This document shows, one piece after another, positions 1 to 64,000 of a DNA stretch of 64,000 bases. How positions within the stretch are numbered: the first letter of the stretch is position 1; every line of letters starts with the position of its first letter. Location of the stretch: assembly GCA_964449385.1 (NCBI GenBank), contig CAYUYO010000002.1:15414-79413 (forward strand), read 5' to 3'. Below the pieces are notes generated by a model that saw only the letters and a list, made by a program, of their open reading frames with translations, ran no database searches and had not been told where the DNA came from. The translations under genes were made by a program, and so were the position numbers. This stretch comes from an uncultured Candidatus Saccharibacteria bacterium. GTDB lineage: Bacteria > Patescibacteriota > Minisyncoccia > Minisyncoccales > CAYUYO01.

Positions 1-1
1 A

Positions 2-1411
2 TTAATAAAAAAAGATGATAAAATTATTTCAAAATTGGGAATTAAAACAAAAAAAGAAATAGATGAAATTATTAAAAATTTAGAAGAAACAGAGTACAAA
101 GTAATTGATATTGAAAAAAAAGAAATGAAAAGAAATCCTTTGCCACCCTTTACCACCAGTACTTTACAGCAAGAATCATGGAAAAAATTTCACTTCCCGT
201 CAAAATTCACTATGAGAATTGCCCAACAGCTCTATGAAAAAGGATTTATTACCTATCATCGAACTGACTCTTTAAACCTTTCGGATTTAGCTTTAGAATC
301 TGCAAAAAAATTTATTACTCAAAATTATGGTAAAAATTATTATCAATTCAGAAAATATAAAACGAAAGCCAAGGGTGCACAAGAAGCTCACGAAGCAATC
401 AGACCAAGCTATCCAAATAAAGTTCCAGAATCTCTAAAACTAGACGCTTCTCAATCAAAACTTTACGATTTAATCTGGCGAAGATTTACTGCTTCTCAAA
501 TGGCTCAAGCCGTTTTTGATTTAACAAAAATAGATATTGCTGCTAAGAATTACGTTTTCAGAGCTACTGGCCAAATCTTAAAGTTTGACGGCTTTTTAAA
601 AATTTATCCAATTAAATTCGAAGAAGCCGAATTACCTTTTTTAAAAAAAGATGAAGTTTTAAAATTATTAGAACTTCTCCCTTCTCAACATTTTACAAAA
701 CCTGCGGCAAGATATACCGAAGCTACACTGATTAAAACTTTAGAAGAAGCTGGTATTGGCCGGCCGTCAACTTACGCACCAACAATATCAACAATTCAAG
801 AAAGAAATTATATCGAGAAAAATATAGAGAAAAGGTTTCAGCCAACTGAAATCGGATTAGTTGTAAATGATTTATTAGTTTCCCATTTTCCAAAAATTGT
901 TGATATTAATTTCACGGCTGAAATGGAAAAAAATTTAGATAGAATTTCCGAAGGTGAAAAAAAATGGATTCCTTTGATTAAAGAATTTTATGAACCCTTT
1001 GAAAAAAACTTAGAACGGAAATATCAAGAAATTTCTAAAAAAGAGTTTACTGAAAAACCAACTGAAAAAATTTGTCCTAAATGCGGAGCTCCTTTATTAA
1101 TTAGATTGGGCAAATTTGGAAAATTTTATGCCTGCTCCGGATTTCCAAAATGCAGATATACCGAATCATTAGAAGAAAACAAATTAAAAATAAAATGCCC
1201 TAAATGTAAAGAAGGAGACATTGTAGAAAAAAGAACCAAAAAAGGAAAAATCTTTTACGGCTGTAATCGTTTTCCGAAATGCGATTTTGCTTTATGGGAT
1301 AAACCAACCGGAGAAAAATGCCCGAAGTGTAATTCTCTCTTAGTAGAAACTAAAAGAGGTCAAGTAAAATGCTCTGGAAAAGAATGTAATTATTTGATAA
1401 AAAGAAAATGA
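2..1411 (+). CDS. topA: DNA topoisomerase I, C-terminal portion (5' end lies upstream of the window)
   Basis: Frame is open from nt 2, so the listed Met at 35 is internal. GRPSTYAPTISTIQERNYI motif. Three C-terminal zinc ribbons (CPKCGAPL..CSGFPKC, CPKCKEG..CNRFPKC, CPKCNSL..). TGA stop at 1409-1411. Confidence 0.9.
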   Translation, partial: LIKKDDKIISKLGIKTKKEIDEIIKNLEETEYKVIDIEKKEMKRNPLPPFTTSTLQQESWKKFHFPSKFTMRIAQQLYEKGFITYHRTDSLNLSDLALESAKKFITQNYGKNYYQFRKYKTKAKGAQEAHEAIRPSYPNKVPESLKLDASQSKLYDLIWRRFTASQMAQAVFDLTKIDIAAKNYVFRATGQILKFDGFLKIYPIKFEEAELPFLKKDEVLKLLELLPSQHFTKPAARYTEATLIKTLEEAGIGRPSTYAPTISTIQERNYIEKNIEKRFQPTEIGLVVNDLLVSHFPKIVDINFTAEMEKNLDRISEGEKKWIPLIKEFYEPFEKNLERKYQEISKKEFTEKPTEKICPKCGAPLLIRLGKFGKFYACSGFPKCRYTESLEENKLKIKCPKCKEGDIVEKRTKKGKIFYGCNRFPKCDFALWDKPTGEKCPKCNSLLVETKRGQVKCSGKECNYLIKRK

Positions 1412-1495
1412 GCCGCGGTGACGGAATTGGTTTACGTGCAGAACTCAAAATTCTGTGGGAGAAATCCCATGTGGGTTCGAGTCCCACCCGCGGCA
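1412..1495 (+). tRNA. tRNA-Leu (anticodon CAA), class II with long variable arm, CCA not encoded
   Basis: Acceptor GCCGCGG/CCGCGGC plus discriminator A. Anticodon stem CAGAA/TTCTG with loop CTCAAAA. Variable-arm hairpin TGGGA-GAAA-TCCCA. T arm GTGGG-TTCGAGT-CCCAC. Starts 1 nt after the topA stop and ends 1 nt before the convergent PAP2 stop. Confidence 0.9.
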
Positions 1496-2011
1496 CTATT
1501 TAAAAAACTTCTTAGAAAGAGTGTAGATCAACCAGCCAAAAAATACCCCAATTAAAGCCCCTGCTATTATATCTGAGGGCCAGTGAATACCGCAGAAAAC
1601 TCGAGCAAAAGAAATTATAAAACTGGCAATTAAAAATAGAATGCCAGCCTTTTTATTATAAAAATAGACTACAGTAGATAATGCAAAATAAAAAACAGCG
1701 TGCCCGGAAGGAAAAGAAGAAACGTTAGCATGTTGTAAAAGTAAATTAACTTCATTTCTAACAAAGGGACGAGGCCAATAATAAAACCAATGAATAATAT
1801 TGGCAATAAAAAATCTAGTGAAAATAGCCGCACCAAAAGCCGTAATTACCATTCGCCAATATTTCTTAATATTTTTTAAAAGAAACAAAATAAGAAAAAA
1901 AATTAAAACATAACCGAGGTATTTTGCAAAAAAAACTGCCAGAGCATCTAAAAAAAGAAATTCTCCGGCAAATTGATTTATTTGTTGAAAAATATAAAAA
2001 TCAAGATTCAT
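1496..2011 (-). CDS. PAP2-family membrane phosphatase (undecaprenyl-diphosphate/phosphatidic acid phosphatase type)
   Basis: Three acid-phosphatase motifs: YWPRPFV (KxxxxxxRP-like), FPSGHAV (PSGH), FARVFCGIHWPSDIIAG (SRxxxxxHxxxD). Several hydrophobic helices. Confidence 0.8.
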   Translation of the reverse strand: MNLDFYIFQQINQFAGEFLFLDALAVFFAKYLGYVLIFFLILFLLKNIKKYWRMVITAFGAAIFTRFFIANIIHWFYYWPRPFVRNEVNLLLQHANVSSFPSGHAVFYFALSTVVYFYNKKAGILFLIASFIISFARVFCGIHWPSDIIAGALIGVFFGWLIYTLSKKFFK

Positions 2012-2855
2012 TTGATTTGTTTAATTCTACTAAGTTTTCAAGTAAAGAAACGACAGTCATCGGTCCTACACCACCCGGAACAGGCGTAATATAACTTGCT
2101 TTTTTAGAAACTTCTTTGAAATCAACATCACCGATCACTTTTCCATTTCTTTGACTTATTCCGGCGTCAATTACAACTGCTCCTTTTTTTATCATATTAC
2201 TTTTTATTAAGTTTGGCTTACCAACTCCCGAAATTAAAATATCGGCTTTATTTGTAAAAAAAGAAATGTTTTTAGTAAATTCGTTCAAAACTAAAAGAGT
2301 TGCTTTTTCTTTTAAAAGTTGAAGATTTAAAGGTAAACCAATTAATCTCCCCGCCCCTATAATAACAACATTTTTGCCTTTTAGTTTAATTTTATAATTC
2401 TTTAAAAGAGATAAAATACCTTTAACTATCGGCGGTAAAATTTTTAATTTCCCTTGATAAAATTTTCCCAAACTCTTTTCCGATAAAATATCAACATCTT
2501 TTTCTTCAGGAATTAGATTTAAAAAGTCATCGGCTAAGAATTGTTTCGGCAAAGGAAGCTGAATAATTATCCCAGAATTAAGAGGATTTTTAATAATTTC
2601 TTTAATTTTCTTTTTAAGTCGATCTTTTTCGATTTTTTTATCAAATTGATATAACTTAAAACCTATACCAATTTTTTCAGCAACTTTTTTCTTTTGGCCG
2701 ATAAAGACTTCAGAAATATAATTTCGACCTATTTGAATCACGGCTAATCTTAGTTTTAGCTTAGATTTTCCAAGCTTTTTTTTGAGATGAACTAAAAATT
2801 TTTTTGATAACTCGGTACCTTTAAGTAATTTCACTGAATTGGAAACTTTTGACAA
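2001..2855 (-). CDS. folD: bifunctional methylenetetrahydrofolate dehydrogenase/cyclohydrolase
   Basis: C-terminal PVPGGVGPMTV signature, Rossmann loop VVIIGAGRLIGLPL, typical 284 aa length; adjacent to glyA. Confidence 0.85.
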   Translation of the reverse strand: MSKVSNSVKLLKGTELSKKFLVHLKKKLGKSKLKLRLAVIQIGRNYISEVFIGQKKKVAEKIGIGFKLYQFDKKIEKDRLKKKIKEIIKNPLNSGIIIQLPLPKQFLADDFLNLIPEEKDVDILSEKSLGKFYQGKLKILPPIVKGILSLLKNYKIKLKGKNVVIIGAGRLIGLPLNLQLLKEKATLLVLNEFTKNISFFTNKADILISGVGKPNLIKSNMIKKGAVVIDAGISQRNGKVIGDVDFKEVSKKASYITPVPGGVGPMTVVSLLENLVELNKSNES

Positions 2856-4069
2856 AGTTTTTTAACTTCTTTTTTAACTTTGGAAAAAGACTTAGAATTA
2901 AAAATAATCTCATTTATCAAAAAAGCAATTTTCTTCATTTCTTTTTCTTTCATTCCCCGGCTAGTTAAAGCAGGTGTACCTAACCTAATTCCTGAAGGAT
3001 CAAAAGGAGAGCGAATATCATAAGGAACAGTATTTTTGTTAATAATTATATTGGCTTTTTCTAATAAATTTTGTGCTTTTCCTCCTGTAATATTTTTATT
3101 GGTCAAATCAATTAAAATTAAATGATTGTCGGTTCCCCCAGAAATCAAATTAAAATTATATTTTTTAAGTTCAATGGCTAAAACTTTGGCATTTTTAATA
3201 ACTTGCCAAGCATATTTTTTAAATCTGGGGGTTAGAGCTTCTTTTAGGGTTACACCAATAGCGCAAATTGTATGTTCGTGAGGACCGCCTTGAAGTCCTG
3301 GAAAAACTTTTGAAAAAATCTTTTTTTCTAATTCTTTTCTACAAATAATAATAGCTCCTCTTGGTCCTCGTAAAGTTTTATGAGTCGTAGTAGTCACAAC
3401 GTCGGCAAAAGGAAAAGGACTTGGATGACATTTTCCAGCAATCAAACCTGCAATATGAGCAATATCAGCCAAGAAATAGGCATTAATATTTGAAGCAATT
3501 TTCCCAAACTTTCTAAAATCAACTTTTCTTGGATAGGCCGAAAATCCTGCAATAATCAATTTTGGTTTTTCTTTTTTAGCTATTTTTTCAATTTCTTTAT
3601 AATTCAGAAAACCGTTTTTATCTAAAAAATAATTAACGATTTTGAAGTCTTTTCCGGCTACAGAAACCGGTGCGCCATGGCTTAAATGCCCTCCATGAGC
3701 TAAAGTTAAACTCATAATTTTATCGCCTGGTTCTAAAAGTCCACGCAAGACAGCATAATTTGCTGGAGATCCTGAATAGGGCTGAACATTAACCGCCCAT
3801 TTTTTAGAATTCAACTCAAAAATTTTTCTTGCTCTATCCTCAACTAATGTTTCTAGTTTATCAATATTTTCCAATCCCCCATAATATCTTTTATAAGGTC
3901 TTCCTTCAGCATACTTGAAAACAAAAACCGAACTCAAAGCTTCTCTTACTGTTTTTGAAGGATAATTTTCCGAGGCAATTAAACATAAAGTGTCTTCCTG
4001 GCGCTTTTCTTCGTCCTTAATAAGCTTAGCTATTTTAGGATCAATTTTTTTTATTATTTTGATGTCCAT
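2831..4069 (-). CDS. glyA: serine hydroxymethyltransferase
   Basis: PLP-lysine motif TTTTHKTLRGPRG, LIASENY, GGHLSHG; full-length 412 aa. Confidence 0.95.
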   Translation of the reverse strand: MDIKIIKKIDPKIAKLIKDEEKRQEDTLCLIASENYPSKTVREALSSVFVFKYAEGRPYKRYYGGLENIDKLETLVEDRARKIFELNSKKWAVNVQPYSGSPANYAVLRGLLEPGDKIMSLTLAHGGHLSHGAPVSVAGKDFKIVNYFLDKNGFLNYKEIEKIAKKEKPKLIIAGFSAYPRKVDFRKFGKIASNINAYFLADIAHIAGLIAGKCHPSPFPFADVVTTTTHKTLRGPRGAIIICRKELEKKIFSKVFPGLQGGPHEHTICAIGVTLKEALTPRFKKYAWQVIKNAKVLAIELKKYNFNLISGGTDNHLILIDLTNKNITGGKAQNLLEKANIIINKNTVPYDIRSPFDPSGIRLGTPALTSRGMKEKEMKKIAFLINEIIFNSKSFSKVKKEVKKLCQKFPIQ

Positions 4070-5265
4070 ATTTTTTTAAATTTTAATTTTGGAGGTATCC
4101 CTAAAAACATAAAACCTAAAGACATTACTGCTGCTATTATAAAAGAAATATTTATTTTTGGAAAGACAAAGAATATTCCAGCCAAAATTATAAAGAAAAG
4201 AGATCTGGAAATATTTATAATTATTTCTCGATAAACAATAAATTCATCTGCTTCTGCGCCCTTTAGAAATGTTTTTTCATAAAAAAGAGTTTGAAAAGGA
4301 ATACTGGATGAGGTTCGACAAATTCCGTAAATAGCATGAGCTAAAAAAGCGTCAAATGGAGTTACTACAAAATATTTTATTATCCAAGCCATAGAAGTTA
4401 GAAAAGAGCCAATATTTAAAAACCAGACTCGATTAATAATTTTATCAGAAATCTTGCCCATATATAAAGTAAATAAAGCAGTCATTCCTAAAGCAAAAGT
4501 AGTAATTCCTCCCATCTGAGTATAGCTGATAGCTAAAATAAACATAAACAATGGCCAGAGATAACTATTAATTCCTACTTCCATAGCACTAGCAGCAAAA
4601 GCTAAATTAGTTTTTCTGTTTTCTTTTTTAAAAATTCTCTTCCAGGCTTTTTGATAAGAATCACTATAAATAACGTGAACTTCTTTTGAAAGAAAAAGAG
4701 GAATAGAAGAAGCAAAAAGCAATACTAAAACCGCAATAAATAAACCGGAATAATCAGCAGAGGTTAAAATTAAACCACCAATAATTGGAGCAATAATAGT
4801 CGGGATAGAAAAGGCAATATTCATTTTTCCTACTATCTGGCCCTGATATCCTTTTTCCGAAAAACGAACAAAATCAGTATGAAAAGCTGGCCAGAAAAGA
4901 GTCATCCCTATTGCGCACAAAACTATGGATAAAGGTATTAGTAAAGGAGAATTATAAATAAAAAATAAAGATAAATAATAACCAAAAAAGAAAAAATGGC
5001 TTAAAAGCATACTACGTCTTAAGCTAATTTTAGCCATTATTTTTCCTCCATAAACCGCTAATAAGCCATAAAGACCATAGATTGCAGCAAAAAATAATAA
5101 GGTTTGAGAAAGAGATTTTCCAAAATAAAGATATAGATAAATCGGCTCAAAAATTAAAACCATTCCGAAAGCTAAAGAACGGATAGCAATACTGGTAAAA
5201 AACTGAGTGGATTTTCTTCTCAAAAAATAATTAAGAAACTGAACGGGCGAAAGATAAAAAGGCAT
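4054..5265 (-). CDS. polytopic membrane transporter, MFS-like
   Basis: About 11-12 hydrophobic helices over 403 aa, with no soluble domain. Family assignment rests on topology only. Confidence 0.5.
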   Translation of the reverse strand: MPFYLSPVQFLNYFLRRKSTQFFTSIAIRSLAFGMVLIFEPIYLYLYFGKSLSQTLLFFAAIYGLYGLLAVYGGKIMAKISLRRSMLLSHFFFFGYYLSLFFIYNSPLLIPLSIVLCAIGMTLFWPAFHTDFVRFSEKGYQGQIVGKMNIAFSIPTIIAPIIGGLILTSADYSGLFIAVLVLLFASSIPLFLSKEVHVIYSDSYQKAWKRIFKKENRKTNLAFAASAMEVGINSYLWPLFMFILAISYTQMGGITTFALGMTALFTLYMGKISDKIINRVWFLNIGSFLTSMAWIIKYFVVTPFDAFLAHAIYGICRTSSSIPFQTLFYEKTFLKGAEADEFIVYREIIINISRSLFFIILAGIFFVFPKINISFIIAAVMSLGFMFLGIPPKLKFKKIWTSK

Positions 5266-5276
5266 ATTTAAAAATA

Positions 5277-6224
5277 TTAATTGATTTTTATCTGCTCTAT
5301 GGCTAATTTTACTGCTCCAATTACTGATTCTTGTTTTAGTTTAATAAATTCTACTTTAGGAGCAAATTTTTTAATTTCTTTTTTTACCATATCTAAAACA
5401 ATTTTTGATTTGAATACTCCTCCTGCCAATACTAATGGAAATTTTTTGTTTTTCAAGTTTAATTTTTTAATATTTTGATTTCCAGCTAAAGCTAAGTCTT
5501 TAGCGGCCTCAGTTAAAATATTTCTAGCAATTTTATCTCCCATTTCCGCTGCTTTATTTACTACAGGTGATATTGAAGCAATAATTTTTACTGCCTCTGG
5601 TTGATAAATTTTTCTTATTAAATCCCCTTCATTTTTTATTTTTAATTTTTTAAAAATAAGATTAGTAAGTAGGGTCTTTGGCCCCATTTCATCAATTGAA
5701 CAGCAAACCGCCCTAAGAGCACTTTGTCCTATACAAAAACCACTCCCCTTATCTCCTAAGAGATAGTCCCAACCAAGAGTTTTTTCTTCTTTCTTTTGAT
5801 TCCAGCCATAACTAAGAGAACCTGTTCCAGAAATAATAAGAATTCCATCTTTTTTATTAGTTCCTGCACGAAATTCAGCCTTTTCATCTCCTTCTATTAT
5901 TAATTTTTCTCTAAAAATAAATAGAAGTTCAAGATTTTTTTTCAGAACATTTTTTATTTGTTTTTTTATTAATGGATTTCTTTGAGCTCCCCCAGCTAAA
6001 GCAATATAAATTGAAATAATTTTTGCTTTTCTAAAATTTTTATTTACTCTTAAAATTGCGGAACTAATTTCCCTAGCTGCTGCTGCTATACCTATTTTAT
6101 TAGGATTGGATGATTTAGTTTCGGCTTTAACTAAAATTTTTCCTTTTAAGTTGGCCAAAGCAGCTACAGTTTTTGTTCCACCAGTATCAATTCCAATTAC
6201 ATATTTTTGACTTTTTGAAATCAT
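5277..6224 (-). CDS. BadF/BadG/BcrA/BcrD-type ATPase (N-acetylglucosamine kinase-like)
   Basis: ASKHA phosphate-1 loop GIDTGGTKT, ILIISGTGS motif, LAGGV near the C-terminus. Confidence 0.7.
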   Translation of the reverse strand: MISKSQKYVIGIDTGGTKTVAALANLKGKILVKAETKSSNPNKIGIAAAAREISSAILRVNKNFRKAKIISIYIALAGGAQRNPLIKKQIKNVLKKNLELLFIFREKLIIEGDEKAEFRAGTNKKDGILIISGTGSLSYGWNQKKEEKTLGWDYLLGDKGSGFCIGQSALRAVCCSIDEMGPKTLLTNLIFKKLKIKNEGDLIRKIYQPEAVKIIASISPVVNKAAEMGDKIARNILTEAAKDLALAGNQNIKKLNLKNKKFPLVLAGGVFKSKIVLDMVKKEIKKFAPKVEFIKLKQESVIGAVKLAIEQIKIN

Positions 6225-7282
6225 ATTTTCAAATTAGCATCAGCATTAATTTTTTCTAAATTAAATGTTGCTTTATTTTTATGATAAAAGGCAGTTATTC
6301 CTACCATTACTGCATTGTCGGTACAAAATTTAGAATCTGGAACATGAAATTTAATATGCGACGGAGGAGCTACGAGAGTAACACAGTCTTTTTTCACTCT
6401 TTTTTCAAACTGCTTTTTTAATTCAGTATTGGCAGAAACACCACCACCAAGTATTACTGATTTTACTTTATAATCTTTAGCTGCTTTTATTGTTTTTTTA
6501 ATTAAAACATCGATTATCGCCTGTTGAGTTTCAAAACACATTTCTTTAATATAAACTTTTGATTTTCTATCTTTCAAGGAATGTTTTTTAAAATCATACA
6601 AAACTGCCGTTTTTAATCCAGAAAAGCTAAAATCACAGTTTTTTTGATAAATCATCGGTCTAGGAAGATTAATTTTATATTCTGTATTTAATATTTCATA
6701 TTCTGCAGCCTTTACTGCAATTTTAGGGCCACCTGGATAACCTAACCCCAAGATTCTAGCTACTTTATCAAAACATTCACCTGCAGCATCATCTCTTGTT
6801 TCGCCAATCAATTTATACTTACCGATATTTTTCATTAAAATTAAACCGGTATGACCGCCGCTTACTACTAAACACATCGCTGGAAAAATTTCTTGAAAAT
6901 TAAAATAAATAAAATTCGCAAGTATGTGAGCTTCAATATGATTAACCGGAATAATTGGAAGATCAAATCTTTTTGCTAAATCTTTAGCAAAGTTTATGCC
7001 TTGCCATAAACAAGGTTCTAATCCAGGTCCTACAGTTACGGCAATCAAATCAATCTGAGAATTTTTAGCTTTAGTCAAAGCTTTTTTAAATGCTAACGGC
7101 AAATTTTTCTGATGCTCTCTTTTCGCTATAGTAGGATAAACCCCTCCATATTTTGCATGAAGCTTTACCTGCGAGAAAATAATATTAGAAAGAATTTCAA
7201 ATTGTGGGTTTTGTTTTCCTTTTGTCTTAATAATTGCAATACAAGTATCATCGCATGAAGTTTCAATAGCAAGAATTATCAT
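6221..7282 (-). CDS. tsaD: tRNA N6-adenosine threonylcarbamoyltransferase
   Basis: ETSCDDT, NHIEAHI metal site, VSGGHT, GGGVSAN motifs of Kae1/TsaD. Confidence 0.95.
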   Translation of the reverse strand: MIILAIETSCDDTCIAIIKTKGKQNPQFEILSNIIFSQVKLHAKYGGVYPTIAKREHQKNLPLAFKKALTKAKNSQIDLIAVTVGPGLEPCLWQGINFAKDLAKRFDLPIIPVNHIEAHILANFIYFNFQEIFPAMCLVVSGGHTGLILMKNIGKYKLIGETRDDAAGECFDKVARILGLGYPGGPKIAVKAAEYEILNTEYKINLPRPMIYQKNCDFSFSGLKTAVLYDFKKHSLKDRKSKVYIKEMCFETQQAIIDVLIKKTIKAAKDYKVKSVILGGGVSANTELKKQFEKRVKKDCVTLVAPPSHIKFHVPDSKFCTDNAVMVGITAFYHKNKATFNLEKINADANLKI

Positions 7283-7890
7283 ATTCTTAAAATTTTTGGT
7301 GGAAGAATTGTTAAGTCAATAACCATTGAAGCTTTCTCAGACAATCTCCCAGCGTTCACTATTAAATCTGGCTGATGTTTACTTTCTTTAAATTGTTGTA
7401 AAACTTTTCCAAAAATACCAGAAGAAGGTTTCCCGGAAATATTTGCTGAAGTCCCAACTAATGGCTTATTTAATTCTTCTAATAAAAAATTAATTAGCTT
7501 AAAATCAGGAATTCTGAGAGCAATAGTTTTTTTCTCAACTCCATATAATTTAATCTTAGTCTTCTTTCTTTCTAAAATAACCGTTACTTTCCCAGGCCAA
7601 ACTAATTTCAGAAATTTTTCCTGTTTTTTATCAATTTTGGCTATTTTTTTTGCCATTTTTATATCTTTTACAAAAACAGGAATAGGTTTCTTAATGCTTC
7701 GCTTTTTAATTTTAAAATTTTTCTCAACCGCTTTTTTATTTGTTGCATCGCATATCAATCCGTAAATTGTATCAGTAGGACAAATTATAACTTTTCCTTG
7801 CTTAATCGATTCTATAACTATCTTAACTGTTTTTTTAAAGTTTTTCTGATGTACTTTCAACATTTTTAAAAACAATTGAGCCTGGACCAA
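7279..7890 (-). CDS. tsaC: L-threonylcarbamoyladenylate synthase (YrdC/Sua5 domain)
   Basis: CPTDTIYGL and GTSANISG motifs. The listed start overlaps the upstream gene by 56 nt, so an internal Met (MLKVHQ..) may be the real start. Confidence 0.85.
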
Positions 7891-9058
7891 TTAAACAATT
7901 AGGACCGATTAAAATACCTGGCATTAGAGAACAATTAATTCCGGTTTTTGAATTCTCTCCCATAATCACGCCTAAAAAACCAGTACCAGTACCAATTTTT
8001 TCTCCTTTGATAATTGATTTTACCTCACCCCTGTCAATTCTGACATTAGCAGTTATTGTTCCTGCTCCTATTCTACAACCTTTACTAAAAATTGAGTCGC
8101 CAAAATAACCTGAATGGGTATGAACATTTTCTTGAAAAATAGAACGAGTAACTTCGGCCAAAGCACCAATTAAACAATTATTTTCTAAATTAGTATATTC
8201 TCTAATCAAACTATTATTCCCAACAACACAATCATCACCAATATAACAAGGTCCCTTGACTACTACTCCTTCAAAGATTTTAGTGTTTTTACCAATATTA
8301 ACTTTTCCTTCAATGGTTACATTTTTGGAAATCTTAGCTGATTTTTCAATTTTTGGCCTTAGATATTTATCCATCAATTCCTTATTTACTTTTAATAAAT
8401 CCCAAGGATATTTTAAAGAAGCAGGCTCCTTCTCAGTTATTACCACTCTTACTTCTTTTTCTTTCATATATAAAGAGAGAGCATATTCAAAAGCATACAT
8501 ATGTTCGGGAGCTTTTTGATAATAATCTAAAAATTCTTTCGGTAAAAAATATATTCCTATTGCTTTTATTTCTGATGGTTCCTTCCCTTTTTCTGGTTTT
8601 TCAATTATATTTTTAGCCCTATCTTTTTCCAAATCTAAAATCCCATAAAATTGAGGGTTGTCGGTTTTTGCCCCTAGTAAGATAAGTTTAGCTCCTGATA
8701 ATTTTTGTTTTTCTAAAATTAATTTAATATAATTTCCGCAATCAAATCTTTCAGCATTCAAAACAAAAAATTGCTCTGGCAAAAGATCCTTGGTCTGAAA
8801 AAGAGCATCTCCCATTCCTTTTGCTTCGGGCTGAACAACATATTTAATATCAACTCCTAAATCATAGTTTTTTAACTCTTGCTCAATATCTTTTTGAGGT
8901 CCCTGAACAATAATAACATCTTTAACACCGACTTTTTTAAAACTCTCAATAGTATACCAAATCAAAGGTTTTCCCATTATTTTCAAAAGAGATTTATGTT
9001 TTAAATTTAAGGGCCAAAATCTTGAGGATTGACCCGCTGCTAAAACTATTACTTGCAT
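7835..9058 (-). CDS. bifunctional sugar-1-phosphate nucleotidyltransferase/acetyltransferase (archaeal-type GlmU-like)
   Basis: N-terminal NTP-transferase loop [14 protein letters not shown]-terminal left-handed beta-helix hexapeptide repeats ([35 protein letters not shown]). Confidence 0.8.
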
Positions 9059-10053
9059 AGGTTTAGAATTATTTTTGCTAATTTGTTTGACTGGTGAAGA
9101 ATCATTGTTCTTTTATTGGCTTTTTTAACAAGCGTGTCAACAGGATTTAACTTATGAATCTGGCGATCTATAAGATCTTGCCCGATGAAATTCTTCCTCT
9201 TTAATAAAGCTTCATCATATTTAATAAAATCTGCTCCAGGGAAAACTTTTCTTACTTCTTCAATTTGCTTTTTTAATAATTTACCTGTGTTAAAAATAAC
9301 ATAATCAATAATATTTTTACCTAAATATTTTTCTAAAATTATTAGGAAATCTTCTACTTTAAAACCGTCGGTATTCCCTATCTGGGTCATTAAATTACAA
9401 ACAAAAACTTTTTTAGCTCGAGATTTCTGAATAGCTTTTGAAACGTCTTTAACTAAAAAATTAGGTAGAATACTGGTATAAAATTTTCCTGGAGCAATAA
9501 TAATTAAATCTGCCTTTTTTATTGCTGAAATTGCTTTAGGATTGGGTTTAACATCAGGCTTTAAAAATAATTTTTTAACACCAATTTTGGATAAATAAGA
9601 ACAATTTATAATTTCTTCTTCTTCTTTTATTTTTTTATTATTTTTTAATACAGCTACAATATCTGCTTTTTCTAAAGTTACTGGAACTATTTTGCCGGTA
9701 AGCTTTAAAATTTTAGCTATTTTATCTATGGCCTTATCTATTGTACCAGTAATTCCTATTGCTGCTGCAATTAAAAGATTGCCAAAATTATGTCCTATCA
9801 ACCCACCTTTGCCGAACCTGTAATAAAAAAAAGGTGTTAAGTTTTTCTCATTAGATAAAGTAACCAAACATTGTCTAACATCTCCTAAAGGTAAAATACC
9901 AAGTTCTCTTCTTAACTTCCCGCTTGAGCCTCCGCTATCAAACATAGTAACTATAGCAGTTAAATCTAAAGGATATTTTTTAAATCCAGATAAAACCACT
10001 GAAACGCCTGTTCCTCCGCCCAAACAGACAATTTTTTTAATCTTTTTTGACAT
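9049..10053 (-). CDS. yvcK: YvcK/GlmR (CofD-like) family protein
   Basis: N-terminal GGGTG loop, [15 protein letters not shown] patterns typical of the YvcK/CofD family; 334 aa. Confidence 0.8.
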
Positions 10054-10087
10054 ATCTCATTTTTTATTGTAAAGTAAATCAGCAAAT

Positions 10088-11347
10088 ATGGCAAACCAAT
10101 TTCTAATTCAAGGTGGAATTCCTCTTTCGGGAGAAGTAGAAATTTCAGGATATAAAAATGCTGCCGGCGCAATTTTGGCAGCTTCTTTATTAACCGAAGA
10201 ACAATCAATTATTGATAATCTACCATTGGTTACCGATGTTTTGAACCAGATTGAAATCTTAAAAGAAATAGGAGTAGAAATTGAATGGATTGGAAAAAGA
10301 AAAATTAAAATAAATCCGGCTAATATCAATCCAGAGAAAATTCCTTATGAATTATTTGAAAAAATGAGAGTTTCTGTTTTATTGCTCGGTCCTTTTTTAT
10401 CAAGATTTAAAAAATTTAAAGTTCCTCATCCTGGTGGAGATAAAATTGGATTAAGGCCAATTTCAACTCATTTAGAAGCTTTAAAAGATTTCGGAGTAAA
10501 AATTGAAGAAAAAGAAGGATTTTATTATTTTGAAGCTCCGGAAAATCTAGAAACTAAAAAAATTGTTCTAAAAGAATTTTCGGTTACGGCTACCGAAAAT
10601 GCAATGATGTTGGCTGTTTTATCTAAAGGAAAAACAAAAATTGAAATTGCAGCAGCTGAGCCTCAAGTTCAAGATCTAGGAAAATTTTTACAAAGAATGG
10701 GAGCAAAAATTGAAGGTGTTGGAACTCATACTATTGAGATCGAAGGAAAAGAAAAATTATCCGGAGCTGAATTTTCAATTTGTCCCGATCCTTTAGAAGC
10801 TGGAATTTTTTTAATTGCTCTGGCAATAACTGAAGGAGAAGGAAAAATTAAAAATGTAAATCCTGAATATTTAACAATGTTTTTGGAAAAAATGAAAGAT
10901 ATAGGAGTAAATTTTGAAATTGGTGAAAATGAAATTTTAGTAAAGAAATCAAACATATTTAAACCTACAAAAATCCAGGTTTTACCATATCCTGGTTTCC
11001 CTACTGATTTACAACCTCAAACTTCAGTTTTATTAACCCAAGCTCAAGGAAAAAGCTTAATCCACGATCCTCTTTACGAAAATCGTTTTCAACATTTACA
11101 CGAACTAAGAAAAATGGGAGCAGATATTGAAATTACCGACCCTCACCGAGCTTTAGTTTTTGGAAAACAAGAACTTACCGGAAATAAAATAGAAACTACC
11201 GATATTAGATCGGGAGCTGCCTTAATTTTAGCTGGATTAATTGCAAAAGAAAAAACCTTAATTGAAAATATTTCTCAAATTGAAAGAGGGCATGAAAAGA
11301 TTGAGGAAAAGTTAAGAAATCTTGGAGCTAATATTGAAAAATTATAA
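10088..11347 (+). CDS. murA: UDP-N-acetylglucosamine 1-carboxyvinyltransferase (active-site Cys replaced by Asp)
   Basis: SGYKNAAGAILAASLL N-terminus, HPGGDKIGLRPISTH active-site loop, 419 aa. Confidence 0.95.
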   Translation: MANQFLIQGGIPLSGEVEISGYKNAAGAILAASLLTEEQSIIDNLPLVTDVLNQIEILKEIGVEIEWIGKRKIKINPANINPEKIPYELFEKMRVSVLLLGPFLSRFKKFKVPHPGGDKIGLRPISTHLEALKDFGVKIEEKEGFYYFEAPENLETKKIVLKEFSVTATENAMMLAVLSKGKTKIEIAAAEPQVQDLGKFLQRMGAKIEGVGTHTIEIEGKEKLSGAEFSICPDPLEAGIFLIALAITEGEGKIKNVNPEYLTMFLEKMKDIGVNFEIGENEILVKKSNIFKPTKIQVLPYPGFPTDLQPQTSVLLTQAQGKSLIHDPLYENRFQHLHELRKMGADIEITDPHRALVFGKQELTGNKIETTDIRSGAALILAGLIAKEKTLIENISQIERGHEKIEEKLRNLGANIEKL

Positions 11348-12205
11348 ATGATCGTTTAGAGCCTTCTTCAAGTTTACTTGTTTTTCTTTTTTTGATAAAT
11401 TAAGTCTATTAAGTACCGCTTCTTCGTAAGTCGGTTTTTTTATTTTATAAAAAATTCCAATTGGAATTTTTTTTGTTTCATCAATATAATCCCATTCCTT
11501 AATTTTTTCTTGAGCTTCTTTTAAAGAAGTAAAATCGTGCTTCTTTAATTCATAAACTCGTTCCTGATAAAATTGATAATTATTGAAAAATGAAACGCAG
11601 GGCTGAAGAATCTCTATAAAAGAAAAACCTTTATGTTTTATTCCCTCTATGATTAAATTTTCAAGGTGTTCTATTTTAGCGGAATAGCCTCTAGCTATAA
11701 AAGTAGCTTTTGAAGATAATATTATTTCCAAGGGATTAAATGGTGTTTCAATATTCCCCTCAGGACTTGATACTCCTTTAAACCCCTTTGGACTAGTAGC
11801 TGTAAATTGACCGGTAGTCAAAGCAAAATTTCTGTTATCGCTAACTAAAACAGTAATATCATTATTTCTTTTTGCAGCATGAATAAGGTGAGAAATTCCC
11901 TCATTATAAGAGCCACCGTCTCCTGAAAAAACAATAACTTTTAGGTTAATATTGGCTAATTTTATACCCTGTGCCGAAGTAATTGGTCTCCCATGAAGAG
12001 AAGTAAAACTATTTAAATTTAAATAATCAGTGATTTTACTATTACAGCCAATACCAGATACAACAACAACATTTTCTCTGGGCATTCCTTTCTTCTCTAA
12101 AGAAATAATAGCTTGTTTAAAAGCTTGTAAAATTCCAAAGTTTCCGCAACCAGGACACCAAGTATTTTCACAATATGTGTTTAGTCCTGTATTATTCTTT
12201 TTCAT
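11342..12205 (-). CDS. 2-oxoacid:ferredoxin oxidoreductase, beta (TPP-binding) subunit
   Basis: WCPGCGNFGIL and GDGG TPP-binding motifs; 4-nt overlap with the alpha subunit gene. Confidence 0.9.
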   Translation of the reverse strand: MKKNNTGLNTYCENTWCPGCGNFGILQAFKQAIISLEKKGMPRENVVVVSGIGCNSKITDYLNLNSFTSLHGRPITSAQGIKLANINLKVIVFSGDGGSYNEGISHLIHAAKRNNDITVLVSDNRNFALTTGQFTATSPKGFKGVSSPEGNIETPFNPLEIILSSKATFIARGYSAKIEHLENLIIEGIKHKGFSFIEILQPCVSFFNNYQFYQERVYELKKHDFTSLKEAQEKIKEWDYIDETKKIPIGIFYKIKKPTYEEAVLNRLNLSKKEKQVNLKKALNDHL

Positions 12206-13857
12206 AAGATTTTACTTATTTTTTCTCTTAATTCTTCCGGTAAAAACGGTCTGCCGTTATATTTCAAAATCCTCTCGTTTGGTTTTATTCCATAACAGTT
12301 CAGGACTTTTTCCATTTGCCCTAAAGCATTCAGTTCTACGGAAATTAATTTTTTTACTCCTTTCAGGGCTTTCTTCATTTGTTTTTCCGGAAAAGGTTCA
12401 ACAATTATAGGTTGAATTAACTTAATGTTTAATTCCTCTACTATTTCTTTAACCGGACCAATAGTTGAACCCCAAGCAACAATCGCTTTTTCCGAAGTCT
12501 TGTTACCGTAAACTTCAACTGCTTTTAATTTTTCAACTTCTTCTCTCATACTTTGAAACTTTCTTAATCTTTTTAACTGCATTTTTTCTACTGCTTTTTC
12601 ATCATCCACAGTAATCCCGAATTCATCATGTTCATAACTGTTTGCTTTTGAAACTATATTTTTCTGACCGGGAAAAGCCAAAGGCGAAATACCATTTTTA
12701 GTAATTCTATATCTTTTATATTCTTTTTCCTTATGCCATAATAAAGGCTTTTCGTATTTTATATTTTCTAATAAATTCTTGTTAAAAGAAAATGTACTTT
12801 CTGAAATCTCTTTATCAACTAATAGAATTGATGGGGTTTGATATTTCCAACAAAGATTTAGAGCTTTACCTGCCCAGAAAAAAGATTGCTCAGCGTCTCC
12901 CGGAGCTATTACAAATCTTAAGAAATCGCCATGACCTGCAGTTAATGTAAAAAGTAAATCTGACTGAGCGGTGCAGGTGGGAACACCGGAAGCCGGAGAC
13001 ATTCTCTGACTTTCTATAATTAAAATTGGCGTTTCGCTCTGAGCAGCTAAACTTAATGCTTCAACCATTAAGGCAAAACCGCCCCCTGAAGTTCCAACCG
13101 CTGTTCTGGCTCCGGCAAACGCTCCCCCGATAGCTGTATTTATAACTGATATTTCGTTTTCAAACTGACAGGCGCTAATATTAAAATACTTCTGATGAGA
13201 AACTAAATAATGTAAAATACCCGTTGCCGGAGTCATAGGATAGGCAATATATAAATCCAAATCTGCTTTTATCATCCCCAAAGATATTGCTTCATTTCCG
13301 CTTAAAAGAGGTAATATCTGTTTTTCAACTTTATCAATCTTTATTAAATTCTTGGTTTCGTTATAAGTTTTTCTTGCTATTTTTAAGTTTAAATCTATTC
13401 CTTTTTTAATTTCTTTTTTTAAAACTTTCTCAAGAATTTTCCTCTCCACACCAATAATTTTAGCAAAAGCGGAAATCAAAGCTGTATTTGCCATAATAGA
13501 AATTCCCCCCAACTCTCTTACAGTAGTTTCAATAGGTACTCCAATTCCTTGTTTTTCTTTAATTTTATCACTATTGTAAATAATTATTCCATTATCTGCT
13601 AAATCGTTTTTATGTTTCTCTATGGTTTTTTTATCCAAAGCCAAAAGAAAATCTATCTTAAGTCTCTGAGATAAAACTTGCTTTTCCGAAACTCTAATCT
13701 TAGAAAAATTATGACCTCCTTTAATTAGAGATTGATAATCATCATAAATAAAAATTCTATATCCCAATTGGTTGAAGAGTTTTGCAATAATTAAGCCTGC
13801 TCTTCTTGAACCTTGTCCTGCCTGACCTCCTATTAAAATGGAATAATCTTTTTTCAT
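12202..13857 (-). CDS. 2-oxoacid:ferredoxin oxidoreductase, fused gamma/alpha subunit
   Basis: N-terminal gamma-like GGQAGQG segment followed by an alpha-subunit core (YPMTPAT, GTSGGGFALM); 551 aa. Confidence 0.9.
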   Translation of the reverse strand: MKKDYSILIGGQAGQGSRRAGLIIAKLFNQLGYRIFIYDDYQSLIKGGHNFSKIRVSEKQVLSQRLKIDFLLALDKKTIEKHKNDLADNGIIIYNSDKIKEKQGIGVPIETTVRELGGISIMANTALISAFAKIIGVERKILEKVLKKEIKKGIDLNLKIARKTYNETKNLIKIDKVEKQILPLLSGNEAISLGMIKADLDLYIAYPMTPATGILHYLVSHQKYFNISACQFENEISVINTAIGGAFAGARTAVGTSGGGFALMVEALSLAAQSETPILIIESQRMSPASGVPTCTAQSDLLFTLTAGHGDFLRFVIAPGDAEQSFFWAGKALNLCWKYQTPSILLVDKEISESTFSFNKNLLENIKYEKPLLWHKEKEYKRYRITKNGISPLAFPGQKNIVSKANSYEHDEFGITVDDEKAVEKMQLKRLRKFQSMREEVEKLKAVEVYGNKTSEKAIVAWGSTIGPVKEIVEELNIKLIQPIIVEPFPEKQMKKALKGVKKLISVELNALGQMEKVLNCYGIKPNERILKYNGRPFLPEELREKISKIL

Positions 13858-13861
13858 ATTT

Positions 13862-15664
13862 TTATTCTACAGTTACTGATTTTGCTAAATTTCTTGGTTT
13901 ATCAATATCACGGTCAAGCGAAGCAGCTAAATAATAAGCAAAAAGATGTAAAGGAATAACAGATAAAATAGGCGTCAGCATTTCCAAGGTTTTGGGAATA
14001 TAAATTACATCATCAACCATCTTTTTGATTTCCTCGTTGCCTTCGGTAGCTATGGCAATAATTGGTCCTTTTCTAGTTTTTATTTCATCAATACTGGAAA
14101 TCATTTTTTCATAAACTGAATCTGAAGGACAAATAGCAATAGTAGGAAAATTTTCATCAATTAAGGCTATATGGCCATGTTTTAATTCCCCTCCTTCCAG
14201 TCCTTCGGCATGAAGATAAGAAATTTCTTTCAATTTTAAAGCTCCTTCTAAAGCAATAGGATAATTATACTTTCTGCCAATAAAGCAGAAATTCTTAAAA
14301 TCTTTATATTTTTTAGCTATTTTTTCAATTTCCGGAGCTAACTTTAAAACTTCTCTGGCTAAATTTGGAAGATTGGAAAGTTCAGAAACAATTCTCTTGC
14401 CCATTACTAAAGCCATTTCTCTTTGCCTCCCTAAATATAAAGTTACCATGGCTAAGATTGTCAATTGTCCCAAGAATGCTTTAGAAGAAGCAACCGCAAT
14501 TTCCGGTCCTGACCGTGTATAAATTCCGGCGTCAGTTTCTCTGGCCTGACTAGAACCAACAACATTAGTAATACCTATAGTCAGAATACCTTTCTTTTTC
14601 ATTTCTCTTAAGGCAGCTAATGTATCAGCCGTTTCTCCAGACTGAGAAACAAAAATGGTCGCAGTGTTTTTATTAATTACTGGCTTTCGATAACGAAATT
14701 CTGAGCTTATGTCGGCTTCGGTAGAAATACCGACATATTCTTCCAACATATATTTTCCAACTTTAGCAGCATAGCTAGCTGTTCCACAAGCTATTAAAAT
14801 TAATTTGTTAATTTTCCTTAATCTCTCCTGAATTTCATCTAATCCGCCCAATCTTACCGAACCCTCTTTAATCATTAATCTGCCTCTGATAGCATTTTCA
14901 ATAGCTTCTGGCTCTTCCATTATTTCTTTTAACATAAAATGGGCATAGCCTCCTTTTTCTGCCTCTTCTATTTTCCATTCAATGGTTTCTAATGGCTTTT
15001 CTTTCAAAATAAAAAAATCATCGGGTTTTAAAACAGCGATTTCGTTATCATCTAAATTTATAATTTGTCTAGTATGAGTAATAATAGCAGCCGGATCAGA
15101 AGCAACTAAAAATTCATCTTTATTTATTCCCAAAATTAAAGGTGAGGAAAAGCGAGCAGCAACAATTTTTTGTGGGTCTTTTTTTGAAATTACTGCTATA
15201 CCGTAAGTCCCCCTTACTTCTCTCAGAGCTTTTCTGACTGCTTCTTCTAAGTTATCTCGAAAATATTTTTCAATCAAATGACATAAAACCTCGCTGTCAG
15301 TTTCAGAAGTAAATTTATGGCCTTCTTTAATTAACTTATCTTTTAATTCCTGATAATTTTCAATAATGCCATTATGAACTAAAAAAATGTTTTTCTGGCA
15401 ATCAAAATGAGGATGGGAATTAGCTTCGGTAACTTCACCAGTAGTAGCCCACCTTGTATGAGCAATACCAATTTCTCCTGAAGGATTTGGGAAATTTTGT
15501 TCAAATTCAGAAATTTTTCCAACTTTTTTAAATAAAAACGGCTCATTTTTATTCAAAATAGAAAAACCGAAGCTGTCATAGCCCCGATACTCTAATCTTT
15601 TTAATCCTGAAAGTAAAACTGGAAAAGCTGGCTTTTTGCCGATATAACCTATAATTCCACACAT
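13862..15664 (-). CDS. glmS: glutamine--fructose-6-phosphate aminotransferase
   Basis: N-terminal nucleophile MCGIIGY, two SIS domains, C-terminal LAKSVTVE. Confidence 0.97.
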   Translation of the reverse strand: MCGIIGYIGKKPAFPVLLSGLKRLEYRGYDSFGFSILNKNEPFLFKKVGKISEFEQNFPNPSGEIGIAHTRWATTGEVTEANSHPHFDCQKNIFLVHNGIIENYQELKDKLIKEGHKFTSETDSEVLCHLIEKYFRDNLEEAVRKALREVRGTYGIAVISKKDPQKIVAARFSSPLILGINKDEFLVASDPAAIITHTRQIINLDDNEIAVLKPDDFFILKEKPLETIEWKIEEAEKGGYAHFMLKEIMEEPEAIENAIRGRLMIKEGSVRLGGLDEIQERLRKINKLILIACGTASYAAKVGKYMLEEYVGISTEADISSEFRYRKPVINKNTATIFVSQSGETADTLAALREMKKKGILTIGITNVVGSSQARETDAGIYTRSGPEIAVASSKAFLGQLTILAMVTLYLGRQREMALVMGKRIVSELSNLPNLAREVLKLAPEIEKIAKKYKDFKNFCFIGRKYNYPIALEGALKLKEISYLHAEGLEGGELKHGHIALIDENFPTIAICPSDSVYEKMISSIDEIKTRKGPIIAIATEGNEEIKKMVDDVIYIPKTLEMLTPILSVIPLHLFAYYLAASLDRDIDKPRNLAKSVTVE

Positions 15665-15668
15665 AAAA

Positions 15669-18110
15669 TTATATTACTATATTTATAAGTTTTCTGGGGA
15701 CAAAGATAATTTTCTTTATTTTTTTATCCTCTATCCAATTTTTAACTTTTTCTCGGGAAATTGCAAGTTTCTCAGCTTCATTTTTGGAGATATCAATCTG
15801 AACTTCAACTTTATCTCTTACTTTACCATTAACTTGAATAACTAAAATCGTCATTTCTTCTTCAATCAGTTTCGGGTCATATTTCGGCCAAGGTTGTGAA
15901 AAAACGCTTTTTTTGTTACCTAATTTCTGCCAAATTTCCTCTACGATATGAGGAGTCATCGGAGATAGAAGAATAATTAATAATTGATAGTTGATAACTG
16001 ATAATTTTTCTTGTTTTTCCATCTCATTAACTAAAATCATCAAAGCTGAAACAGCGGTATTGAATTTGAAGCTTTTAATATCTTCTGTAACTTTCTTAAT
16101 CGTCTTATGTAATAGTTTTTCTAATTTATAATTCTTAATTCCTAATTTATAATCCACTTTATTTTGTAAAGTCCACACTTTGTTTAGAAGCCTACAACAA
16201 CCAATTACTCCTTCATCTGACCATTCGGTAGCCTGATCAGCAGGCCCCATAAAAAGTTCATAGAGTCGCATAGTATCAGCTCCGAATTTTTGAATTATAT
16301 AATCAGGAGTAACTACATTACCTTTAGATTTAGACATTTTTGTCCCGTGCCTATAAATTATACCTTGATTAAATAATTTCGAAAACGGTTCATTAAAAGA
16401 AATTAATTTTTTGTCAAAAAGAAATTTAGTAAAAAAACGAGCATACAAAAGATGTAAAGTAGCGTGTTCGGCTCCTCCAATATATAAATCAACCGGCAGC
16501 CAATTTTTAATCCTAAGTTTATTAAAGGGTTCTTTTCTATTTTTAGAATCAGCATATCTTAAAAAATACCAAGAAGAACAAACAAAAGTATCTAAAGTAT
16601 CAGTTTCTCTTTTTGCCGGAGAACCGCATTTAGGACATTTAACTTCAATAAATTTTATTGATTTAGCTAAAGGACTTTTTCCTTCACCAGTTGGTTTAAA
16701 ATTCTTGATTTTTGGAAGCTGTACTGGTAAATCTTTTATTGGAACCGGCACTTTCCCGCATTTTGAACAATAAATTATTGGAATAGGAGATCCCCAATAA
16801 CGTTGTCTGGAAATCAACCAATCTTTTAATTTATAGCAAACTTCTTTTCTCCCGAGTTCTCGTTTCTTTAAATATTTTATTATTTCTTCTCTTGCTTCAG
16901 CAGAACTTAATTCTGAAAAAGGTCCGGAATTAGTTAAAATACCATCTTCTTCAAAAGCTTCTTTCTCGATTGATGACTTTCCATTAATTGATTTAATAAC
17001 TTCAAGAATCGGCAAGCCCTGATTTTTAGCAAAAACAAAATCTCTTTGATCGTGAGCAGGAACAGCCATAATAGCACCTGTACCATATTCCATTAATACA
17101 TAGTCGCCAATAAAAATTGGCACTTCTTTATTATTAATCGGATTAATTGCTGTTATATCCTTTAATTCTATTCCTGTTTTTTCTTTGTCTCTTGATAATC
17201 TTTCAATTTCTGTTTTCTTTTTTGACTTTTCAATATATTTTTGAACTTCTTTGAAATTGGAAATTTGAAGCTTAAAATTTTGTAAAATAGGATGTTCTGG
17301 TGCAATCACCATATAAGTACAACCAAACAACGTATCCGCCCGTGTTGTGAATACAGGAATTTCCAAAGACGAATCCTGAATTTTAAACTTAATAGTTGTT
17401 CCTGCCGATCGACCAATCCAGTTTCTCTGCATTGTTTTAATTTTTTCGGGCCAATTAACTTCATCTAAATCGTTCAATAATCTTTCAGCATAATTAGTAA
17501 TTCTTAAAAACCATTGTTTTAAATATCTTCTTTCAACTAAACTGCCACATCTTTCGCATTTCCCGTCAATTACCTGTTCGTTGGCTAAAACAGTTTTACA
17601 GGAAGGACAAAAATTTACAGCCGCTTCTTTTTGATAAGCTAAACCTGCATTATAAAATTGTAAAAACATCCATTGAGTCCATTTATAATATTCCGGTTCC
17701 GCAGAACAAATTTCTCTTTCCCAATCATAACCAAAACCGGCAGAAATAAGCTGTTTTTTAATATTAGTAATTGCTTTTTTAGTAGAAATAGCTGGATGAA
17801 TACCAGTCTTAATAGCAAAATTTTCTGCTGGTAAACCAAAAGCATCCCAGCCCATAGGATGAAGACAATTAAATCCTTCCATTATTTTCTTTTTGGTAAT
17901 TAAATCAGAAAAAGTATAGCCTCTTAAATGACCAACATGAATCCCTTCTGCTGAAGGATAAGGAAACATATCCAAGCAATAAAACTTTGGTTTTTTGGAT
18001 TTATCCAAAGCTCTAAATAATTTCAACTTATCCCATTGTTTTTGCCATTTTTTCTCTATTTTTTGCGGATTATATTCCATATTTTTAGATGGCGAATAGT
18101 TTTTTAGCAT
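15669..18110 (-). CDS. leuS: leucyl-tRNA synthetase
   Basis: PYPSAEGIHVGHLRGY (HIGH), GTKMSKSKGN (KMSKS), CP1 editing region; 813 aa. Confidence 0.97.
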   Translation of the reverse strand: MLKNYSPSKNMEYNPQKIEKKWQKQWDKLKLFRALDKSKKPKFYCLDMFPYPSAEGIHVGHLRGYTFSDLITKKKIMEGFNCLHPMGWDAFGLPAENFAIKTGIHPAISTKKAITNIKKQLISAGFGYDWEREICSAEPEYYKWTQWMFLQFYNAGLAYQKEAAVNFCPSCKTVLANEQVIDGKCERCGSLVERRYLKQWFLRITNYAERLLNDLDEVNWPEKIKTMQRNWIGRSAGTTIKFKIQDSSLEIPVFTTRADTLFGCTYMVIAPEHPILQNFKLQISNFKEVQKYIEKSKKKTEIERLSRDKEKTGIELKDITAINPINNKEVPIFIGDYVLMEYGTGAIMAVPAHDQRDFVFAKNQGLPILEVIKSINGKSSIEKEAFEEDGILTNSGPFSELSSAEAREEIIKYLKKRELGRKEVCYKLKDWLISRQRYWGSPIPIIYCSKCGKVPVPIKDLPVQLPKIKNFKPTGEGKSPLAKSIKFIEVKCPKCGSPAKRETDTLDTFVCSSWYFLRYADSKNRKEPFNKLRIKNWLPVDLYIGGAEHATLHLLYARFFTKFLFDKKLISFNEPFSKLFNQGIIYRHGTKMSKSKGNVVTPDYIIQKFGADTMRLYELFMGPADQATEWSDEGVIGCCRLLNKVWTLQNKVDYKLGIKNYKLEKLLHKTIKKVTEDIKSFKFNTAVSALMILVNEMEKQEKLSVINYQLLIILLSPMTPHIVEEIWQKLGNKKSVFSQPWPKYDPKLIEEEMTILVIQVNGKVRDKVEVQIDISKNEAEKLAISREKVKNWIEDKKIKKIIFVPRKLINIVI

Positions 18111-18921
18111 TTTTAGTAGTAATTTCAGCTATTTCTTCATAACTCATATTTTTAATTTGAGCAATTTTTTCAGCAACATATTTCACATATAAAGGTTCAT
18201 TTCTACCTTTAATTTGAGGCGGAGTTAAATAGGGACAGTCAGTTTCAATCAAAATTTTATCTAAAGGAGTTTTCTTGATTATTTCCATAAAGTCAATTCC
18301 CTCAATTTTTTTGAAAATTATTCCGTTAAATCCGAGATAAAAACCCATTTTCAAATACTTTTCTGCCTGCTCAAAGTTTCCGGTAAAACAGTGAATTACT
18401 CCTTTTAGATTAGAGAAAGCAGGTCTTTGTAAAATTTCTAAAAGGTCTTGATGAGCCATTCGGCAATGAAAGATTATTGGAAGGTTTAATTCTTTTGCTA
18501 ATTTCAACTGCTTTAAAAAACTTTCTTTTTGTTTTTCTTTAAAAAGTTCTAATTTTTTCTTTGTTTTCGGTCGGTAATAGTAATCTAAACCAATTTCACC
18601 AATAGCTTTTACCTTTTTAGATTTAGCTAAGCTCTTGTATTTTTCTTCATCAAATTCTTCTTCTCTGGTTTGAAATTCTATTTCTTCTTTATTTATTTTT
18701 GTTTTAAAAATTCCTGCTGACAGGTGGATAGGATGAATACCGACAGCAGCATAAATTCCCTTTTCATATCTCTCGGCAATCTCTACCGCCTTTTTACTAG
18801 TTGTATATTGCGAACCAACGTTTATCATCCAAACATTATTTTCCAAACAATTTTTAATTACTTTGTCAAAATCTTCTTTAAAAGCAGTAAAATTTAAATG
18901 ACTATGAGTATCAATTAACAT
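18085..18921 (-). CDS. tatD: TatD-family metal-dependent hydrolase/DNase
   Basis: LIDTHSHL metal motif, GEIGLDYY, IETDCPYL. Confidence 0.9.
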   Translation of the reverse strand: MLIDTHSHLNFTAFKEDFDKVIKNCLENNVWMINVGSQYTTSKKAVEIAERYEKGIYAAVGIHPIHLSAGIFKTKINKEEIEFQTREEEFDEEKYKSLAKSKKVKAIGEIGLDYYYRPKTKKKLELFKEKQKESFLKQLKLAKELNLPIIFHCRMAHQDLLEILQRPAFSNLKGVIHCFTGNFEQAEKYLKMGFYLGFNGIIFKKIEGIDFMEIIKKTPLDKILIETDCPYLTPPQIKGRNEPLYVKYVAEKIAQIKNMSYEEIAEITTKNAKKLFAI

Positions 18922-18924
18922 AAG

Positions 18925-20376
18925 TTAAATTCGAGGAAATAAAACTCCACCTTTTCTTGTATTTAGTTGTTTTAATATTTTTTCTGACGTCTCGGGTAAA
19001 AATGGCTTCAGCATTTCAGCAATATTTTTTAAAGCGAATAATAAATTATTGATAATTGATAATTGTTTTTTGGATTTTTCCCAAGGTTTTTCTTTTTCAA
19101 TATAACGGTCACAAAAACTAATTAATTCCCAAATTGAAATTAAAGCTTCGTTAAACTCAAATTCATCTAAGGCTTTTCTATAATTTTTCCAAGCATTTTT
19201 AATCATCTTTTGAATATTTGGACTTGAGACTTGATTAAATACTGAATATTGAGATTTAGAGTTTATACTCCTTGCCATTGTTATTACTCGAGCAGTAAAG
19301 TTCCCTAAACCATTAGCTAAGTCAGCATTATAACGTTCTTCAAATTTTTGATAAGTAAAATCTCCATCCTCACTAGACGGAATTTCTCTTAAAAGAAAAT
19401 ATCTAACAGTATCTGTTCCATATTTTTCAACTAATCCAAAAGGGTCAATAACATTTCCCAAACTTTTTGACATTTTTTGCCCCTCAACAGTAATAAAACC
19501 ATGAATAAAAATAACCTTTGGAAGGGGTAACTTCAAAGAAAGAAGCATTCCTGGCCAAATTAAACAATGAAACTTTTGGATATCTTTACCTATACAATGG
19601 ACATCAACCGGCCAAAATTTCTGAAATTTCTTATTATTTTCCGTATATCCTAAAGCAGAAAGATAATTTACTAGGGCATCTCCCCAGACATAGATAGTCT
19701 GAGTATTATCTCCTGGCACAGGGATACCCCATTTTAAATATTTTCTGGAACGGGAAAAGCTAATATCTTCCAACCCCATTTTCAGAAAGCTCAGCATTTC
19801 ATTCTTGCGAGTCTGAGGAATTATTTTAATTTTGTTATTTTTAATTATTTTCTCAATTTTTTTTGAATACTTAGAAAGTTTAAAAAAATAATTTTCTTCT
19901 TCAACTGCTTGAGGTTTAGTTTGATGAATAACGCATTTTCCATTTTTTAAATCTTTTTTCGTAATAAAAGCCTCACATCCTGAACAATATAATCCCTTAT
20001 ATTTCTTTTTGTAAATATCATTATTCTTTTCTAATCTTAGCCAAACTTTTTGGACTACGGACCAATGTCTTTTTTTCTCAGTAGTTCGAATAAAATCATC
20101 GTTGGACAAATTTAAAATTTTTTTAAGAGCCCTAAACCTTGCTGAAATCTTATTACAAAATTCCCGCGGAGTTTTACCAACCTTTTCGGCCGATTTAACT
20201 ACTTTTTGTCCGTGTTCGTCCGTGCCAGTTAAGAAAAAAACATCGTTGCCTAAAATTCGATGATACCGAGCCAGAACGTCTGCTTGAATAATTTCTAATG
20301 CAAACCCCAAATGAGGAAATGAATTAGTATAAGCAATACTGCTGGTAATATAAAATTTTTTATTTTGTGCTGTCAT
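18925..20376 (-). CDS. metG: methionyl-tRNA synthetase (short form without C-terminal tRNA-binding appendix)
   Basis: FPHLGFALE (HIGH-type), QKMSKSLGN (KMSKS), zinc knuckle YCSGCEAF; 483 aa. Confidence 0.95.
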   Translation of the reverse strand: MTAQNKKFYITSSIAYTNSFPHLGFALEIIQADVLARYHRILGNDVFFLTGTDEHGQKVVKSAEKVGKTPREFCNKISARFRALKKILNLSNDDFIRTTEKKRHWSVVQKVWLRLEKNNDIYKKKYKGLYCSGCEAFITKKDLKNGKCVIHQTKPQAVEEENYFFKLSKYSKKIEKIIKNNKIKIIPQTRKNEMLSFLKMGLEDISFSRSRKYLKWGIPVPGDNTQTIYVWGDALVNYLSALGYTENNKKFQKFWPVDVHCIGKDIQKFHCLIWPGMLLSLKLPLPKVIFIHGFITVEGQKMSKSLGNVIDPFGLVEKYGTDTVRYFLLREIPSSEDGDFTYQKFEERYNADLANGLGNFTARVITMARSINSKSQYSVFNQVSSPNIQKMIKNAWKNYRKALDEFEFNEALISIWELISFCDRYIEKEKPWEKSKKQLSIINNLLFALKNIAEMLKPFLPETSEKILKQLNTRKGGVLFPRI

Positions 20377-20382
20377 AATTTA

Positions 20383-20403
20383 AAAAGAGGCTTAACCTCT
20401 TTT
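20383..20403 (-). terminator. candidate intrinsic terminator after the AI-2E-family gene
   Basis: Minus-strand hairpin AAAGAGG-TTAAG-CCTCTTT followed by TT. It sits between the upstream gene stop (20462) and the metG start (20376). The stem is short, so this is a weak call. Confidence 0.4.
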
Positions 20404-20461
20404 AATTTTAGCAAAAATTTATCTTAATTTAAAGCCTATTTTTTGTTCAATATATCTATTA

Positions 20462-21490
20462 TCAAAGAATTACTGTTTCTTCTTCTTTCTTTTTGTTTAA
20501 AAAATCTCTTAAAAATTCAAATAAAATTCCGGCTATTGGAATAGCTAAAATTGCTCCTAAAACACCCCATAATTTCGCTCCTACTAACAAAGCAATTAAA
20601 ACTAAGACAGCCGGCAAGCCAACAAATTTTTTAGTTAAAATTGGAGTTAAAATATTACCTTCAATTTGTTGAATTAAAATAAAAGCGATTAAGACAAATA
20701 ATGCTTTCAGCCAGGAGTCTAGACCGGCTAAACTTACAATAAGAATTCCAGCTAAAATCGGTCCTAAAACCGGAATAATATCCATTATTCCTGCGAATAA
20801 AGATAAACCAAAAGCATAATCTATATTAAAAAGTCGAAGAACAAGATAAGAGGCTAATCCAATAAAAATACAACATAAAACTCTTGCTCCAAACCAACCG
20901 GCTACTTTTTCCTGACTTCTTTTCCAGAGTGTTAAAATAGAAGATTCGTATTTTTTAGGAGAAAGAAGAAGTACCGCTTTTTCAACTCCTTTCTCTTCTA
21001 GAGATAGAAAAAGTGCAATAGCGAAAATAGTAAGGGTAGAGGTAATGCCTCCAAAAATAGCTCCTATTGCAGAAAAAATATTAGATGAAGCTTTAATCAA
21101 CCATCCTTGAAAAGCAGTAGTTAAACTTTCCATGCTTTCAAAGGCCTCGATTCCTAATCCTTTTAATGGTGGAGCAATTTTTTCAAAGTATTGAGGAAAA
21201 AGCTGAGAAAACCGCTGAATTTCCGAAACAAAAATCGGAGCTGTCCAATAAATAACCAGTCCTAAAATCCCAAAAATAACAACATAAACAAGAGTAACAG
21301 AAAGAACTCGAGACAAACGATATTTTTGTAAAAAATTAATTGCTGGATTAAATAAAACTGAAATGATTAAAGCAAAAATAACTAAAATTAAAATATCTTT
21401 TATTAAATAAAGAATATAAAAACAAAGTAAAGTAATAGCAATCTTTAAAATTGTTTCCCAAGAAATATCTAATGTTTTTTTGTTATCCAT
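20462..21490 (-). CDS. AI-2E family (PerM/UPF0118) membrane transporter
   Basis: About 8 hydrophobic helices with the family-typical layout, including the C-terminal GAILAIP segment. Confidence 0.75.
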   Translation of the reverse strand: MDNKKTLDISWETILKIAITLLCFYILYLIKDILILVIFALIISVLFNPAINFLQKYRLSRVLSVTLVYVVIFGILGLVIYWTAPIFVSEIQRFSQLFPQYFEKIAPPLKGLGIEAFESMESLTTAFQGWLIKASSNIFSAIGAIFGGITSTLTIFAIALFLSLEEKGVEKAVLLLSPKKYESSILTLWKRSQEKVAGWFGARVLCCIFIGLASYLVLRLFNIDYAFGLSLFAGIMDIIPVLGPILAGILIVSLAGLDSWLKALFVLIAFILIQQIEGNILTPILTKKFVGLPAVLVLIALLVGAKLWGVLGAILAIPIAGILFEFLRDFLNKKKEEETVIL

Positions 21491-21491
21491 T

Positions 21492-22754
21492 TTACAGCTT
21501 TAATAACTTTTGAAATCTTTCTTTATTTTTAAATGGACCGATCAAAGATAAGTTTAATTTTTTAGGTTGAAAAATATCTTTTGCCACTTTCAAAATATCA
21601 TTAGCAGAAACTTTGTCAATTTTTTTAAAAACTTCTTCCAGAGTTAAAATTTTCTTTTCTAAAAGTTCCTGACCAGCATAAAAAGAAGCTAAAATATCGG
21701 AAGATTCTAATAAAAGAGCAGTCTTTCCTTTTATATAATCTTTAGCTTTTTTGAGCTCATCTTTAGGAACTTTCTTTTGAGAAATTCTTTTATATTCTTT
21801 TAAGATAGTTAAAATAGCTTTCTCAATATTTTTATTGTCTACCCCGGCCTGAGTAACTAAAAATCCTGTATCAGGATCGCTGTCAATATTAGTCTTAATA
21901 TAATAGGCTATGCCCAATTTTTCTCTAATTTCAACAAATAATCGAGAGCTCATCATTCCTCCCAAAATTGTGCCTAAAACTTCTTGTGTGTATTTTTGAG
22001 GATGAAAAAGATTATAACCTCTTACCCCTAAAGCTAAATGAGTTTGGTCACTCTTTTTTGAATATAAGAGACAGGCTGGTTCTATTTGATTTTCAACAAC
22101 CGATTGTTTTTGATCAGGCTTGGTAGTTTTGATTTCAGAGAAATATTTCTTAATTTTATTTATTACTTTGAAATTTACTTTTCCAGAAACACAAACTATA
22201 GTATTTGAAGCCACATATTGTTTTTTTCTGTAGTTTGAAATCTGCTCTTTTTTTATCTTCATTACATTTTCTTTGGTTCCAGCTACAGGCCAGCCAGCTG
22301 GTTGATTTCCATAAAGAACTTCTTTCCATAATTCTTCAATATGTATCATAGGAGTATCTAAATACATATTTATTTCTTCAATAATTACCCCTCTCTCTTT
22401 GTTTATTTCCTTTTCAGGCAATAAACTATTGAAATAAATGTCAGAAACCCAATCCAAAGCTAAATCTAAATGAGAAGCTTCAACCTTAGCGAAATATCCC
22501 GTATATTCTTCACCAGTAAAGGCATTATAAATTCCGCCGATTTTATCTAATGGTTCTACTACTTTTACAGAGGAAGGCCTTTTTTTTGTTCCCTTAAAAA
22601 ATAAATGTTCTAGAAAGTGAGAAATACCGTTTATTTCTTTAGTCTCATATTTTGAACCGGTGCCAACTAAAGCTAAAACCGTCACTGCTTGAGTACTTTT
22701 CTGAGGAACAATGATAATTCTCAATCCGTTTTTAAGAGTAATTTTCCGGAACAT
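21492..22754 (-). CDS. M16-family (insulinase/pitrilysin-like) zinc peptidase
   Basis: Inverted zinc motif HFLEHLFFKGT (HxxEH); 420 aa, two-lobed length. Confidence 0.9.
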   Translation of the reverse strand: MFRKITLKNGLRIIIVPQKSTQAVTVLALVGTGSKYETKEINGISHFLEHLFFKGTKKRPSSVKVVEPLDKIGGIYNAFTGEEYTGYFAKVEASHLDLALDWVSDIYFNSLLPEKEINKERGVIIEEINMYLDTPMIHIEELWKEVLYGNQPAGWPVAGTKENVMKIKKEQISNYRKKQYVASNTIVCVSGKVNFKVINKIKKYFSEIKTTKPDQKQSVVENQIEPACLLYSKKSDQTHLALGVRGYNLFHPQKYTQEVLGTILGGMMSSRLFVEIREKLGIAYYIKTNIDSDPDTGFLVTQAGVDNKNIEKAILTILKEYKRISQKKVPKDELKKAKDYIKGKTALLLESSDILASFYAGQELLEKKILTLEEVFKKIDKVSANDILKVAKDIFQPKKLNLSLIGPFKNKERFQKLLKL

Positions 22755-24090
22755 TTAACTTTTCTTTTAAAATCTTAATTAAATCTTTGATTTTTATTCT
22801 TTTTTGTTTCATTGTGTCGCGGTCACGAATTGTCACCATATCGTCCTTTAATGTATCAAAATCTATAGTTATTGCTGCAATAACCCCAACTTCGTCTCCT
22901 CTTCGGTATCTTCTACCAATTGAACCGAGTTCGTCATACTGACAGAAAAAATGAGGTTTAAGAAGTTTAAAAATTTCCTCAGCCTTTTTAACTATTTCCG
23001 GTTTATTTTTAACTAACGGCAAAATTGCAACTTTTATAGGAACTAATCTTTTATTTAATTTTAATAAAACTTCTTCTTCTTTATTTGCTTTAGTAGTTTT
23101 AGTTCTTCCTCCTTTTATTTCTTGAAAACTCTCGCATAAAAAAGCTAAAAAACTTCTACCTACTCCGACTGAGGTTTCAATAATATAAGGAAAATATTTT
23201 TCCTTGGTTTCCTCGTCAAAATATTTCAAATCTTTTCCGGAATATTTTGAGTGATTTGATAAATCAAAATCGCCCCGATTATGAACTCCTTCAATTTCTT
23301 TCCAACCGAAAGGAAATTTATATTCAATATCTATTTGTTGTCTAGCATAATGAGCTCTTTCTTTTTCCGGAACAACTTTTGCCCTCAAATTTTCTTTTTT
23401 GATACCTAAATCTAAATACCATTTTATTCTTTCTTCTTTCCAGAAATCAAAATACTTTTCAGCCGTTTTCGGATAACAAAACCACTGCATTTCCATTTGT
23501 TCAAATTCTCTTGTTCGATAAATAAAATTACCGGGTGTTATTTCGTTTCTAAAAGATTTGCCGATTTGAGCTATTCCAAAAGGAACTTTTAATCTCATTG
23601 AATTTAAAACATTTTCAAAGTTAATATAAATTCCTTGACAGGTTTCAGCTCTTAAATAGGTTTCTGAGCTTTCTTTTTCTACTGGTCCGATAAAAGTTTT
23701 CATCATTAAATTAAATTTTTTTGGTTTAGTCAATTCTCCTTTGCATTCCGGACATTTTTGGATTTCAGATTTTGAATTTTGAATTTCGTCTAATTTAAAT
23801 CTCTTATGGCATTTTTTGCATTCTACTAACTCATCAGCAAAACCAGCCGTCAGATGGCCGGAAGCATGCCAAACTTTAGGACTCATTAAAATTGCCGCAT
23901 CTAAGCCGACAATATTTTGGTGATTTTGCAGCATATCTGACCACCAAACTTTTTTAATATTATTTTTCATCAAAACTCCTAATGGCCCAAAGTCATAACA
24001 AGAAGCAAAACCGTTATAAATTTCCGAAGATGGAAAAACAAATCCTCGCCTTTTACAAAGTGAAATAATTTTTTGCATTAAGTCTTGCAT
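22732..24090 (-). CDS. glyQS: glycyl-tRNA synthetase (alpha2 GlyQS type)
   Basis: Class II motifs (FRNEITPG, GVGRSFLAF), FNLMMKT, zinc-like CKKCHKR..CPECKGE insertion; 452 aa. Confidence 0.95.
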   Translation of the reverse strand: MQDLMQKIISLCKRRGFVFPSSEIYNGFASCYDFGPLGVLMKNNIKKVWWSDMLQNHQNIVGLDAAILMSPKVWHASGHLTAGFADELVECKKCHKRFKLDEIQNSKSEIQKCPECKGELTKPKKFNLMMKTFIGPVEKESSETYLRAETCQGIYINFENVLNSMRLKVPFGIAQIGKSFRNEITPGNFIYRTREFEQMEMQWFCYPKTAEKYFDFWKEERIKWYLDLGIKKENLRAKVVPEKERAHYARQQIDIEYKFPFGWKEIEGVHNRGDFDLSNHSKYSGKDLKYFDEETKEKYFPYIIETSVGVGRSFLAFLCESFQEIKGGRTKTTKANKEEEVLLKLNKRLVPIKVAILPLVKNKPEIVKKAEEIFKLLKPHFFCQYDELGSIGRRYRRGDEVGVIAAITIDFDTLKDDMVTIRDRDTMKQKRIKIKDLIKILKEKLNVPENYS

Positions 24091-24095
24091 AATAT

Positions 24096-25772
24096 TTATT
24101 GAATTTTTCCCATATCTGCAGTTACGGTCGGGTCATCCGGTAAAGTTGTATTAATATTAATGGCAGTCTCAGTTAAGATTTCTTTAGTCCACATATCCTC
24201 ACCTTCTACTTTTGCTTGGCCAATAATTTCCGGGGTTTGATTTCTCTGAGAAGAATTTGGAGTAAAAGCAATTTGAAAAGCAACATTTAGAGTTTCGTTG
24301 TTAGTAGCAGCTAAAACTCCATGACCCGTTTTTAGTTCTCCAACATGCCAAATAATTTCCTGGGATTCCGAATCAACAAATAATTTTTCAGTTTCTTTTT
24401 CTGGAAAAATACTACCGGTTAATTTAACATTTTCAGGCAAAATTGCTTTCACTTTAACATTTTGAACATCATTATAATGATTTTTAATCTGCCATATTAT
24501 AGTATAGGTTGTAGGTTCGTTTATTTTTGGTGGTAGAGGGCCAGAATTTCCAAAAACTTCATCTTCGAAATAACCTTTTTGGATTATTTCTAATTTTGAA
24601 TTAACTTTGGTTGTAAATTCTTCTCTGGCCTGACTCAAATAAATTTTATCTTTTATCATTTCTTCTCCTTTAGAAGAAGAAATTTCCCATTCATCTTTTA
24701 ATTTTATCCAAAAATCAACCTTGCCTTGTTTTTGAACATCTAAAAATTGAAGATCTCTCACTCGGCGCCAATCCCACAAAATAGAATTATCCCCTGTTTC
24801 ATATTCTCCATCAGGCGCTCTTAAGGTTGTTAAATCAAAAGCTGTACCGCTTAAAGTAACTTGTAAAGGCATGTCAATTAAAGCTTCCTCACCAATATTT
24901 TTAAAGAAAATTTCATAATGAAGCAAATCTCCGGGAGAAGCTACATATTCCGGGCTGCCGTTAATTTGTTGAACAATATACAAAGCAGGTCTAATAATTT
25001 CCACTCCTTTAACAGCCTTTTTTAATAAAATAAATTCTCCATTCTGCCAGCTGCCAAATTCGGCTTGAAAAGTTTTTTCATCGCCGATTTCTCCTCTCAC
25101 CTCACCTGTTATTTCAATTCTTCCACCCTCAGCTTTATTCAAAGAACCGGGAATTTCCCACTCTACTTTTTCCAAGCTTTGAGGTTCGGATTCAATAAAC
25201 TCAAAACCACTCGGATACTCGATTTTGCATCTTAAGTTTGAAATAGGATAATTAATATTCGAAAAATAATTTAAAGTAAATTTTAATTTTCCTCCTGACT
25301 TAATTTTAGAAGGCAAATCAAAGTCAAAATTTAAAGGAACAGAATTAATAATAGTGGTGAAAGTAGTATTTGATTCATAACGAGCTTTTAAATTTTTAAC
25401 TTGATAACTTAAAGAAACTTTAGCTTGAAAGGACTGACCTTCTCTTCCTAAAAGCCTAGCTTTGAAAGGATAGGTTCTTTCTTCACCGGGATAAATATCA
25501 TCTAAAACAATTTCTTTTCTTAAAATATTTCCTTCAACAATTGAGTATTCTGGATACTCAAAAATAAGCTTTGGCTCTTCCAGACAAATTTTGCCGTTGT
25601 TTTTATATTTTACAAGATATTCAAAATCTTCGGCAATTTCTACTTCCTCCGGAGCCAAGATTTCCAGTTTCAAGACTTCTTTTGAATAGCTGTTTGAATT
25701 CCAATAATAAAAACCAACCATTCCAAGTAAACTGGTCAAAATAATTAAGAAAATAATAAATTTTTTACGCAT
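24096..25772 (-). CDS. membrane-anchored surface protein with repeated beta-sandwich (CARDB/DUF11-like) modules
   Basis: N-terminal hydrophobic anchor FIIFLIILTSLLGMVGFYYW. Four modules of similar beta-rich pattern (EYLVKYKNNG, LKFTLNYFSN, LLHYEIFFKNIG, YTIIWQIKNH). No enzymatic motif seen. Confidence 0.5.
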   Translation of the reverse strand: MRKKFIIFLIILTSLLGMVGFYYWNSNSYSKEVLKLEILAPEEVEIAEDFEYLVKYKNNGKICLEEPKLIFEYPEYSIVEGNILRKEIVLDDIYPGEERTYPFKARLLGREGQSFQAKVSLSYQVKNLKARYESNTTFTTIINSVPLNFDFDLPSKIKSGGKLKFTLNYFSNINYPISNLRCKIEYPSGFEFIESEPQSLEKVEWEIPGSLNKAEGGRIEITGEVRGEIGDEKTFQAEFGSWQNGEFILLKKAVKGVEIIRPALYIVQQINGSPEYVASPGDLLHYEIFFKNIGEEALIDMPLQVTLSGTAFDLTTLRAPDGEYETGDNSILWDWRRVRDLQFLDVQKQGKVDFWIKLKDEWEISSSKGEEMIKDKIYLSQAREEFTTKVNSKLEIIQKGYFEDEVFGNSGPLPPKINEPTTYTIIWQIKNHYNDVQNVKVKAILPENVKLTGSIFPEKETEKLFVDSESQEIIWHVGELKTGHGVLAATNNETLNVAFQIAFTPNSSQRNQTPEIIGQAKVEGEDMWTKEILTETAININTTLPDDPTVTADMGKIQ

Positions 25773-25774
25773 TG

Positions 25775-26515
25775 TTAGAATATATAAGAATAATAATCTT
25801 GAGAAATTATATCCAGGGATTCTAAATAAGATTTTTCGATTTTTAATCTAAGTAGCTTTTTCAAATCCTTCTCAAGAATAATTCTTAAAATTTTTATTAT
25901 TTCGGGCTTTATCCCTTTATTTGATTTTAATTTTTTAAAACAGTTTTGGCAAATTATTCCTCCTTCTTTTGAGTTAAAATAAAGCTCTCCTGGCGTTAGT
26001 TTATTTTGGCAAACGGAACAATTATAAAGTTCTGGCTGATAACCTAAAAAAGAAAGGATGTTCCAGAAAAAATAGTGATAAATAATCTCAGATTTCAAAC
26101 CCCGATCATCAAGTTCCTGAAAAATTTCTTTAAGCAATTGCCAAATTCTTTTATCCTCTTCTTGTTCTTTTATTAAATCATTAAAAGTCTCAGAAATTTT
26201 ATAGACAATAGCCAATCTCACTAAATTCCCTTTTAAATTATTAAAATTCTTAATTGAAATAGCGTCGGTTAAGGTTTTATAGATTTTCCCTTGGACAAAT
26301 TCAATTTCTGATAGGCAAAAAAGTTCAAGACCCCCTCTTAATTTTGATTTAATTTTTCTTTCGGCTTTAGCTAAAAATTCTGATTTGCCGAAATCTTTAG
26401 TATAAATTGTAAAAATTCGGTCGGCTTCTCCTCTGTCGGTTTCCTTTAAAATAAAACCGTTGGTTCTATAGTGAGTAAACATTAGTACAATTGATTTATC
26501 TCTGATAAGGATCAA
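25775..26515 (-). CDS. recO: DNA repair protein RecO
   Basis: N-terminal OB-fold pattern (GFILKETDRGEADRIFTIYT) and zinc finger CSVCQNK..CQNC. Confidence 0.85.
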   Translation of the reverse strand: MILIRDKSIVLMFTHYRTNGFILKETDRGEADRIFTIYTKDFGKSEFLAKAERKIKSKLRGGLELFCLSEIEFVQGKIYKTLTDAISIKNFNNLKGNLVRLAIVYKISETFNDLIKEQEEDKRIWQLLKEIFQELDDRGLKSEIIYHYFFWNILSFLGYQPELYNCSVCQNKLTPGELYFNSKEGGIICQNCFKKLKSNKGIKPEIIKILRIILEKDLKKLLRLKIEKSYLESLDIISQDYYSYIF

Positions 26516-26810
26516 CTCCGGTAACTCCTTTCAAAAATTGGAGTTTTCTATCAATTTTAAACTTTTCTTCTCTGGTTTTAGCTCTATATTTTTCTTGCCT
26601 CAATTCTCTTTCCCGTTTTCGACATTCAATTTCTGAAATATGACTGCCAAACCTTTGTCTGGGAAAAACTTCTGCTTCCATTTTTATCCTTTCTTGCCGA
26701 GAATATATCTTACCACCACTGCCAGGAATGCGAGCTGGAGCTGTTTTTAATATTTGCCTAAAATCTCTTCGGGAAAGTTCTCCGTGAGACTTTTTTGAAA
26801 AAATTGCCAT
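26496..26810 (-). CDS. hypothetical small basic protein
   Basis: 104-aa Arg/Lys/Glu-rich ORF packed between ileS and recO, overlapping the recO start by 20 nt. No motif recognised. Confidence 0.45.
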   Translation of the reverse strand: MAIFSKKSHGELSRRDFRQILKTAPARIPGSGGKIYSRQERIKMEAEVFPRQRFGSHISEIECRKRERELRQEKYRAKTREEKFKIDRKLQFLKGVTGVDPYQR

Positions 26811-26813
26811 AAT

Positions 26814-29800
26814 TTAAATTTTTTTAATACCTAACCACAATATTTGACCATCGACCTTTATCTCACGTTCGATATCAAATACTCTTTTTGGCATATCACC
26901 TATTTGAAAGTTTTTCACCTTAGCTTCTTTTTGAATAAAATCTTTATTTTTACTCAGAATTTCATTAAGATTTGGAGTTCCTGAATATCTAACTGAAATT
27001 CTGTGTCTTGACTTATATCCGGCTTTCTTTCTCATCTCTTGAATTTGGCGAACAACTTCTCTGATTATTCCTTCTTCTTTTAATTCTTGAGTAATTTTAA
27101 TATTTAATTTTAAAACTTTACCAAAAGTAATTTCTTTAACATTAACTTCCTCTTTAATCAAATTTAATAATTGATTTGGGATTTGGATATTAAGTTCAGG
27201 AATTTGAAGTGAAGCTAATGGCTGTCTTACTTTAATTCCAACCTTTGCTCTTTCTGCCAATGATAAACTGGCAATCTCTCTGACTTTCACCATTTTTTGA
27301 TTTAAAGATTTGTTAATTAATTTTTTATCACTTTCTGGCCAATTGGTTAAATGAACACTTAATTCTTGAACCAAATTTTTATAGATTTCTTCGCTTAAAA
27401 ATGGAATAAACGGAGCAGAAAGCAATGAAAGTTCAAATAAAACATAACCTAAAGTTCTTGAAGCATTATTAAGCTCTTCTTTTGTTTTAGGTTTTTGGAA
27501 TCTTTGACGTGAACGGCGAATATACCAATTGGACAAATCATCTATAACAAAACTTTCAATACTTCTGGCGGCTGAAGTTATATCATAATTATCCAAATCA
27601 TTAGTTGTTTTTTGAATCAATCCATGTAGTTTTGAAATAATCCATTTGTCTAAAAAATGTTTAAAATCTAGAGGTTTAGAGATTGAAGCTTTCTTTTTTG
27701 GAGCATATGTACTGTAAAATGTGTAGCTATGCCACAAAGTTAAAATAAATCTCTTCAGGGCCTGTTCAACATTTTTTTCTTCAAAAAGTTTACTATCGCC
27801 AGGCCGATTAACAGTGAAGAAATACCAGCGAACAGCATCTGCTCCATATTTATTACAAATAAACCATGGATCAACTATATTGCCTTTTGACTTTGACATT
27901 TTCTCTCCCTTTTTATCCAAGACATGGCCTAAAGAAATAACATTTTTATAAGAAGAGCCAAAACCTAAAAGAGTAGAAATCGCTAATAAGGTATAAAACC
28001 AACCTCTAGTTTGGTCTATAGCTTCACAAATAAAATCTGCTGGAAATAATTTCGGAGGTCTTAGTTTTTGACTCGCAAAAGACCAATGGCTTTGAGCAAA
28101 TGGCATACTTCCTGAATCAAACCAGCAATCAATTACCTCTGGTACTCTTTTCATTAAACCTTTCCCGCATTTTGGACAATAAAATTTAACTTCATCAATA
28201 TAGGGACGATGAAAATCCAATTCCATTTTCTCATTGTATGGAAGCTTCTTAAACTCCAACTTTCTTAATTCTCCCGTTTTTATTTCTTTTTTTCTGGTAA
28301 TAATTTCTACAAACTTTTTAAGATCATAATCGTAGATTACTTTTTCAAGTAAAGTAAAAGGGCGTTGATGGCTCACGATTAAAATGTTTTTCCCTTGATA
28401 TTTTTCATTAATTTCTTTTATAAATTTAGACATTCTTTTTTCTACGGCAATATAGGTTTCTCCTTTAGGCAGAGCAATCTGAAATCTTTTTGAATAATAT
28501 TCTAAGGGTAAAAGTTTTTTTTCTTTATCCCAAAATTTTCCAATTTCTTTAATCGGTTTTCCATTTAAAACTCCAACATTAATCTCTCTTAGTTTTTTAT
28601 CAAGCTTTGGTTTAATTCCTAGTTTTTTGCCAATAATCTCAGCGGTTTGCCTTGTTCTTAAAAGGTCTGAAGAAAAAATCAAATCAATCTTTTCTCTCTT
28701 GAGTTTCTGTCCAACTTCTCTGATTTGTTTTTCTCCCTTTTTAGTCAGGGGACAATAAAGTTTCTCCGGCCAACAAACAGCAATATCTTTTATATTTCTC
28801 AAAGATTCACCATGCCTTAAAATAAAATATTTATTTTTTGTAAATTTTTGAGCAAGTAAATCTTTTTTTGAGCCAATCACTTCTTGATGATTACATTTTT
28901 CGCATTGCCAAATAGGAAAAGGTGTTCCCCAATATCTTTCTCGAGTAATCACCCAGTCTTTAATTTCTCTCAACCATTCTCCAAACCTACCGTTTTTTAA
29001 ATGAGACGGAAACCAATTGATTTTTTGGTTATTTTCAATTAAATTTTTTTTAACTTTTGTCATTCTGATAAACCAGCTCTTCTTGGCATAGTATAAAAGA
29101 GGAGTTTTACATCGCCAACAAAAAGGATAATCATGCTCATATAGTTCTTCAGCAAAAAGTAGGTTTTTCTTTTTTAGATAAGTTAAAATTAAAAATTCTG
29201 TCTCTTTATCTTTAACGTATTTATCAGCTAAGCCTTCTCCTATATTTTTGATGAATCTTCCTTTCTCTGTAACTGTATGATAATTTGGTATGTTGAATTT
29301 TTTACCCAAATTATAGTCATCTTCACCATACATTACTGCCGTATGGACAATGCCGGTTCCCTCTTCGGTTGTTACAAAATCAGCCGGATATATTTTATAC
29401 GAAGTTTTCGATTTTAGTTGAGCTATTTTAAATAACGGCTTATATTCCAATCCTAATAAGTCTTTCCCTTTTATTTCTTCAAGAACTTTATAATCTCCAG
29501 ATAAAATTTTTAATCTTTCTTTTGCTAAAATAAAAATTTCATTTTTAATTTTAATTTTCACATAAGTGAACTTTGGATTTATAGCTAAAGCGACATTACC
29601 CGGCAAAGTCCATGGTGTTGTTGTCCAAGAAAGAATTGAAGTATTTTCCCATTTTTTGTCTTTAGATAAAATCTTAAATTTAATATAAACTGATGTTTCT
29701 TTAACCTTCTTATATCCCTGAGCTACTTCATGTGAAGACAAACTTGTGCCGCATCTCGTACAATAAGGAACTACCTTATAGTCTTGATATAAAAGCTTTT

Positions 29801-30290
29801 TTTGATAAATTTGTTTTAAAATTTGCCAAACCGTTTCAATATATTCTGGTTGATAGGTAATATAGGGATTTTTGATATCCAACCAAAAACCAATTCTTTG
29901 GGTTAATTTTTCCCAATCATCCTTATAGGTCCAAACTGACTGTTTACATTTTTTATTAAATTTAGCTATTCCGTATTTTTCAATATCTTTTTTATTTTTC
30001 AAACCTAATTTTTTTTCAACTTCTAATTCTACCGGTAAGCCGTGAGTGTCCCAGCCAGCCTTTCTTAATACCTTAAATTTTTGCATGGTTTTATATCTTA
30101 AAACAATATCTTTATAAGCTCGGCTCAGAATATGATGAATTCCTGTTTTACCATTGGCTGTTGGCGGCCCCTCATAAAAAATAAAATCTTTATATTTAGT
30201 TCTTAGTTCAATACTTTTTTCAAAAATTCTGTTTTCTCGCCAAAATTTTAATATCTTTTTTTCAATTTTTGGAAGACTAAAATATGACAT
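26814..30290 (-). CDS. ileS: isoleucyl-tRNA synthetase (type 2) carrying an inserted histidine-phosphatase domain
   Basis: PPTANGKTGIHH (HIGH), WTTTPWTLPGN (CP1 editing), DFHRPYID, GEKMSKSKGN (KMSKS), anticodon-binding C-terminus. Single uninterrupted 1158-aa frame. Confidence 0.95.
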   Translation of the reverse strand: MSYFSLPKIEKKILKFWRENRIFEKSIELRTKYKDFIFYEGPPTANGKTGIHHILSRAYKDIVLRYKTMQKFKVLRKAGWDTHGLPVELEVEKKLGLKNKKDIEKYGIAKFNKKCKQSVWTYKDDWEKLTQRIGFWLDIKNPYITYQPEYIETVWQILKQIYQKKLLYQDYKVVPYCTRCGTSLSSHEVAQGYKKVKETSVYIKFKILSKDKKWENTSILSWTTTPWTLPGNVALAINPKFTYVKIKIKNEIFILAKERLKILSGDYKVLEEIKGKDLLGLEYKPLFKIAQLKSKTSYKIYPADFVTTEEGTGIVHTAVMYGEDDYNLGKKFNIPNYHTVTEKGRFIKNIGEGLADKYVKDKETEFLILTYLKKKNLLFAEELYEHDYPFCWRCKTPLLYYAKKSWFIRMTKVKKNLIENNQKINWFPSHLKNGRFGEWLREIKDWVITRERYWGTPFPIWQCEKCNHQEVIGSKKDLLAQKFTKNKYFILRHGESLRNIKDIAVCWPEKLYCPLTKKGEKQIREVGQKLKREKIDLIFSSDLLRTRQTAEIIGKKLGIKPKLDKKLREINVGVLNGKPIKEIGKFWDKEKKLLPLEYYSKRFQIALPKGETYIAVEKRMSKFIKEINEKYQGKNILIVSHQRPFTLLEKVIYDYDLKKFVEIITRKKEIKTGELRKLEFKKLPYNEKMELDFHRPYIDEVKFYCPKCGKGLMKRVPEVIDCWFDSGSMPFAQSHWSFASQKLRPPKLFPADFICEAIDQTRGWFYTLLAISTLLGFGSSYKNVISLGHVLDKKGEKMSKSKGNIVDPWFICNKYGADAVRWYFFTVNRPGDSKLFEEKNVEQALKRFILTLWHSYTFYSTYAPKKKASISKPLDFKHFLDKWIISKLHGLIQKTTNDLDNYDITSAARSIESFVIDDLSNWYIRRSRQRFQKPKTKEELNNASRTLGYVLFELSLLSAPFIPFLSEEIYKNLVQELSVHLTNWPESDKKLINKSLNQKMVKVREIASLSLAERAKVGIKVRQPLASLQIPELNIQIPNQLLNLIKEEVNVKEITFGKVLKLNIKITQELKEEGIIREVVRQIQEMRKKAGYKSRHRISVRYSGTPNLNEILSKNKDFIQKEAKVKNFQIGDMPKRVFDIEREIKVDGQILWLGIKKI
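28236..28838 (-). other. histidine phosphatase (PGAM/His_Phos_1-like) domain inserted in IleRS, aa ~485-685
   Basis: LRHGES (R492/H493), SDLLRTRQTA (R545), REINVGVLNG (E569), LIVSHQ (H641). Lies between the two Cys pairs of the IleRS zinc knuckle (C463/C466 and C705/C708). Confidence 0.8.
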
Positions 30291-30294
30291 AAAA

Positions 30295-31884
30295 TTACAT
30301 TTTTTCCGGAGACGAAATCCCCATTAAACTTAAAGTATTTTCTAAAATAATTTTAACGGCTAGAGCTAAAGATAAACGTGCCTGAGTTAATTTTTTATCA
30401 TTAGATATTACTCGACAATTTCGATAAAATTGATGGAAAGAAGTAGCTAAACTTATTGTATATTGAGACAATCTCTGAACTTGATAGTCTTTAGTAGTGT
30501 CTTCTATAATTTCAGGAAATTTAATTAATTGTTTAATCAAAAAAAGTTCTGAAGAATGATTTAGCAATTTAAGATTTTGTGTATTAGTTATTTTAATTGG
30601 TAATTTTCCGTATTTGCGCAATATCGAGCAAATACGAGCATGAGCATACTGACAATAATAAACAGGACTTTTATTTGACTTCTCTTTTGCTAGATTAACA
30701 TCAAATTCCATCTGAGTGTCTAAGGACTTTGTCAAATAAATAAATCTAGCTGCGTCCAAACCAACTTCATCTATCAACCATCTTAAAGTAACAACATTTC
30801 CTTCTCTTTTAGAAATTTTTCCTCCTTTCAATCGAACCACTTGAGAAATTAAAATGTCTAAATCTCCTTTAAAACCTAACATTTTAACTGCAGCTTTTAT
30901 TTTAGAGACATGTCCTTGGTGATCAGCTCCCCAAATATCAATAATTTTATCAAACTTCCTGTAAATTTTATCTTTATGATAAGCAATATCACTTAATAAA
31001 TAAGTCGGCTCACCGTTTTTTCGAATAATTACCCAATCTTTTTTATCTCCAAATTTTGAGGTTTTTCCCCATTCAGCTCCTTCTTTTTTATAAATTAAAT
31101 CTTTCTTTTTCATCCACTTATAAATTTTACTTATTTCGTTTTTCTTATATAAGTTTTCTTCTGAAATCCAATTATCAAACTTAATCTTTAGTTTCTCTAC
31201 AATGAAGTTTTTAACATCTTTTTGAATCTCTTGGGTTAATAAAAAACCTGCCTCGCCTTCGTTTTTAGTTTTTTTAAATTTAGATTTAAGGTTTAAGATT
31301 TGAGTTTTGAGATAAGGAGTTAAATAAGTAGTGCCTTTACCTAAAGCTGTTTTTCCTAATTCCTTAATTTGGCTACTTTCTTTCGCATTATTAATATAAT
31401 ATTCTCTAACAACCCTATAATCTGCTTTTTCTAAAACATTAGCTAAACAATCACCAAAAAATGCTCCCCTACCGTGGCCTAAATGTAATTGCCCAGTAGG
31501 ATTAGCTGAAATAAATTCAATATTTACTTTTTTTCTTTTGCCAATTTTTAACCGGCTAAATTTTCCATTTAGCTTTAAAATTTCTGTAATTTGTTTCTGT
31601 AAATATTCTTTTGAAAGAAAAAAATTAATAAACCCAGGAGAAACTGCTTCAACTTTCTCAAACAGTTTTAATCTTTTATTAATTATTAATAATTGATTAC
31701 TAATTATTTCAGCGATTTCTAAAGGATTCTTTCCAACCTGTTTAGTAATGACTATTGCTATATTTGTTGCATAATCCCCGCGAGTTTTCTCTTCTGGATG
31801 TTCAACTTTAATCTCTTTAATCTCAGCAAGATTGAAGTTTTTTATCGATTTTTTTATTAATTCTTTAATTATTTGCCTAATCAT
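30295..31884 (-). CDS. argS: arginyl-tRNA synthetase
   Basis: SANPTGQLHLGHGRG (HIGH), DALR-type anticodon-binding C-terminus; 529 aa. Confidence 0.95.
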   Translation of the reverse strand: MIRQIIKELIKKSIKNFNLAEIKEIKVEHPEEKTRGDYATNIAIVITKQVGKNPLEIAEIISNQLLIINKRLKLFEKVEAVSPGFINFFLSKEYLQKQITEILKLNGKFSRLKIGKRKKVNIEFISANPTGQLHLGHGRGAFFGDCLANVLEKADYRVVREYYINNAKESSQIKELGKTALGKGTTYLTPYLKTQILNLKSKFKKTKNEGEAGFLLTQEIQKDVKNFIVEKLKIKFDNWISEENLYKKNEISKIYKWMKKKDLIYKKEGAEWGKTSKFGDKKDWVIIRKNGEPTYLLSDIAYHKDKIYRKFDKIIDIWGADHQGHVSKIKAAVKMLGFKGDLDILISQVVRLKGGKISKREGNVVTLRWLIDEVGLDAARFIYLTKSLDTQMEFDVNLAKEKSNKSPVYYCQYAHARICSILRKYGKLPIKITNTQNLKLLNHSSELFLIKQLIKFPEIIEDTTKDYQVQRLSQYTISLATSFHQFYRNCRVISNDKKLTQARLSLALAVKIILENTLSLMGISSPEKM

Positions 31885-31914
31885 TAATTTTAGTTTATCT
31901 TAATTTCTGTTAAA

Positions 31915-32373
31915 ATGAAAGAGATGAAGATTTTTGCTGAAAATAAAAAAGCTTATTTTAACTACGAAATTTTGGAAAGATTTGAAGCTGGAATTTCTTT
32001 GATTGGACAAGAAGTAAAATCAATAAAATTAGGAAGAGTAAACTTGTCCGGTTCTTATATAATTTTAAAAAACAACGAAGTTTTTTTAATCGGAGTTAAT
32101 ATTCCTCCATATCAGTCAAAAAATATTTCCTCAGACTATAATCCCGAACGCTCAAGAAAATTACTTCTGAAAAAGGCCGAAATCAAACATTTAATTGGTA
32201 AAGCTAAACAGAAAGGCTTGACTTTAGTGCCCTTAAAAGCTTATACTAAGAAAAGAAAAATTAAAATTGAATTTGGGATTGCTAAAGGAAAGAAAAAAAC
32301 AGATAAAAGAGAAGTAATCAAAAAACGAGAGTTTAAGAGAGAAAAAGAAAGAGAGTTAAGACTACGGGGGTGA
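31915..32373 (+). CDS. smpB: SsrA-binding protein
   Basis: KKAYFNYEI, GQEVKSIK, basic C-terminal tail. The stop TGA at 32371-32373 lies inside the tmRNA 5' acceptor strand. Confidence 0.95.
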   Translation: MKEMKIFAENKKAYFNYEILERFEAGISLIGQEVKSIKLGRVNLSGSYIILKNNEVFLIGVNIPPYQSKNISSDYNPERSRKLLLKKAEIKHLIGKAKQKGLTLVPLKAYTKKRKIKIEFGIAKGKKKTDKREVIKKREFKREKERELRLRG

Positions 32374-32730
32374 TATGAATCGACAGAAGTTTTTATTAAA
32401 ATAGGCAGATCGAGCATTAATAGAAACTCGTTAAACTTTTATTAAAAAAATAAGTGCTAACTTATTCGCAAGCAAACAGCTTGCTCCTGTTTACGCTTAA
32501 AACCGTAAACCATCTGCCCGTTAATTCTCGATAGGCGGACTCAGGTGTCATATTATCGAGATAGATAATTTCTTTTGATTTAGGAGAAAATATCAAAAAA
32601 TACTAGATCAGAATCGTAAATGTTTTTGCTTAATTTTTAATTTATGATTTCTAATTTAAATTAAGCTAAATCTGTAGAAATATTTTAATAAAGTTTCTGG
32701 ATTGGGGTCCAAATCCCCACACCTCCACCC
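32366..32730 (+). ncRNA. ssrA: tmRNA (SsrA)
   Basis: 5' GGGGGTGATATGAATCGAC resembles the canonical tmRNA 5' end. Acceptor GGGGGUG/CACCUCC has the G3:U wobble, discriminator A plus CC. T arm TGGGG-TCCAAAT-CCCCA. Tag frame GCT AAC ... GCT TAA at 32456-32500 is preceded by AATAAGT. Confidence 0.9.
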
Positions 32731-32745
32731 TATTAGAAAATTAAT

Positions 32746-33255
32746 TTGTTCAAAAAACCATTAGCCAACAATAGAATATGGGCAAAAGAAGTTCGACTGA
32801 TTGATGAAACTGGAAAGCAGTTAGGAATTATAGCTTTGGAAAAAGCGCTTCAAATGGCTCAGGAGCGTAATTTAGATTTAGTACAGGTTACAGAAAAAAT
32901 TGAACCTCCAGTTTGTAAGATAATGGAATATGGAAAATACCTTTATTCCCTTCAAAAAAAAGAAAAAGGAACTAAAACAAAAAAAAGCAACGAAATTAAA
33001 GGAATAAGACTCGGATTTAATATTTCTCTCCACGATTTGGATACTAGAGCTCGTCAGGCAGAGAAATTTTTAAAAAAAGGAGATAAAGTCAGAATAGAAC
33101 TCCCTTTAAGAGGAAGACAGAAAGGACTCTCGGAGTTTGCAAAGGGAAAAGTCTTTCAATTTCTTGAACTTTTAGCGAAATTAATCCCAATAAAAACTGA
33201 AAAGGAATTGAAAAGAGAAGGTCGAGGATTAACAATGATTGTTTCTAGAAAGTAA
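32746..33255 (+). CDS. infC: translation initiation factor IF-3
   Basis: EVRLIDETGKQLGI, LDLVQV, PPVCKIMEYGKY motifs. Non-AUG start: TTG at 32746 or in-frame ATT at 32740, with an in-frame TAG at 32734. Confidence 0.93.
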   Translation: MFKKPLANNRIWAKEVRLIDETGKQLGIIALEKALQMAQERNLDLVQVTEKIEPPVCKIMEYGKYLYSLQKKEKGTKTKKSNEIKGIRLGFNISLHDLDTRARQAEKFLKKGDKVRIELPLRGRQKGLSEFAKGKVFQFLELLAKLIPIKTEKELKREGRGLTMIVSRK

Positions 33256-33264
33256 AAAAGTAAT

Positions 33265-33459
33265 ATGTCTAAATTAAAAACAAGAAAATCTTTAAAAAAG
33301 CGTTTTAAAATTACTAAAACCGGCAAGATTTTAAGAAGACCAACCGGTCTTGACCATTACGGAGCAAAAAAATCAGGAAAAAGAAAAAGATTAAATCGAA
33401 AATGGGTCAAACTTTCTGACAGTGAAACAAAAAAAATAAAAAAATCAATTCATGGTTAG
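33265..33459 (+). CDS. rpmI: 50S ribosomal protein L35
   Basis: MSKLKTRKSLKKRFKITKTGK N-terminus; 64 aa; between infC and rplT. Confidence 0.95.
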   Translation: MSKLKTRKSLKKRFKITKTGKILRRPTGLDHYGAKKSGKRKRLNRKWVKLSDSETKKIKKSIHG

Positions 33460-33799
33460 AGTAAAACGAGGAAAAATTGCCCATAAAAGAAGAAAGCATT
33501 TATTAAAAAATGCTAAGGGTTTTCGTTGGGGAAGAAAAACAAAATATCGCCAAGCTAAAGAAGCCTTATATCATGCTTGGGAATATGCTTATCGAGATAG
33601 AAAAACTAAAAAAAGAGATTTTAGAAAGTTGTGGCAAATTAAAATTTCGGCTGCTTGTCGACAATATGAAATTCCTTACAATAAATTTATTGCGAGCTTA
33701 AAAAAAAGTAAAATTGAACTTGATAGAAAAATTCTATCTGAACTATCTAAAAACAATCCTCAAATTTTCAAGAAAATAATTGAGAAAGTTAAAAAGTAA
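33452..33799 (+). CDS. rplT: 50S ribosomal protein L20
   Basis: MVRVKRG..HKRRK N-terminus, YRDRKTKKRDFRKLWQIKI; 115 aa. Confidence 0.95.
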   Translation: MVRVKRGKIAHKRRKHLLKNAKGFRWGRKTKYRQAKEALYHAWEYAYRDRKTKKRDFRKLWQIKISAACRQYEIPYNKFIASLKKSKIELDRKILSELSKNNPQIFKKIIEKVKK

Positions 33800-33822
33800 A
33801 AATAACTAATAACAAAAAATTT

Positions 33823-33866
33823 AGCCCATCAAAAAAATATTTTTACTTTTAAAATGGGCTTTTTTA
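33823..33866 (+). terminator. intrinsic terminator after rplT, probably bidirectional
   Basis: AGCCCAT...ATGGGCT stem around an AT-rich loop, followed by TTTTT. The T tract overlaps the stop codon of the convergent gene at 33864. Confidence 0.65.
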
Positions 33867-34067
33867 GTTTTTTATCCATTCTTCTATTTTCCCTGGATGT
33901 TTTGTCCAGAACTTTCTCCTTTCTACAAGCTCTCTAAGCTGATTTCCGTCAAAAAACTTCTTGACAAGAGAGCTTTCTCTACATTCTCCACATACTGGAC
34001 AATGGATTTCATCAAGATCAGTAACTGCTCCACAATGACTACACACTTTCCATAGTTTCTTTGTCAT
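33864..34067 (-). CDS. small zinc-ribbon protein, function unknown
   Basis: CSHCGAV..CPVCGEC four-Cys ribbon. Good AAAGGAG Shine-Dalgarno sequence about 8 nt upstream of the ATG. Confidence 0.6.
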   Translation of the reverse strand: MTKKLWKVCSHCGAVTDLDEIHCPVCGECRESSLVKKFFDGNQLRELVERRKFWTKHPGKIEEWIKN

Positions 34068-34133
34068 TTCTTCTCCTTTATTTGTTCTATTTTTGTCAAG
34101 TTGTTAAAGTACAACTCTCCAAACCTTATACTA

Positions 34134-35078
34134 TCACTTTTTCTTTTTTAATAAAGAGATTTTTATTTCTTCCGGCAATTTCTTGGAATAGTTCAATAAT
34201 AATTCTACTGCTTTTTTAATTGTTATTTTTTCAATTTTTTGTCCAAATCCTCTAATTAAAACTGCAGGTCCTGAAAAATTTTCTGGTTCTAAAATTAAAT
34301 CTTCTTTTGCTTTAAGTTTCTTTAATTCTTTATTCTCTTTTTCGTTTCTACCTACTATGATTAAAAATCTGTTTTCCCAAAAAACTCTTCCCTTTTTTAA
34401 GACTTGTGCATCTTGACTATTACAATTAGAAATTTTATTAAAAAGTTCTTTTAGTTTTTTTGAATATTCTAAGTCGGTTAGAATACAACCACCGGCCGGG
34501 GTCGGACACCATCCACCCGCTGCTCTATCTTTTATTTTGAATTCTTTTGCTAATCTTAATTGTAATTTTCTTGACTTTCCATGAAAAGCAAATAATTCTT
34601 CTCTTTTTACTAATCCTTTTTTTTCCAGAACACTTTCGGGTAGTAATTTTGCTGAAAGCGGTCTTAAAATCAAACCCTCTAACCCAGCTTCTTTGTCCAT
34701 TTTAAGAAGAATTTTTTTTCTTTGAGAAAACGGTCTTTCATCGACAACATCACCAGTAGCTATAAAATCAAATTTATTCCCTGTAAGTTTCACGAACCGC
34801 TTTGCAGTTTTTAACATTAATAAATGACAATCAATGCAAGGATTCATTCTTTTCCCAAAACCATATTTCGGCTTTTTTATGATCTTAAAATGTTCTTTGC
34901 TAAAATCAACTATTTTTAATTTTAATTTTAATTTTTTAGCGCTCTTTTCAGCTGAATCGCAATTGAAAAAATAACTTTTGAAACAAATTGGAGTTATTTT
35001 AATTTTTTGTTTTTCTAAAATCTTAACTGCTAAAACAGAGTCTAACCCTCCAGAAAAAAGTAAAAGACCTTTTAACAT
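34134..35078 (-). CDS. PP-loop ATP pyrophosphatase, ThiI/MnmA-like tRNA sulfurtransferase family
   Basis: LLFSGGLDSVLA PP-loop, NPCIDCHLLM Cys pair, ILRPLS motif resembling ThiI. The exact subfamily is not resolved. Confidence 0.6.
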   Translation of the reverse strand: MLKGLLLFSGGLDSVLAVKILEKQKIKITPICFKSYFFNCDSAEKSAKKLKLKLKIVDFSKEHFKIIKKPKYGFGKRMNPCIDCHLLMLKTAKRFVKLTGNKFDFIATGDVVDERPFSQRKKILLKMDKEAGLEGLILRPLSAKLLPESVLEKKGLVKREELFAFHGKSRKLQLRLAKEFKIKDRAAGGWCPTPAGGCILTDLEYSKKLKELFNKISNCNSQDAQVLKKGRVFWENRFLIIVGRNEKENKELKKLKAKEDLILEPENFSGPAVLIRGFGQKIEKITIKKAVELLLNYSKKLPEEIKISLLKKKK

Positions 35079-35079
35079 T

Positions 35080-36330
35080 TTAAATTAATTCTTGAAAAAG
35101 TTTTAAATAATCTTTTAAAAGCCTCGGCATTAAAAATTTTTCCCTAACGCTCTTTTTAGCTTCCTTTCCTAGTTTTCTTGCCAAAGATGGTTCTTTAATT
35201 AACTGAACGATTCTTTTTGCAGTTTCTTCGGGACTTGAAACTAAAAATCCATTTTTACCATCTTTTATCTGTAATTTTATTCCACCAACATTACCACCAA
35301 TTACCGCTTTTTCTTTCCACATTGCTTCAGCCACTGTTAGTCCAAAACCTTCTCTAATAGACTTCTGTAAAACAATTGTTGAGGCTGTCTGAAAAGCATT
35401 TACGAAAATATCTACCTTAAGGCTCCCTATTTGAGCTGGATCAGAAAAAAGAAAAACATCGGAATCATTTTTAGTTTCTTTTTTTACTTCTTTGAAAATC
35501 TTTATTGCTTCCGGATCGTCTCTGGCTAAAAATAAACCTAGTAAAGCTAATTGTAAATTTGGAATTTTCTTTTTAGCAATTCTATAAGCCTTTACTACGC
35601 CTAAAGGATCTTTCCAAGAATCAAAACGAGCAATTTGGGAAATTAAAGGTTTACTAGAATCTACACCCAAACTTTCTAAAATATTTTTAGACTTATCTAA
35701 TCCTAAAATACTGTTTTTAATATTTAAAGGATCAATAGCCGGAGGGAAAATATTAACTTTTTCAGCAGGCAGAAAAGGACCAACAAAATCCTTTGAAGTA
35801 AAAATTATCTTATCATACATTTCCATAAAAGGACGAATAAATTCCCAAGTTTCTTTATTTGGATGAGAAGTATCAATATGAACCCTCCAAATACTCGAAT
35901 GAAAATTAGACATATAAGAAATAACTCCTAATGGCTGAGGGTCATGAATTACCCAAATATCTGCTTTCATGTCTTGCATAAGCTTTGCCGTATTTTCCAT
36001 ATGATGCATATATAATCTGCGAGAATTAAAAGAAAGTTGAAATTTCTCTCCTTGTAAAGCATTATGAATTTGTTTTGTAAGAGCAAAAAATTTCTGTCCG
36101 GGAGGATTAATATACCAATTAGCTTTTAAACCAACCCCTTGCATTAAGGGTACTAAAATTTTTAATATTTCAGCTACGCCTCCTCCTCGAGGAGTAGCAT
36201 TAATATGGATTACCTTTAAACCTTTAAGTTTTTTTGATAAACTTTTAATTTCTTCAAAAAGTTTATTAGAAATAATTCCTTTATATTTTTCTATTTTTTG
36301 CGAATGAGTTTTATTAACTTCTGGAAGCAT
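35080..36330 (-). CDS. GT4 glycosyltransferase, trehalose synthase (TreT)-like
   Basis: HINATPRGGGVAEIL..FFALTKQIHNALQG N-terminal pattern typical of TreT-like enzymes. C-terminal EGFGLTVAEAMW GT-B motif. Confidence 0.7.
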   Translation of the reverse strand: MLPEVNKTHSQKIEKYKGIISNKLFEEIKSLSKKLKGLKVIHINATPRGGGVAEILKILVPLMQGVGLKANWYINPPGQKFFALTKQIHNALQGEKFQLSFNSRRLYMHHMENTAKLMQDMKADIWVIHDPQPLGVISYMSNFHSSIWRVHIDTSHPNKETWEFIRPFMEMYDKIIFTSKDFVGPFLPAEKVNIFPPAIDPLNIKNSILGLDKSKNILESLGVDSSKPLISQIARFDSWKDPLGVVKAYRIAKKKIPNLQLALLGLFLARDDPEAIKIFKEVKKETKNDSDVFLFSDPAQIGSLKVDIFVNAFQTASTIVLQKSIREGFGLTVAEAMWKEKAVIGGNVGGIKLQIKDGKNGFLVSSPEETAKRIVQLIKEPSLARKLGKEAKKSVREKFLMPRLLKDYLKLFQELI

Positions 36331-36736
36331 ATTTTTTTAAAAATTGATTGGCTTTTTTAAAAACTTCTTTGGAATTTTCGAACACTAGCTGGGACATTGC
36401 TTTTTTATAAGATAACCATTTGAAACCTATGTGTTCAGAAGAAATTTTTACTTCTTTAATTTTCGTCTCAGCTAAAAAGAAAATAACTATTTTAAAAATG
36501 TTTTTATTTTTTAATTTATAAAAATATTTAATCCATTCTTTAAAACCAGGGATAAATTTAATGTCTTCGATTCCAGTTTCTTCTTTTACTTCCCGCCTTA
36601 TTGTCTCATTTAATTTTTCACCTTTTTCAATATTTCCTTTAGAAAAATCTAAATGACCAGATTGACAACATAAAAAAAGATAAAAAATTTTATCTTTTTC
36701 CTTCCTAAAAATTATTGCTCCAGCCGATTTTTCCAT
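36314..36736 (-). CDS. NUDIX hydrolase
   Basis: Nudix box GNIEKGEKLNETIRREVKEETGI (Gx5Ex7REUxEExGU). Confidence 0.85.
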   Translation of the reverse strand: MEKSAGAIIFRKEKDKIFYLFLCCQSGHLDFSKGNIEKGEKLNETIRREVKEETGIEDIKFIPGFKEWIKYFYKLKNKNIFKIVIFFLAETKIKEVKISSEHIGFKWLSYKKAMSQLVFENSKEVFKKANQFLKKYASRS

Positions 36737-36749
36737 AGATATAATAATA

Positions 36750-38477
36750 TTATTTAAAAAATTTAAGTAATTTATCCAAAGGTTGAGTATTGATTACATC
36801 TTGTTTTTCAGCCCAGCCTCGACGAGCTTGATAAATTCCAAATTTCATATATTTTAATTGATCTTTGTGATGAAAGTCGGTATTAATTACCATTTTTACT
36901 CCAACATTTTTAGCCCTGCGAATATTCTGGTCATTTAAATCCAATCTTATTGGCTGAGAATTAATTTCTAAAATAACATTATTCTCTTTAGCTACCTGCA
37001 AGATTTTATCAAAATCAATATTACATTCCTCTCTCTCTTTTATTTTTCGAGCAGTAAGATGCGCAACAATATCAACATAAGGATTTTTCATTGCTTTAAT
37101 TATTCTTTCGGTCATTCTGTCTTTTTTCATTTTAAAACCGGAGTGAATTCCAATTATAACATAATCAAGCATTGCTAATACTTCATTTTTTATATCCAAA
37201 GACCCATTTTCCAAAATATTTACTTCAGCACTCTTTAAAATTTTAATCCCATTTATTTTTTTATTTATCTTGTCTATCTCTTTCATTTGTTTTAATAGTC
37301 TTTTTTCGTCCAGACCATTAGCTATCGGCAATTTGGAATGATCGCTTATTCCTAAATATTCATAACCCATATTTTTAGCTGCTAAAGCCATCTGTTCAAT
37401 GGTTTGTTCGCCATCACTCCAAATAGTATGGCCGTGAAGATCACCTTTAATATCTTCTATTTCTATCAGTTTTGGCAGTCCATTTGGCTTACCCTGAACC
37501 TGTTGAAGAGCAGCTTCAATTTCTCCTTGATTTTCTCTTAATTCCGGAGGTATCCAACTCATACCTAAAGCTCTATAAACCTCTTTTTCGGTTTTTCCAG
37601 CAATTTGCCTTTTTCCTCGAAAAACACCATATTCATTAAGTTTTAAATTTTTAGCAATAGCAATTTTTCTGGTAGCAATATTATGCTCTTTAGACCCGGT
37701 AAAATATTGAAGAGCCGAACCATAACTTTTTTTCGAAACAATTCTTAAATCAACATCTAATCCTTGTTTTAATCTAACCGAAGATTTAGTGGTACCTTTT
37801 CCCCAAGTTTTTATTACTCCAGGTAATCGAATAAAAAAATCCATTAATTCTTTTGGATTTTTTGTTGTCACTAAAAAATCTATGTCGCCAATAGTTTCTT
37901 TTCTTCTTCTTACCGAGCCAGCTACTGAAATCTGATTAATTTTTTTTGAAGCCTTTAACTCTTCTTCAATTTCTTCAACCATAGGTAAAATATTTCCTAA
38001 AAGAAATCTTCCTTTGCTTCTTTTTAAAAAAGTAATTCCTTCTAAAATGTTCTTCTCGGTTTTTTCATCAAAACCAAATAATGAAGCAATTTTATGGACC
38101 TTAGCTGCTTTTTCCAATTCTTTTAAATTTTTAATACCTAATTTCTGATATAAAATTTTTACTTTTTTAGGTCCTAATCCCTCAACCATAATTAGTTCTT
38201 CTATTTTTACCGGTATTTTCTTTTTAAGAATTTTATAATATTTAATTGTCCCAGTTTTTAAATACTCTTCAATCTTTTTTGCTATACTTTTGCCCACTCC
38301 TGGAATTTTTTCCAAGGATTTATTCCCTCCTTCTTTGTAAATTTCTTGAATATCTTTTTCTAAAGATTCCAAAGCAACAGCTGCTTTTCGATAAGCTGAA
38401 GGTTTAAATTGAATTTCCTCCATTTTCAAAAAATCAGCAATTTTATAAAAGATTTGAGCTATTTCCTGATTTTTCAT
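36750..38477 (-). CDS. polX: family X DNA polymerase with C-terminal PHP domain
   Basis: HhH motifs (IPGVGKSIAKKI, VEGLGPKKV), GSVRRRKETIGDIDFLV nucleotidyltransferase motif, PHP GDLHGHTIWSDG. Confidence 0.9.
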   Translation of the reverse strand: MKNQEIAQIFYKIADFLKMEEIQFKPSAYRKAAVALESLEKDIQEIYKEGGNKSLEKIPGVGKSIAKKIEEYLKTGTIKYYKILKKKIPVKIEELIMVEGLGPKKVKILYQKLGIKNLKELEKAAKVHKIASLFGFDEKTEKNILEGITFLKRSKGRFLLGNILPMVEEIEEELKASKKINQISVAGSVRRRKETIGDIDFLVTTKNPKELMDFFIRLPGVIKTWGKGTTKSSVRLKQGLDVDLRIVSKKSYGSALQYFTGSKEHNIATRKIAIAKNLKLNEYGVFRGKRQIAGKTEKEVYRALGMSWIPPELRENQGEIEAALQQVQGKPNGLPKLIEIEDIKGDLHGHTIWSDGEQTIEQMALAAKNMGYEYLGISDHSKLPIANGLDEKRLLKQMKEIDKINKKINGIKILKSAEVNILENGSLDIKNEVLAMLDYVIIGIHSGFKMKKDRMTERIIKAMKNPYVDIVAHLTARKIKEREECNIDFDKILQVAKENNVILEINSQPIRLDLNDQNIRRAKNVGVKMVINTDFHHKDQLKYMKFGIYQARRGWAEKQDVINTQPLDKLLKFFK

Positions 38478-38483
38478 TGCTTT

Positions 38484-39131
38484 TTATCCTTTTGGCAAAG
38501 ATGATCCTTGAAGTCCTTTGTCTTCAGGAACCAGAGGAAGAAAATGATTTCTTGGAAAAACATTTTTATAAATTAAAAATGGTAAAAAGGCACTAACTAA
38601 AACAAAGATTCCTGCTCCAATAAAAAGAACATCAAAACCAAGTCTATTAGCAATTATTCCTCCCAAAGCGCCAGAAATCCCGGCCCCAATTCCAATAAAA
38701 GTACTTCTGGTTGACCATTCAAATGCTTCTTTTCTTTTATCAATATGTCTGGTAAAGATTGCACAATAACCAGGAATATTTATTGCCATCCCTAAAGAAT
38801 AAATTCCCTGGCACAAATAAATGTGCCATGGTAGAAAACTAAAAATATATCCAAAAATAGCACTAGCTGCTAAGATATTACCAATCGCGACAAACCACAA
38901 ATCATCTTTTTCTCCTTTAACTTCATCCAAATATTTTCCAAATGGAATTTGCAAAATCGATTTAACTCCCCAATAAATTGCCATAGCAAAACCAGCTACT
39001 TCTACTCCTCCACCCTGAATTTTTTGAGCAATAAAAATAGCAAAAATAGGAGCCATAAATCCAAATCCAGTTTCTAAAGCAACATCGGAAAAAATTAAAA
39101 TTTTTATAACTTTATTAATTGATTTAAACAT
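38484..39131 (-). CDS. six-helix membrane protein resembling half of an MFS transporter
   Basis: Six hydrophobic segments in 215 aa; loop GKYLDEVKGEKD resembles the MFS motif-A position. Confidence 0.45.
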   Translation of the reverse strand: MFKSINKVIKILIFSDVALETGFGFMAPIFAIFIAQKIQGGGVEVAGFAMAIYWGVKSILQIPFGKYLDEVKGEKDDLWFVAIGNILAASAIFGYIFSFLPWHIYLCQGIYSLGMAINIPGYCAIFTRHIDKRKEAFEWSTRSTFIGIGAGISGALGGIIANRLGFDVLFIGAGIFVLVSAFLPFLIYKNVFPRNHFLPLVPEDKGLQGSSLPKG

Positions 39132-39142
39132 ATATTACTTTT

Positions 39143-40150
39143 TTATCCTTCGTTATGACTTGAGTGATTAAATAAAGTATTTTTTAGTAGGTTTATTCCA
39201 AATTTAAGCAAAATTACTACTCCGGCTAAAGCCAAAATTAACTCGGCTCCACGAATAATCATAGTAAAGGCTGTGGCTGTAGAGGCTCCTAATCCTAAAG
39301 AATTAAAAGCAAAGGTTTGGATTACTTCATGGCTTCCTAGGGCAGCAGGAATGGGAATCATTGCCGCTAAATAAGTAAAACCAAGAATCGATAAAGCAGG
39401 CAAAGCGCTTATTTTTTCTCCTAAAAAAATAATTAAAAGTAAAACTCTAAAATACATTATTCCTGCCCTTAAAAAAGATATGCCAAAACTTTTCCATAAT
39501 GATTTTTTTCTAAGTTGAAAAAAATTAAAAATTTCCTTTTCGATTTCTAAAACACTGTTTTCCGGATTCATTTTTTTTAAATTAAAAATTTTAAAAAAAA
39601 TTTGAGCTAAACTCTCTTTTTTAAAAACCTTCAAATAAAAATAACTAATTCCTCCGGCAAAAAGTAGGAAAACTCCACCAAAGATTATTACTAATTTCAT
39701 TGGAGGAGATCCAATAGTAAAAAGAAAAAATAAAGTCCCAAAAAAAATAATCACCAGGTTGGTAGTCCATTCTAAAACCCTATCAATTATTACTGAAGCT
39801 ACTCCCTTAGACCAGGAAATTGAATTATTTCTTTTTAAAAGATAGCTTCTAAAAATTTCTCCACCCCAAAGCAAAATTGGAGCTAAAAACATTACTGAAA
39901 AACCGCCTAAATAAGACGGGAAAAGACCTTTAAGAGAAACTTGAGATCCTTCTTCTTTTAAGATTTCCTGCCACCTCCAATTGCTGATTAATATTATCAA
40001 TAAGGTTAAAAGAAAAATTATTACACCGAACCAGCCAGTAAAAACTAGAAAAGAGTCTTTAATTTCTTGCCAACCAACAACCTTGCCAATCCAAATTAAA
40101 AGACCTATTCCAATTAAAAGAGAAACTATAAAAAGCAAAATTTTTTTCAT
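39143..40150 (-). CDS. UPF0104/flippase-like (lysylphosphatidylglycerol synthase TM region-type) membrane protein
   Basis: About 8 helices, 335 aa, conserved-looking RGAELILA segment. Family call rests on overall pattern. Confidence 0.5.
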   Translation of the reverse strand: MKKILLFIVSLLIGIGLLIWIGKVVGWQEIKDSFLVFTGWFGVIIFLLTLLIILISNWRWQEILKEEGSQVSLKGLFPSYLGGFSVMFLAPILLWGGEIFRSYLLKRNNSISWSKGVASVIIDRVLEWTTNLVIIFFGTLFFLFTIGSPPMKLVIIFGGVFLLFAGGISYFYLKVFKKESLAQIFFKIFNLKKMNPENSVLEIEKEIFNFFQLRKKSLWKSFGISFLRAGIMYFRVLLLIIFLGEKISALPALSILGFTYLAAMIPIPAALGSHEVIQTFAFNSLGLGASTATAFTMIIRGAELILALAGVVILLKFGINLLKNTLFNHSSHNEG

Positions 40151-40914
40151 CGTAAAAGTCTATTTAATATTTTAGCATTTTTTACGGCAAAACCCATAGC
40201 GTCATTGTTAAAATAAACAAAAGTTGTTAATCCTTGCTTTAAATATTTCTTAATTCTTTCCGACAAGTTTTTCAGTTCTTTTTCCGAGTAATTGGAAGTA
40301 TAAAGAGCTTTACCTCCGTGCATTCTAATATAAACAAAATTACCAGTAATTATTTCTCTAAAGGGCCATTGAGGAGAATCTGCTAAACAAAGGGAAATAT
40401 TTTTTTGTTTTTTAAAATTTTTATAAACATCTTCTGTAAACCAAGAAATATGACGAAATTCAAAAACAAAACGATATTTTAAATCAGTTTCTTTTATCAT
40501 TTCAGTAAATTCTCTTAACATTTTTAAATCCTTTTTTCGGTTAGAAGGCAACTGAAATAAAAAAGGACCTAATTTGTCTTCTAAATATAAAGCCCTTTTC
40601 AAAAAAGTTTTCCAGGCAGTTTTAATCTGGCGGAAATGCTTAATATGAGTAATATATCTTGAAACTTTTATTGCAAAAATAAATCCTTTCGGTACAGTTT
40701 TTTTCCAATGAGTAAAACTTTTAATAGAAGGCAGTCTATAAAAAGGATAATTCATCTCTACAGTATTAAAATATCGACTGTAGTATTCCAATTGTTTTGA
40801 TCTTTGTAGCTTTTTCGGATAAAAAACATCATTCTCCCAATGAGAATAAGAAAAACCAGAAGTTCCAATGTATAATTTGCCCCGAAGCATAAAATTAATG
40901 AAACTTATCTTCAA
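40147..40914 (-). CDS. DUF72 family protein
   Basis: YIGTSGFSYSHW..FYP N-terminal signature, EFRH, YVYFNND patterns. Confidence 0.8.
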   Translation of the reverse strand: MKISFINFMLRGKLYIGTSGFSYSHWENDVFYPKKLQRSKQLEYYSRYFNTVEMNYPFYRLPSIKSFTHWKKTVPKGFIFAIKVSRYITHIKHFRQIKTAWKTFLKRALYLEDKLGPFLFQLPSNRKKDLKMLREFTEMIKETDLKYRFVFEFRHISWFTEDVYKNFKKQKNISLCLADSPQWPFREIITGNFVYIRMHGGKALYTSNYSEKELKNLSERIKKYLKQGLTTFVYFNNDAMGFAVKNAKILNRLLR

Positions 40915-41650
40915 GAAAAGTTACAATTTCAGGACCTACCTCTGGAGAAGACCAGAAATAATTATGCCCTGGAACTTGAATTGCTTTAGAAAAAGGAAGG
41001 TTTTGACCATTAATTCTCGCTTCAATCCACACAAAAGGTGCTTTAATTAAAGAAAAAACTAAGCTTTTTACTTCTCCTGTTGATAAAGTATCTTTTTTAT
41101 TATTACTTAAATGAAGAATATTTTCTGATTCATATGGCTCTGACCAAAAAGGAATACCAGCTACTATAGCATAAACTGAATTTTGAGTATTGGTAGAAAT
41201 TTTCTCCATACTTTCGTCAACTAAACTTGCTCCATTAGAAAGACCTGCTATAATAATTTTTTTATCAGGAAGATTTTCAATTAGAAATTCTACTTTTTCA
41301 GCTAAATTTTCCGAAGAAAACCTAAAAGAACTAAAAGAATCTTTAATTCCCCAAAACTTTCCCAATAAACCATCTTTAGTTCTTTTATAAGGAATAACAA
41401 CTGAACGATAACCCCAACTATCTAAGGTTTTTTCAATACCTTTTATGGCCGGGGCAAAGTCTTCTGCTTCTTCTAAAGGAGTATTCCCCCAACCGCCAGA
41501 ATTAAAAATAATAATAACATCTCTATCAATTAATGTAGAATCAAGAGCTTGTTGAAATTGCAAATTCTCTGGTAAAATTTCCGGTCCAAAAATAAAGAAC
41601 AAACTTCCTGAAATAATTAAAGTAAAAATTAAATACTTAATTTTTCTCAT
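40895..41650 (-). CDS. membrane-anchored alpha/beta-hydrolase-like protein
   Basis: N-terminal hydrophobic anchor. Candidate nucleophile elbow IIAGLSNGA (GxSxG). No further assignment. Confidence 0.4.
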   Translation of the reverse strand: MRKIKYLIFTLIISGSLFFIFGPEILPENLQFQQALDSTLIDRDVIIIFNSGGWGNTPLEEAEDFAPAIKGIEKTLDSWGYRSVVIPYKRTKDGLLGKFWGIKDSFSSFRFSSENLAEKVEFLIENLPDKKIIIAGLSNGASLVDESMEKISTNTQNSVYAIVAGIPFWSEPYESENILHLSNNKKDTLSTGEVKSLVFSLIKAPFVWIEARINGQNLPFSKAIQVPGHNYFWSSPEVGPEIVTFLEDKFH

Positions 41651-41654
41651 CGTT

Positions 41655-42329
41655 TTAATAAAACTTTTTTTCTATTGTTTTAATAAATTTAATTAAAACA
41701 GGGTCGTCTATAATTTCTTTTATCCACCTCATCCAAAGTTTGTGTTGAATTTTTCCATATTTCTTCCAATATTCTATACCCTGTAAAAAATTTATTATCT
41801 TATCAGCTTGCTTAACAAATCTACCTTCTTTTGTTAATCCTTTTTCAAAATCAATCCAGAGGTTTTTCATTTCGATCTTTAATTCTTTTGGCAACTTTAA
41901 AATAAGCTTATCTAAAGACCGAAGTTCCATTTCTGATTTTTCTTTTTCTTTTTTTCTTTTTAGAGCAAGGGTGAATTTAGGCCACTGTTTTAAAGCAACC
42001 ATTATTTTCTTTTTATCTTTGGGTAATAAAGGATCATAAGGAGTTAAATCTGGAGCATAAACTTCACACAAATCATGAACTAAAGCCATTTTTATTGCTC
42101 TTTCTAAATTTAACTTTTTCTCTTTTCCTAAAGTCCAAACTAAAATAGTCAAATGAAAAATATGTTCTGCTGTTGTTTCTGGATTTTTAATTTGATGAAG
42201 TATCCAGCCTCTTCTTTTTTTCCTCTTTAATTTTCCGACTTCAAGTAAAAAATTAAGAATATTTTTCATAATAAATAAAACCAGAATTTCTCCTGGTTTT
42301 AGGATATCATGATTTTTATTGTTTTTCAA
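41655..42329 (-). CDS. HD-domain phosphohydrolase (YfbR-like 5'-nucleotidase family)
   Basis: KRRGW motif, TAEHIFH..VHDLCEV HD metal ligands. Confidence 0.75.
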   Translation of the reverse strand: MKNNKNHDILKPGEILVLFIMKNILNFLLEVGKLKRKKRRGWILHQIKNPETTAEHIFHLTILVWTLGKEKKLNLERAIKMALVHDLCEVYAPDLTPYDPLLPKDKKKIMVALKQWPKFTLALKRKKEKEKSEMELRSLDKLILKLPKELKIEMKNLWIDFEKGLTKEGRFVKQADKIINFLQGIEYWKKYGKIQHKLWMRWIKEIIDDPVLIKFIKTIEKKFY

Positions 42330-42335
42330 TTTAAA

Positions 42336-42812
42336 TCAGGAGACTAAATATCTTATTTTTTTAATTTTATAAGTAGTCTTGATAGGAGAAGAAACAAAAA
42401 CTTCATCTCCAACCTGATGCCCTAAAAGAGCACTACCTACTGGTGATTCATTACTAATTTTTCCAAGAGAAGGATTGGCCTCTAAAGAACCGACGATTTC
42501 AAATTCATCAGTTTGGCCATTTACTTTAACTATTATTTGAGCACCCAAATTAATAGTATTTTGTCTTCCTTTAGGTGGAATTTTAATTATCTCAAGATTT
42601 TTCAAAACGTTTTCTAATTCACTCATTCTTGCTTCCAAAAAACTCAAATCCTCCTGGAAAGAAAGATATTCTGGGTTTATATCTTCTGATTGCCAAATCT
42701 TAGGAACCTCTCCTGCAACTTTAGCAAGTTTAAGTTTTTTGAAATCTTGGTATTCTTTTTTTATCTTTTCTACTCCTTGTTGAGTTAAATAAAATTTCTT
42801 TTCTCCTATCAT
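42336..42812 (-). CDS. greA: transcription elongation factor GreA
   Basis: N-terminal coiled coil (LTQQGVEKIKKEYQDFK), C-terminal ISNESPVGSALLGHQVGDEV motif; 158 aa. Confidence 0.93.
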   Translation of the reverse strand: MIGEKKFYLTQQGVEKIKKEYQDFKKLKLAKVAGEVPKIWQSEDINPEYLSFQEDLSFLEARMSELENVLKNLEIIKIPPKGRQNTINLGAQIIVKVNGQTDEFEIVGSLEANPSLGKISNESPVGSALLGHQVGDEVFVSSPIKTTYKIKKIRYLVS

Positions 42813-42823
42813 ATTTTTTCAAA

Positions 42824-42888
42824 AATCCCCTTTGGTGAGGGGATTAGTTATTAAAATGAAATTTATTTATTAATCTTAATCCCCTCAC
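42824..42888 (-). promoter_or_regulatory. greA leader with two mutually exclusive hairpins
   Basis: Minus-strand RNA. Segment 1 is GUGAGGGGAUUA (42888-42877) and segment 2 is UAAUCCCCUCAC (42846-42835); they give 12 perfect bp across a 30-nt spacer. Part of segment 2 (AAUCCCCU) also pairs with AGGGGAUU (42831-42824), followed by UUUG and then the greA AUG 11 nt later. Confidence 0.55.
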
Positions 42889-42989
42889 TCTTTAAATTTT
42901 CCGTAAGCTAAAATTGAAATGGTGTGAATCCATTTACAATCGGTAAAATTTTTAGGAGTATTAATTTTTTGAATAAATTTCTTTATCAT
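42885..42989 (-). CDS. candidate 34-codon leader ORF upstream of greA
   Basis: ATG at 42989, MIKKFIQKINTPKNFTDCKWIHTISILAYGKFKE, stop TGA at 42887-42885 inside hairpin segment 1. Only a weak purine-rich stretch sits upstream. Below the ORF-track size cutoff. Confidence 0.3.
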   Translation of the reverse strand: MIKKFIQKINTPKNFTDCKWIHTISILAYGKFKE

Positions 42990-43005
42990 TTCTCTTTCTT
43001 TTTTA

Positions 43006-43033
43006 ATTATAGGCTTCCAAAGATCCTTGTCAA
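43006..43033 (-). promoter_or_regulatory. sigma70-type promoter for the greA leader
   Basis: Minus strand: TTGACA (43033-43028), 16-nt spacer, TATAAT (43011-43006). Both hexamers match consensus perfectly. Confidence 0.6.
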
Positions 43034-43046
43034 GTCTTTGAAATTA

Positions 43047-43075
43047 TTGACAATTCTTTAGTACTAAAAAATAAT
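43047..43075 (+). promoter_or_regulatory. candidate divergent promoter for the ispD-ispH-ispG block
   Basis: TTGACA (43047-43052), 17-nt spacer, AATAAT (43070-43075). Back-to-back with the greA promoter. An ACTAAAA/TTTTAGT inverted repeat overlaps the spacer and -10 region. Confidence 0.45.
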
Positions 43076-43166
43076 TTTAGTATAGTTTTTGATTTTAAGA
43101 AATACTTATCTTAAAATAAGATTATAAACTTTAAAAAATTGAAAATTGTGTTAAAACCCAAATAAA

Positions 43167-43850
43167 ATGATAAATTTTGCCATTATCTTAGCTGGTGGAA
43201 AAAGTAAAAGAATGAAAAGAATTGAGAAAATCTTTTTTAAAATTAAAGGGAAGCCTTTGATTTGGTATACTTTAAAAATTTTTGAAAATCATCCACAGAT
43301 TCACAAAATAGTTTTAGTTTCCAGAAAATCTAATTTTAATAAAGTTTTTAATTTAATTAAAAAATACAAAATTCACAAAATAGCAAAAGTAGTTAAAGAA
43401 GGTAGAACTCGCCAAGATTCGGCTTTTAATGGACTGAAATATCTTGAAGAATTAGGAGCGAAACCAAAGGACTTAGTTTTATTCCATAATGGTTGTAATC
43501 CCTTAGTTTCCGCTCTTGAAATTAGTAAAGTAATTAGAGCAGCCAAAATTTATGGAGCAGCTTTAGTTGGTCAGCCCTGTAAAGATACTTTAAAGAGAGT
43601 AAATAAAAATAGATTAGTTTCAGCTACCATCGACAGATCTAATATTTATTTAGCTCAAACTCCTCAAGTGATAGAATATAGTTTAGCTAAAAAAGGGTTT
43701 AAAAAAGCTTTCTCTAAAAACTTTCAGGGAACGGACGATATCTCCCTGATAGAAAGATTAGGGAAAAAGATCAAAATGGTTCCATGCTCTTACCAAAATC
43801 TCAAAGTAACCATCAAAGAAGATTTAGAAATTATCAAAGATCTATTATAA
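43167..43850 (+). CDS. ispD: 2-C-methyl-D-erythritol 4-phosphate cytidylyltransferase
   Basis: ILAGGKSKRM nucleotide-binding loop; 227 aa; followed by ispH and ispG. Confidence 0.88.
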   Translation: MINFAIILAGGKSKRMKRIEKIFFKIKGKPLIWYTLKIFENHPQIHKIVLVSRKSNFNKVFNLIKKYKIHKIAKVVKEGRTRQDSAFNGLKYLEELGAKPKDLVLFHNGCNPLVSALEISKVIRAAKIYGAALVGQPCKDTLKRVNKNRLVSATIDRSNIYLAQTPQVIEYSLAKKGFKKAFSKNFQGTDDISLIERLGKKIKMVPCSYQNLKVTIKEDLEIIKDLL

Positions 43851-43857
43851 AAATATA

Positions 43858-44688
43858 ATGAAAATCATTTTTGCTAAAAATATTGGTTTTTGTTCAGGAG
43901 TAAAAAGAGCAATAGTTATTGCTGAAAAATCGCTAAAAGAAGACCTAAAGCCTATTCAGTTTTTAGGTCCTTTAGTCCATAATGAAAAAGTAATTGAAAA
44001 ATTAAAAAATAAAGGAGGAAAATTTGTTTCAAATTTCAAAAAAATTAAGTCTGGAACATTAATTCTCAGAGCCCACGGAGAAATTCTAAACTTCAAAAAG
44101 CTTAAAAAAAAGAAAATATTAATAAGAGATACTACTTGTCCATTAGTAAAACGAGCTCAAAATGTTGCTTATACTCTTTTTAAACAAGAATATAAAGTAA
44201 TAATTATTGGAGATAAAAAGCATTCTGAAACTAAAGGGATAAAAGAATATATTAAAAATCAAGCCATAATTATTGAAAATGAAAAAGAGGCAAAAAGATT
44301 ACCAAAGTTTAAAAAAATTGGAGTATTGGCTCAAACTACTCAAAATTTAGATAGAGTTAATCAGATTCTAAAAATCTTAAAAAACAAAACTAAAAAATTT
44401 AAATGGGTAAATACTATCTGTTCAGAAGTCTTAATTCGTCAAAAAGAATTGTCAGAAATTCTAAAGAAAGTTAATGGGGTTTTAATAATTGGTTCTCATT
44501 CCTCTGCTAATACCAAACGTCTGGTAGAAATTGTAAAAAATTCTAAAAAGCCAATTTGGTGGATAAATTCTTTAAAAGAATTAAAAAAAATAAGTTTTAA
44601 GAACCTTTCTATATTAGGAGTGGTTTCTGGAACTTCTACTCCAGATTATGAAATTAAAAAAATTAAAAAATATTTACTTAAAAAATGA
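43858..44688 (+). CDS. ispH: 4-hydroxy-3-methylbut-2-enyl diphosphate reductase
   Basis: GFCSGVKRAI, RAHG, TTCPLVKR, NTICSEV Fe-S cysteine contexts. Confidence 0.92.
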   Translation: MKIIFAKNIGFCSGVKRAIVIAEKSLKEDLKPIQFLGPLVHNEKVIEKLKNKGGKFVSNFKKIKSGTLILRAHGEILNFKKLKKKKILIRDTTCPLVKRAQNVAYTLFKQEYKVIIIGDKKHSETKGIKEYIKNQAIIIENEKEAKRLPKFKKIGVLAQTTQNLDRVNQILKILKNKTKKFKWVNTICSEVLIRQKELSEILKKVNGVLIIGSHSSANTKRLVEIVKNSKKPIWWINSLKELKKISFKNLSILGVVSGTSTPDYEIKKIKKYLLKK

Positions 44689-45749
44689 TTAAAAGAAAAA
44701 AAACAAAAATAATAAAAATTGGCAAATTAAAAATCGGAGGTAATTATCCTATTTTAGTTCAATCAATGACCAATACAGAAACTTCTAACATTAGAGCTAC
44801 AATTCGACAAATAAAAGAATTGGAAAAAGCTGGTTGTGAAATAATTAGAGTAGGTGTACCCGATTTAAAAGCTGCCAAAGCTCTTGGTAAAATCAAAAAA
44901 CAAATAAAGCTTCCTTTAGTAGCTGACATTCACTTTTCATCAGATTTAGCTATTGAAGCAATTAAGCAAGGAGTAGATAAAATCAGAATCAATCCAGGCA
45001 ATTTCCCTAAAAAAGATCTGGTGAAAATAATTGAAGCAGCTAAAAAAAAGAATATTCCAATTAGAATTGGTATTAATAGCGGATCTTTAGAAAAAGATAT
45101 TTTAGGGCAGCACAAAAGAGTAACTGCTGAAATGATGGTAAAATCTGCTTTGAGAAATATCCAACTAATGGAAAATCTCAAATTTAAAAATCTGATTATT
45201 TCATTAAAAGCCTCTGATGTTTTAAGAACAGTAAGAGCTTACGAAAAATTATCAACAAAAGTTAATTATCCTTTACATTTGGGTATTACTGAAGCAGGAA
45301 CAGAATTTTCCGGAACAATTAAATCTGCCGTTGGCCTTGGCTATTTATTATTAAAAGGGATCGGTGATACTATTAGGGTTTCTTTAACTGATGATTCGGT
45401 AAAAGAAGTAAAAGCCGGCTGGGAAATTTTAAAGAGTTTAAATTTAAGGGAAAGAGGAGTAAAAATTATTAGTTGTCCAACTTGTGCTAGATCTGAAATT
45501 GATGTGGTTAAATTCACTAAAAAAATTGAAGAATTAACCAAAGAAATAAAAAAACCATTAACTTTCGCCATAATGGGATGTATTGTTAACGGTTTAGGAG
45601 AAGCTCGAGAAGCAGATTTAGCAATAGTTGGAGTGAAGAAAGGAGCTTTAATTATAAAAAAAGGCAAAATTGTCAAAAAAGTTGAAGAAAAAAGTATTCT
45701 TAAAGAGTTTAAAAAAGTGTTAAAAAATTATTTAAAGTATTTAAAATAA
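44685..45749 (+). CDS. ispG: 4-hydroxy-3-methylbut-2-en-1-yl diphosphate synthase
   Basis: VQSMTNT, IRINPGN, ISCPTCAR and MGCIVNGLGE Fe-S motifs; 4-nt overlap with ispH. Confidence 0.93.
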   Translation: MIKRKKTKIIKIGKLKIGGNYPILVQSMTNTETSNIRATIRQIKELEKAGCEIIRVGVPDLKAAKALGKIKKQIKLPLVADIHFSSDLAIEAIKQGVDKIRINPGNFPKKDLVKIIEAAKKKNIPIRIGINSGSLEKDILGQHKRVTAEMMVKSALRNIQLMENLKFKNLIISLKASDVLRTVRAYEKLSTKVNYPLHLGITEAGTEFSGTIKSAVGLGYLLLKGIGDTIRVSLTDDSVKEVKAGWEILKSLNLRERGVKIISCPTCARSEIDVVKFTKKIEELTKEIKKPLTFAIMGCIVNGLGEAREADLAIVGVKKGALIIKKGKIVKKVEEKSILKEFKKVLKNYLKYLK

Positions 45750-46712
45750 TCCGCAAAGTTTAGCAATAAATAAGATGTAAAGTAAAAGATACATTGCCCC
45801 TTCCCAGATATGAATTTTTCGGGAAATCCCGGAAATTATAAAAAGTAAAGTAGCAACAATTAAAAATGGAAGACCAATTGAGAAAGTAAGTTCATCAACT
45901 GTTAAAGGACGAATCAGAGCCGGAATTCCTACTACCAATAAAATATTAAAAACATTTGAACCGAAAATATTTCCTAAAGCAATTTCATATTTTTTCTTCA
46001 AAGAAGCTCTAATTGAAACTACTAGTTCTGGTAAAGAAGTACCTATAGCCAAAACAGTAATAGCTATTAAAGAACTGGAAATCTTTAATAGCTCAGAAAT
46101 CTTTATCATTGCTTCAATTGTATAATTAGCTCCAACGGTTAATCCTACTATTCCTAAAACTAAAAATAAAAAAGTTTTAGAATTAATCCCTGGAGAAACT
46201 TTTCGTCTTTCCACTCTTGAAGGTAAGATTTCAATTGCTTCTGAAATTTCTTTTTCGGGCTTTCTTTTTTGAAAAATTGTATACAAAATATAAATTAAAA
46301 AACCTAAAATCAATAAAATTCCTTCCCCTAAAACTATTTTTTTATCCCAGACTACAAAAATAAAGAGAAAGGTAGTAATACCCAAGAGAGGAGCATCTAA
46401 ATCAATCAAGTTTCTTTTAACAATTAGAGTTTTAGCCAATATTGCAGAAATCCCAACTATTAAAAGAATATTTCCTAAATTAGACCCTACGACATTAGCA
46501 GCAACTATTTCGGTTGTTCCTTTAAGAGTGGCAATTATTGATGTAGCTAATTCAGGAAAAGAAGTACCAATAGCAACAATAGTTACTCCGATTATAAAGG
46601 GAGAAATTTTTAGGGCTAATCCAATTTTTTCTGAGCTTTCTACAAACCAATCAGCCGATTTTACCAAGACGGCTAAACTTAAAATAAAAGCTAAAATCCA
46701 GAGAATTAACAT
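45741..46712 (-). CDS. Ca2+/Na+ antiporter (CaCA/YrbG family)
   Basis: Two alpha-repeat motifs GTSFPELATS and GTSLPELVVS; 323 aa polytopic. Confidence 0.88.
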   Translation of the reverse strand: MLILWILAFILSLAVLVKSADWFVESSEKIGLALKISPFIIGVTIVAIGTSFPELATSIIATLKGTTEIVAANVVGSNLGNILLIVGISAILAKTLIVKRNLIDLDAPLLGITTFLFIFVVWDKKIVLGEGILLILGFLIYILYTIFQKRKPEKEISEAIEILPSRVERRKVSPGINSKTFLFLVLGIVGLTVGANYTIEAMIKISELLKISSSLIAITVLAIGTSLPELVVSIRASLKKKYEIALGNIFGSNVFNILLVVGIPALIRPLTVDELTFSIGLPFLIVATLLFIISGISRKIHIWEGAMYLLLYILFIAKLCGLF

Positions 46713-47044
46713 GTTAAATGAAATAAACCAATTACTTTTTTATTCTTCACTTCAGCATTAAAAACCTTAATTGCCTCAGTTGTTTCATCAACAATCAGCC
46801 CAATTCCTTTAGAAAGAATCTCTTTCTTCGCATTATCAGTTATTTTAGCTAATCCTGGCTCGCCCGTTCCGACAACAATTAACTCTGGGTTTTGTTCAAT
46901 TGCTCTTTTAAGGCTTTCGATATCAATAATATGAGATTCTTTTCTCCACCACTCTAAAACTTTCCCATCCCAACGGACTTCAACATCATATTCATAAGTT
47001 TTCCCTAAAATAATAATTAACCCAAATTTATATTCTTCTATCAT
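46706..47044 (-). CDS. Mth938-like (DUF498) domain protein
   Basis: 112 aa; DVEVRWDGKV.., LIVVGTGEPG pattern of the Mth938 fold family. Confidence 0.6.
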   Translation of the reverse strand: MIEEYKFGLIIILGKTYEYDVEVRWDGKVLEWWRKESHIIDIESLKRAIEQNPELIVVGTGEPGLAKITDNAKKEILSKGIGLIVDETTEAIKVFNAEVKNKKVIGLFHLTC

Positions 47045-47067
47045 AATAGTTTATTTTATCATAATAA

Positions 47068-48315
47068 TTAAAAAATAGTTGATTGGCGAGATAAATTTTT
47101 TTGCTCTTTCTTATAAAAAATCCTAACTTTACCATAAACTCCGTCGTAACCCGGCTCAACATAAACTTTTCCTTCTCTGACCCTAATTATACCTTCAGTA
47201 ATTTCTGGTGAAGTAGCTACTTTTAAGTCTTGAGATGAGATATCAAGTAGAACTTTAAATTCATTTCCAAATTTTTCAATTAGATTTTTGTATTCTTTAT
47301 CAACTCGCTTTGTCATTGATCCTACTCCTAAAACATCAGCAATAATTTCAACTAAAGGAACCAAACTTTTGAAGGGAATAAGATTTTCTGATTTAAATCC
47401 TTCTTTTTTATCAGCTAAAAAATCCACCCTATTTAGAACTCCAATTGTTAAAGGTTTCCCGCAACTTGGACAAATATTATTGTATTTTTTAGATTCTTTT
47501 GGTGATAAACTAATTTTGCAATTTCTATGGCCATCATAATAATATTTCCCTTCTTCGGGATAAAATTCAACAGTATATAAAAACTTTTTAGGATTTTTTT
47601 CTTTAATAGCTTCAATTATCGCTTGATAACTTACTTCAGTATTAAAAACATTTGCTTCACGGCCAATATGGGCAGGGCTATGAGCATCGCTGTTTGAAAT
47701 CAAAGTTACTTTTCGACCATCGGGAATTCGCCAAATCATTGCAGGGTTAGCTGATAGACCTGTTTCTAAAGCAAAAATATATTTTGAATAATCCTCAAAA
47801 CATTCTTCTATGGAATCAAAGCCGGATTTCGAACCAAATATACCAAACCAGGGAGTAAAACAATGTGCAGGAATAATTAAACAATCTTTTGAGATATTTA
47901 AAACAATCTTTACTAATTCTTTCGAATCTAATCCTAAAATCGGTCTTCCGTCGGATTTCAAACTACCAATACGACTTAAATGAGCATTAATTTTCTCTAC
48001 TATTTTAAAAGAAGGAGCAAAAATTAAATTGTGAATTTTTCTAACTCTTCCAGCTTTAGAATAAATATTAGATATTTCAACAGTTAAAATAAATCTTGTT
48101 TCTGAGTTAGAGTTTTTTAATTTAAAAAGTCCCTCTTCGGCCGGTTTTAATTTTTCTTTTAGTCCTTTTAACCATTCTGGATAGGTGAAATCCCCTGTTC
48201 CTAAAATTTTAATTCCCTTAATTTTTGCCCATTTATCTAAATTTTCTAAATCCATTTGAGGAGAAGTTGCTCTGGAATATTTACTATGAAGATGAAAATC
48301 AGCAATAAATGTCAT
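47068..48315 (-). CDS. endonuclease Q-like PHP-domain nuclease
   Basis: N-terminal ADFHLHSKYSRATS PHP motif, CPSCGKPLTIGVLNRV zinc finger, about 415 aa as in EndoQ. Confidence 0.7.
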   Translation of the reverse strand: MTFIADFHLHSKYSRATSPQMDLENLDKWAKIKGIKILGTGDFTYPEWLKGLKEKLKPAEEGLFKLKNSNSETRFILTVEISNIYSKAGRVRKIHNLIFAPSFKIVEKINAHLSRIGSLKSDGRPILGLDSKELVKIVLNISKDCLIIPAHCFTPWFGIFGSKSGFDSIEECFEDYSKYIFALETGLSANPAMIWRIPDGRKVTLISNSDAHSPAHIGREANVFNTEVSYQAIIEAIKEKNPKKFLYTVEFYPEEGKYYYDGHRNCKISLSPKESKKYNNICPSCGKPLTIGVLNRVDFLADKKEGFKSENLIPFKSLVPLVEIIADVLGVGSMTKRVDKEYKNLIEKFGNEFKVLLDISSQDLKVATSPEITEGIIRVREGKVYVEPGYDGVYGKVRIFYKKEQKNLSRQSTIF

Positions 48316-48319
48316 ATGT

Positions 48320-49459
48320 TTAAAAGTTAAAAATTTGAAAAATTGCTCCTAAAACAAAAATAGCTATTAAAAAGTATAATAAAATAGCCGGAGTTTTTAA
48401 ACAATATTCTGGTTTTCTATTTCCTAAAGACTTTGCCTTTTTAAAAATTAAAACAATGGCTATTCCTTCAATTGCTCCAATAAATGTACCAACTAATCCA
48501 ATGGTTTCAATAAAATTTCTGAACCCAATTAAAAATAAAATTAAAGGTAATCCACAGGCAATAAGAGCAGAAAACTGTCTTGGAATTTTATAGTCATAAA
48601 ATAAAGTATTTTTAAAATAATTGCCTAAAACTAAAAAAGAAGTAGATATAGCTAACACCCCAAACAAAGCACCTAAAATAACAATATTTTGATTCAAATA
48701 AGGTATAAGTCCCTGAAAAGCTTCAGGGGTAGTATTATTACCCGAAACACCAATAATAGATATCGTAAAAAGAAAATATAGAACAATAACAATTGAAATA
48801 ACCAAAATTATTATTTTTTTAAGACCTTTCTTCTCTTCTGGTTTTTTAAGAATTTCAGCAATTATTGGTATGGCCGGATAACCAATTAAAGAAAACAAAA
48901 TTATTCCATAAGGTAAAAAAATGCCTTTTAAATTTATTATGCTGAAATTTTGAAGATTAAATTTCGGCAAAACTAAGAAGATTAATAAAAATATTACGGA
49001 AAATAGGGCAATATTCATTAAAAGCTCTGCTCGAGCAATTAATTTTATTCCTCGAAAAATAAAAAAAGCCAAAATAAACCAAAAAATCAGGCTAAAATAA
49101 AAAGAAGGTAAATTAAGGAATGAAGAAAAGATAAGCTTCAAAAAATCTCCACCAATAATTATATAAGCCAAAAGAGTACCAGCTAATCCTACAATAGTTG
49201 AAATAGTAATTAAGATTCTGCCTTTGTTCCCTAAATATTTTTTGGCATAACCGGGTAATCTATGTTTTTCTCTTGTCCTTAAAATTACTTCTCCAAAAAG
49301 CAAATGGATTAATAAAATTGCTCCGCCCAATATTAAAAAGTAAAAAAAACCGGGGATAAGCCCGCTTCCTTTAATTGCATAAGGAATGCCAAAAATTCCT
49401 GCCCCAATTATTGTTCCTAATAAAATAGAACTTACTAAAAGAAGTTTCTTAATCCTCAT
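48320..49459 (-). CDS. amino acid permease (aromatic amino acid/Trp-Tyr permease-like)
   Basis: About 11 helices; N-terminal GTIIGAGIFGIPYA motif. Confidence 0.65.
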   Translation of the reverse strand: MRIKKLLLVSSILLGTIIGAGIFGIPYAIKGSGLIPGFFYFLILGGAILLIHLLFGEVILRTREKHRLPGYAKKYLGNKGRILITISTIVGLAGTLLAYIIIGGDFLKLIFSSFLNLPSFYFSLIFWFILAFFIFRGIKLIARAELLMNIALFSVIFLLIFLVLPKFNLQNFSIINLKGIFLPYGIILFSLIGYPAIPIIAEILKKPEEKKGLKKIIILVISIVIVLYFLFTISIIGVSGNNTTPEAFQGLIPYLNQNIVILGALFGVLAISTSFLVLGNYFKNTLFYDYKIPRQFSALIACGLPLILFLIGFRNFIETIGLVGTFIGAIEGIAIVLIFKKAKSLGNRKPEYCLKTPAILLYFLIAIFVLGAIFQIFNF

Positions 49460-49515
49460 TAAAATATTTTAATGCGAAGTATTGAACACTTTCGCTTTTG
49501 TAATAAGCTCGACTT

Positions 49516-49791
49516 CTAAAGCTTATATACGTTATAGCCTTCCCGAACTCTTTGATCAACTTTTGTTCCAATCGAATCACCTTTTTTGGCTGTCTTTATT
49601 TTTTGATGATCAACCTCCATTGATTCAATAACCTGTTCAAAATCAGTTTCTCCACCAATAATTCTGATATTATCACCTACTTTTAAGGGAGCCGAAAGGT
49701 CAATGACGGCTACTCCAATATTGTTAAAATAATGAGAAATTTTACCTATTAATTTTCCTTCTTCAGAATTTTTAGGCTTTTTGTCTACCAT
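49516..49791 (-). CDS. small EF-Tu domain-2-like beta-barrel protein (translation elongation factor-like)
   Basis: 91 aa; VGDNIRIIG...FEQVIESMEVDHQKI..AKKGDSIG pattern resembling the translation-factor beta-barrel. Confidence 0.5.
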   Translation of the reverse strand: MVDKKPKNSEEGKLIGKISHYFNNIGVAVIDLSAPLKVGDNIRIIGGETDFEQVIESMEVDHQKIKTAKKGDSIGTKVDQRVREGYNVYKL

Positions 49792-49811
49792 TTTTTTAAT
49801 GCTTTTTATTT

Positions 49812-50411
49812 TTATTTCGACCTTTTACGATTTTCTTTTTTTTCTTTCTTAATAAGAGCAATTAATTTTTTAACTATTTTTTTAGGATCTTTCTCATAAA
49901 TAATCTTTTTTACTCCTCGGTGAGGACCAGTAGCAATTGCCCTTATTTTATCAGCTGTTCCTCCAGATCCTTCTAAAACACCAATTGGTTTCTGGTCTTC
50001 AAAAGCAATGGTAAATTCGTTTAATGTTCCCATTCTGCCACAAATAATAATTACTCCGTCGGCAGCATTGGTCATTAACAAATTTCTTCCCGAATAATCA
50101 AAACCAGTATAAATAATTATATCAAAAGCATCAACCGGCAACTTATAACTTTTTAAATGGGCAATTTCTGAACCAGCTGGAGAAAATCCAATAGAAAAAC
50201 CGCCGACTTTTTTACATCCTTGAGCAGAAAAATAAGGAACACCTGTAGTAGCTCCGGTAACTAAGATACATTTTTGTTTAGCAATTTCTTTACCAATTTC
50301 TTCAGATAATTTTTCAATTCCCTGGCAACAATGGCCAATTTGAGCTGCTCCGGAAACAGCAATTTTATAACGTATTTTATATGCCATAAATATATTATAA
50401 CATAAATGCAA
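49812..50411 (-). CDS. LOG/TIGR00725-like Rossmann protein (lysine-decarboxylase-like family)
   Basis: KIAVSGAA.., VTGATTG, ICGRMGTLNEF (GGxGTxxE-like). The second Met at 50387 (MAYKIRYKIAVSG) is an equally plausible start. Confidence 0.65.
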   Translation of the reverse strand: MHLCYNIFMAYKIRYKIAVSGAAQIGHCCQGIEKLSEEIGKEIAKQKCILVTGATTGVPYFSAQGCKKVGGFSIGFSPAGSEIAHLKSYKLPVDAFDIIIYTGFDYSGRNLLMTNAADGVIIICGRMGTLNEFTIAFEDQKPIGVLEGSGGTADKIRAIATGPHRGVKKIIYEKDPKKIVKKLIALIKKEKKENRKRSK

Positions 50412-50423
50412 CTTTAAGAAACT

Positions 50424-50452
50424 AAAAAAGGAAATAATTGTTTCCTTTTTTT
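50424..50452 (-). terminator. intrinsic terminator (hairpin symmetric, works on both strands)
   Basis: Minus strand: A7-GGAAA-CAAUUA-UUUCC-U6. Follows the structured RNA after 2 nt and precedes the LOG-like start by 12 nt (or 36 nt). Confidence 0.7.
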
Positions 50453-50454
50453 AG

Positions 50455-50580
50455 TGAGGGGGAACAGTTCTTTCTGTTATTGGCTTGAGTCAAAACCTAT
50501 ATGGACATTTAATAGGGACGTCCTTTAGCCTCCTTCATAAAAAACCGTTTGTCCTACAAGAAAAATCTTGTACCCCCTCA
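50455..50580 (-). ncRNA. unclassified structured RNA (riboswitch-like leader or small RNA)
   Basis: GC-rich closing helix UGAGGGGG (50580-50573)/CCCCCUCA (50462-50455) in an AT-rich genome. Internal hairpins are UACAAGA-UUUU-UCUUGUA (50572-50555) and AACAG-AAAGAA-CUGUU (50478-50463). Flanked by its own promoter and terminator. Confidence 0.55.
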
Positions 50581-50586
50581 AACATA

Positions 50587-50615
50587 AGTCTATCTGAACT
50601 AAAAATTAGTGTCAA
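50587..50615 (-). promoter_or_regulatory. candidate promoter of the structured RNA
   Basis: Minus strand: TTGACA (50615-50610), 17-nt spacer, TAGACT (50592-50587). The predicted start about 7 nt downstream coincides with the first base of the closing helix. Confidence 0.5.
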
Positions 50616-50621
50616 GATTTG

Positions 50622-50693
50622 TGCCCTTAGTAGGAATCGAACCTACATTCCAAGCTCCGGAGGCCTGTACTCTATCCATTAAGTTATAAGGGC
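50622..50693 (-). tRNA. tRNA-Arg (anticodon CCG), CCA not encoded
   Basis: Reverse complement gives acceptor GCCCTTA/TAAGGGC plus A. Anticodon stem CAGGC/GCTTG with loop CTCCGGA. T arm GTAGG-TTCGATT-CCTAC. Starts 1 nt after the upstream gene stop. Confidence 0.88.
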
Positions 50694-50694
50694 A

Positions 50695-51435
50695 TTATTT
50701 TTCCGCGACTAAATAAATATTAGATTCTTTTGTTTTTGAACTCTTTAAAATTCCCTTTTTTTTAATTTTAAAATCTACCGACTGAACTATTTTTTTAAAA
50801 CCTTTTATAGTGAAATAGTGAATATATCTTTGTATAATATTGCTCCATGAAACAAAAAAATCCCCAAAATCCAGTTTTGACATGCCAAAAATTTTTAAAA
50901 TTTGATCTTTTAGAAATCCCTTTACTCTCTTTTGTTGACCAATTAAAATCATTGTTATTGGATTTAAGTTCCAAACAGTCAAAATAAAAATACCCTTAGG
51001 TTTCAAAACTCTTTTTGCTTCCTTTAAAAATTTGAGACGGAATTCTTTAGAAGGAATATGATGAAAAACCGCAAAGCTAAAAATTTTATCAAAATAATTC
51101 GAAGAAAATGGTAGACTTAAAGCATCGGCTACTTGGAAGTCTCTATTTGGATATTTTTCTTTCGCTATCTTAATCATTTTTTTAGAAATATCAACTCCGA
51201 AATATTCAACCTGCATATTTTTAAAAACTTCAAAAAATCTTCCATTTCCACAACCCAAATCTAAAATTCTATCTCCTGGACCAATATATTTTAAAAGTAG
51301 CTCTTTTCTATCTTCAGGTACATATTCCCTCGTTCTTGAAAAGTCCTCGGCAGTTAAGTTATAATCTGCTGTAGTCTTTTTAAAAAGATATTGAGCGTAT
51401 TTTTTATCCATCAATGAATATTGAAGAATTAACAA
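50695..51435 (-). CDS. class I SAM-dependent methyltransferase, Trm9/ALKBH8-MT-like
   Basis: DFSRTREYVPE..ILDLGCGNGRF, ADALSLPF, FAVFHHIPSKEFR, LTVWNL, FFVSW...RYIHYFT parallel the Trm9 blocks FSQTRYKPWP..DVGCGNGKY, ADGLNLP, AVVHH..ERR, WALEQ, VPW..RYYH. The start is probably the internal Met at 51411 (MDKKYAQ). Confidence 0.65.
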   Translation of the reverse strand: MLILQYSLMDKKYAQYLFKKTTADYNLTAEDFSRTREYVPEDRKELLLKYIGPGDRILDLGCGNGRFFEVFKNMQVEYFGVDISKKMIKIAKEKYPNRDFQVADALSLPFSSNYFDKIFSFAVFHHIPSKEFRLKFLKEAKRVLKPKGIFILTVWNLNPITMILIGQQKRVKGFLKDQILKIFGMSKLDFGDFFVSWSNIIQRYIHYFTIKGFKKIVQSVDFKIKKKGILKSSKTKESNIYLVAEK

Positions 51436-52970
51436 TCCAAGAATTAATTAAAAATAGAGCAAAAACTCCAGCTGATTTAGCTATGATTAAAAGAAAAATA
51501 GCTAAAAAATATAAAACTTCCTGCTCTTCAAATATTATCCTCTTAAAAGTTTATCATAAGATGGTCGGAAAGAAAAGATTAAAATTGTCAAAAATATTAG
51601 AAAAACTACTTCAAACCAGACCAATTCGCTCTCTTTCAGGAATCGTTAATGTTTCTGTTTTAACTTCACCCTATCCTTGTCCTGGTAAATGTATTTATTG
51701 TCCTTTTCAAAAAGGAATCCCCAAGAGTTATCTTCCCGGAGAACCAGCTGTAGAAAGAGCTAAAAGATTGGATTACAATCCTTATCAGCAAGTTAAAAAA
51801 AGAATTGAAATGCTAAAAATGGAGGGTCATCCTATTGATAAGATAGATATAAGAATTATTGGCGGAACCTGGAGTTATTATCCCAAAAAATATCAAACTT
51901 GGTTTATTACACACTGTTTTACAGCATGCAACGCAAAATATACAAGAAAAATTAAATCTTTAGAAAAAGAGCAAAAATTAAACGAAAAAGCGAAATGTCG
52001 AGTAGTTGGACTGTCAATAGAAACCAGACCGGATTTTATTACTAAAAAAGAGATTAAACATCTGAGAAAATTAGGAGTTACTCGGGTAGAAATAGGAGTT
52101 CAAAATATTTATGACGATGTTTTAGAGTTAAATAAAAGAGGCCATAACATAAAAACTACAATTAAAGCAACAAAACTTCTCAAAGATGCTGGTTTTAAAG
52201 TCTGCTATCAAATGATGCTAAATTTACCCGGTTCTAATTTAAAAAGAGATGAAAAAATGTTTGAAGAACTTTTTTCCAATTCTGATTTTCAACCCGACTT
52301 GCTAAAAATTTACCCTTGTGCCTTATTAAAACAAGCTCCTCTTTATAGATGGTGGAAAAAAGGAAAATACAAGCCCTATACTACTTCTCAACTAATAAAT
52401 CTTGTTAAATCAATTAAAAAGAAAATACCTTATTATGTCAGAATTCAAAGAATAACTAGGGATATTCCTTCTCAAGAAATCGTTGCCGGTCCGGCTAAAA
52501 TTTCTAATTTGCGCCAAATTATTGCTAAAGATTCTGAAAATGAAGATTGGGAATGCCATTGCATAAGATGTCGAGAAGTTAAAGAAAATTACAATTCAAA
52601 AGAAAAAATAAAATTATTTCGTCAAAATTATAAAGCTTCTGACGGAAAAGAAATATTTTTAAGTTTTGAAAGTAAAAATCAGGAAAAGCTTTATAGTTTA
52701 CTTCGTCTACGTATTTCTTCAGAAAATAAAGCTATTATAAGAGAAATTCATACCTATGGTAGAGCAATACCAATTTCTGAAAAAAAATCGGCCCCTCAGC
52801 ACAAAGGATTAGGTAAAAGGTTACTTAAAGAAGCAGAAAAAATAGCCAAAAAGGAATTTGGCTTAAATAAAATCAAGGTAATCTCGGGAGTTGGTGTTAG
52901 AAATTATTTTGGCAAATTAGGTTATAAATTAGAAAATACTTATATGGTTAAACATTTCGAGAAACTCTGA
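51414..52970 (+). CDS. elp3: Elp3-type radical SAM/GNAT tRNA U34 carboxymethyl-modification enzyme
   Basis: Radical SAM cluster motif PYPCPGKCIYCP, TIM-barrel middle region, C-terminal GNAT acetyl-CoA loop QHKGLGKRLLKEAEKIA; 518 aa. Confidence 0.88.
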   Translation: MNIEELTIQELIKNRAKTPADLAMIKRKIAKKYKTSCSSNIILLKVYHKMVGKKRLKLSKILEKLLQTRPIRSLSGIVNVSVLTSPYPCPGKCIYCPFQKGIPKSYLPGEPAVERAKRLDYNPYQQVKKRIEMLKMEGHPIDKIDIRIIGGTWSYYPKKYQTWFITHCFTACNAKYTRKIKSLEKEQKLNEKAKCRVVGLSIETRPDFITKKEIKHLRKLGVTRVEIGVQNIYDDVLELNKRGHNIKTTIKATKLLKDAGFKVCYQMMLNLPGSNLKRDEKMFEELFSNSDFQPDLLKIYPCALLKQAPLYRWWKKGKYKPYTTSQLINLVKSIKKKIPYYVRIQRITRDIPSQEIVAGPAKISNLRQIIAKDSENEDWECHCIRCREVKENYNSKEKIKLFRQNYKASDGKEIFLSFESKNQEKLYSLLRLRISSENKAIIREIHTYGRAIPISEKKSAPQHKGLGKRLLKEAEKIAKKEFGLNKIKVISGVGVRNYFGKLGYKLENTYMVKHFEKL

Positions 52971-53895
52971 TTAACCCTGAACAAGGAATAATTTCTATTC
53001 CTTTTTTTTCAAGTTCATCTAAAAACAAATTTACCCCTAAAGAATCGGAAGACATATGTCCAGCAATAACAATATTAAGATTTGAAGCTTCGGCTTCTTT
53101 TTTATGTTCTTCTGACATATGCATACCTACCACGGTGCCAATCCCGGATTGAGCCATTTTTTCATAAATTTTCGGAGAACCTTCTGTCCCGCCAGTAATC
53201 TCAGTTAAAGCAATTTTTCCGCAACGATTTTCTTCAGTTCCAACGAATATTTTAGGACCAACTCCAATTTCCATTGCTTTTTTATATTCCGGAACTGTTT
53301 TAAATACGTTTATTAAATCACTAATTCTTTCCGGATTTTCTTTTTCAATTAAATCCTTTAAAAATTTAGCTGCTAAATTATCGCAAGGAGTATGAGAATT
53401 CATTAAATTAATTTTAAGAAGCCTAGCAGCATCTACCGTTCTTTGATGATTAATAGGATTAACTCCTCTAGCTACTTCTCCAATTCTTTCTTTCATTAAT
53501 CCTTCGGCAATATTTATGGGAACTCCGTAAAAATTTAAAACATCACACTGTAAATCCATTACATCTGCTAAATGTGCTAATCCTTTTCCAATAGGATGAT
53601 GAGCAATAACTAAATCTATTCCATCAATTTCTTTAGATATAAGGAGTTCTGCCGATTCAATATCAATACCGACTAAAACTTTTTTTATTTCTTTATCTTC
53701 GGCAATATGATAAATCCTTGAGTCCAAATAAGGGTTTGTTAAAATTTCTTTATCTGCTTCTTTTTTTTCTTCTTCGGTTAATTTTTCGTATTTTTCTTTT
53801 TTTCTTGTTAAAAATTTTTTAACTCCTTCTTCTCCACGAAAATCAGCCTCAATACCTTTATTTATTGCTAGATTGTAAATTTCTTTTATCTTCAT
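52948..53895 (-). CDS. NIF3 (YbgI/GTP cyclohydrolase 1 type 2 homolog) family protein
   Basis: DLVIAHHP dinuclear-metal motif; AGHMSSD second-half motif. Confidence 0.75.
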   Translation of the reverse strand: MKIKEIYNLAINKGIEADFRGEEGVKKFLTRKKEKYEKLTEEEKKEADKEILTNPYLDSRIYHIAEDKEIKKVLVGIDIESAELLISKEIDGIDLVIAHHPIGKGLAHLADVMDLQCDVLNFYGVPINIAEGLMKERIGEVARGVNPINHQRTVDAARLLKINLMNSHTPCDNLAAKFLKDLIEKENPERISDLINVFKTVPEYKKAMEIGVGPKIFVGTEENRCGKIALTEITGGTEGSPKIYEKMAQSGIGTVVGMHMSEEHKKEAEASNLNIVIAGHMSSDSLGVNLFLDELEKKGIEIIPCSGLIRVSRNV

Positions 53896-54034
53896 AATGG
53901 TTTTTTAAAAGCTGTTTATAAAAGTCTTGAATTAATTTCTCTTGTTCTTTTAAATCTAAAACTTCTCGGCGAATCCGAGCTTTTTCTCGACGAATAAATT
54001 TGCGAACACTTTGAGGAAATTGTTTTTTTCTCAT
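53858..54034 (-). CDS. candidate 58-aa basic protein (not in ORF track)
   Basis: ATG at 54034, MRKKQFPQSVRKFIRREKARIRREVLDLKEQEKLIQDFYKQLLKNHYEDKRNLQSSNK, stop at 53858. Fills an otherwise empty 225-nt gap and overlaps the NIF3 start by 38 nt. Confidence 0.3.
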   Translation of the reverse strand: MRKKQFPQSVRKFIRREKARIRREVLDLKEQEKLIQDFYKQLLKNHYEDKRNLQSSNK

Positions 54035-54120
54035 ATAAGGATAAAATAAGGTTTCTAAAAAATTTAAGTTCTAAATTATACTTTTGCATTTAAGAACAAT
54101 TCTTCCTAATTTTAATCTAT

Positions 54121-55323
54121 TTATTGTTTTTTGTCCAGAGAAACAAACTCTTCTTTCACTATTTTCCTATCATCCCATGGTATTTTTTTACCACCAGCTA
54201 TACAAATCCAAGGTTCACATCCTTTACCAGTAATTATTACTACATCGTCTTTCTTAGCCAAACTTAATGCATAATGAATTGCTTCTCTTCTGTCTAATAT
54301 TTTTTTGGCTTTCCTGTTTGTTCCCTCAGCTACTTGGTTAATAATTTCCATTGGGTCTTCATCATAGGGATCTTCGTTACTAATAATAATTTCACTACAA
54401 TAATCAGCCGCTATTTTACCCAACTCCGGTCTTTTCCATTTATCTCTGCCTCCTCCGCAAGAGCCTAAAACTGCAATCATTTTCCCACTTTGAGGTTTTA
54501 AAGTTTGATAAACTTTTTTCAAAGCATTCGGAGTAAAAGCATAATCAACAAATACTTTGAAAGGACTAGAAATAACCTCTTCCATACGACCAGGAATTCC
54601 TTTAACTTTTTCTAAAGCTGTTTCGCAGGTTTCCAAACTAATTCCTTGAGATAATCCTATACAAATTGACGCTAAGGCATTATAAATATTAAAACCGCCT
54701 ATTAAATAAAGTTTAAATCGAGTATTTTTAGTATTAATATCTCCTTTATTTAGTCCATAGGTATATTTTTTATCAGCTGGAAACTGTAAAAAATACTCAG
54801 CATTTTCGTCGTCTATGTTAATAATGTGGATTCCCTTCGTGGCTTGAAACAGTTTCCCTTTAGCTTTTTTATAATTTTCAAATCCTTTATGAGCTTCAAT
54901 ATGTTCCGGTGTTAAGTTAGTAAAGACGGCTACGTCAAAATCGATGAATGCCTGTCGATGTTGTAAAATACCCTCAGAAGTTACTTCCAAAATAACATAT
55001 TGACATCCGCTATTTACTGCTTGTCTTAAAAACTTTTGGAGTTTAAAACGACCTGGCATGGTCATTTTTAAAAAGTTTTCTCTTTCTTTTTCTCTAATTT
55101 TAAATTTAATTGAAGATAAAGAAGCAATTTTATAACCTGCTTCTTCTAAAATCTCAGCTGTTAAACTAATTACTGTAGTTTTCCCATTAGTACCAGTTAT
55201 TCCAATTACTTTTATTTTTTTTGAGGGAAAGCCATAAAAAACAGCTCCCAAAAAAGCAAGTAAAAAATGATACCAACTAAGTAAAAAAACAGGAATAAAT
55301 TTTTTAATAATTTCCTTTCCCAT
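54121..55323 (-). CDS. Mur ligase family protein, MurE-like but lacking the N-terminal domain
   Basis: GITGTNGKTT P-loop at aa ~43, EVTSEGILQHR, TNLTPEHIEAH, GRMEEV, VDYAFTPNAL, GGGRDKWKRP, NEDPYDEDP. N-terminus is a hydrophobic helix FIPVFLLSWYHFLLAFLGAVFYGF. Confidence 0.75.
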   Translation of the reverse strand: MGKEIIKKFIPVFLLSWYHFLLAFLGAVFYGFPSKKIKVIGITGTNGKTTVISLTAEILEEAGYKIASLSSIKFKIREKERENFLKMTMPGRFKLQKFLRQAVNSGCQYVILEVTSEGILQHRQAFIDFDVAVFTNLTPEHIEAHKGFENYKKAKGKLFQATKGIHIINIDDENAEYFLQFPADKKYTYGLNKGDINTKNTRFKLYLIGGFNIYNALASICIGLSQGISLETCETALEKVKGIPGRMEEVISSPFKVFVDYAFTPNALKKVYQTLKPQSGKMIAVLGSCGGGRDKWKRPELGKIAADYCSEIIISNEDPYDEDPMEIINQVAEGTNRKAKKILDRREAIHYALSLAKKDDVVIITGKGCEPWICIAGGKKIPWDDRKIVKEEFVSLDKKQ

Positions 55324-55404
55324 ATTTTAATTTTAGCTTAATTTTGAGTAAAAGAAAATCAGCAACTTGCTTAAAAGAATAAAAAATGTTAAAAAATAAA
55401 TAAC

Positions 55405-55671
55405 ATGTCTCCCATTATTAAATCAGCAAAAAAAGCCTTAAGACAGAATAGGAAAAGAATGGCTAGAAATATTCAGAAAAAGAAAACAATAAAAAAACTT
55501 CTGAAAGAAATTGAGATTTTTACTTCTGAGAAAAAAATAGAAGAAGCTAAAAAACTTCTTCCCAAAGCCTATAAACTTCTCGATAAGGCAGTTAAAACTG
55601 GTTTAACTAAAAAAAATACCGTTTCTCGAAAAAAATCTAGGATTACTAAGGCCTTATTTAAATCTCAATAA
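55405..55671 (+). CDS. rpsT: 30S ribosomal protein S20
   Basis: KSAKKALRQNRKR N-terminus; 88 aa; all-helical basic protein. Confidence 0.9.
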   Translation: MSPIIKSAKKALRQNRKRMARNIQKKKTIKKLLKEIEIFTSEKKIEEAKKLLPKAYKLLDKAVKTGLTKKNTVSRKKSRITKALFKSQ

Positions 55672-56593
55672 TAAGCAAGTCTAAAACTGCTATAGTTTCT
55701 TTTTTTCCGGTTTTAATATCTAAATCTGCCTGAAAAATTTTTTGGTAGATTTTTTTTAGTTCAAGCAAAGTAAAACTTTTTGCTTGCTCCCATCCTTTTT
55801 TAATTATAAAAGGATGTAAATTACTTGTTTTTAAAACGGCATAATAAGATTGATACTTTTCCATCAACGCCTTAATAATTAAAAGGTTTCTGAATTGAAA
55901 ACTAATCATCGAAAGAATATATAAAGGATTATCCCCTTTTTCTAAGTGTTTATGGATTAAAGCTATGGCTCTTTTTTTATTTCTTTGAGCTACGGCGTCA
56001 ATTGCTTTAAAAATATCAGTTTCAATTTTAGGTTGAACCAAAAGGTCTATGTCTTTTAGTTCTATTTCTTTTTTAAATTTATAGCTAATAAGTTTTTTTA
56101 TTTCATTATCCAACCGCCACAAATCATTACCAATAAAATTAATTAGCTTGTTTATAATTTCTGGACTAACTTCTTTTTGATATTTTAAAAATTCTTTTTT
56201 TAGCCAATTTCTTAATTTTTCTCCTTCTAGTAAATTAAATTCTTGAGATTTTCCATATTTTTTCAAAAATTTAAATAAAGAATTGCTCTCTAAAATTTTT
56301 GTTGGCTCGTAAAATAAAATAGTATTTTTTGAATTAACAAATTTTTGAGAATCTTTTAAAAATCTCTCCTTGAAAATCTGATTAGTAAAAGATTTGTCTA
56401 AAATTATTAATTTTTTTTCGGCAAACATTGAAACGGTTTGAAACTCGTTTTTGAAATCCTCAAATGTTTTTTCGGATAGATCAAGATATTTTAAATCCAA
56501 TCCTTTTTCATGGATTTTTTTGTAATGATTAATTATCTCATTTAATTTTTGACGTAACCTATAAGTGTCTTGTCCGTAGAGAAAAATAATCAT
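55658..56593 (-). CDS. holA: DNA polymerase III delta subunit
   Basis: MIIFLYGQDTYRL N-terminus and 311-aa helical pattern typical of HolA. Assignment is by pattern only. Confidence 0.7.
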   Translation of the reverse strand: MIIFLYGQDTYRLRQKLNEIINHYKKIHEKGLDLKYLDLSEKTFEDFKNEFQTVSMFAEKKLIILDKSFTNQIFKERFLKDSQKFVNSKNTILFYEPTKILESNSLFKFLKKYGKSQEFNLLEGEKLRNWLKKEFLKYQKEVSPEIINKLINFIGNDLWRLDNEIKKLISYKFKKEIELKDIDLLVQPKIETDIFKAIDAVAQRNKKRAIALIHKHLEKGDNPLYILSMISFQFRNLLIIKALMEKYQSYYAVLKTSNLHPFIIKKGWEQAKSFTLLELKKIYQKIFQADLDIKTGKKETIAVLDLLIIEI

Positions 56594-56625
56594 TATTTTT
56601 GATAATTAGAATAATAATAAATAAA

Positions 56626-56650
56626 TCGACCTCTCGTTAATTAAGGTCGA
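56626..56650 (-). terminator. candidate intrinsic terminator after the two-component operon
   Basis: Minus strand TCGACC-(13 nt)-GGTCGA followed by TTTATTTATT; located 34 nt after the response-regulator stop. Confidence 0.45.
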
Positions 56651-56683
56651 ACCAGCTCTGTTTCGAGAAACTTAAACATAAGT

Positions 56684-57052
56684 TTATTTCAAAACAGATT
56701 TAATCTTGTCTATAATTTCTCCGGGAGTAAAATGGGCTTTAATTAAATAATCAGTCGCTCCTAGTTTTAATCCTTTTTCTACATCATCTCTCTGACCAAG
56801 ATTAGAAAGAATGATTACCGGAATTGAAATCAAGTTTGATTCTTTTTTCATTTGGGATAAAACTTCAAAACCATCAATACCTGGTAAAATTAAATCAAGT
56901 AAAACTAAATCCGGCTTTTCCTCTTTTATCTTTTTTATTCCCGCTTCACCATCTATTGCCTCAGAAACAACAAAGTCATCTTCTTCAAGCTTTCGAATAA
57001 TTAATTCTCTTAAAAATTTATCGTCCTCTATAACAAGAATGTTTTTTTTCAT
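56684..57052 (-). CDS. single-domain response regulator (CheY-like receiver only)
   Basis: Acidic pocket EDD, phosphoacceptor context LVLLDLILPG, conserved SN..and K (YLIKAH). No output domain. Confidence 0.9.
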   Translation of the reverse strand: MKKNILVIEDDKFLRELIIRKLEEDDFVVSEAIDGEAGIKKIKEEKPDLVLLDLILPGIDGFEVLSQMKKESNLISIPVIILSNLGQRDDVEKGLKLGATDYLIKAHFTPGEIIDKIKSVLK

Positions 57053-57053
57053 A

Positions 57054-57425
57054 TTATTTACCTATTTGTTCTACTACCTTATCAAGTACTTCTTGAGGAT
57101 CAAATTCAGTTTTAATCAGCCAATCTTTTGCCCCTAATTTTTGAGCCCTATCAAGTTCTACCGGCTGACCAGAATTAGAAACGACAATAACTGGAATTTT
57201 TTTAAATTTTTTATCTTTATTCATTTCCTCCATTACCTCAAATCCTCCCATTTTAGGCATAATAATATCTAATAAAATAAGGTTTGGGTTTTTCTTCCTC
57301 ATTTTTTCTAACCCTTCTTTTCCATCTCGGGCAACTAAGACTTCATAGCCTTCTTTGGTTAGTTTTTTCTGAAGAAGTTCAAGCATAATTTTTTCGTCCT
57401 CTATGATTAAAATTTTCTTTGTCAT
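57054..57425 (-). CDS. single-domain response regulator (CheY-like receiver only)
   Basis: IEDE, LILLDIIMPKMGG, VVSNSG, DWLIKT receiver motifs; 123 aa. No output domain. Confidence 0.9.
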   Translation of the reverse strand: MTKKILIIEDEKIMLELLQKKLTKEGYEVLVARDGKEGLEKMRKKNPNLILLDIIMPKMGGFEVMEEMNKDKKFKKIPVIVVSNSGQPVELDRAQKLGAKDWLIKTEFDPQEVLDKVVEQIGK

Positions 57426-57436
57426 ATTATTTTATT

Positions 57437-59029
57437 CTAAAACTTTTTTAAAAATTCTTCAAATTCTTTTTCCACAGGAAGGTTAAAATAGAAAGTCGTA
57501 CCTTTTTTTGGATTAGACTTAAACCAGATTTTACCGTTATGAGCTTCAATAATATTTTTAGCGATATAAAGTCCTAAGCCGGTTCCTTCGGTTTCCATCT
57601 GTACAGCATTAGCACCTCGAAAAAACTTAGTGAATATTCTTTCTTGTTGGTCTATAGAAATTCCTATCCCAGTGTCATGAATTGAGAACTCTACTTTATT
57701 TTTAACACAATCTAAAAAAAATGTCACCGTTCCCCCGACCTGGGTATATCTAATTGCATTATCTAAAAGATTACCAATAGCTACCTTCATTTTTTCTACG
57801 TCTATTTTTAATTTAGGGAATTTTTTTTGAGCTTTTTTGAATTCAAATTTAATTTTTTTTCTTTTAATTTCTCTTTGATAATAGTTTATTACAGATTGAA
57901 TTATATTTTCAATTTGAGTAAAAACAGGATTGTAAAGATATTTTCCTTCTTCAATTCTGGTAACATCTAAAAGGTCATTGATTAATGCAATCATTCTTTC
58001 GTTACTTTGATAGGTTTTTTTAATAAAATCTCTCTGTTCTTCGGTTATCTTTCCTATATCTCCGTCCAACAACATTTTTAAGGCCCATTTAATTGACGAT
58101 AAAGGGGTTCTCAATTGGTGAGCAGAGAGAGAAACAAATTCAGTTTTCATTTTTTCAACTAATTTTTCTCTGGTAATATTATGTAAAATAATTAAAGTTC
58201 CTAATTTCTCTTTCTCTCTTATTAAAGAAACGGTAGACATTTCTAAAGTTAAATCTTTTCTAACCGTTAACTCTCTTCTATAAATCTCTTTGATTTCTTT
58301 TCCTAAAATTCTTACTAAAGGACTAAACTCAGGAATTTTTGTTAACTCTAAAATTGATTTATCTATTAAATCTTTACTTTTTACTTTAAAAAACTCTTCA
58401 GCTTGAGGGTTAACTATAGAAAGATTGTTGGTTGCATCAAATACTAATAATCCATCAGCTAAATTAGTAATAACTGCTAGGGTTTTATTTTTTTCTTCTT
58501 CGGTTTTTTCCCGAGCCTCTTCTACATCTTCCAACATGTTTATTAAGGCTTTTCTTGAATCTTCTAATTCTTTGGTCCTTATCTTAACTTTCCCTTCTAA
58601 CTCTTCCCTGAATTTTTTGATTTCAGTAATATCAAATAAGGCTAAAAAATAACCGATAAAATTACCGTCTCTGTCTTTTCTTATTGAAACGGAGACATTT
58701 ACCGGAATTTCTTTTCTGTCTTTCAATATCAAAACTAATTCTTTAGTTCTTACTTTACCTCTTTTCCGAGTTAAATTTAAAAGATTTTTTATTTTTTCTT
58801 TTTCTAAAAAAATTTTTGCCAAATGCTCTCCGTTTATCTCTAAAGAATCGTATCCGGTCAAAGCTTGGAATACCTGATTGATATTAATGATGATTTCTAT
58901 CGGATTCACAGTACAAACTGCCAAGGGTAAAAAAGAGGAAAATTCTTTAATATACATTTCCAAATCACCTAAATCTTCTTTCGCTCTGTTAAGTTCTTCT
59001 TTTATTAAATTTAACTTTTCGTCAGCCAT
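57437..59029 (-). CDS. soluble PAS-PAS sensor histidine kinase
   Basis: H-box SLSAHQLRTPL, N-box LLDNAIRYT, G1 DTGIGI, G2 GTGLGLYIAK. Two PAS-like segments and an N-terminal coiled coil. No TM segment. Confidence 0.9.
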   Translation of the reverse strand: MADEKLNLIKEELNRAKEDLGDLEMYIKEFSSFLPLAVCTVNPIEIIININQVFQALTGYDSLEINGEHLAKIFLEKEKIKNLLNLTRKRGKVRTKELVLILKDRKEIPVNVSVSIRKDRDGNFIGYFLALFDITEIKKFREELEGKVKIRTKELEDSRKALINMLEDVEEAREKTEEEKNKTLAVITNLADGLLVFDATNNLSIVNPQAEEFFKVKSKDLIDKSILELTKIPEFSPLVRILGKEIKEIYRRELTVRKDLTLEMSTVSLIREKEKLGTLIILHNITREKLVEKMKTEFVSLSAHQLRTPLSSIKWALKMLLDGDIGKITEEQRDFIKKTYQSNERMIALINDLLDVTRIEEGKYLYNPVFTQIENIIQSVINYYQREIKRKKIKFEFKKAQKKFPKLKIDVEKMKVAIGNLLDNAIRYTQVGGTVTFFLDCVKNKVEFSIHDTGIGISIDQQERIFTKFFRGANAVQMETEGTGLGLYIAKNIIEAHNGKIWFKSNPKKGTTFYFNLPVEKEFEEFLKKF

Positions 59030-59030
59030 A

Positions 59031-59636
59031 TTATTCCCACTTTATTAAAAATTCATGATAAGGACTCCCATTAAACATACATTTTGTCTCCTTAATGGTA
59101 ATTTTGTCGCTCTTTATAACATACTGAGCAAATCTTAAAAAATACCCCCTATAATAAGTACACAAAATTGGATGGATTTTAAAGTTTTTTAAACGAAGTA
59201 TCCCGTATTTTTCTTTTTCATTTAATTCAATGCTTTCAAGCTCTCCAACATTATAGTGCTTTTCCCAATATTTTGGGCTTTCTTTGAAGGTCTTTTGGGT
59301 GGAAAGAAAATATTTCATCAATAACTTAACGATAAAAGAATATTTTGGAGCAGAATTGCCCATATCAAAAATTTCTTTATCGCCCCAATTAAAAGTTTCT
59401 TTTATTGCCAAAAGGGATAATACTCTAAGGCCTACAGGATACCATTCCATTGTTTCTATCTTTTCGTAATCGAATAAATCTCCCCATTCCTTGATTTTCT
59501 TTTTTAAAAGTGTGATTCCTTTTTCCCCTACCTTATTCTTTAAATATTCTATATCAGTAATAAATACTTGACCTCGCACTTTCCCGGGGACATTTATTAA
59601 TTTGGTAATTTCTCCCTGATTCATTATTTTTTTCAT
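59031..59636 (-). CDS. putative ligand-binding protein, V4R/DUF2378-like
   Basis: C-terminal pattern CTYYRGYFLRFAQ...IKETKCMFNGSPYHEFLIKW resembles the V4R/DUF2378 ending (C..G....v.E..C...G...C.F.i.W). Only 1 nt separates it from the kinase gene. Confidence 0.4.
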   Translation of the reverse strand: MKKIMNQGEITKLINVPGKVRGQVFITDIEYLKNKVGEKGITLLKKKIKEWGDLFDYEKIETMEWYPVGLRVLSLLAIKETFNWGDKEIFDMGNSAPKYSFIVKLLMKYFLSTQKTFKESPKYWEKHYNVGELESIELNEKEKYGILRLKNFKIHPILCTYYRGYFLRFAQYVIKSDKITIKETKCMFNGSPYHEFLIKWE

Positions 59637-59645
59637 ATTTATTTT

Positions 59646-60644
59646 TTAGTTTAGTTTTTTATATTCTTTTGATTTTTCAGTTAATTTTTTAATTTCCTCT
59701 TTTAAAGCAATCATTTTAAACTCTCTACCAACTGCTAACTTCTGAAATCTCTCTAAATCAGCCATTCTTTCTTGAAGCTCTTTTGTTCTTTCTTTAACTT
59801 TTATATCAAGACTTTCAGCAAGCTCTTGTAATTCTTTAGTTCGAGCATTAACTTTTATTTCAAGAATGGATTTTGCTTCCCTTAATGTCTCAGTTTTTAT
59901 TTTTAGTTCTGCCGCCATTTTATTAAAGGAATCAGCTAATAGTGCAAACTCATCTTCAGTTTTAATTTTTATTTCTACATCAAAATTTCCTTTGGCTATT
60001 TTTTCTGCTTTCTCTTTCAATAATTTAATTGGTGATATTATTTTATTAATTAGAAAAAATGCAACACTTATCCCTAAAAGAATAATTAAAATACTTATAC
60101 CTATACCAAATATAAGTGTTGCTCTAATTTGACTTGTAATTTTTTCTAATGACAATCCCACTCTGACAAAACCAATTATTTCCCCCGTTTTACCAACATT
60201 TGGAAATAATGTTTCGCTCAATAAAACAGGAGAATAAAAACTATAAATTTTTTCTCCTTCTTGAGTATAATCGGTTTTTTCCAACGCTTTTTTCTCTGTT
60301 AATAATTCTTCCATAACATTTTTAGGAATTCTTTCTTCAATTTCTATTTTTTCCTTGAAAGCAATAATATTTCCTTTCTCGTTGTAAACCACAACTAAAA
60401 CAATACTTTCTTCTTCGAAAGTTTTTTGAAAAGATGTTTGGAGTAAAATAGGATCCTCTGAACTTAAAGCAAGTTCTGAACCATAGGACATATCTTTTAC
60501 CAAATGAAAACCAAAATCTGTCAGGTCCTCTTTTATGAATTGAGTTAATTGATAAATATGAAAAGTTAAGAAAGCTGAAGCAACACAAAAAATCAAAAAA
60601 AATATATAAACAATAAACTTTGTCTTAATACTTTTTAAATACAT
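59646..60644 (-). CDS. membrane sensor protein: TM, extracytoplasmic domain, TM, HAMP, coiled coil; no catalytic output
   Basis: Two TM helices (aa 10-28, 176-200). HAMP segment PIKLLKEKAEKIAKGNFDVEI..DEFALLADSFNKMAAEL. Duplicated IKVxxRTKELQE coiled-coil unit encoded at 59769-59861. Confidence 0.75.
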   Translation of the reverse strand: MYLKSIKTKFIVYIFFLIFCVASAFLTFHIYQLTQFIKEDLTDFGFHLVKDMSYGSELALSSEDPILLQTSFQKTFEEESIVLVVVYNEKGNIIAFKEKIEIEERIPKNVMEELLTEKKALEKTDYTQEGEKIYSFYSPVLLSETLFPNVGKTGEIIGFVRVGLSLEKITSQIRATLIFGIGISILIILLGISVAFFLINKIISPIKLLKEKAEKIAKGNFDVEIKIKTEDEFALLADSFNKMAAELKIKTETLREAKSILEIKVNARTKELQELAESLDIKVKERTKELQERMADLERFQKLAVGREFKMIALKEEIKKLTEKSKEYKKLN

Positions 60645-60747
60645 CGAAAATTATTCTATCATAAAATATTAAAATTTCTAAACTCAAATTCTCACTTCAT
60701 TTTAAAGTTTTCTTTTTTTTTATTTTAATAATAAATAATTTCGTAAT

Positions 60748-62136
60748 CTAATCTTTACTAAAAATTAATATTGAGGCTGTCACTTCTCCGTATTTATTCC
60801 CTATTCCAACAAAATGTCCGTATGGTCCTAAATTAGACACTCCTAAGAAAGGATTGTCTCCCACAGCCAAAACAATTTTAGAAACCATTTCGTCCCACCC
60901 CTCTGGGTCACCAATACCTAATAAAGTTCCTCCACATTGATCCAATACTGCTCCAGCAATTTCTTTTTCAGTAATTCCTCCTCTACTTTGAGCTAATTTA
61001 ACAGCCAAGGCAGCTCTTTGGATAAATAATTCTGGATTACTTTCTAATAAATACAATTCTGTTCCTTCCTCAGCTACTGCTCCAACAGTTATACTATTGT
61101 CTGGATTAAAATGGAAAGGAACTATCATTTGCCAATTAGAAAATCCATCAGTCTCAATCATCTTCTTTCCAAAAGTATGGTTAACAGCTTCGGCTAAAAT
61201 CATTTCTGAAGTGCCCAAATATTTATCAAAAAAACCATCAAGCCAGTTGTTATATACTATAGCCGCCGGTTTGTTATCAATCTCAACAATATTAAGTCCT
61301 TCGTCATCTCTTCTAAATTTAGTTACTATTCCTTTCTGACCAGTTTGATTAAATCCTGAAAGAAAAGCATGACCAACTTTTAAATCGGTATAAATAGGAG
61401 CTACTACTATTCCCCTCGAATATACTTTATTATTAGCAAATAATGCTTCACCTCCACTAACAAGATCTGAGTAGCCAGCAGTAGCTCCACCACCAACTAT
61501 CAGAATATCTTTACCCAAGACACTCTCTATCCCTTTTATAACCATCTCCTCTCCTATTCCAAAAGGGGAACTACTCATAAGCACTACTTTAGGTAAATCT
61601 TTTATAGTTTTCCCGGCATTTTCAATTGCTTTAATAATAGCTACTTTCCCTGCCTCTTCAGACGAAACTACTTCGTCCAAATTACAAGCACCTACCCCAA
61701 AAATCATTTCCTCAGAAGAAAATCCCATTAAGCTTAACACGTTCCCTTCTTCAACTTTCTCTCCAATATGAAAACCACTATTGGTCATTATCCCCATTAA
61801 GGAAGTAGAACCATAAATTTTAGTGTTAGGAAGAAGCTGATTTACTTCTGCTAAAATTTCGTCTTGGTTGTAACCTACTGTAGAAGTAAGAATGGCGAAA
61901 ACAGGTTCTTCTCCTTTTAATTGTTCAACCATCTTAGTATATGCTTCTTGAACTGCTTCTTTTTCGTTTTTCTCAACGCTATAACCTATCCCCATTTCCA
62001 ATTTAACTTCAATTTCCTCTTCGATTGGAGTAATAAATTCTTCTACTGTTATATTTTTATTTACTAAAACCACAGTAACAATTACTCCAATTACTATTAT
62101 TATCCCCAATATTATCCAATATATTTTATTTTTCAT
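60748..62136 (-). CDS. FIST-domain sensor protein with N-terminal membrane anchor
   Basis: N-terminal hydrophobic helix, then a FIST_N-like segment (PVFAILTSTVGYNQDEILAEV..IYGSTSLMGIMT) and a FIST_C-like C-terminal half. Confidence 0.6.
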   Translation of the reverse strand: MKNKIYWIILGIIIVIGVIVTVVLVNKNITVEEFITPIEEEIEVKLEMGIGYSVEKNEKEAVQEAYTKMVEQLKGEEPVFAILTSTVGYNQDEILAEVNQLLPNTKIYGSTSLMGIMTNSGFHIGEKVEEGNVLSLMGFSSEEMIFGVGACNLDEVVSSEEAGKVAIIKAIENAGKTIKDLPKVVLMSSSPFGIGEEMVIKGIESVLGKDILIVGGGATAGYSDLVSGGEALFANNKVYSRGIVVAPIYTDLKVGHAFLSGFNQTGQKGIVTKFRRDDEGLNIVEIDNKPAAIVYNNWLDGFFDKYLGTSEMILAEAVNHTFGKKMIETDGFSNWQMIVPFHFNPDNSITVGAVAEEGTELYLLESNPELFIQRAALAVKLAQSRGGITEKEIAGAVLDQCGGTLLGIGDPEGWDEMVSKIVLAVGDNPFLGVSNLGPYGHFVGIGNKYGEVTASILIFSKD

Positions 62137-62264
62137 ATTATTATTATTATTTTAATTTATTCTCGACCTTTTTTAGATATTATTATATTTTAATTTTATT
62201 CTACATTAATTTAAAAAACAAATTATAATATTTATTTATTTTGAAGGAAAAATTAGTGCAGAAT

Positions 62265-63227
62265 TTACCACAACTTTAAATTTTCTTTAGCTTGCTTGAT
62301 TGGTTCTTGAAAGGTTGATAATTTCTTAATCATAGCATAAAACTCATATTTTTTAAGTACCTGGATAACTTTTTCTTTTCTTTTTGGATAAGAAGAAAGC
62401 GATTCCATTTGACACTTTTTTAAATTAAAATTAATTGGCACATTTTTTTCAATCTGGGCTAATTTCTGGCTGAAAAAAGCTTGTTCCTTGTATTTTAATA
62501 ATGTCTCTTTTAGTTGAGTCTTAAGTTTTTTATTTCCTTCGGATTTTTCTTCAATTTCTTTATATAAATTTTCCAAGCTGCCGAATTTTGAAAGAAGATC
62601 AATTGCAATTTTCTCACCAACGCCGGTAACTCCCGGGATATTATCTGACGGATCACCTCTTAGGGCTTTAAAATCAACAATTTGAGACGGAGTTAGTCCT
62701 TGGTATTTTTCTTTAACTGCTTCGGTATCATATAAAATAATATCTTTAACTCCTTTTCTTAAAGAATAAACTTTAGTCTGAGAATCAATTAGTTGAAGAG
62801 CATCGAGATCTCCCGAGACAATAATAGTTTCAATTGCTGGAACTATTTGTTTTCTTTCAGCTATCTTTGCAATAGTACCGATTAAATCATCGGCTTCAAA
62901 ACCTTTTTTTTCAAAAACAGGAGTTCCAAATGCTTTTAAAACATCTTTGACTTTAGGAATTTGTTGGTATAATTGTTCGGGAGCTGGAGGTCTTTTAGCT
63001 TTGTATTTTTTAAAAATTTTAGATCGAAAAGTTGGAGCTGGAAAATCAAAACAAGCTGCGATAAAATCCGGGTGGAACTCCCGTATAATTTTCAAAAAAA
63101 CCAATAAAAATCCGTAAATAGCATTAATTTGCTCTCCTTTTTTTGTTGTTAAAATAGGCAGGGCATGATAGGCCCGGTGAATAATAGAATTACTATCAAT
63201 AATAATTAAACGTTTTTTAGAAGCCAC
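62265..63227 (-). CDS. standalone 5'-3' exonuclease (Pol I N-terminal/FEN-like)
   Basis: LIIIDSNSIIHRAYHA, FDFPAPTFR, GFEADDLIG, GDPSDNIPGVTGVGEK H3TH motif. No polymerase domain follows. Confidence 0.9.
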   Translation of the reverse strand: MASKKRLIIIDSNSIIHRAYHALPILTTKKGEQINAIYGFLLVFLKIIREFHPDFIAACFDFPAPTFRSKIFKKYKAKRPPAPEQLYQQIPKVKDVLKAFGTPVFEKKGFEADDLIGTIAKIAERKQIVPAIETIIVSGDLDALQLIDSQTKVYSLRKGVKDIILYDTEAVKEKYQGLTPSQIVDFKALRGDPSDNIPGVTGVGEKIAIDLLSKFGSLENLYKEIEEKSEGNKKLKTQLKETLLKYKEQAFFSQKLAQIEKNVPINFNLKKCQMESLSSYPKRKEKVIQVLKKYEFYAMIKKLSTFQEPIKQAKENLKLW

Positions 63228-63236
63228 TTTAATAGG

Positions 63237-63692
63237 TTATTGTATTGTAATTTTTCTAGTCTTTTGATCAATAAATTTAAATTTCAAAATTATTGTTGTT
63301 TTAGGAAGCATTTTTTGGACCATATCAGCCCACTCAATAGTAATAATATTCTTAGGATTAGAGACAATCTCTTTAAATCTCAAAGCAAGTAATTCTTTTG
63401 TTTTTTTTATCCTATAACAATCAATATGATAAAAAGTATTATATGTGTTACCTATGACACTTTGCGGGATTTCAAACTTCTTCATTATTACGAATGTGGG
63501 GCTTAAAATTTTTTCTTTTATTTTTAGCTCCTTGGCAAACCCTTGTAAAAATGTTGTTTTTCCTCCTCCTAAATCTCCTTCTAGGCCAATAACTAAAGCT
63601 GTTTTTCTGTCTTTAGTTTTTAAAGACTCCCTGGCTAAAATCTCTCCTAATTTTTTGGTTTGAAGAGGATTAGTAGTTATATAATTAAACAT
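63237..63692 (-). CDS. tsaE: tRNA t6A biosynthesis ATPase TsaE
   Basis: Walker A LEGDLGGGKTTF, SPTF, HIDCYR motifs of YjeE/TsaE. Confidence 0.9.
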   Translation of the reverse strand: MFNYITTNPLQTKKLGEILARESLKTKDRKTALVIGLEGDLGGGKTTFLQGFAKELKIKEKILSPTFVIMKKFEIPQSVIGNTYNTFYHIDCYRIKKTKELLALRFKEIVSNPKNIITIEWADMVQKMLPKTTIILKFKFIDQKTRKITIQ

Positions 63693-63729
63693 TATTGACT
63701 TTTCGAAGGAATTAAGATAATTTTAATTA

Positions 63730-64000
63730 ATGATTACAAATATTACCAGTCAAATAAAAATTCCTCAAGCTGTTGTTTTAAATATAACACAAAAAATAAA
63801 AAATGTTTCTTTTTTTCAAAAAAACATCAAGAATTCTTTTAAAAAAACTACTACCGAGATCTTAGAAATTATTTTAGGGGGAGCAATCAACTTAGCCGCC
63901 TCGGATATTCATATCGAACCAAAAATAAATGAAGTTAAAATTCGAATTAGAATTGATGGAATGTTACAAAACATTATTTCTTTTGAACCAAAAATATATC
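63730..64000 (+). CDS. type II/IV secretion (type IV pilus) assembly ATPase, N-terminal fragment cut by the window end
   Basis: AASDIHIEP...KIRIRIDG pattern typical of the GspE/PilB ATPase core entry. ATG at 63730; the frame is open to the window end. Confidence 0.7.
   Translation, partial: MITNITSQIKIPQAVVLNITQKIKNVSFFQKNIKNSFKKTTTEILEIILGGAINLAASDIHIEPKINEVKIRIRIDGMLQNIISFEPKIY

Follow-up and report, generated by a model that had tools for sequence, protein, structure and literature searches.

The ileS gene described here comes from an ultra-small bacterium of the candidate phyla radiation, encodes an enzyme essential to protein synthesis, and raises the question of whether a tRNA synthetase can carry an active second enzyme inside its own catalytic domain, and what such an enzyme would act on. 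We analyzed the whole 64,000-nucleotide stretch of DNA that contains it (hereafter, the window). A sequence-only reading had claimed that 26814..30290 is a single uninterrupted frame of 1158 aa; this was confirmed, with an ATG start, and the frame lies on the minus strand, which had been left unstated. The motifs quoted in that reading were found at the residues given (PPTANGKTGIHH, WTTTPWTLPGN, CEKC 463-466, LRHGES, SDLLRTRQTA, REINVG, LIVSHQ, CPKC 705-708, and KMSKS 797), and the interval 28236..28838, to which it had assigned a histidine phosphatase, corresponds to aa 485-685, where the phosphatase segment is located. The features of the locus are as follows.

30295..31884, minus strand: argS, with a 4-nt spacer to the ileS start.
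26814..30290, minus strand: ileS, type-2 isoleucyl-tRNA synthetase (IleRS) with a nested phosphatase.
28842..30290, minus strand: aa 1-483, first Rossmann half, CP core, CP1 editing domain, CP2, and first half of CP3 (tRNA-synt_1, aa 12-488).
30132..30143, minus strand: G50-I51-H52-H53, a non-canonical G-X-H-H version of the class I HIGH signature, read from the sequence.
28893..28904, minus strand: C463-E-K-C466, Cys pair 1 of the CP3 zinc knuckle (both Cys invariant in 120 homologues).
28227..28841, minus strand: aa 484-688, inserted histidine phosphatase domain (branch 1, PhoE/PspA/CobC-like), assigned by PF00300, AF2, and Foldseek.
28812..28817, minus strand: R492-H493 of the RHG motif, H493 being the predicted phospho-accepting nucleophile (R and H in 120/120 homologues).
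28656..28658, minus strand: R545, second phosphate-pocket arginine (120/120 homologues).
28584..28586, minus strand: E569, predicted proton donor (E in 100/120, D in 20/120).
28368..28370, minus strand: H641, second catalytic histidine (120/120 homologues).
28167..28178, minus strand: C705-P-K-C708, Cys pair 2 of the CP3 zinc knuckle (both Cys invariant in 120 homologues).
26814..28226, minus strand: aa 689-1158, remaining CP3, second Rossmann half, KMSKS, anticodon-binding and type-2 C-terminal domains (Pfam).
27888..27902, minus strand: K797-M-S-K-S801, class I KMSKS loop (invariant in 120 homologues).
26496..26810, minus strand: conserved 104-aa ORF directly downstream of ileS, with no Pfam match; part of the conserved gene order.

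The protein scored 889.7 bits with the equivalog model TIGR00392 (cut-off 621.4), which matched in two stretches with the insert between them. The top PDB matches of the full-length AF2 model (pLDDT 88.3, pTM 0.80) were IleRS2 of Priestia megaterium (8c8v/8c8u) and IleRS of T. thermophilus (1ile), with E values of 1e-73 to 5e-90 and Foldseek TM scores (target-normalised) of 0.79-0.87. Among the best 120 homologues, the CP1 editing motifs W222-L229 (W222-TTTPWTL), G311/G313/V315/H316, and D325 were invariant; in the GIHH signature, H52 was His in 119 of the 120 and H53 in 111, and G50 was conserved in at least 90%. Pfam placed Anticodon_1 at aa 881-1025 and DUF5915 at aa 1061-1157. With its GXHH signature, KMSKS loop, intact CP1 editing site, and type-2 C-terminus, the synthetase part is a complete type-2 IleRS of predicted function. 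Its domain order and type-2 C-terminal region are common to the known IleRS2 (P. megaterium, T. thermophilus, and MupA/MupB), the CP3 zinc knuckle is like that of T. thermophilus IleRS, and the same G-X-H-H variant occurs in hyper-resistant IleRS2; G/AXHH in IleRS2 has been tied to mupirocin hyper-resistance (PMC10485003). Membership in the MupA/MupB resistance family itself was rejected, with model scores of 843 and 830 bits against a cut-off of 1900. In contrast to these IleRS2 references, the window protein has a second enzyme of about 205 residues in CP3.

These extra residues lie between the two Cys pairs of the zinc knuckle. Pfam His_Phos_1 (PF00300) matched aa 489-663 strongly (E 3.8e-36; 125 bits against a cut-off of 21.7; profile positions 2-169 of 194) and was flanked on both sides by tRNA-synt_1 halves. 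Three comparisons show the size of the insertion: aa 477-692 cover only positions 494-510 of TIGR00392 and positions 469-481 of the MupA model, a stretch of 281 aa in the window protein corresponds to 77-83 aa in insert-less type-2 IleRS of Dehalococcoidia, Clostridia, and Streptomyces, and alignment to syntenic insert-less orthologues leaves a gap of about 200 aa. The earlier proposals of an intact histidine phosphatase within the zinc knuckle, with all catalytic residues present, and of an insertion beyond the standard type-2 IleRS therefore hold. The further suggestion of an independently folding module agrees with the AF2 model of the insert alone (pLDDT 93.6, pTM 0.90); in the full-length model, pLDDT was 87-96 over the insert and its linkers, and the insert is predicted to fold as a discrete, high-confidence module. 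The zinc-knuckle hairpin is the CP3 subdomain of the IleRS literature, which describes CP3 as peripheral, structurally variable, leading into the second half of the catalytic fold, and differing in topology among IleRS (PMC7191050).

The insert matched solved structures of phosphoserine phosphatase (4ij5/4ij6), GpgP (4qih), PhoE (1h2e), and CobC (6nru), with a Foldseek probability of 1.0 and TM scores of 0.72-0.78 to 4ij6, 4qih, 1h2e, and 6nru. These small branch-1 phosphatases (PhoE 1h2e/1ebb, Hydrogenobacter iPSP1 4ij5, CobC 6nru and TTHB049, and mycobacterial GpgP 4qih) share with the insert the fold, the cap, a length of about 190-200 aa, and the RHG...R...E...H set, at E values of 5e-13 to 1e-8, TM scores of 0.72-0.78, and 19-26% identity. 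The insert differs from them in being nested in, or operon-linked to, a tRNA synthetase. The small cap subdomain that it retains is typical of small-molecule members of the histidine phosphatase superfamily, which weighs against the reading favored below.

Chimerism is possible in metagenome assemblies, and a phosphatase gene does adjoin ileS in relatives, so a chimeric contig or a frameshift might be suspected of having fused the two genes. However, the insert lies in frame in mid-ileS, 1.4 kb from the ileS start and not at a gene edge, and exactly the same junctions recur in hundreds of independent orthologues. The GC content across the insert (0.26-0.31) is the same as that of its flanks. 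Additionally, 11 contigs from four sources (NCBI, JGI, ENA, and Logan) encode an identical protein, and PF00300 is found inside IleRS in all 120 best homologues (59-70% identity), which together exclude a chimera or frameshift. We therefore assign an artefact a negligible probability; the misassembly that the sequence-only reading had considered left no sign in contigs, composition, or shared junctions.

The same reading had called the domain PGAM-like, which is correct for the fold but not for the family: the domain belongs to the PhoE/PspA/CobC-like phosphatase branch, and every curated mutase model failed. A phosphoglycerate mutase (dPGM) filling a glycolysis gap was rejected on the scores of TIGR01258 (32 bits against 81.7), NF038349 (dPGM_arch; 86.5 against 225), and PRK14115, PRK14120, and others (18-30 against 300-400), and in Foldseek alignments the insert is about 50 aa shorter than dPGMs. 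CobC alpha-ribazole phosphatase (TIGR03162; 101 bits against 162.9), PspA (NF045917; 83.9 against 350), and SixA (TIGR00249; 34.6 against 74.5) were rejected likewise. The curated NCBIfam models thus point to no substrate, every substrate-specific score being below its cut-off, with CobC the best. PADLOC anti-phage defence models gave no match to the insert or to two free-standing relatives at E <= 0.01, and tblastn detected no second phosphatase copy elsewhere in the window.

The catalytic residues were conserved when checked across homologues: R492, H493, R545, and H641 are present in 120/120, position 569 is E or D, and the set persists in orthologues down to about 30% identity. In fact, inserts just 30-40% identical, from Yanofsky-, Wolfe-, Specht-, Peregrini-, and Peribacteria, retain it, and free-standing copies also keep the catalytic core. 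This bears on the idea that the domain is catalytically dead, its fold retained as a phosphate-binding or spacer domain that supports structure or tRNA binding, like the leucine-specific domain of LeuRS. Class Ia synthetases often bear lineage-specific non-catalytic inserts near the active site, and the insert is less conserved than the synthetase core (mean majority fraction, 0.65 vs 0.80-0.84). However, all five catalytic residues (the His nucleophile, the two Arg, the acid, and the other His) are invariant or conservatively replaced in the 120 homologues and in divergent, free, and ValRS copies, and a domain that did nothing but bind would have no use for all of them. We thus consider a dead module very improbable.

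The architecture is not a singleton but is widespread, as a predicted fusion, in Patescibacteria, and it is already present, unnamed, in sequence databases. Some other patescibacterial IleRS carry two or three phosphatase copies, and inserts have entered IleRS at three or more sites, including the anticodon-binding domain. Patescibacterial ValRS contain one to four phosphatase domains in 70 of 120 relatives; 71 of the 86 inserts are at the homologous CP3 site, CP2 is also used, and the RH motif is intact in 85 of the 86. Terminal fusions of the phosphatase to ArgRS and to TsaC were found as single examples each. Several database entries name these proteins merely "class I tRNA ligase family protein".

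Close relatives that share this gene order (argS-[hp]-ileS-orf-recO-...-glyS) encode the phosphatase on its own, in a gene at the argS/ileS junction whose product is about 198 aa long and 58-68% identical to the insert. This gene lies immediately upstream of ileS, at a spacing of 0 to about 60 nt or with an overlap, and the neighboring ileS lacks the insert and encodes an IleRS 47-61% identical to the core of the window protein. The counterpart of the 104-aa downstream ORF is 101-142 aa long in the relatives' loci L081-L086. In a metagenome sample of 80 loci representing a second clade of free-standing phosphatases, the phosphatase was immediately upstream of ileS in 41, inserted in 10, and both in none; about 17 of the 80 were free-standing genes away from ileS, in unrelated contexts. 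The predicted phosphatase gene alternates between a form nested in IleRS and a separate gene just upstream, and this alternation is new. At least one free phosphatase is annotated as isoleucyl-tRNA synthetase in databases.

The loci examined held no duplication intermediate with a free and an inserted copy together, and the argS-ileS gaps of insert-bearing loci contain unrelated short ORFs. Nor did insert-less IleRS show the scar of a deleted insert, 19 having clean canonical CP3 linkers; the insert-less IleRS of L081-L083 alone have a longer CP3 linker with faint resemblance to the insert. In rough neighbor-joining trees of the domain and of the IleRS N-half, made from short alignments without bootstrapping, the free forms are intermixed with the inserted ones, and there are at least three "upstream" lineages. 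More than one transition between the two forms has likely occurred, judging from these trees.

The position of the gene may also have a trivial origin. A broad-specificity phosphatase for small molecules, needed by the cell for its own sake and without mechanistic link to IleRS, may have come to lie between argS and ileS by chance, and neutral duplication and deletion may then have moved it into a surface loop that accommodates insertions. Its PhoE/CobC/PspA-like character is generic, its conservation is limited to the superfamily core, and the free genes in unrelated contexts fit such a role. The entire region is syntenic among relatives, so that adjacency may be inherited gene order; the ArgRS fusion is compatible with read-through from the neighbor gene; and CP3, which varies in topology among IleRS, may just tolerate inserts (PMC7191050). 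On the other hand, members of the same family have been inserted at no fewer than three sites in IleRS, and at both CP3 and CP2 in ValRS, in different lineages, and occur in up to four tandem copies with nearly all catalytic motifs intact; such repeated entry and intact tandem copies are hard to explain without a benefit of being in cis. Additionally, even where ileS belongs to a phylogenetically distinct IleRS clade, the phosphatase gene remains upstream of it, and LeuRS, MetRS, ArgRS, and GlyRS encoded in the same window have no insert. We regard a purely housekeeping role as unlikely, but as one to be taken seriously.

If the phosphatase does assist the synthetase, it may do so by clearing products. 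By cleaving AMP (a 5'-phosphomonoester) or taking the terminal phosphate off PPi, the domain would drive amino-acid activation toward its products and, in reduced genomes, would stand in for a pyrophosphatase or nucleotidase or add to its activity. Every fusion partner found (IleRS, ValRS, ArgRS, and TsaC/Sua5) turns ATP into AMP and PPi, the gene lies within a cluster of synthetase genes, variable sites and multiple copies suit a diffusible substrate and a dosage effect, and CobC, the top curated model, has a nucleotide-like 5'-phosphate as its substrate. In 1.4 Mb of loci, tblastn with E. coli Ppa gave no match to family-I pyrophosphatase, but this sample is half non-patescibacterial and much too small to argue that the enzyme is lacking. 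However, tethering brings little kinetic gain for a fast-diffusing small molecule, and product clearance does not account for the choice of hosts, which include IleRS and ValRS but none of LeuRS, MetRS, and GlyRS. Hydrolysis of AMP would also waste a nucleotide that these organisms are thought incapable of making de novo, and no pyrophosphatase is known to us among the branch-1 histidine phosphatases. Moreover, the fusions to ArgRS and TsaC are single examples and possibly adjacency artefacts. Altogether, product clearance seems rather doubtful.

We favor the reading that one polypeptide combines a type-2 IleRS with a predicted-active branch-1 histidine phosphatase and is the fused form of a conserved patescibacterial phosphatase-IleRS module, which we consider probable. 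This judgement extends over what was shown above, namely the architecture and how widely it is conserved, the two alternative arrangements of the genes, and the repeated occurrence of the domain in IleRS and ValRS, in most cases at the homologous CP3 site, as well as over the parts inferred from the superfamily; the substrate is outside it. The phosphatase is nested at the tip of the CP3 zinc-knuckle hairpin, adjoining the second Rossmann half. By the superfamily mechanism, it would hydrolyse a terminal phosphate through a phospho-His493 intermediate, with R492, R545, and H641 holding the phosphate and E569 acting as proton donor. Fusion and operon linkage suggest, more weakly, that this activity serves Ile- and Val-tRNA synthesis and not unrelated metabolism. 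Tethering or co-transcription is not obligatory, since about 17 of the 80 free genes lie away from ileS and no phosphatase gene was found next to the insert-less ValRS in the two relatives examined.

As a tentative guess, the substrate may be an inhibitory phosphate at the synthetase-tRNA reaction centre, on the tRNA A76 ribose or on a serine of the KMSKS loop. Toxins of the toxSAS/CapRel type put (pyro)phosphate on the 3'-terminal adenosine of tRNA, and HipA/HipT kinases phosphorylate the KMSKS-loop serine of GltX and TrpS. The domain might take off the 3'-phosphate or pyrophosphate that toxSAS toxins add, or might strip phosphate from the KMSKS-loop serine of its own IleRS, and in either case charging would proceed. 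By this analogy, a built-in or operon-supplied antidote for the class Ia enzymes IleRS and ValRS, removing toxin-added phosphate from the tRNA 3' end or the KMSKS serine, is conceivable, if speculative. The roles suggested in the sequence-only reading, namely repair of tRNA ends, hydrolysis of nucleotides, or detoxification, were likewise put forward as speculation. Inserts in the anticodon-binding domain and the terminal fusions to ArgRS and TsaC argue against a strict geometric requirement near the acceptor end, and no histidine phosphatase is, to our knowledge, known to act on RNA ends.

Known systems offer partial parallels. The sole curated precedent found for an IleRS with an additional enzyme domain in the same polypeptide is NF040702 (ileS_w_GNAT), in which a GNAT acetyltransferase occupies the CP1 region (profile positions ~280-595), whereas the added domain of the window protein is in CP3. 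Membership of the window protein in that family was rejected (306 bits against a cut-off of 1999). In the RNase H / acid phosphatase proteins (NF005567; Rv2228c-type), a CobC-like branch-1 phosphatase is fused to a nucleic-acid-acting enzyme; the insert matches their phosphatase half at 77 bits, far below the cut-off of 326, and theirs is a terminal fusion to another partner, whereas the IleRS case is a nested insertion. The CP1 editing domain, the leucine-specific domain of LeuRS, and the ARD2 'INS' of IleRS are likewise lineage-specific modules in surface loops, either of the catalytic or of the anticodon-binding domain, but these modules act on the aminoacyl ester or bind tRNA, and none is a phosphatase. 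We also know of none among them that alternates with a free-standing gene beside the synthetase gene. Presence or absence of inserted modules in class I synthetases differs by lineage (bioRxiv 10.64898/2026.02.03.703510). The sequence-only reading had not recognised the architecture, and our search of the open-access literature, including recent papers on IleRS structure and evolution, found no description of an IleRS-phosphatase architecture, although one may be published elsewhere.

Few enzymes have been studied as closely as the aminoacyl-tRNA synthetases, and it is rare for a new catalytic domain to turn up in their cores. Here, a predicted-active second enzyme sits at the periphery of the IleRS catalytic domain and is conserved over much of a major bacterial radiation. 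The alternation between nested and upstream forms, together with up to four copies in ValRS, makes a strong comparative case for an undescribed functional partnership. Pathway reconstructions might miscount the insert as a phosphoglycerate mutase. Knowledge of the substrate could expose a new level at which tRNAs or synthetases are maintained, such as the removal of blocking phosphates, or a new way of disposing of products in minimal cells, and could at least name a core phosphatase in organisms whose metabolism is known mostly by inference. If the antidote reading is true, the protein would be a first in two respects, as a tRNA synthetase that carries its own repair phosphatase and as a histidine phosphatase working at the aminoacylation centre, and translation in these episymbionts would be intrinsically resistant to phosphorylating toxins from hosts, competitors, and phages.

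We re-examined the isoleucyl-tRNA synthetase (IleRS) gene of the window, for which the sequence-only reading had proposed a single 1158-aa frame with a "PGAM-like histidine phosphatase" inside the zinc knuckle. The frame was confirmed as uninterrupted, on the minus strand and with an ATG start, and all the motifs and residue numbers named in that reading were correct. The relevant features are as follows.

26814..30290, minus strand: ileS, uninterrupted 1158-aa ORF with ATG start
28227..28841, minus strand: insert (aa 484–688), placed from profile and ortholog alignments
30132..30143, minus strand: HIGH signature in a swapped, non-canonical form, G-I-H-H (aa 50–53), read from the sequence

The product was identified as IleRS by TIGR00392 (889.7 bits versus a cut-off of 621.4; NCBIfam). 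Pfam gave the domain order tRNA-synt_1 piece, His_Phos_1, tRNA-synt_1 piece, Anticodon_1, and DUF5915, and the expected histidine phosphatase match (His_Phos_1, PF00300; aa 489–663) was strong (E = 3.8e-36). The size of the insertion was gauged by three independent measures. In profile coordinates, aa 477 to 692 cover just 494 to 510 in the TIGR00392 profile and 469 to 481 in that of MupA; the RERYWG-to-DSGSMP segment is 281 aa long, versus 77–83 aa in type-2 IleRS (IleRS2) of Dehalococcoidia, Clostridia, Streptomyces, and others; and alignment to syntenic insert-less orthologs leaves a ~200-aa gap at the insert. These measures bear out an insertion beyond the normal type-2 IleRS. The insert takes the place of a short loop that would run from the helix "KDLL" to "LDFHRPYID", and its base composition is no different from that of its flanks. 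Both Cys pairs flanking it fall in the connective subdomain named CP3 in the IleRS literature, which bridges CP2 and the second Rossmann half, carries a zinc motif in T. thermophilus IleRS, and varies in topology among IleRS of different organisms (PMC7191050).

The nested architecture is not an assembly artefact: the identical 1158-aa protein is present on 11 contigs from four sources, and PF00300 is also found in all 120 best homologs listed (59–70% identity, 1120–1221 aa). Invariant among the 120 best homologs are KMSKS (aa 797–801), the editing-site motifs (W222–L229, G311/G313/V315/H316, and D325), and all four zinc-knuckle cysteines (C463, C466, C705, and C708). At the swapped HIGH signature, His occupies position 52 in 119 and position 53 in 111 of 120 close homologs, G50 is at least 90% conserved, and Peribacteria IleRS with inserts retain the canonical HYGH. 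According to Brkic et al. (PMC10485003), the G/AXHH variant of IleRS2 is functional and gives mupirocin hyper-resistance, the experimental Ki for mupirocin rising by as much as ~1000-fold. The full-length AlphaFold model (pLDDT 88.3, pTM 0.80) matches P. megaterium IleRS2 and T. thermophilus IleRS, and its linkers are modeled confidently (pLDDT 92–96 in blocks around aa 480–490 and 680–700). The synthetase part looks intact.

The phosphatase part also looks intact, judging from its sequence. Its catalytic residues are conserved in orthologs: R492, H493, R545, and H641 are kept in 120 of the 120 best homologs, and position 569 holds E in 100 of them and D in the other 20. Mean majority fraction is lower in the insert (0.65) than in the synthetase core (0.80–0.84) and on par with that of the C-terminal domain (0.68). 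A non-catalytic module, to which this conservation pattern runs contrary, is very improbable. The confident AlphaFold model of the insert alone (pLDDT 93.6, pTM 0.90) agrees with the proposed discrete, independently folding module. By sequence and fold, its closest matches of known structure are small phosphatases (Hydrogenobacter phosphoserine phosphatase, PhoE, CobC, and mycobacterial GpgP; 19–26% identity, TM 0.72–0.78). Because the insert falls far below every cut-off of the substrate-specific curated models (NCBIfam), all phosphoglycerate mutase models included, we regard it as a histidine phosphatase without assignable specificity and reject a mutase identity; the "PGAM-like" of the earlier description is apt for the fold alone. 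By the well-established superfamily mechanism, a terminal phosphate would be hydrolyzed via a phospho-His493 intermediate. The host belongs to IleRS2 and the insert to PF00300, every defining feature checked by sequence or model being present.

No curated family covers the combination of IleRS with a nested histidine phosphatase. The nearest curated precedent is IleRS with a GNAT domain, in which the extra domain lies in the CP1 region, whereas that of the window lies in CP3. No description of the architecture turned up in a full-text literature search that took in a 2023 paper on the structure and phylogeny of IleRS2 and a preprint from 2026 about how IleRS domains evolved. Since the sequences are already public with precomputed Pfam domains, the architecture has been visible yet unremarked; the claim that it is unrecognised holds for curated families and the literature searched, but the architecture already sits in public databases. 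We class it as a synthetase bearing an accessory domain; this addition is itself an enzyme, of a kind that had not been connected with aminoacylation before. The nested architecture is distorting names in the databases. Several insert-bearing IleRS are labelled merely "class I tRNA ligase family protein", and one source names a free-standing phosphatase (P0379, 197 aa) "isoleucyl-tRNA synthetase".

Scanning one genome per species revealed at least 27 loci with the insert at the CP3 site, in records named (as given in the metagenome records) Paceibacteria, Parcubacteria, Wolfebacteria, Yanofskybacteria, Spechtbacterales, Peregrinibacteria, and Peribacteria, and several with generic labels. The suggested survey of related genomes thus recovered the same architecture across several patescibacterial groups, with the catalytic set retained among the loci listed though identity to the window drops to ~30%. 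Eight of these at least 27 loci have lost the zinc cysteines and retained the insert. One Peribacteria IleRS (L071) is without the insert, which is present in an IleRS from Peregrinibacteria (L018) that shares its flanking motif. Searching 1.84 billion cluster representatives with a profile produced 240 matches at E ≤ 1e-30. The best 150 included 80 IleRS or IleRS fragments and 62 proteins of ~130–260 aa without an IleRS match, mostly 180–205 aa long, of which a few at the short end may be fragments.

The free-standing form is the most informative result of this analysis. The top match of the cluster search was a 201-aa protein matching the insert end to end, with 295 relatives at E ≤ 1e-20, the best 120 of which are 54–76% identical to it; their annotation is just "histidine phosphatase family protein" or "PhoE". 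All three free-standing genes checked on long contigs lie directly upstream of an insert-less ileS (949–963 aa) in the same orientation, 0 to ~60 nt away or overlapping. The free proteins are 58–68% identical to the window's insert, and their IleRS partners 47–61% identical to the window's IleRS core. Two of the three loci share the wider order of the window (smpB, argS, [phosphatase], ileS, small ORF, recO, DUF7619 protein, glyS); at the third (L084) the upstream genes differ, argS and smpB being absent, and the order from phosphatase to glyS is identical. The argS–ileS spacer in the window is 4 nt. The neighboring genes in the window are as follows.

15669-18110, minus strand: leuS
18925-20376, minus strand: metS
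22732-24090, minus strand: glyS
24096..25772, minus strand: 558-aa protein, hydrophobic segment at the N-terminus, weak DUF7619 match
26496..26810, minus strand: 104-aa Arg/Lys-rich ORF between ileS and recO, no Pfam match
30295-31884, minus strand: argS
31915-32373, plus strand: smpB
32366-32730, plus strand: tmRNA gene, tag peptide ASKQLAPVYA

The place of the DUF7619-type protein between recO and glyS is conserved in relatives, and a 101–142-aa ORF occupies the ileS–recO position in all syntenic relatives examined (L081–L086). The five aminoacyl-tRNA synthetase genes within 16 kb on one strand (15669..31884, minus) form an unusually dense cluster; the insert was looked for in LeuRS, MetRS, GlyRS, and ArgRS of the window and was absent. 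On the plus strand, smpB and the tmRNA gene overlap by 8 nt and are followed by infC, a compact trans-translation pair (31915..32730).

A metagenome scan queried with a second, more distant free clade listed 80 loci, with the phosphatase immediately upstream of ileS in 41, nested within ileS in 10, at a contig edge in ~12 (often with argS upstream), and in an unrelated gene context in ~17; nested and upstream copies were found together at none of the 80. Unlinked copies, a generic sequence, and a permissive loop speak for an unrelated housekeeping phosphatase, a possible but doubtful reading. Rough neighbor-joining trees suggest more than one transition between the nested and free-standing arrangements. 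A simple route would be tandem duplication of [phosphatase + N-half] and the subsequent loss of one of the two copies of each part, which would account for the free gene always lying just upstream on the same strand. The clean CP3 loops of insert-less IleRS are compatible with either direction of change, insertion or excision. A divergent IleRS clade (L084, L092, L097, L122, L139, L142, and others; the first "upstream" clade) also has a phosphatase gene directly upstream. It is just ~47% identical to the window's core, shows the motifs RYWGL.LPIYEC.CG and SPHRPW with NPWLD replacing DCWFDS, and splits from other patescibacterial IleRS in a rough tree. At L084, a bAvd and reverse-transcriptase pair (1313-2819), which we take to be typical of diversity-generating retroelements, lies 3 kb upstream of the phosphatase–ileS pair.

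Some hosts carry multiple copies. The IleRS of L002 (CAZQSQ010000020.1, 2166-6248) has one domain in CP3 and a second ~25 aa downstream, Peribacteria IleRS have two tandem domains in CP3 (two-or-three-copy list: L022, L024, L025, and L026), and in some further IleRS the second copy sits within the anticodon-binding domain. The IleRS P0163 has three copies at three sites, two from profile searches and a truncated third read from the sequence. Across the two-or-three-domain IleRS (L002, L022, L024, L025, L026, P0163, and P0154), the sites are CP3 (tandem), the loop after PFAQ.HYPFEN, and the anticodon-binding domain, and catalytic motifs are intact where read. Valyl-tRNA synthetase (ValRS) is a further host: P0122 has four histidine phosphatase domains, and one to four occur in 70 of its 120 best relatives listed (P0122 and 69 of 119, P0390–P0508), with names including Gracilibacteria and Peregrinibacteria. 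Of the 86 ValRS domains, 71 occupy the homologous position in CP3, flanked by WCISRQ..WGH.IP.W and DTWFSS, and nine are in CP2; 85 retain the RH motif. Locus L169 (5001-8270) is among the ValRS loci noted with phosphatase inserts. No phosphatase neighbor was found beside closely related insert-less ValRS in the loci examined. Single examples of a C-terminal His_Phos domain of the same subfamily are an ArgRS (P0142, 689 aa), which fits read-through from argS into an adjacent phosphatase gene, and a Sua5/YrdC protein (P0203, 387 aa; TsaC, t6A synthesis). Every fusion partner turns ATP into AMP and PPi, and the insertion sites are variable and the copies multiple, as product clearance by hydrolysis of AMP or PPi would lead one to expect; we consider this role unlikely.

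The option to which we commit, tentatively and with low confidence, is removal of an inhibitory phosphate at the reaction centre, on tRNA A76 or a KMSKS-loop serine. The 3' end of A76 moves by ~30 Å between the synthetic and editing sites. It is favored by the strong preference for CP3/CP2 beside the catalytic fold in two paralogs, by the clear advantage that tethering would bring with a substrate that is a macromolecule, and by precedent: protein-directed histidine phosphatases exist, as do toxins whose targets for phosphorylation are tRNA ends or synthetases of class I. The comparison of loci shows the predicted bifunctional polypeptide to be the fused form of a conserved phosphatase–IleRS module. 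From the fusion, the tight operon linkage, and the recurrence in two sister synthetases, we infer that the predicted phosphatase activity is connected with the work of IleRS and ValRS.

Follow-up and report, generated by a model that had tools for sequence, protein, structure and literature searches.

A candidate stand-alone structured RNA of Parcubacteria with a self-complementary segment that may join two copies

Natural RNA homodimers are, to our knowledge, rare; most of them came to light when structures were determined, not by prediction from sequence. SAM-I is an example of a riboswitch aptamer built from a junction plus a pseudoknot, and 6S RNA and CsrB are small RNAs that sequester proteins. 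The genomes of Patescibacteria, at about 0.6 Mb, contain little spare DNA. HYER1 and ARRPOF form homodimers in nature through complementary or palindromic pairing, and the RNAs OLE, ROOL and GOLLD self-associate (reviewed in PMC12990946). No paper on lineage-specific non-coding RNAs of Patescibacteria was found in the literature searched. The element described here lies between a tRNA-Arg gene and a LOG-like gene on the minus strand of a 64,000-nucleotide stretch of DNA, from a Parcubacteria/Nealsonbacteria-like genome, that was analyzed at its full length (the window). It is probably a stand-alone structured small RNA of about 157 nt, consisting of a 126-nt core and a terminator hairpin, that works as a homodimer.

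The RNA gene and its homologues

The predicted layout of the element is that of a free-standing small RNA gene: it has a near-consensus sigma-70 promoter of its own and a constitutive intrinsic terminator (Table 1). The position of the -10 hexamer predicts that transcription starts on the first bases of helix P1, at about 50581-50579. The promoter could be checked in 64 distinct homologues whose upstream sequence was long enough; 63 of them carry TTGAC[AT] and TAnnnT with 16-18 nt in between, and the -10 ends 4-7 nt upstream of model position 1. A terminator, counted where a hairpin at least as stable as -5 kcal/mol preceded a run of four or more T, was found in at least 56 of 65 homologues; the sequence of its arms varies freely, and its median energy is -10.6 kcal/mol. 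An earlier sequence-only reading had placed the two promoter hexamers, their spacing and the terminator correctly, and its second option, a discrete terminated sRNA of about 157 nt, agrees with these counts. The tRNA-Arg gene is found upstream in most homologous loci, and no terminator was found in the interval between it and the sRNA. The 166-nt transcript folds with an energy of -51.2 kcal/mol (z = -4.8) that none of 200 shuffles equaled, and the G+C content of the core is 0.40, compared with about 0.25-0.30 in the flanks. A small open reading frame was considered and rejected: an AUG in the P5 loop occurs in only some members and opens a frame of three codons in the window, so that the RNA was regarded as non-coding.

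Table 1. Positions of the predicted features of the RNA gene and its surroundings, in window coordinates
Feature	Position	Strand	Remarks
tRNA-Arg(CCG)	50621..50693	-	directly upstream of the sRNA, same strand
-35 hexamer TTGACA of the sRNA promoter	50610..50615	-	begins 6 nt past the tRNA-Arg 3' end
-10 hexamer TAGACT of the sRNA promoter	50587..50592	-	17-nt spacer from TTGACA
Structured core, 126 nt	50455..50580	-	P1 5' strand to P1 3' strand
P1 5' strand GAGGGGG	50573..50579	-	pairs with 50462-50456; 99.5% paired
P2 hairpin UACAAGA-UUUU-UCUUGUA	50555..50572	-	99.7% paired
GGACA junction strand, putative pseudoknot 5' half	50550..50554	-	invariant in 82 of 83 sequences
P3 5' strand AACGGUUUUUUAUGAA	50534..50549	-	pairs with 50478-50463
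GGA internal-loop strand (50533-50531), then P4 5' strand GGC (50530-50528)	50528..50533	-	
Self-complementary 8-mer GGACGUCC	50516..50523	-	proposed intermolecular helix
P5 hairpin CCUAU...AUAGG	50496..50516	-	loop holds UGUCC (50507-50503), putative pseudoknot 3' half
P4 3' strand GCC (50484-50482) and internal-loop 3' side AAU	50479..50484	-	AAG in most members
P3 3' strand (50478-50463) and P1 3' strand CCCCCUC (50462-50456)	50456..50478	-	
Intrinsic terminator CUAAAAAAAGGAAAC-AAUUA-UUUCCUUUUUUAG and U-run	50422..50454	-	predicted transcript about 157-160 nt
Extended -10 promoter TGTTATAAT of the LOG-like gene	50394..50402	-	between sRNA terminator and ATG 50387; ends 6 nt before the ATG

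A total of 96 full-length covariance-model matches (46-122 bits) were obtained, 83 of them distinct, and the window core itself matched with 111.6 bits (E = 3e-22). The metagenome loci had been gathered with an RNA-only pattern, and about nine in ten were confirmed by the covariance model; the complete genome CP179888.1 is one example of a carrier. Pattern matches that failed the model (L089, L106, L134, L139, L141 and L157), mostly in GC-rich sequence, were discarded as chance. A phage origin was also rejected, with none of seven pattern matches on viral contigs confirmed by the model. More distant homologues beside LOG were found with neither covariance model in loci L021-L080, and the RNA appears confined to one subclade of Parcubacteria (Nealsonbacteria-like Patescibacteria). 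No second family member was found by covariance models in the window or elsewhere in the loci. The same closing-helix core had been reported in the greA leader; a GAGGGG/CCCCTC hairpin does occur there, at 42836-42891, but the covariance model does not recognize it as a family member. With a single copy in the window and only GAGGGG/CCCCTC in common with that hairpin, a repeat or mobile element was rejected.

When the window was scanned with Rfam 15, only tRNA and tmRNA passed the gathering threshold. On the element, the best sub-threshold scores were 10-20 bits against thresholds of 40-127, and scans of 15 other members, with permissive cutoffs up to E 1-10, gave nothing on the element. Literature searches on non-coding RNAs and riboswitches of CPR/Parcubacteria, on SLOG cluster4 / TIGR00725 and on the element sequence returned nothing relevant. 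The RNA matches no described family, in keeping with the failure of the sequence-only reading to match it to one.

Predicted fold and self-complementary segment

In the predicted fold of the core, P1, P2 and a long arm meet at a three-way junction, the arm being made up of P3, a GGA/AAG internal loop and P4. The long arm would terminate in a multiloop containing an A-rich linker, the 8-nt self-complementary segment and the hairpin P5, and UGUCC in the P5 loop can, by complementarity, pair with the junction strand GGACA as a pseudoknot. The share of paired cells over the 83 distinct sequences is 95.1%, compared with 84.5% after shuffling and 43-53% when partners were slid. Changes on both sides occur in 26 of 36 pairs. 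None of 500 shuffles reached any observed measure, a statistic that is inflated by kinship among the sequences; the slid-partner control keeps this kinship and also falls short.

The closing helix described earlier, UGAGGGGG (50580-50573) with CCCCCUCA (50462-50455), is present as P1, which in L007 takes the compensatory form GAGAAGG/CCUUCUU. The hairpin adjoining it, likewise recognized from the start, is P2, with an apical pair that occurs as AU, GC, UA, UG or CG. P3 is 90% paired, and 14 of its 15 pairs have changed on both sides. A different hairpin had been drawn at 50478-50463, AACAG-AAAGAA-CUGUU; it is paired in only 44% of cases family-wide, which is the level of shuffles, and its CUGUU pairs with AACGG in P3. 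The pairings first described as competing with one another are resolved into separate features: GGC/GCC corresponds to P4, CCUAU/AUAGG to P5 and GGACA/UGUCC to the putative pseudoknot, and a third GGAC/GUCC is the self-complementary 8-mer. P4 is replaced in other members by GGU/ACU or GAU/AUC, with all three pairs covarying, and the P5 stem varies among CUGGU/ACCAG, CCGAU/AUCGG, CUAGC/GCUAG and UUAAUUUC/GAAAUUAA, with UGUCC always in the loop. GGACA/UGUCC is 99.8% paired with both strands near-invariant, the sole compensatory case being GAACA/UGUUC in L007, and sequence alone does not separate pairing in cis from pairing in trans. Internal-loop positions G56, G57 and A58 are near-invariant. 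A K-turn was considered for the GGA/AAG loop and rejected by inspection, as its strands come in an order other than that of the consensus (a 3-nt bulge followed by G·A and A·G). The GGA strand and the GGC of P4 read together as a Shine-Dalgarno-like AAGGAGG.

The most unusual feature of the element, absent from the sequence-only reading, is that the self-complementary segment covaries. The alignment position of the 8-mer is shared by 81 of the 83 sequences, and the segment is 97.6% self-paired, with covariation in four of four pairs. About 20 different palindromes are seen at this position; G·U pairs are tolerated (about 20 cells), and weak variants rich in A and U are lengthened to 12-14 nt. 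The adjacent central bases are GC in 51 sequences, UA in 14, CG in 8, AU in 6 and UG in 1. Because these bases are neighbors and cannot pair in cis, yet covary, they point to pairing between two RNA molecules, and the G·U cells indicate that the selected form is RNA rather than a palindrome in DNA. The duplexes have energies of, typically, -10 to -15 kcal/mol, and 43 of the 67 dimers folded with RNAcofold, that of the window copy among them, pair through the segment. The covariation suggests that two RNA copies pair through the 8-mer into a symmetric dimer.

Gene context and alternative explanations

The gene order is (rSAM, methyltransferase, tRNA-Arg), RNA, LOG (a SLOG cluster4 protein), beta-barrel (a protein of 91 aa) and permease, and the slot is the same in all RNA loci. 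Synteny around this slot reaches relatives that lack the RNA, so the adjacency of RNA and LOG carries no independent information and appears to reflect synteny conserved across Parcubacteria. In the close relatives L004, L008 and L012, tRNA-Arg is directly followed by LOG and the RNA is absent, and elsewhere the RNA persists where LOG is deleted. A functional link argued from adjacency was rejected on the basis of the RNA-less relatives and the LOG deletions. The RNA is always found in one syntenic slot beside the LOG-like gene, and a functional tie to the gene cluster may exist. Of 111 LOG loci, 54 have an extended -10, and 78 have a -10 whose end lies 3-10 nt ahead of the ATG; the modal spacing of the extended -10 to the ATG is 6 nt, and the pattern is seen in loci with and without the RNA. 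This spacing, which is also that of the window, predicts a leaderless LOG mRNA. Shine-Dalgarno sequences are almost never used in the genome (2 of 50 ORFs). Of the two start codons suggested earlier, the ATG at 50387 is the conserved start, and the codon at 50411 is TTG and not ATG.

The sequence-only reading had considered the locus a riboswitch for the LOG-like gene, one in which the ligand state would decide formation of the terminator and hence transcription of the LOG-like, beta-barrel and permease genes. The order is riboswitch-like, in that a promoter precedes an aptamer-sized fold containing a junction and a pseudoknot, and a terminator and then the gene come after it, and LOG, or the next gene of its cluster, follows the RNA in essentially every locus with enough sequence; with no Shine-Dalgarno use in the genome, translation of a read-through transcript would in principle remain possible. 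An expression platform is lacking, however: in 61 of 65 full transcripts the minimum-energy fold contains both P1 and the terminator, the terminators vary freely, and the examples inspected showed no anti-terminator segment within the conserved core. The terminator is separated from the LOG ATG by the conserved extended -10, which is also there where the RNA is absent, conserved synteny accounts for the adjacency, the three relatives above keep tRNA-Arg beside LOG with no RNA, and an intermolecular palindrome would be unexpected in a co-transcriptional switch. A terminating riboswitch is thus distinctly unlikely, and the RNA appears not to regulate the downstream LOG-like gene in cis. In genomes using leaderless mRNAs, a layout of promoter, fold, terminator and gene is insufficient for a riboswitch call. 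An ordinary trans-acting antisense sRNA, with GGACA, UGUCC or AAGGAGG as a single-stranded seed on a scaffold, would agree with the stand-alone unit of promoter and terminator, its typical sRNA size and its several short invariant stretches. It was considered unlikely, as nearly the full length is held in covarying helices, the invariant stretches pair mutually (GGACA/UGUCC) or sit in the structured internal loop and P4, the palindrome would play no part in target pairing, and inspection by eye showed no complementarity to the LOG 5' region or to tRNA-Arg.

The remaining alternatives have less in their favor. The strong promoter, the single copy in the window and a length of about 130 nt with a closing helix would suit a divergent housekeeping RNA missed by standard models (SRP 4.5S, 6S, 5S rRNA or a minimal RNase P); the window itself has no SRP, 6S or RNase P match in the Rfam scan, and some members hold GAAGGAAG...AGCAGC, superficially like SRP helix 8. 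That AGCAGC falls within the variable palindrome, however, and RF00169, RF00013, RF00001 and RF00010 gave no match up to E 10 in a 371-nt search, nor in 15 other members. With a three-way junction, pseudoknot and multiloop unlike the rod of SRP and 6S or the Y-shape of 5S, with absence of the element from close relatives at the same locus and with tmRNA detected normally in the lineage, a housekeeping RNA is extremely improbable. Dimer-dependent ribozymes exist, for example the VS ribozyme, and a small self-cleaving or catalytic RNA working as a dimer would share the compact conserved tertiary fold, pseudoknot, invariant unpaired nucleotides and small-ribozyme size predicted here. This too is very improbable, since no Rfam ribozyme family matches, a lone single-copy gene with a promoter and terminator has no obvious substrate, and no repeat or mobile-element context was seen. 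The palindrome might also be a DNA-level protein-binding site or chance, the RNA being monomeric. Many 8-mer variants are classical 6-bp restriction-type palindromes (CAGCTG, GACGTC, GAGCTC, GATATC), and shuffles of such composition often contain, at some place, a self-complementary stretch of at least 8 nt if G·U is counted as a pair, for which reason a "longest palindrome anywhere" statistic was dropped and position-specific pair counts were used. A single DNA-binding protein would be unlikely to accept so many different sequences, though, and the G·U-bearing variants UGAGCUCG, GUAGCUGC, GCGCGUGC, GUACGUGC and UGUAUGUA are not DNA palindromes. Given also the fixed alignment position and a level of pairing far above the approximately 45-53% of the slid whole-structure controls, such a site or a chance origin has scarcely any probability.

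Proposed mode of action and comparison with known RNAs

According to the homodimer explanation, transcription would start at the first base of P1 and stop at the constitutive terminator, and an 8-bp helix would join two copies of the RNA into a two-fold symmetric homodimer, the working form. P3 and P4 together span about 20 bp, compared with only 5-6 bp for P5, and by this helix-length arithmetic alone GGACA-UGUCC may form more easily between protomers than within one. In the weakest step of the proposal, the RNA would serve in trans as a scaffold or decoy, rigid and symmetric, for a partner that is most probably a dimeric protein, with a small ligand as a further possibility; it would act neither by antisense pairing nor as a leader, and the scaffold or decoy function is a guess by exclusion. 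A more specific model, in which the RNA would represent a new class of non-coding RNA forming an obligate two-fold symmetric homodimer with the intermolecular 8-bp helix on the symmetry axis, and possibly two domain-swapped GGACA-UGUCC pairings, is tentative and stands somewhat below an even chance.

If this model is true, the dimer would offer a site for symmetric binding, or a pocket for catalysis or a ligand, that is impossible for a monomer, and the RNA would be among the very few with a quaternary structure readable directly from covariation and among the first classes of structured RNA that are specific to Patescibacteria. The covarying adjacent central bases are an unusually clean evolutionary sign of RNA-RNA dimerization, and a palindrome-breaking change of GGACGUCC to GGACCUCC would be expected to give a monomer. 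A dimer of about 260-320 nt would be tractable for cryo-EM and biochemistry. A conserved, strongly promoted and intricately folded RNA in genomes of this small size is probably important.

Several known systems resemble the element in part. Like OLE, raiA, ROOL and GOLLD, it is a stand-alone, complex-folded, lineage-restricted orphan RNA recognized by covariation, but it is much smaller, non-homologous and from another phylum, and its self-association would depend on one short palindrome in place of kissing loops. With SAM-I it shares a similar size, a P1-closed multi-helix junction, a distal loop pairing with a junction strand, an internal loop placed in the arm that must bend and a terminator directly afterwards. 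It differs in having no competing anti-terminator, a downstream gene with its own promoter, a putative intermolecular helix, no diversity of gene context and no match to an Rfam riboswitch model. Like 6S and CsrB, the element is an independently transcribed structured RNA that would probably bind a partner rather than act by antisense, but it lacks the rod and bubble of 6S and the repeated GGA hairpins of CsrB, and matches neither in Rfam. The closest parallel for the proposed dimer is with ARRPOF (RF02933) and HYER1, a group-IIC-derived ribozyme, where a self-complementary segment gives a two-fold symmetric dimer made of RNA only (PMC12990946), the part that the 8-mer is proposed to play here. 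Neither resembles the element in sequence or model; ARRPOF scored 10 bits against a threshold of 127 bits, and on another stretch. Both are much larger (637 nt for HYER1, PMC12990946) and come from plasmid or intron contexts, whereas the element has a core of about 126 nt and is predicted to be a chromosomal sRNA gene of Parcubacteria.

The transcription unit and its family

The promoter, the P1 strands and the terminator of the minus-strand structured RNA gene (sRNA) were seen where the sequence-only reading had placed them, with two corrections elsewhere: the alternative start codon it had given at 50411 reads TTG, and its local hairpin AACAG/CUGUU (50478-50463) was paired in 44% of cells, the level of shuffles, the CUGUU strand being part of P3. 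The 3' end of tRNA-Arg(CCG) lies 6 nt upstream of the sRNA -35 hexamer. The minimum free energy of the 166-nt transcript was -51.2 kcal/mol (z = -4.8), equalled in none of 200 shuffles, and the G+C of the core was 0.40 versus about 0.25-0.30 in the flanks. The earlier suggestion of a discrete terminated sRNA was right, since 63 of 64 homologues have a promoter of their own and at least 56 of 65 have a terminator; judged from its signals across relatives, the sRNA is shown to be an independent gene. A 65-aa TTG-initiated ORF antisense to the sRNA and tRNA-Arg (window 50485-50682, plus strand) is almost certainly spurious.

Features of the sRNA locus (window coordinates)
Feature	Position	Strand	Remark
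sRNA -35 hexamer TTGACA	50615-50610	-	sequence
sRNA -10 hexamer TAGACT	50592-50587	-	17-nt spacer after -35
P1 closing strands UGAGGGGG with CCCCCUCA	50580-50573 with 50462-50455	-	first strand begins 7 nt after -10
P1	GAGGGGG 50579-50573 with CCCCCUC 50462-50456	-	99.5% paired; compensatory GAGAAGG/CCUUCUU in L007
P2 hairpin	50572-50555	-	99.7% paired
P3	50549-50534 with 50478-50463	-	15 pairs, 14 covarying
Internal loop	GGA 50533-50531 opposite AAU (AAG in most members)	-	near-invariant
P4	GGC 50530-50528 with GCC 50484-50482	-	3 bp, all covarying
Self-complementary 8-mer GGACGUCC	50523-50516	-	between P4 and P5
P5 hairpin	50516-50496	-	stem sequence varies widely
Pseudoknot	UGUCC 50507-50503 (P5 loop) with GGACA 50554-50550 (junction)	-	99.8% complementary
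sRNA terminator	50454-50422	-	hairpin and U-run; sequence
LOG extended -10 element TGTTATAAT	50402-50394	-	between terminator and LOG; ends 6 nt before ATG 50387

Searches with the LOG-like protein recovered 80 genome loci (L001-L080), all from Patescibacteria MAGs, the closest being labelled Nealsonbacteria, Tagabacteria or 'Patescibacteria group'. A homologous sRNA was found at the same place in 11 of the 20 closest loci, the other nine being without it. Scanning metagenome contigs for a pattern taken from the RNA alone returned 112 stretches, about nine in ten of which were confirmed by covariance models derived from the alignments. The sources searched gave 96 full-length matches in total (46-122 bits), of which 83 are distinct. 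The covariance models matched nothing in the distant loci L021-L080 and no second copy within the window, and viral contigs held no confirmed match. The Rfam scan proposed in the earlier reading was run, and Rfam 15 matched neither the window copy nor any of 15 further members, permissive E-values included; full-text literature searches found no description. The sRNA is a real, conserved RNA class with neither an Rfam 15 family nor a paper in the searched literature, and by the distribution of its matches it is confined to a Parcubacteria subclade.

Among the 83 distinct sequences, 95.1% of cells were paired; column shuffling lowered this to 84.5%, and sliding the partners by 1-3 columns to 43-53%. 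Both-sided changes occurred in 26 of 36 pairs, and none of 500 shuffles attained any observed pairing measure. Covariation of this kind shows structural selection acting on the whole sRNA length. The GGACA-UGUCC pseudoknot is likely, not proven, because its strands are nearly invariant and L007, a close genome locus, offers the sole compensatory case (GAACA/UGUUC). An AAGGAGG string resembles a Shine-Dalgarno sequence; its bases are taken up by the internal loop and P4.

Several other elements were recorded. The P1-like helix previously noted in a 'greA leader' is present as GAGGGG/CCCCTC at window 42836-42891, but nothing else is shared and the site is not a family member; it coincides with a long intergenic inverted repeat, GGTGAGGGGATTA...TAATCCCCTCAC, upstream of the minus-strand ORF 42336-42812. 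At window 32366-32730 (plus strand) lies a canonical tmRNA (118.5 bits, tag peptide ASKQLAPVYA), and locus L186 has a tmRNA homologue about 5 kb away from its sRNA. DnaA-box-like repeats (TGTGGATAA, at most one mismatch) occur just upstream of the sRNA -35 in homologous loci, about 130-40 nt upstream of the RNA 5' end (for example L111, L124, L128, L002 and L136), usually as two sense-strand copies 11 bp apart; they are absent upstream of the window copy. At least one was found in 35 of 76 distinct loci and at least two in 17, a density about 80 times that of the surrounding 6-kb background, which suggests that the promoter may be under DnaA-dependent control in part of the family. One hairpin, CCCCGTTAGAGAAAT...CTAACGGGG, recurs in 29 of 199 loci and is not in the window; it forms the sRNA terminator or an insert between sRNA and LOG in many relatives (L005:2881-2891, L009:2901-2960, L087:4520-4530, L090:2764-2827, L115:4009-4068 and others). 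It also occurs near LOG in the unrelated loci L030, L034 and L067, and resembles a repeated palindromic element of the REP/MITE type.

Relation to the LOG gene

Downstream of the sRNA lie the LOG-like protein, a 91-aa protein whose match to EF-Tu domain 2 (beta-barrel fold) is weak and falls short of the threshold, and an amino-acid permease. The LOG-like protein (49812-50387, minus strand) belongs to SLOG cluster4/TIGR00725-like proteins (PF18306, E = 1.9e-34), clearly inside the Pfam family; its TIGR00725 score was 82 bits against a cut-off of 106.9. Its nearest relatives of solved structure are 1rcu, a hypothetical protein from Thermotoga (E = 2e-10), and 2iz5, the molybdenum-cofactor carrier protein of Chlamydomonas (E = 2e-7).

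A riboswitch controlling LOG, as first proposed from the layout, was not supported, failing as to both leader position and expression platform. P1 and the terminator formed together in 61 of 65 minimum-energy folds, the terminator sequence varied freely among homologues, and no partner complementary to it was visible by inspection in the conserved core; the predicted terminator is constitutive in design. Among 111 LOG loci, 54 carry an extended -10 (modal spacing 6 nt), and in 78 a -10 ends 3-10 nt ahead of the start codon, relatives without an upstream RNA included. This pattern is the sequence signature of a leaderless mRNA from LOG's own promoter. Shine-Dalgarno motifs were nearly absent (GGAG, GAGG or AGGA at -18 to -3 in 2 of 50 long ORFs). 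By eye, a TAnAAT-like -10 stands just before the ATG in several window genes, for example at 50402-50394 and upstream of 54121-55323 and 39143-40150 (both minus strand). Of the 50 long ORFs, 3 have an extended -10 of strict form no more than 22 nt away, and this genome may often use leaderless or near-leaderless mRNAs.

RNA and gene also occur apart. The close relatives L004, L008 and L012 pass directly from tRNA-Arg to LOG, the RNA being absent, and metagenome loci L120, L123 and L125 keep the RNA next to the beta-barrel gene, LOG being lost (in L123 the permease follows). Because relatives far outside the RNA's range also keep the order rSAM, methyltransferase, tRNA-Arg, LOG, beta-barrel, permease, PHP, the adjacency of sRNA and LOG is inherited synteny and not regulatory evidence. 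In the window (46706-53895) this order comprises an Elp3-like radical-SAM/GNAT gene on the opposite strand, the methyltransferase, tRNA-Arg(CCG), the LOG-like, beta-barrel and permease genes and a PHP-domain protein. Most of it is retained in closer relatives among L001-L080, and the LOG/beta-barrel/permease triplet down to 57% LOG identity in many Parcubacteria lineages.

A self-complementary segment, possible partners and known RNAs

The unexpected outcome was a putative dimerisation helix backed by covariation. At one alignment position nearly all members have a self-complementary 8-mer, in about 20 different versions (for example GCAGCUGC, GGAUAUCC, GGAGCUCC, GCAAUUGC, GAAGCUUC, GUAGCUAC, GGGUACCC and GUAUAUAC). 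Scored as four 'pairs' of positions, the 8-mer was 97.6% complementary, with both-sided changes in all four. The central pair consists of adjacent nucleotides (GC 51, UA 14, CG 8, AU 6, UG 1), which are unable to pair within one strand; its covariation can therefore be explained only by pairing between two molecules. Variants containing G·U (UGAGCUCG, GUAGCUGC, GCGCGUGC, GUACGUGC and UGUAUGUA) are not palindromes in DNA, and selection must therefore act on RNA. Weak A/U-rich versions are extended to 12-14 nt. The duplexes typically have energies of -10 to -15 kcal/mol, and 43 of the 67 dimers predicted by RNAcofold, that of the window copy among them, use the segment. The GGAC/GUCC words previously read as competing pairings are present, but are explained by the window 8-mer repeating the pseudoknot words by coincidence; the palindrome of most members bears no relation to the pseudoknot strands. 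From the covariation we infer that the sRNA functions as a symmetric homodimer.

P3 and P4 together measure about 20 bp, versus 5-6 bp for P5, and by these helix lengths the P5 loop would be hard put to reach the GGACA of its own molecule. In a dimer, the two P5 hairpins could stack on either end of the palindrome helix to give one central rod, which could let each P5 loop reach the other protomer's junction, an arrangement suggested by geometry. Antisense pairing is judged not to be the mode of action because the conserved bases are nearly all occupied, leaving almost none free. By exclusion, the sRNA would be a rigid scaffold or decoy to which a partner binds, most probably a protein dimer and less probably a small ligand.

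Identity with SRP, 6S, 5S or RNase P RNA was rejected on model score and topology, and aptamers of the SAM-I type, which combine a junction with a pseudoknot, are alike in shape only. As an orphan structured non-coding RNA the sRNA resembles OLE and raiA, and it is homologous to neither, nor to HYER1 or ARRPOF. In its likely mode of working it is closest to the latter two: HYER1 domain 3 and ARRPOF P10 are natural RNA homodimers formed through palindromic pairing (review PMC12990946), as the sRNA dimer would be on the evidence of covariation.

Follow-up and report, generated by a model that had tools for sequence, protein, structure and literature searches.

The stretch of DNA analysed here (64,000 nucleotides, hereafter the window) comes from a Patescibacteria (Candidate Phyla Radiation, CPR) bacterium and carries two genes that meet head to head. 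On the plus strand lies an Elp3 gene of 518 aa (51414..52970) with radical-SAM and GNAT/KAT domains, whose product is a predicted tRNA U34 carboxymethyl (cm5U) synthase, and on the minus strand lies a gene for a Trm9-like class I SAM methyltransferase of 238 aa (50695..51411), the predicted carboxyl methyltransferase that would convert cm5U34 to mcm5U34. Both ORFs were found where the first-pass annotation had placed them, with ATG starts 2 nt apart, and the spacer (51412..51413) was confirmed in the junction CAT-CA-ATG. The methyltransferase ORF in its longest form (50695..51435, minus strand) encodes 246 aa if translation begins at a TTG and 238 aa if it begins at the ATG at 51411. Because the family alignment opens at the Met encoded at 51411, with M1 nearly invariant, and because independent gene calls in other assemblies give a 238-aa product lying 2 nt from a 518-aa Elp3, the ATG at 51411 is probably the start, and the in-frame TTG-initiated extension (51412..51435, minus strand), which precedes the Met at which the homologues begin, is probably not translated. 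Gap statistics give a 'gap' of -2 nt in many relatives, which would put both start codons in a shared CATG.

An earlier claim that the promoters lie inside the partner gene is a prediction that the geometry implies. Only one good sigma-70-like match speaks for it: TTGAAA-18-TATAAT (11/12; 51336..51365, plus strand), the best match in the region and a candidate only, falls within the coding sequence of the methyltransferase, 49 nt ahead of the Elp3 ATG, but the promoter scan of the region as a whole gave 13 matches against a shuffled expectation of 10.7, that is, no excess. On the other side of the methyltransferase gene, 1 nt past its stop codon and on the same strand, lies a tRNA-Arg(CCG) gene (50621..50693, minus strand), an arrangement that recurs in 8 close relatives. 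This tRNA is possibly co-transcribed with the methyltransferase; because it has C34, it would not itself be an Elp3 substrate.

By profile and structure matches, the ORF at 51414..52970 is a full-length Elp3. It passed the TIGR01211 ELP3 model with 557.9 bits (cutoff 350), with aa 8-514 covering model positions 3-521 of 522, and Pfam assigned Radical_SAM (70.9 bits) and Radical_SAM_C. [quoted passage not shown] The Elp3 hallmarks named in the first-pass annotation, CPGKCIYCP and QHKGLGKRLLKEAEKIA, are both present in the translation. The former contains the radical-SAM [4Fe-4S] motif CPGKCIYC (51678..51701, plus strand), in which the cluster-binding CxxxCxxC pattern reads C89-x3-C93-x2-C96 within YPCPGKCIYCPF; the latter is the GNAT acetyl-CoA-binding loop (aa 462-478; 52797..52847, plus strand; QHKGLGKRLL at aa 462-471), which falls inside the full-length TIGR01211 match. 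The Pfam match to Acetyltransf_1 at aa 462-504 is weak (19.9 bits, just below the cutoff of 20.7); the GNAT/KAT domain is nevertheless covered by the TIGR01211 alignment and by those to every solved Elp3 structure, which run to aa 513-515. A further cysteine trio read from the sequence, C381/C383/C386 (CHCIRC; 52554..52571, plus strand), resembles in kind, rather than by residue-by-residue mapping, the Zn-binding cysteines that are conserved in bacterial and archaeal Elp3 (PMC6367351).

The best solved-structure match is the Elp3 of Methanocaldococcus infernus (MinElp3, PDB 6IAD/6IA8; 440 bits, E 1e-130, query aa 59-513), to which the first 58 aa of the window protein remain unaligned. Like the window protein, archaeal Elp3 (MinElp3 and M. 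jannaschii Elp3) stands alone without Elp1/2/4/5/6 and combines radical-SAM and KAT domains with a basic N-terminal extension. In contrast to the hosts of these archaeal enzymes, the window is bacterial, with tmRNA/SmpB, ribosomal protein S20, DNA pol III delta, a Mur ligase, and TsaD/TsaE. The Elp3 of Dehalococcoides mccartyi (DmcElp3, PDB 5L7J; 374 bits) is the bacterial Elp3 that has been studied and likewise stands alone, but its N-terminus is far shorter, and it binds tRNA weakly and is weakly active (PMC7663514). The window Elp3 has about 70 extra basic N-terminal residues compared with DmcElp3 and is closer to the archaeal enzymes. Its N-terminal extension (aa 1-75; 51414..51638, plus strand) holds 19 K/R against 5 D/E, and alignment begins at query aa 17 for eukaryotic Elp3 and only at aa 71 for DmcElp3. 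We liken this extension to the N-terminus with which Elp3 of archaea and eukaryotes binds tRNA, a segment that is absent from DmcElp3 and whose role has been described (PMC6367351; PMC7663514). It seems scarcely credible that this Elp3 is mainly a protein lysine acetyltransferase or another radical-SAM enzyme with a non-tRNA target shared by the methyltransferase. That reading draws on the historical annotation of Elp3 as a histone acetyltransferase, a name still found on PDB entries, whereas bacterial, archaeal, and eukaryotic Elp3 hydrolyse acetyl-CoA only in response to tRNA, with no such effect of other nucleic acids or of peptides from histones or tubulin (PMC6367351), and the partner methyltransferase is Trm9-like.

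For the methyltransferase, Pfam and NCBIfam give only generic names (Methyltransf_11-type), and the top scorers in the PDB include uncharacterised methyltransferases, as could be expected of a generic enzyme with an unrelated substrate (a small molecule, lipid, or protein) that lies beside Elp3 by local chance. Against this stands an alignment with Trm9 over the full length of the protein, including the lid and the active-site residues that generic relatives are missing. A profile of the methyltransferase family aligned end to end with a fungal Trm9 profile (hhalign, 99.95%, E 1.6e-37, 200 columns) and matched the single Yarrowia Trm9 at E 4.2e-24 over 199 columns, and the structure of that enzyme (YlTrm9, 5cm2_Z) was matched at 7.9e-22 over profile positions 26-219, a likeness to Trm9 that in these profile comparisons is far above chance. 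Scored with a fungal Trm9 HMM, the window protein reached 80 bits and the CPR proteins 73-119 bits, comparable to the haloarchaeal relatives of the validated HvoTrm9 (97-112 bits), whereas generic methyltransferases from the same loci reached only 20-42 bits. The sequence blocks on which the first-pass annotation had based its Trm9 assignment (DFSRTREYVPE, ILDLGCGNGRF, ADALSLPF, FAVFHHIPSKEFR, LTVWNL, FFVSW, and RYIHYFT) were all found in the translation, and the yeast Trm9 blocks that it had named fit the consensus of 20 fungal Trm9 sequences (HFSSTRYKPWP, LDVGCGNGKY, SIAVIHHLSTPERR, VWALEQ, VPW, and RYYHLY).

A Foldseek search against the PDB placed 5cm2_Z second (TM 0.83 normalised to the target) but was non-discriminating, as all class I methyltransferases scored 1e-13 to 1e-16 and Trm9 was not clearly set apart. 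The top PDB sequence match by raw score, the uncharacterised archaeal methyltransferase PH0226, was set aside, as it gives a core-only alignment without the HH and W residues. A second candidate was CmoM (SmtA) of E. coli, which esterifies cmo5U34 to mcmo5U34. It resembles the window methyltransferase in belonging to the same Pfam family and in methyl-esterifying a carboxyl group on the side chain of U34 (analogous chemistry, predicted here). The alignment, however, is confined to the Rossmann core (BLASTP 29 bits; hhalign E 2.3e-11 over 133 columns) and includes neither the HH dyad nor the lid nor the C-terminal Asn, and on this evidence the two belong to different families. We group the window methyltransferase with Trm9 because of its full-length profile alignment, catalytic residues, lid fold, and scores like those of archaeal Trm9. 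The product of 50695..51411 is thus, by homology, Trm9-like and not a generic Methyltransf_11 protein, in agreement with the original assignment, and its scores lie well above those of both the generic methyltransferases and E. coli CmoM.

The active site follows the same pattern. The activity of yeast Trm9 (ScTrm9) depends on R29, H115, H116, W145, W168, R241, and N271, and among its mutants R29A lowers activity, H116 is crucial, and an Ala mutant of Y243 is strongly impaired (PMC4678810). The seven activity residues correspond to R28, H117, H118, W147, W189, R195, and N231 of the window protein and are kept in 22-24 of 24 CPR members and also in the archaeal and fungal groups. R28 (YlTrm9 R40) closes the FSRTR motif (aa 24-28; 51328..51342, minus strand), whose Arg is present in every sequence of our alignment A2 and in 23/24 CPR, 20/20 fungal, and 6/6 haloarchaeal sequences. 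The SAM-binding motif I, LDLGCGNG (aa 50-57; 51241..51264, minus strand), comprises the invariant columns D51, G53, C54, G55, N56, and G57. The His-His dyad H117/H118 (51058..51063, minus strand, read as ATGATG on the plus strand) corresponds to YlTrm9 H126/H127, and W147 (50971..50973, minus strand; YlTrm9 W156) is invariant in all groups compared. N231 (50719..50721, minus strand; YlTrm9 N222) is invariant in A2 and present in 22/24 CPR members. An AlphaFold model (pLDDT 94.5) places two strands (184-189 and 193-198) between β5 (strand 136-147) and helix 202-210; this two-strand lid (aa 184-198; 50818..50862, minus strand), with D184, W189, R195, Y196, I197, and H198, matches the βA/βB lid of Trm9, which in ScTrm9 carries W168, R241, Y242, Y243, and H244 (lid described in PMC4678810).

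The window protein therefore has in common with eukaryotic Trm9 and the ALKBH8 methyltransferase domain (YlTrm9-Trm112, PDB 5CM2; ScTrm9) the class I fold, the βA/βB lid, and the residues FSxTR, HH, W, W, RYxH, and N, at an identity of 27-30% over the full length. It differs in lacking Y243, in having about 20 extra residues inserted ahead of the lid, in a charged or polar Trm112 interface, and in having no Trm112 gene nearby. The position of ScTrm9 Y243 (YlTrm9 Y194) is I197 in the window protein and V9, I5, F5, Y4, and Q1 in the CPR family, compared with Y throughout in fungi, haloarchaea, and other archaea. The stretch from W147 to D184, which holds the CPR-specific insertion, is about 36 residues long, whereas fungi have about 17, and it forms two extra helices at 151-156 and 160-174. 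The variable Y243 position and the insertion could mean changed substrate recognition, and it is conceivable, if unlikely, that the pair acts on U34 with an end product other than plain mcm5U, the methyl ester being an intermediate towards another derivative or the methyltransferase acting on a different side chain that depends on Elp3. The chemistry downstream in this pathway is flexible, since Haloferax volcanii without Trm9 turns cm5U into other structures (PMC6144793). Against an altered product, the remaining carboxylate-binding and catalytic residues are all conserved, and the pair has no third conserved gene: clustering of all neighbours within ±6 kb gave Elp3 as the sole broadly conserved neighbour, and the next commonest, each present in no more than 15 loci, seem to reflect local synteny in a subset of loci.

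Eukaryotic and haloarchaeal Trm9 require Trm112. We found no Trm112-like ORF (PF03966 or YcaR-like) in the 64-kb window or in 80 related loci, using Pfam on the small ORFs of the window and a phmmer search, with E. coli YcaR as the query, of every ORF of 35 aa or more from the window and the 80 loci. The Pfam search turned up only a 67-aa Zn-ribbon protein (33864..34067), which is not PF03966. At the hydrophobic positions that contact Trm112 (V59, F78, and V102), the CPR family has K/R, D/E, and Q, respectively, and position 78 is also polar in the haloarchaeal Trm9 relatives, although HvoTrm9 binds Trm112. HvoTrm9 (HVO_1032 of H. volcanii) makes mcm5U and depends on Trm112 (PMC6144793). A tblastn search with E. 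coli MnmE and MnmG gave no match in the window and the 80 loci, which together make up 1.09 Mb, or about 1-2% of each genome.

Synteny of the pair, a check that had been proposed, holds in relatives in both search directions. Of 78 loci located by way of the methyltransferase, 54 have Elp3 within 6 kb; these pairs are mostly divergent, with start codons -8 to +40 nt apart, and in 36 loci the two genes diverge with no more than 150 nt separating their starts. Among the assessable metagenome loci found through Elp3, the methyltransferase is divergently adjacent and upstream in 24/26. This adjacency across many lineages, together with the Trm9 alignment, largely refutes the idea of a generic methyltransferase placed next to Elp3 by chance, which we now regard as highly improbable. 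The statement that bacterial Elp3 homologs are rare goes too far, since Patescibacteria genomes with the pair number in the dozens at species level and the pair is also present in some genomes labelled Anaerolineae/Anaerolineales, Myxococcales, and Thermoanaerobaculia. The methyltransferase family comprises about 940 clusters at 50% identity (E ≤ 1e-30). Archaeal Trm9 systems, like the window, follow a two-enzyme logic without other Elongator subunits. In S. solfataricus, Elp3 is reported to cluster with a Trm9 homologue (PMC2584109). In a Crenarchaeota MAG locus (L048), Elp3 and Trm9 are adjacent but on the same strand, compared with head to head in the window, and the genes of the haloarchaeal Trm9 relatives, unlike those of the window, do not lie beside Elp3.

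We propose that the Elp3 and Trm9-like genes of this Patescibacteria bacterium likely form a two-step wobble-uridine tRNA modification pathway of the archaeal/eukaryotic type. In the first step, Elp3 alone, as in archaea and Dehalococcoides, would carboxymethylate C5 of U34 to give cm5U34, by means of the [4Fe-4S] cluster of its radical-SAM domain (C89/C93/C96) and the GNAT domain that binds acetyl-CoA, with the basic N-terminal extension aiding tRNA binding. Archaeal Elp3 alone has been found to form cm5U in vitro (PMC7663514). In the second step, the divergent Trm9-like methyltransferase would use SAM to methyl-esterify the carboxylate, held by the Trm9-type residues R28, H117/H118, W147, W189, R195, and N231, to give mcm5U34, or mcm5s2U34 if a 2-thiolase also acts. 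The back-to-back start codons would couple Elp3 and the methyltransferase in inheritance and probably in expression. More tentatively, it is possible that much of Patescibacteria/CPR and scattered other bacterial phyla decode with mcm5U34 (possibly mcm5s2U34) made by a stand-alone Elp3 and a Trm112-independent Trm9, in replacement of MnmE/MnmG (cmnm5/mnm5). The touching or overlapping starts would lock the two genes together, with the promoter and ribosome-binding region of each inside its partner, or with leaderless transcripts.

The chemistry of xm5U34 is usually taken as a marker of the domain of life, with MnmE/MnmG in bacteria and Elp3 or Elongator in archaea and eukaryotes. A 2020 review found no direct evidence of xcm5U34 derivatives in bacteria (PMC7663514), and the Elongator literature that we searched treats bacterial Elp3 as a Dehalococcoides curiosity (PMC7663514). 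We found no paper on a bacterial Elp3–Trm9 gene pair in the literature on Elp3 in Candidate Phyla Radiation, Parcubacteria, or Patescibacteria, and no title or abstract addressing such a pair in the wider literature on tRNA modification, CPR, and MnmE/MnmG. The clustering of Elp3 and Trm9 is already known in Sulfolobus, and the conserved bacterial pair points to an unreported bacterial mcm5U route. With this assignment, hundreds of genes that at present carry the label 'class I SAM-dependent methyltransferase' or 'UbiE' can be named more precisely, and structural and mechanistic work gains small enzymes that stand alone and possibly act without Trm112. From the conservation of the Elp3–Trm9 module across many CPR lineages, mcm5U is to be expected in bacteria. 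If true, it would be the first mcm5U pathway in bacteria and one more translation-related trait common to CPR bacteria and archaea. The pair also provides a concrete marker of gene exchange or shared ancestry between CPR bacteria and archaea in the translation apparatus.

We analyzed two divergent genes: an Elp3 gene on the forward strand (51414..52970, 518 aa) and a methyltransferase gene on the reverse strand, whose open reading frame (50695..51435) codes for 246 aa if read from a TTG and 238 aa if read from an ATG at 51411. The first-pass annotation had taken the pair for a (m)cm5U34 wobble-modification module of the eukaryotic and archaeal type in a bacterium, and the divergent frames and all the peptide blocks quoted from them are present in the window translations. 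[quoted passage not shown] It carries the expected motifs, namely the radical-SAM cysteines C89/C93/C96, a Cys trio (C381/C383/C386) of the kind reported as Zn-binding in bacterial and archaeal Elp3 (PMC6367351), and a GNAT acetyl-CoA loop at residues 462-478. Residues 1-75 are strongly basic (19 K/R). In archaeal and eukaryotic Elp3 an N-terminal extension aids tRNA binding, whereas the studied bacterial enzyme, that of Dehalococcoides mccartyi (DmcElp3), lacks it (PMC6367351, PMC7663514). By score and architecture, the window Elp3 resembles archaeal Elp3 more closely than DmcElp3.

For the methyltransferase, curated libraries return only a generic class I name (Methyltransf_11 and relatives), and we therefore tested the claim that it is Trm9-like rather than generic in five ways. 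When the PDB was searched with the family profile, the top-scoring match of known function was Yarrowia Trm9 (YlTrm9; 5cm2_Z, E 7.9e-22, profile positions 26 to 219). PH0226 scores slightly above it, but was rejected as the family since its alignment covers only the core, without the His-His and Trp residues. We then rebuilt the YlTrm9 sequence from the 5cm2_Z alignment, gathered 120 fungal Trm9 sequences and scanned the resulting HMM against all ORFs of the window and 80 related loci. Homologues from Candidate Phyla Radiation (CPR) genomes scored 73-119 bits, mostly near full length (80 bits for the window protein). Trm9 relatives of haloarchaea fall in this range too (97-112 bits) and Heimdallarchaeota lie close by (120-131 bits), whereas generic methyltransferases from the same locus search reached 20-42 bits, with just the core aligned. 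Profile-profile comparison of the CPR family with fungal Trm9 gave 99.95% probability (E 1.6e-37, 200 columns), and the single Yarrowia sequence was matched at E 4.2e-24 over 199 columns. In contrast, E. coli CmoM, which performs an analogous esterification on cmo5U34, was matched at only E 2.3e-11 over 133 core columns.

The active site agrees with this assignment. Mutagenesis of Saccharomyces Trm9 (ScTrm9) found H116, W145, W168 and Y243 to be needed, and R29, R241, N271 and H115 to a lesser extent (PMC4678810). The ScTrm9 active-site equivalents in the window protein, R28, H117, H118, W147, W189, R195 and N231, are each invariant or nearly so in alignments of CPR, other bacterial, archaeal and fungal sequences. 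The exception is the Y243 position, which is I197 in the window protein and V/I/F/Y/Q across the CPR family. In the AlphaFold model (pLDDT 94.5), a two-strand element (184-189 and 193-198) follows β5 and precedes the next helix; as modeled, it forms the βA/βB lid known from Trm9. In a Foldseek comparison with the PDB, 5cm2_Z comes second and has the top target-normalised TM-score (0.83), but this ranking separates class I methyltransferases poorly. With the exception of Y243, profile alignment, HMM scores, active-site residues and lid fold thus agree on a Trm9-like enzyme. The family is large (942 clusters at 50% identity, E ≤ 1e-30), and some members, such as the protein P0120, already bear a TRM9 label in automated JGI annotation.

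To examine the linkage of the two genes, we scanned one genome per species with the methyltransferase as seed; at least 449 stretches encode relatives, and the best 80 loci were kept. Among these, Elp3 lies within 6 kb of the methyltransferase in 54 of 78 loci. The genes are divergent with extrapolated starts no more than 150 nt apart in 36 loci (frequently between -8 and +37 nt), divergent at 200-900 nt in eight further loci, and adjacent on the same strand in L033 (Gracilibacteria) and L048 (Crenarchaeota). In four of the CPR-like loci that lack Elp3 (L003, L030, L036 and L073), the contig ends upstream of the methyltransferase. According to the taxon labels of the genome records, linked pairs are mostly from Patescibacteria and also occur in Anaerolineae, Anaerolineales, a Myxococcales MAG and a Thermoanaerobaculia MAG, while the labels 'Gammaproteobacteria' and 'Pseudomonadales' on some third-party MAGs should be used with caution. 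The haloarchaeal and Heimdallarchaeota Trm9-like genes among the related loci examined have no adjoining Elp3. A reverse scan of metagenomes with the window Elp3 as seed yielded 32 loci, 26 of them with the Elp3 5' end and upstream DNA; in 24 of these 26 the methyltransferase lies divergently beside Elp3 (gaps of -5 to +110 nt), and the remaining two hold the Elp3 relatives least similar to the seed (40-41% identity). The pair is therefore syntenic in relatives from either seed. When all neighbouring ORFs of the related loci were clustered, Elp3 was the sole broadly conserved neighbour. Second to it is a 91-aa protein with a weak EF-Tu domain-2-like barrel, encoded two genes downstream of the methyltransferase (49516..49791, reverse strand) and found near the pair in 15 related loci, which probably reflects local synteny within a subset of loci.

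The start codons of the two genes nearly touch. Judging from sequence comparison, the true methyltransferase start is the ATG at 51411, because a 24-member family alignment opens at that Met and independent gene calls in other assemblies of the same organism give 238-aa and 518-aa products, 2 nt apart. The junction reads CAT-CA-ATG, with 2 nt separating both ATG codons, and the upstream region of either gene consequently falls inside its partner. The top sigma-70-like match of the region (11 of 12), a candidate promoter, lies 49 nt ahead of the Elp3 ATG, within the methyltransferase coding region; overall, such matches were no more frequent in the promoter scan of the region than expected from shuffling. 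In many relatives, tblastn coordinates give an estimated start overlap of 2 nt (gap -2 nt; genome loci L004, L006, L007, L011 and L012; metagenome loci L088, L089, L091-L093, L096, L098 and L104). If this estimate holds, both start codons share one CATG palindrome with zero intergenic DNA, which poses the question of whether transcription and translation rely on embedded promoters or leaderless mRNAs.

In its low G+C and its gene content, the host is a typical Patescibacteria/CPR bacterium. Besides the pair, the window codes for tmRNA, SmpB, ribosomal protein S20, DNA polymerase III delta, a Mur ligase, TsaD/TsaE/Sua5 and several aminoacyl-tRNA synthetases, and the methyltransferase's nearest named relatives are from Nealsonbacteria, Paceibacteria and Portnoybacteria. 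Elsewhere, the MEP isoprenoid genes IspD, LytB/IspH and GcpE/IspG stand together in this small-genome bacterium (43167..45749, forward strand). The reverse strand encodes a family X DNA polymerase (36750..38477; Pol beta thumb/palm, HHH and PHP domains), a separate TIGR00375-family PHP-domain protein (47068..48315), and a signalling cluster (56684..62136) of two single-domain response regulators, a PAS histidine kinase, and V4R-like, HAMP-domain and FIST-domain proteins.

Several further genes relate to tRNA. A tRNA-Arg(CCG) gene (50621..50693) lies on the methyltransferase strand, 1 nt past its stop codon, and the same tRNA is found downstream of the methyltransferase in eight close relatives (L001, L002, L004, L006, L009, L010, L011 and L014), starting ~5 to 450 nt past the methyltransferase match; in L012, tRNA-Ser(CGA) replaces it. 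The methyltransferase may share a transcript with the tRNA. Because both tRNAs carry C34, they are not Elp3 substrates. The t6A37 genes are of bacterial type (TsaD, Sua5/TsaC and TsaE; 6221..7890 and 63237..63692, reverse strand), so that a bacterial-type t6A pathway stands beside a predicted U34 pathway of archaeal/eukaryotic type. The 1158-aa isoleucyl-tRNA synthetase (26814..30290, reverse strand; TIGR00392, 890 bits) contains, between the two halves of the synthetase match, a complete histidine-phosphatase domain (residues 489-663; PF00300, 3.8e-36) most similar to the alpha-ribazole phosphatase and phosphoglycerate mutase types, an unusual insertion for an aminoacyl-tRNA synthetase. A 314-aa protein (34134..35078, reverse strand) joins a distant PP-loop ATPase N-terminus to a C-terminal NFACT-R_2 RNA-binding domain. 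Its N-terminus shows weak similarity to MnmA/tRNA_Me_trans (E ~1e-6), and the protein is no bona fide MnmA; it could be an RNA/tRNA thiolase-type enzyme, of interest for a possible s2U34 step. A tblastn search with the E. coli MnmE and MnmG proteins gave no match in the 1.09 Mb of window and loci, ~1-2% of each genome.

We propose that the stand-alone Elp3 would carboxymethylate U34 to cm5U, a product that archaeal Elp3 is cited as making in vitro (PMC7663514), and that the Trm9-like enzyme would then methyl-esterify cm5U to mcm5U, as has been demonstrated for the Trm9-Trm112 complexes of yeast and H. volcanii (PMC4678810, PMC6144793). This two-step reading is the best-supported mechanism; the analysis shows homology, active-site conservation, fold and gene linkage, whereas the chemistry and tRNA substrates are inferred. 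Every test run supports the first-pass interpretation. We found no Trm112 homologue in the window or the 80 loci, which cover a small part of each genome. Moreover, the CPR family has K/R, D/E and Q at V59, F78 and V102, three of the six hydrophobic positions through which YlTrm9 contacts Trm112. Together, these observations hint that the CPR enzyme might need no partner for solubility or activity. Yet haloarchaeal relatives of the Trm112-dependent Haloferax volcanii enzyme (HvoTrm9) likewise carry a polar residue at position 78, which counts against this. The CPR family further has an insertion of ~20 residues before the lid, forming two helices in the AlphaFold model, which, along with the missing conserved Tyr at the Y243 position, hints at a possible Trm9 variant. 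The window methyltransferase may be a Trm112-independent variant.

Stand-alone Elp3 is established in archaea and Dehalococcoides (PMC6367351, PMC7663514), clustering of Elp3 and Trm9 homologues was reported in S. solfataricus in 2008 (PMC2584109), and H. volcanii was shown in 2018 to have mcm5U and a Trm9-Trm112 enzyme (PMC6144793). A 2020 review described bacterial Elp3 as confined to Dehalococcoides and xcm5U in bacteria as lacking evidence (PMC7663514), and a 2026 paper mentions Elp3 in 'numerous bacteria' and says no more. Full-text literature on Elp3 together with Patescibacteria, Candidate Phyla Radiation or Parcubacteria yielded nothing on an Elp3–Trm9 module in bacteria. Rather than a new kind of system, the pair is an orthologous version of a known two-enzyme pathway, found in a domain where it was not expected. 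It makes the clear, testable prediction that mcm5U occurs in bacteria, with evolutionary implications.
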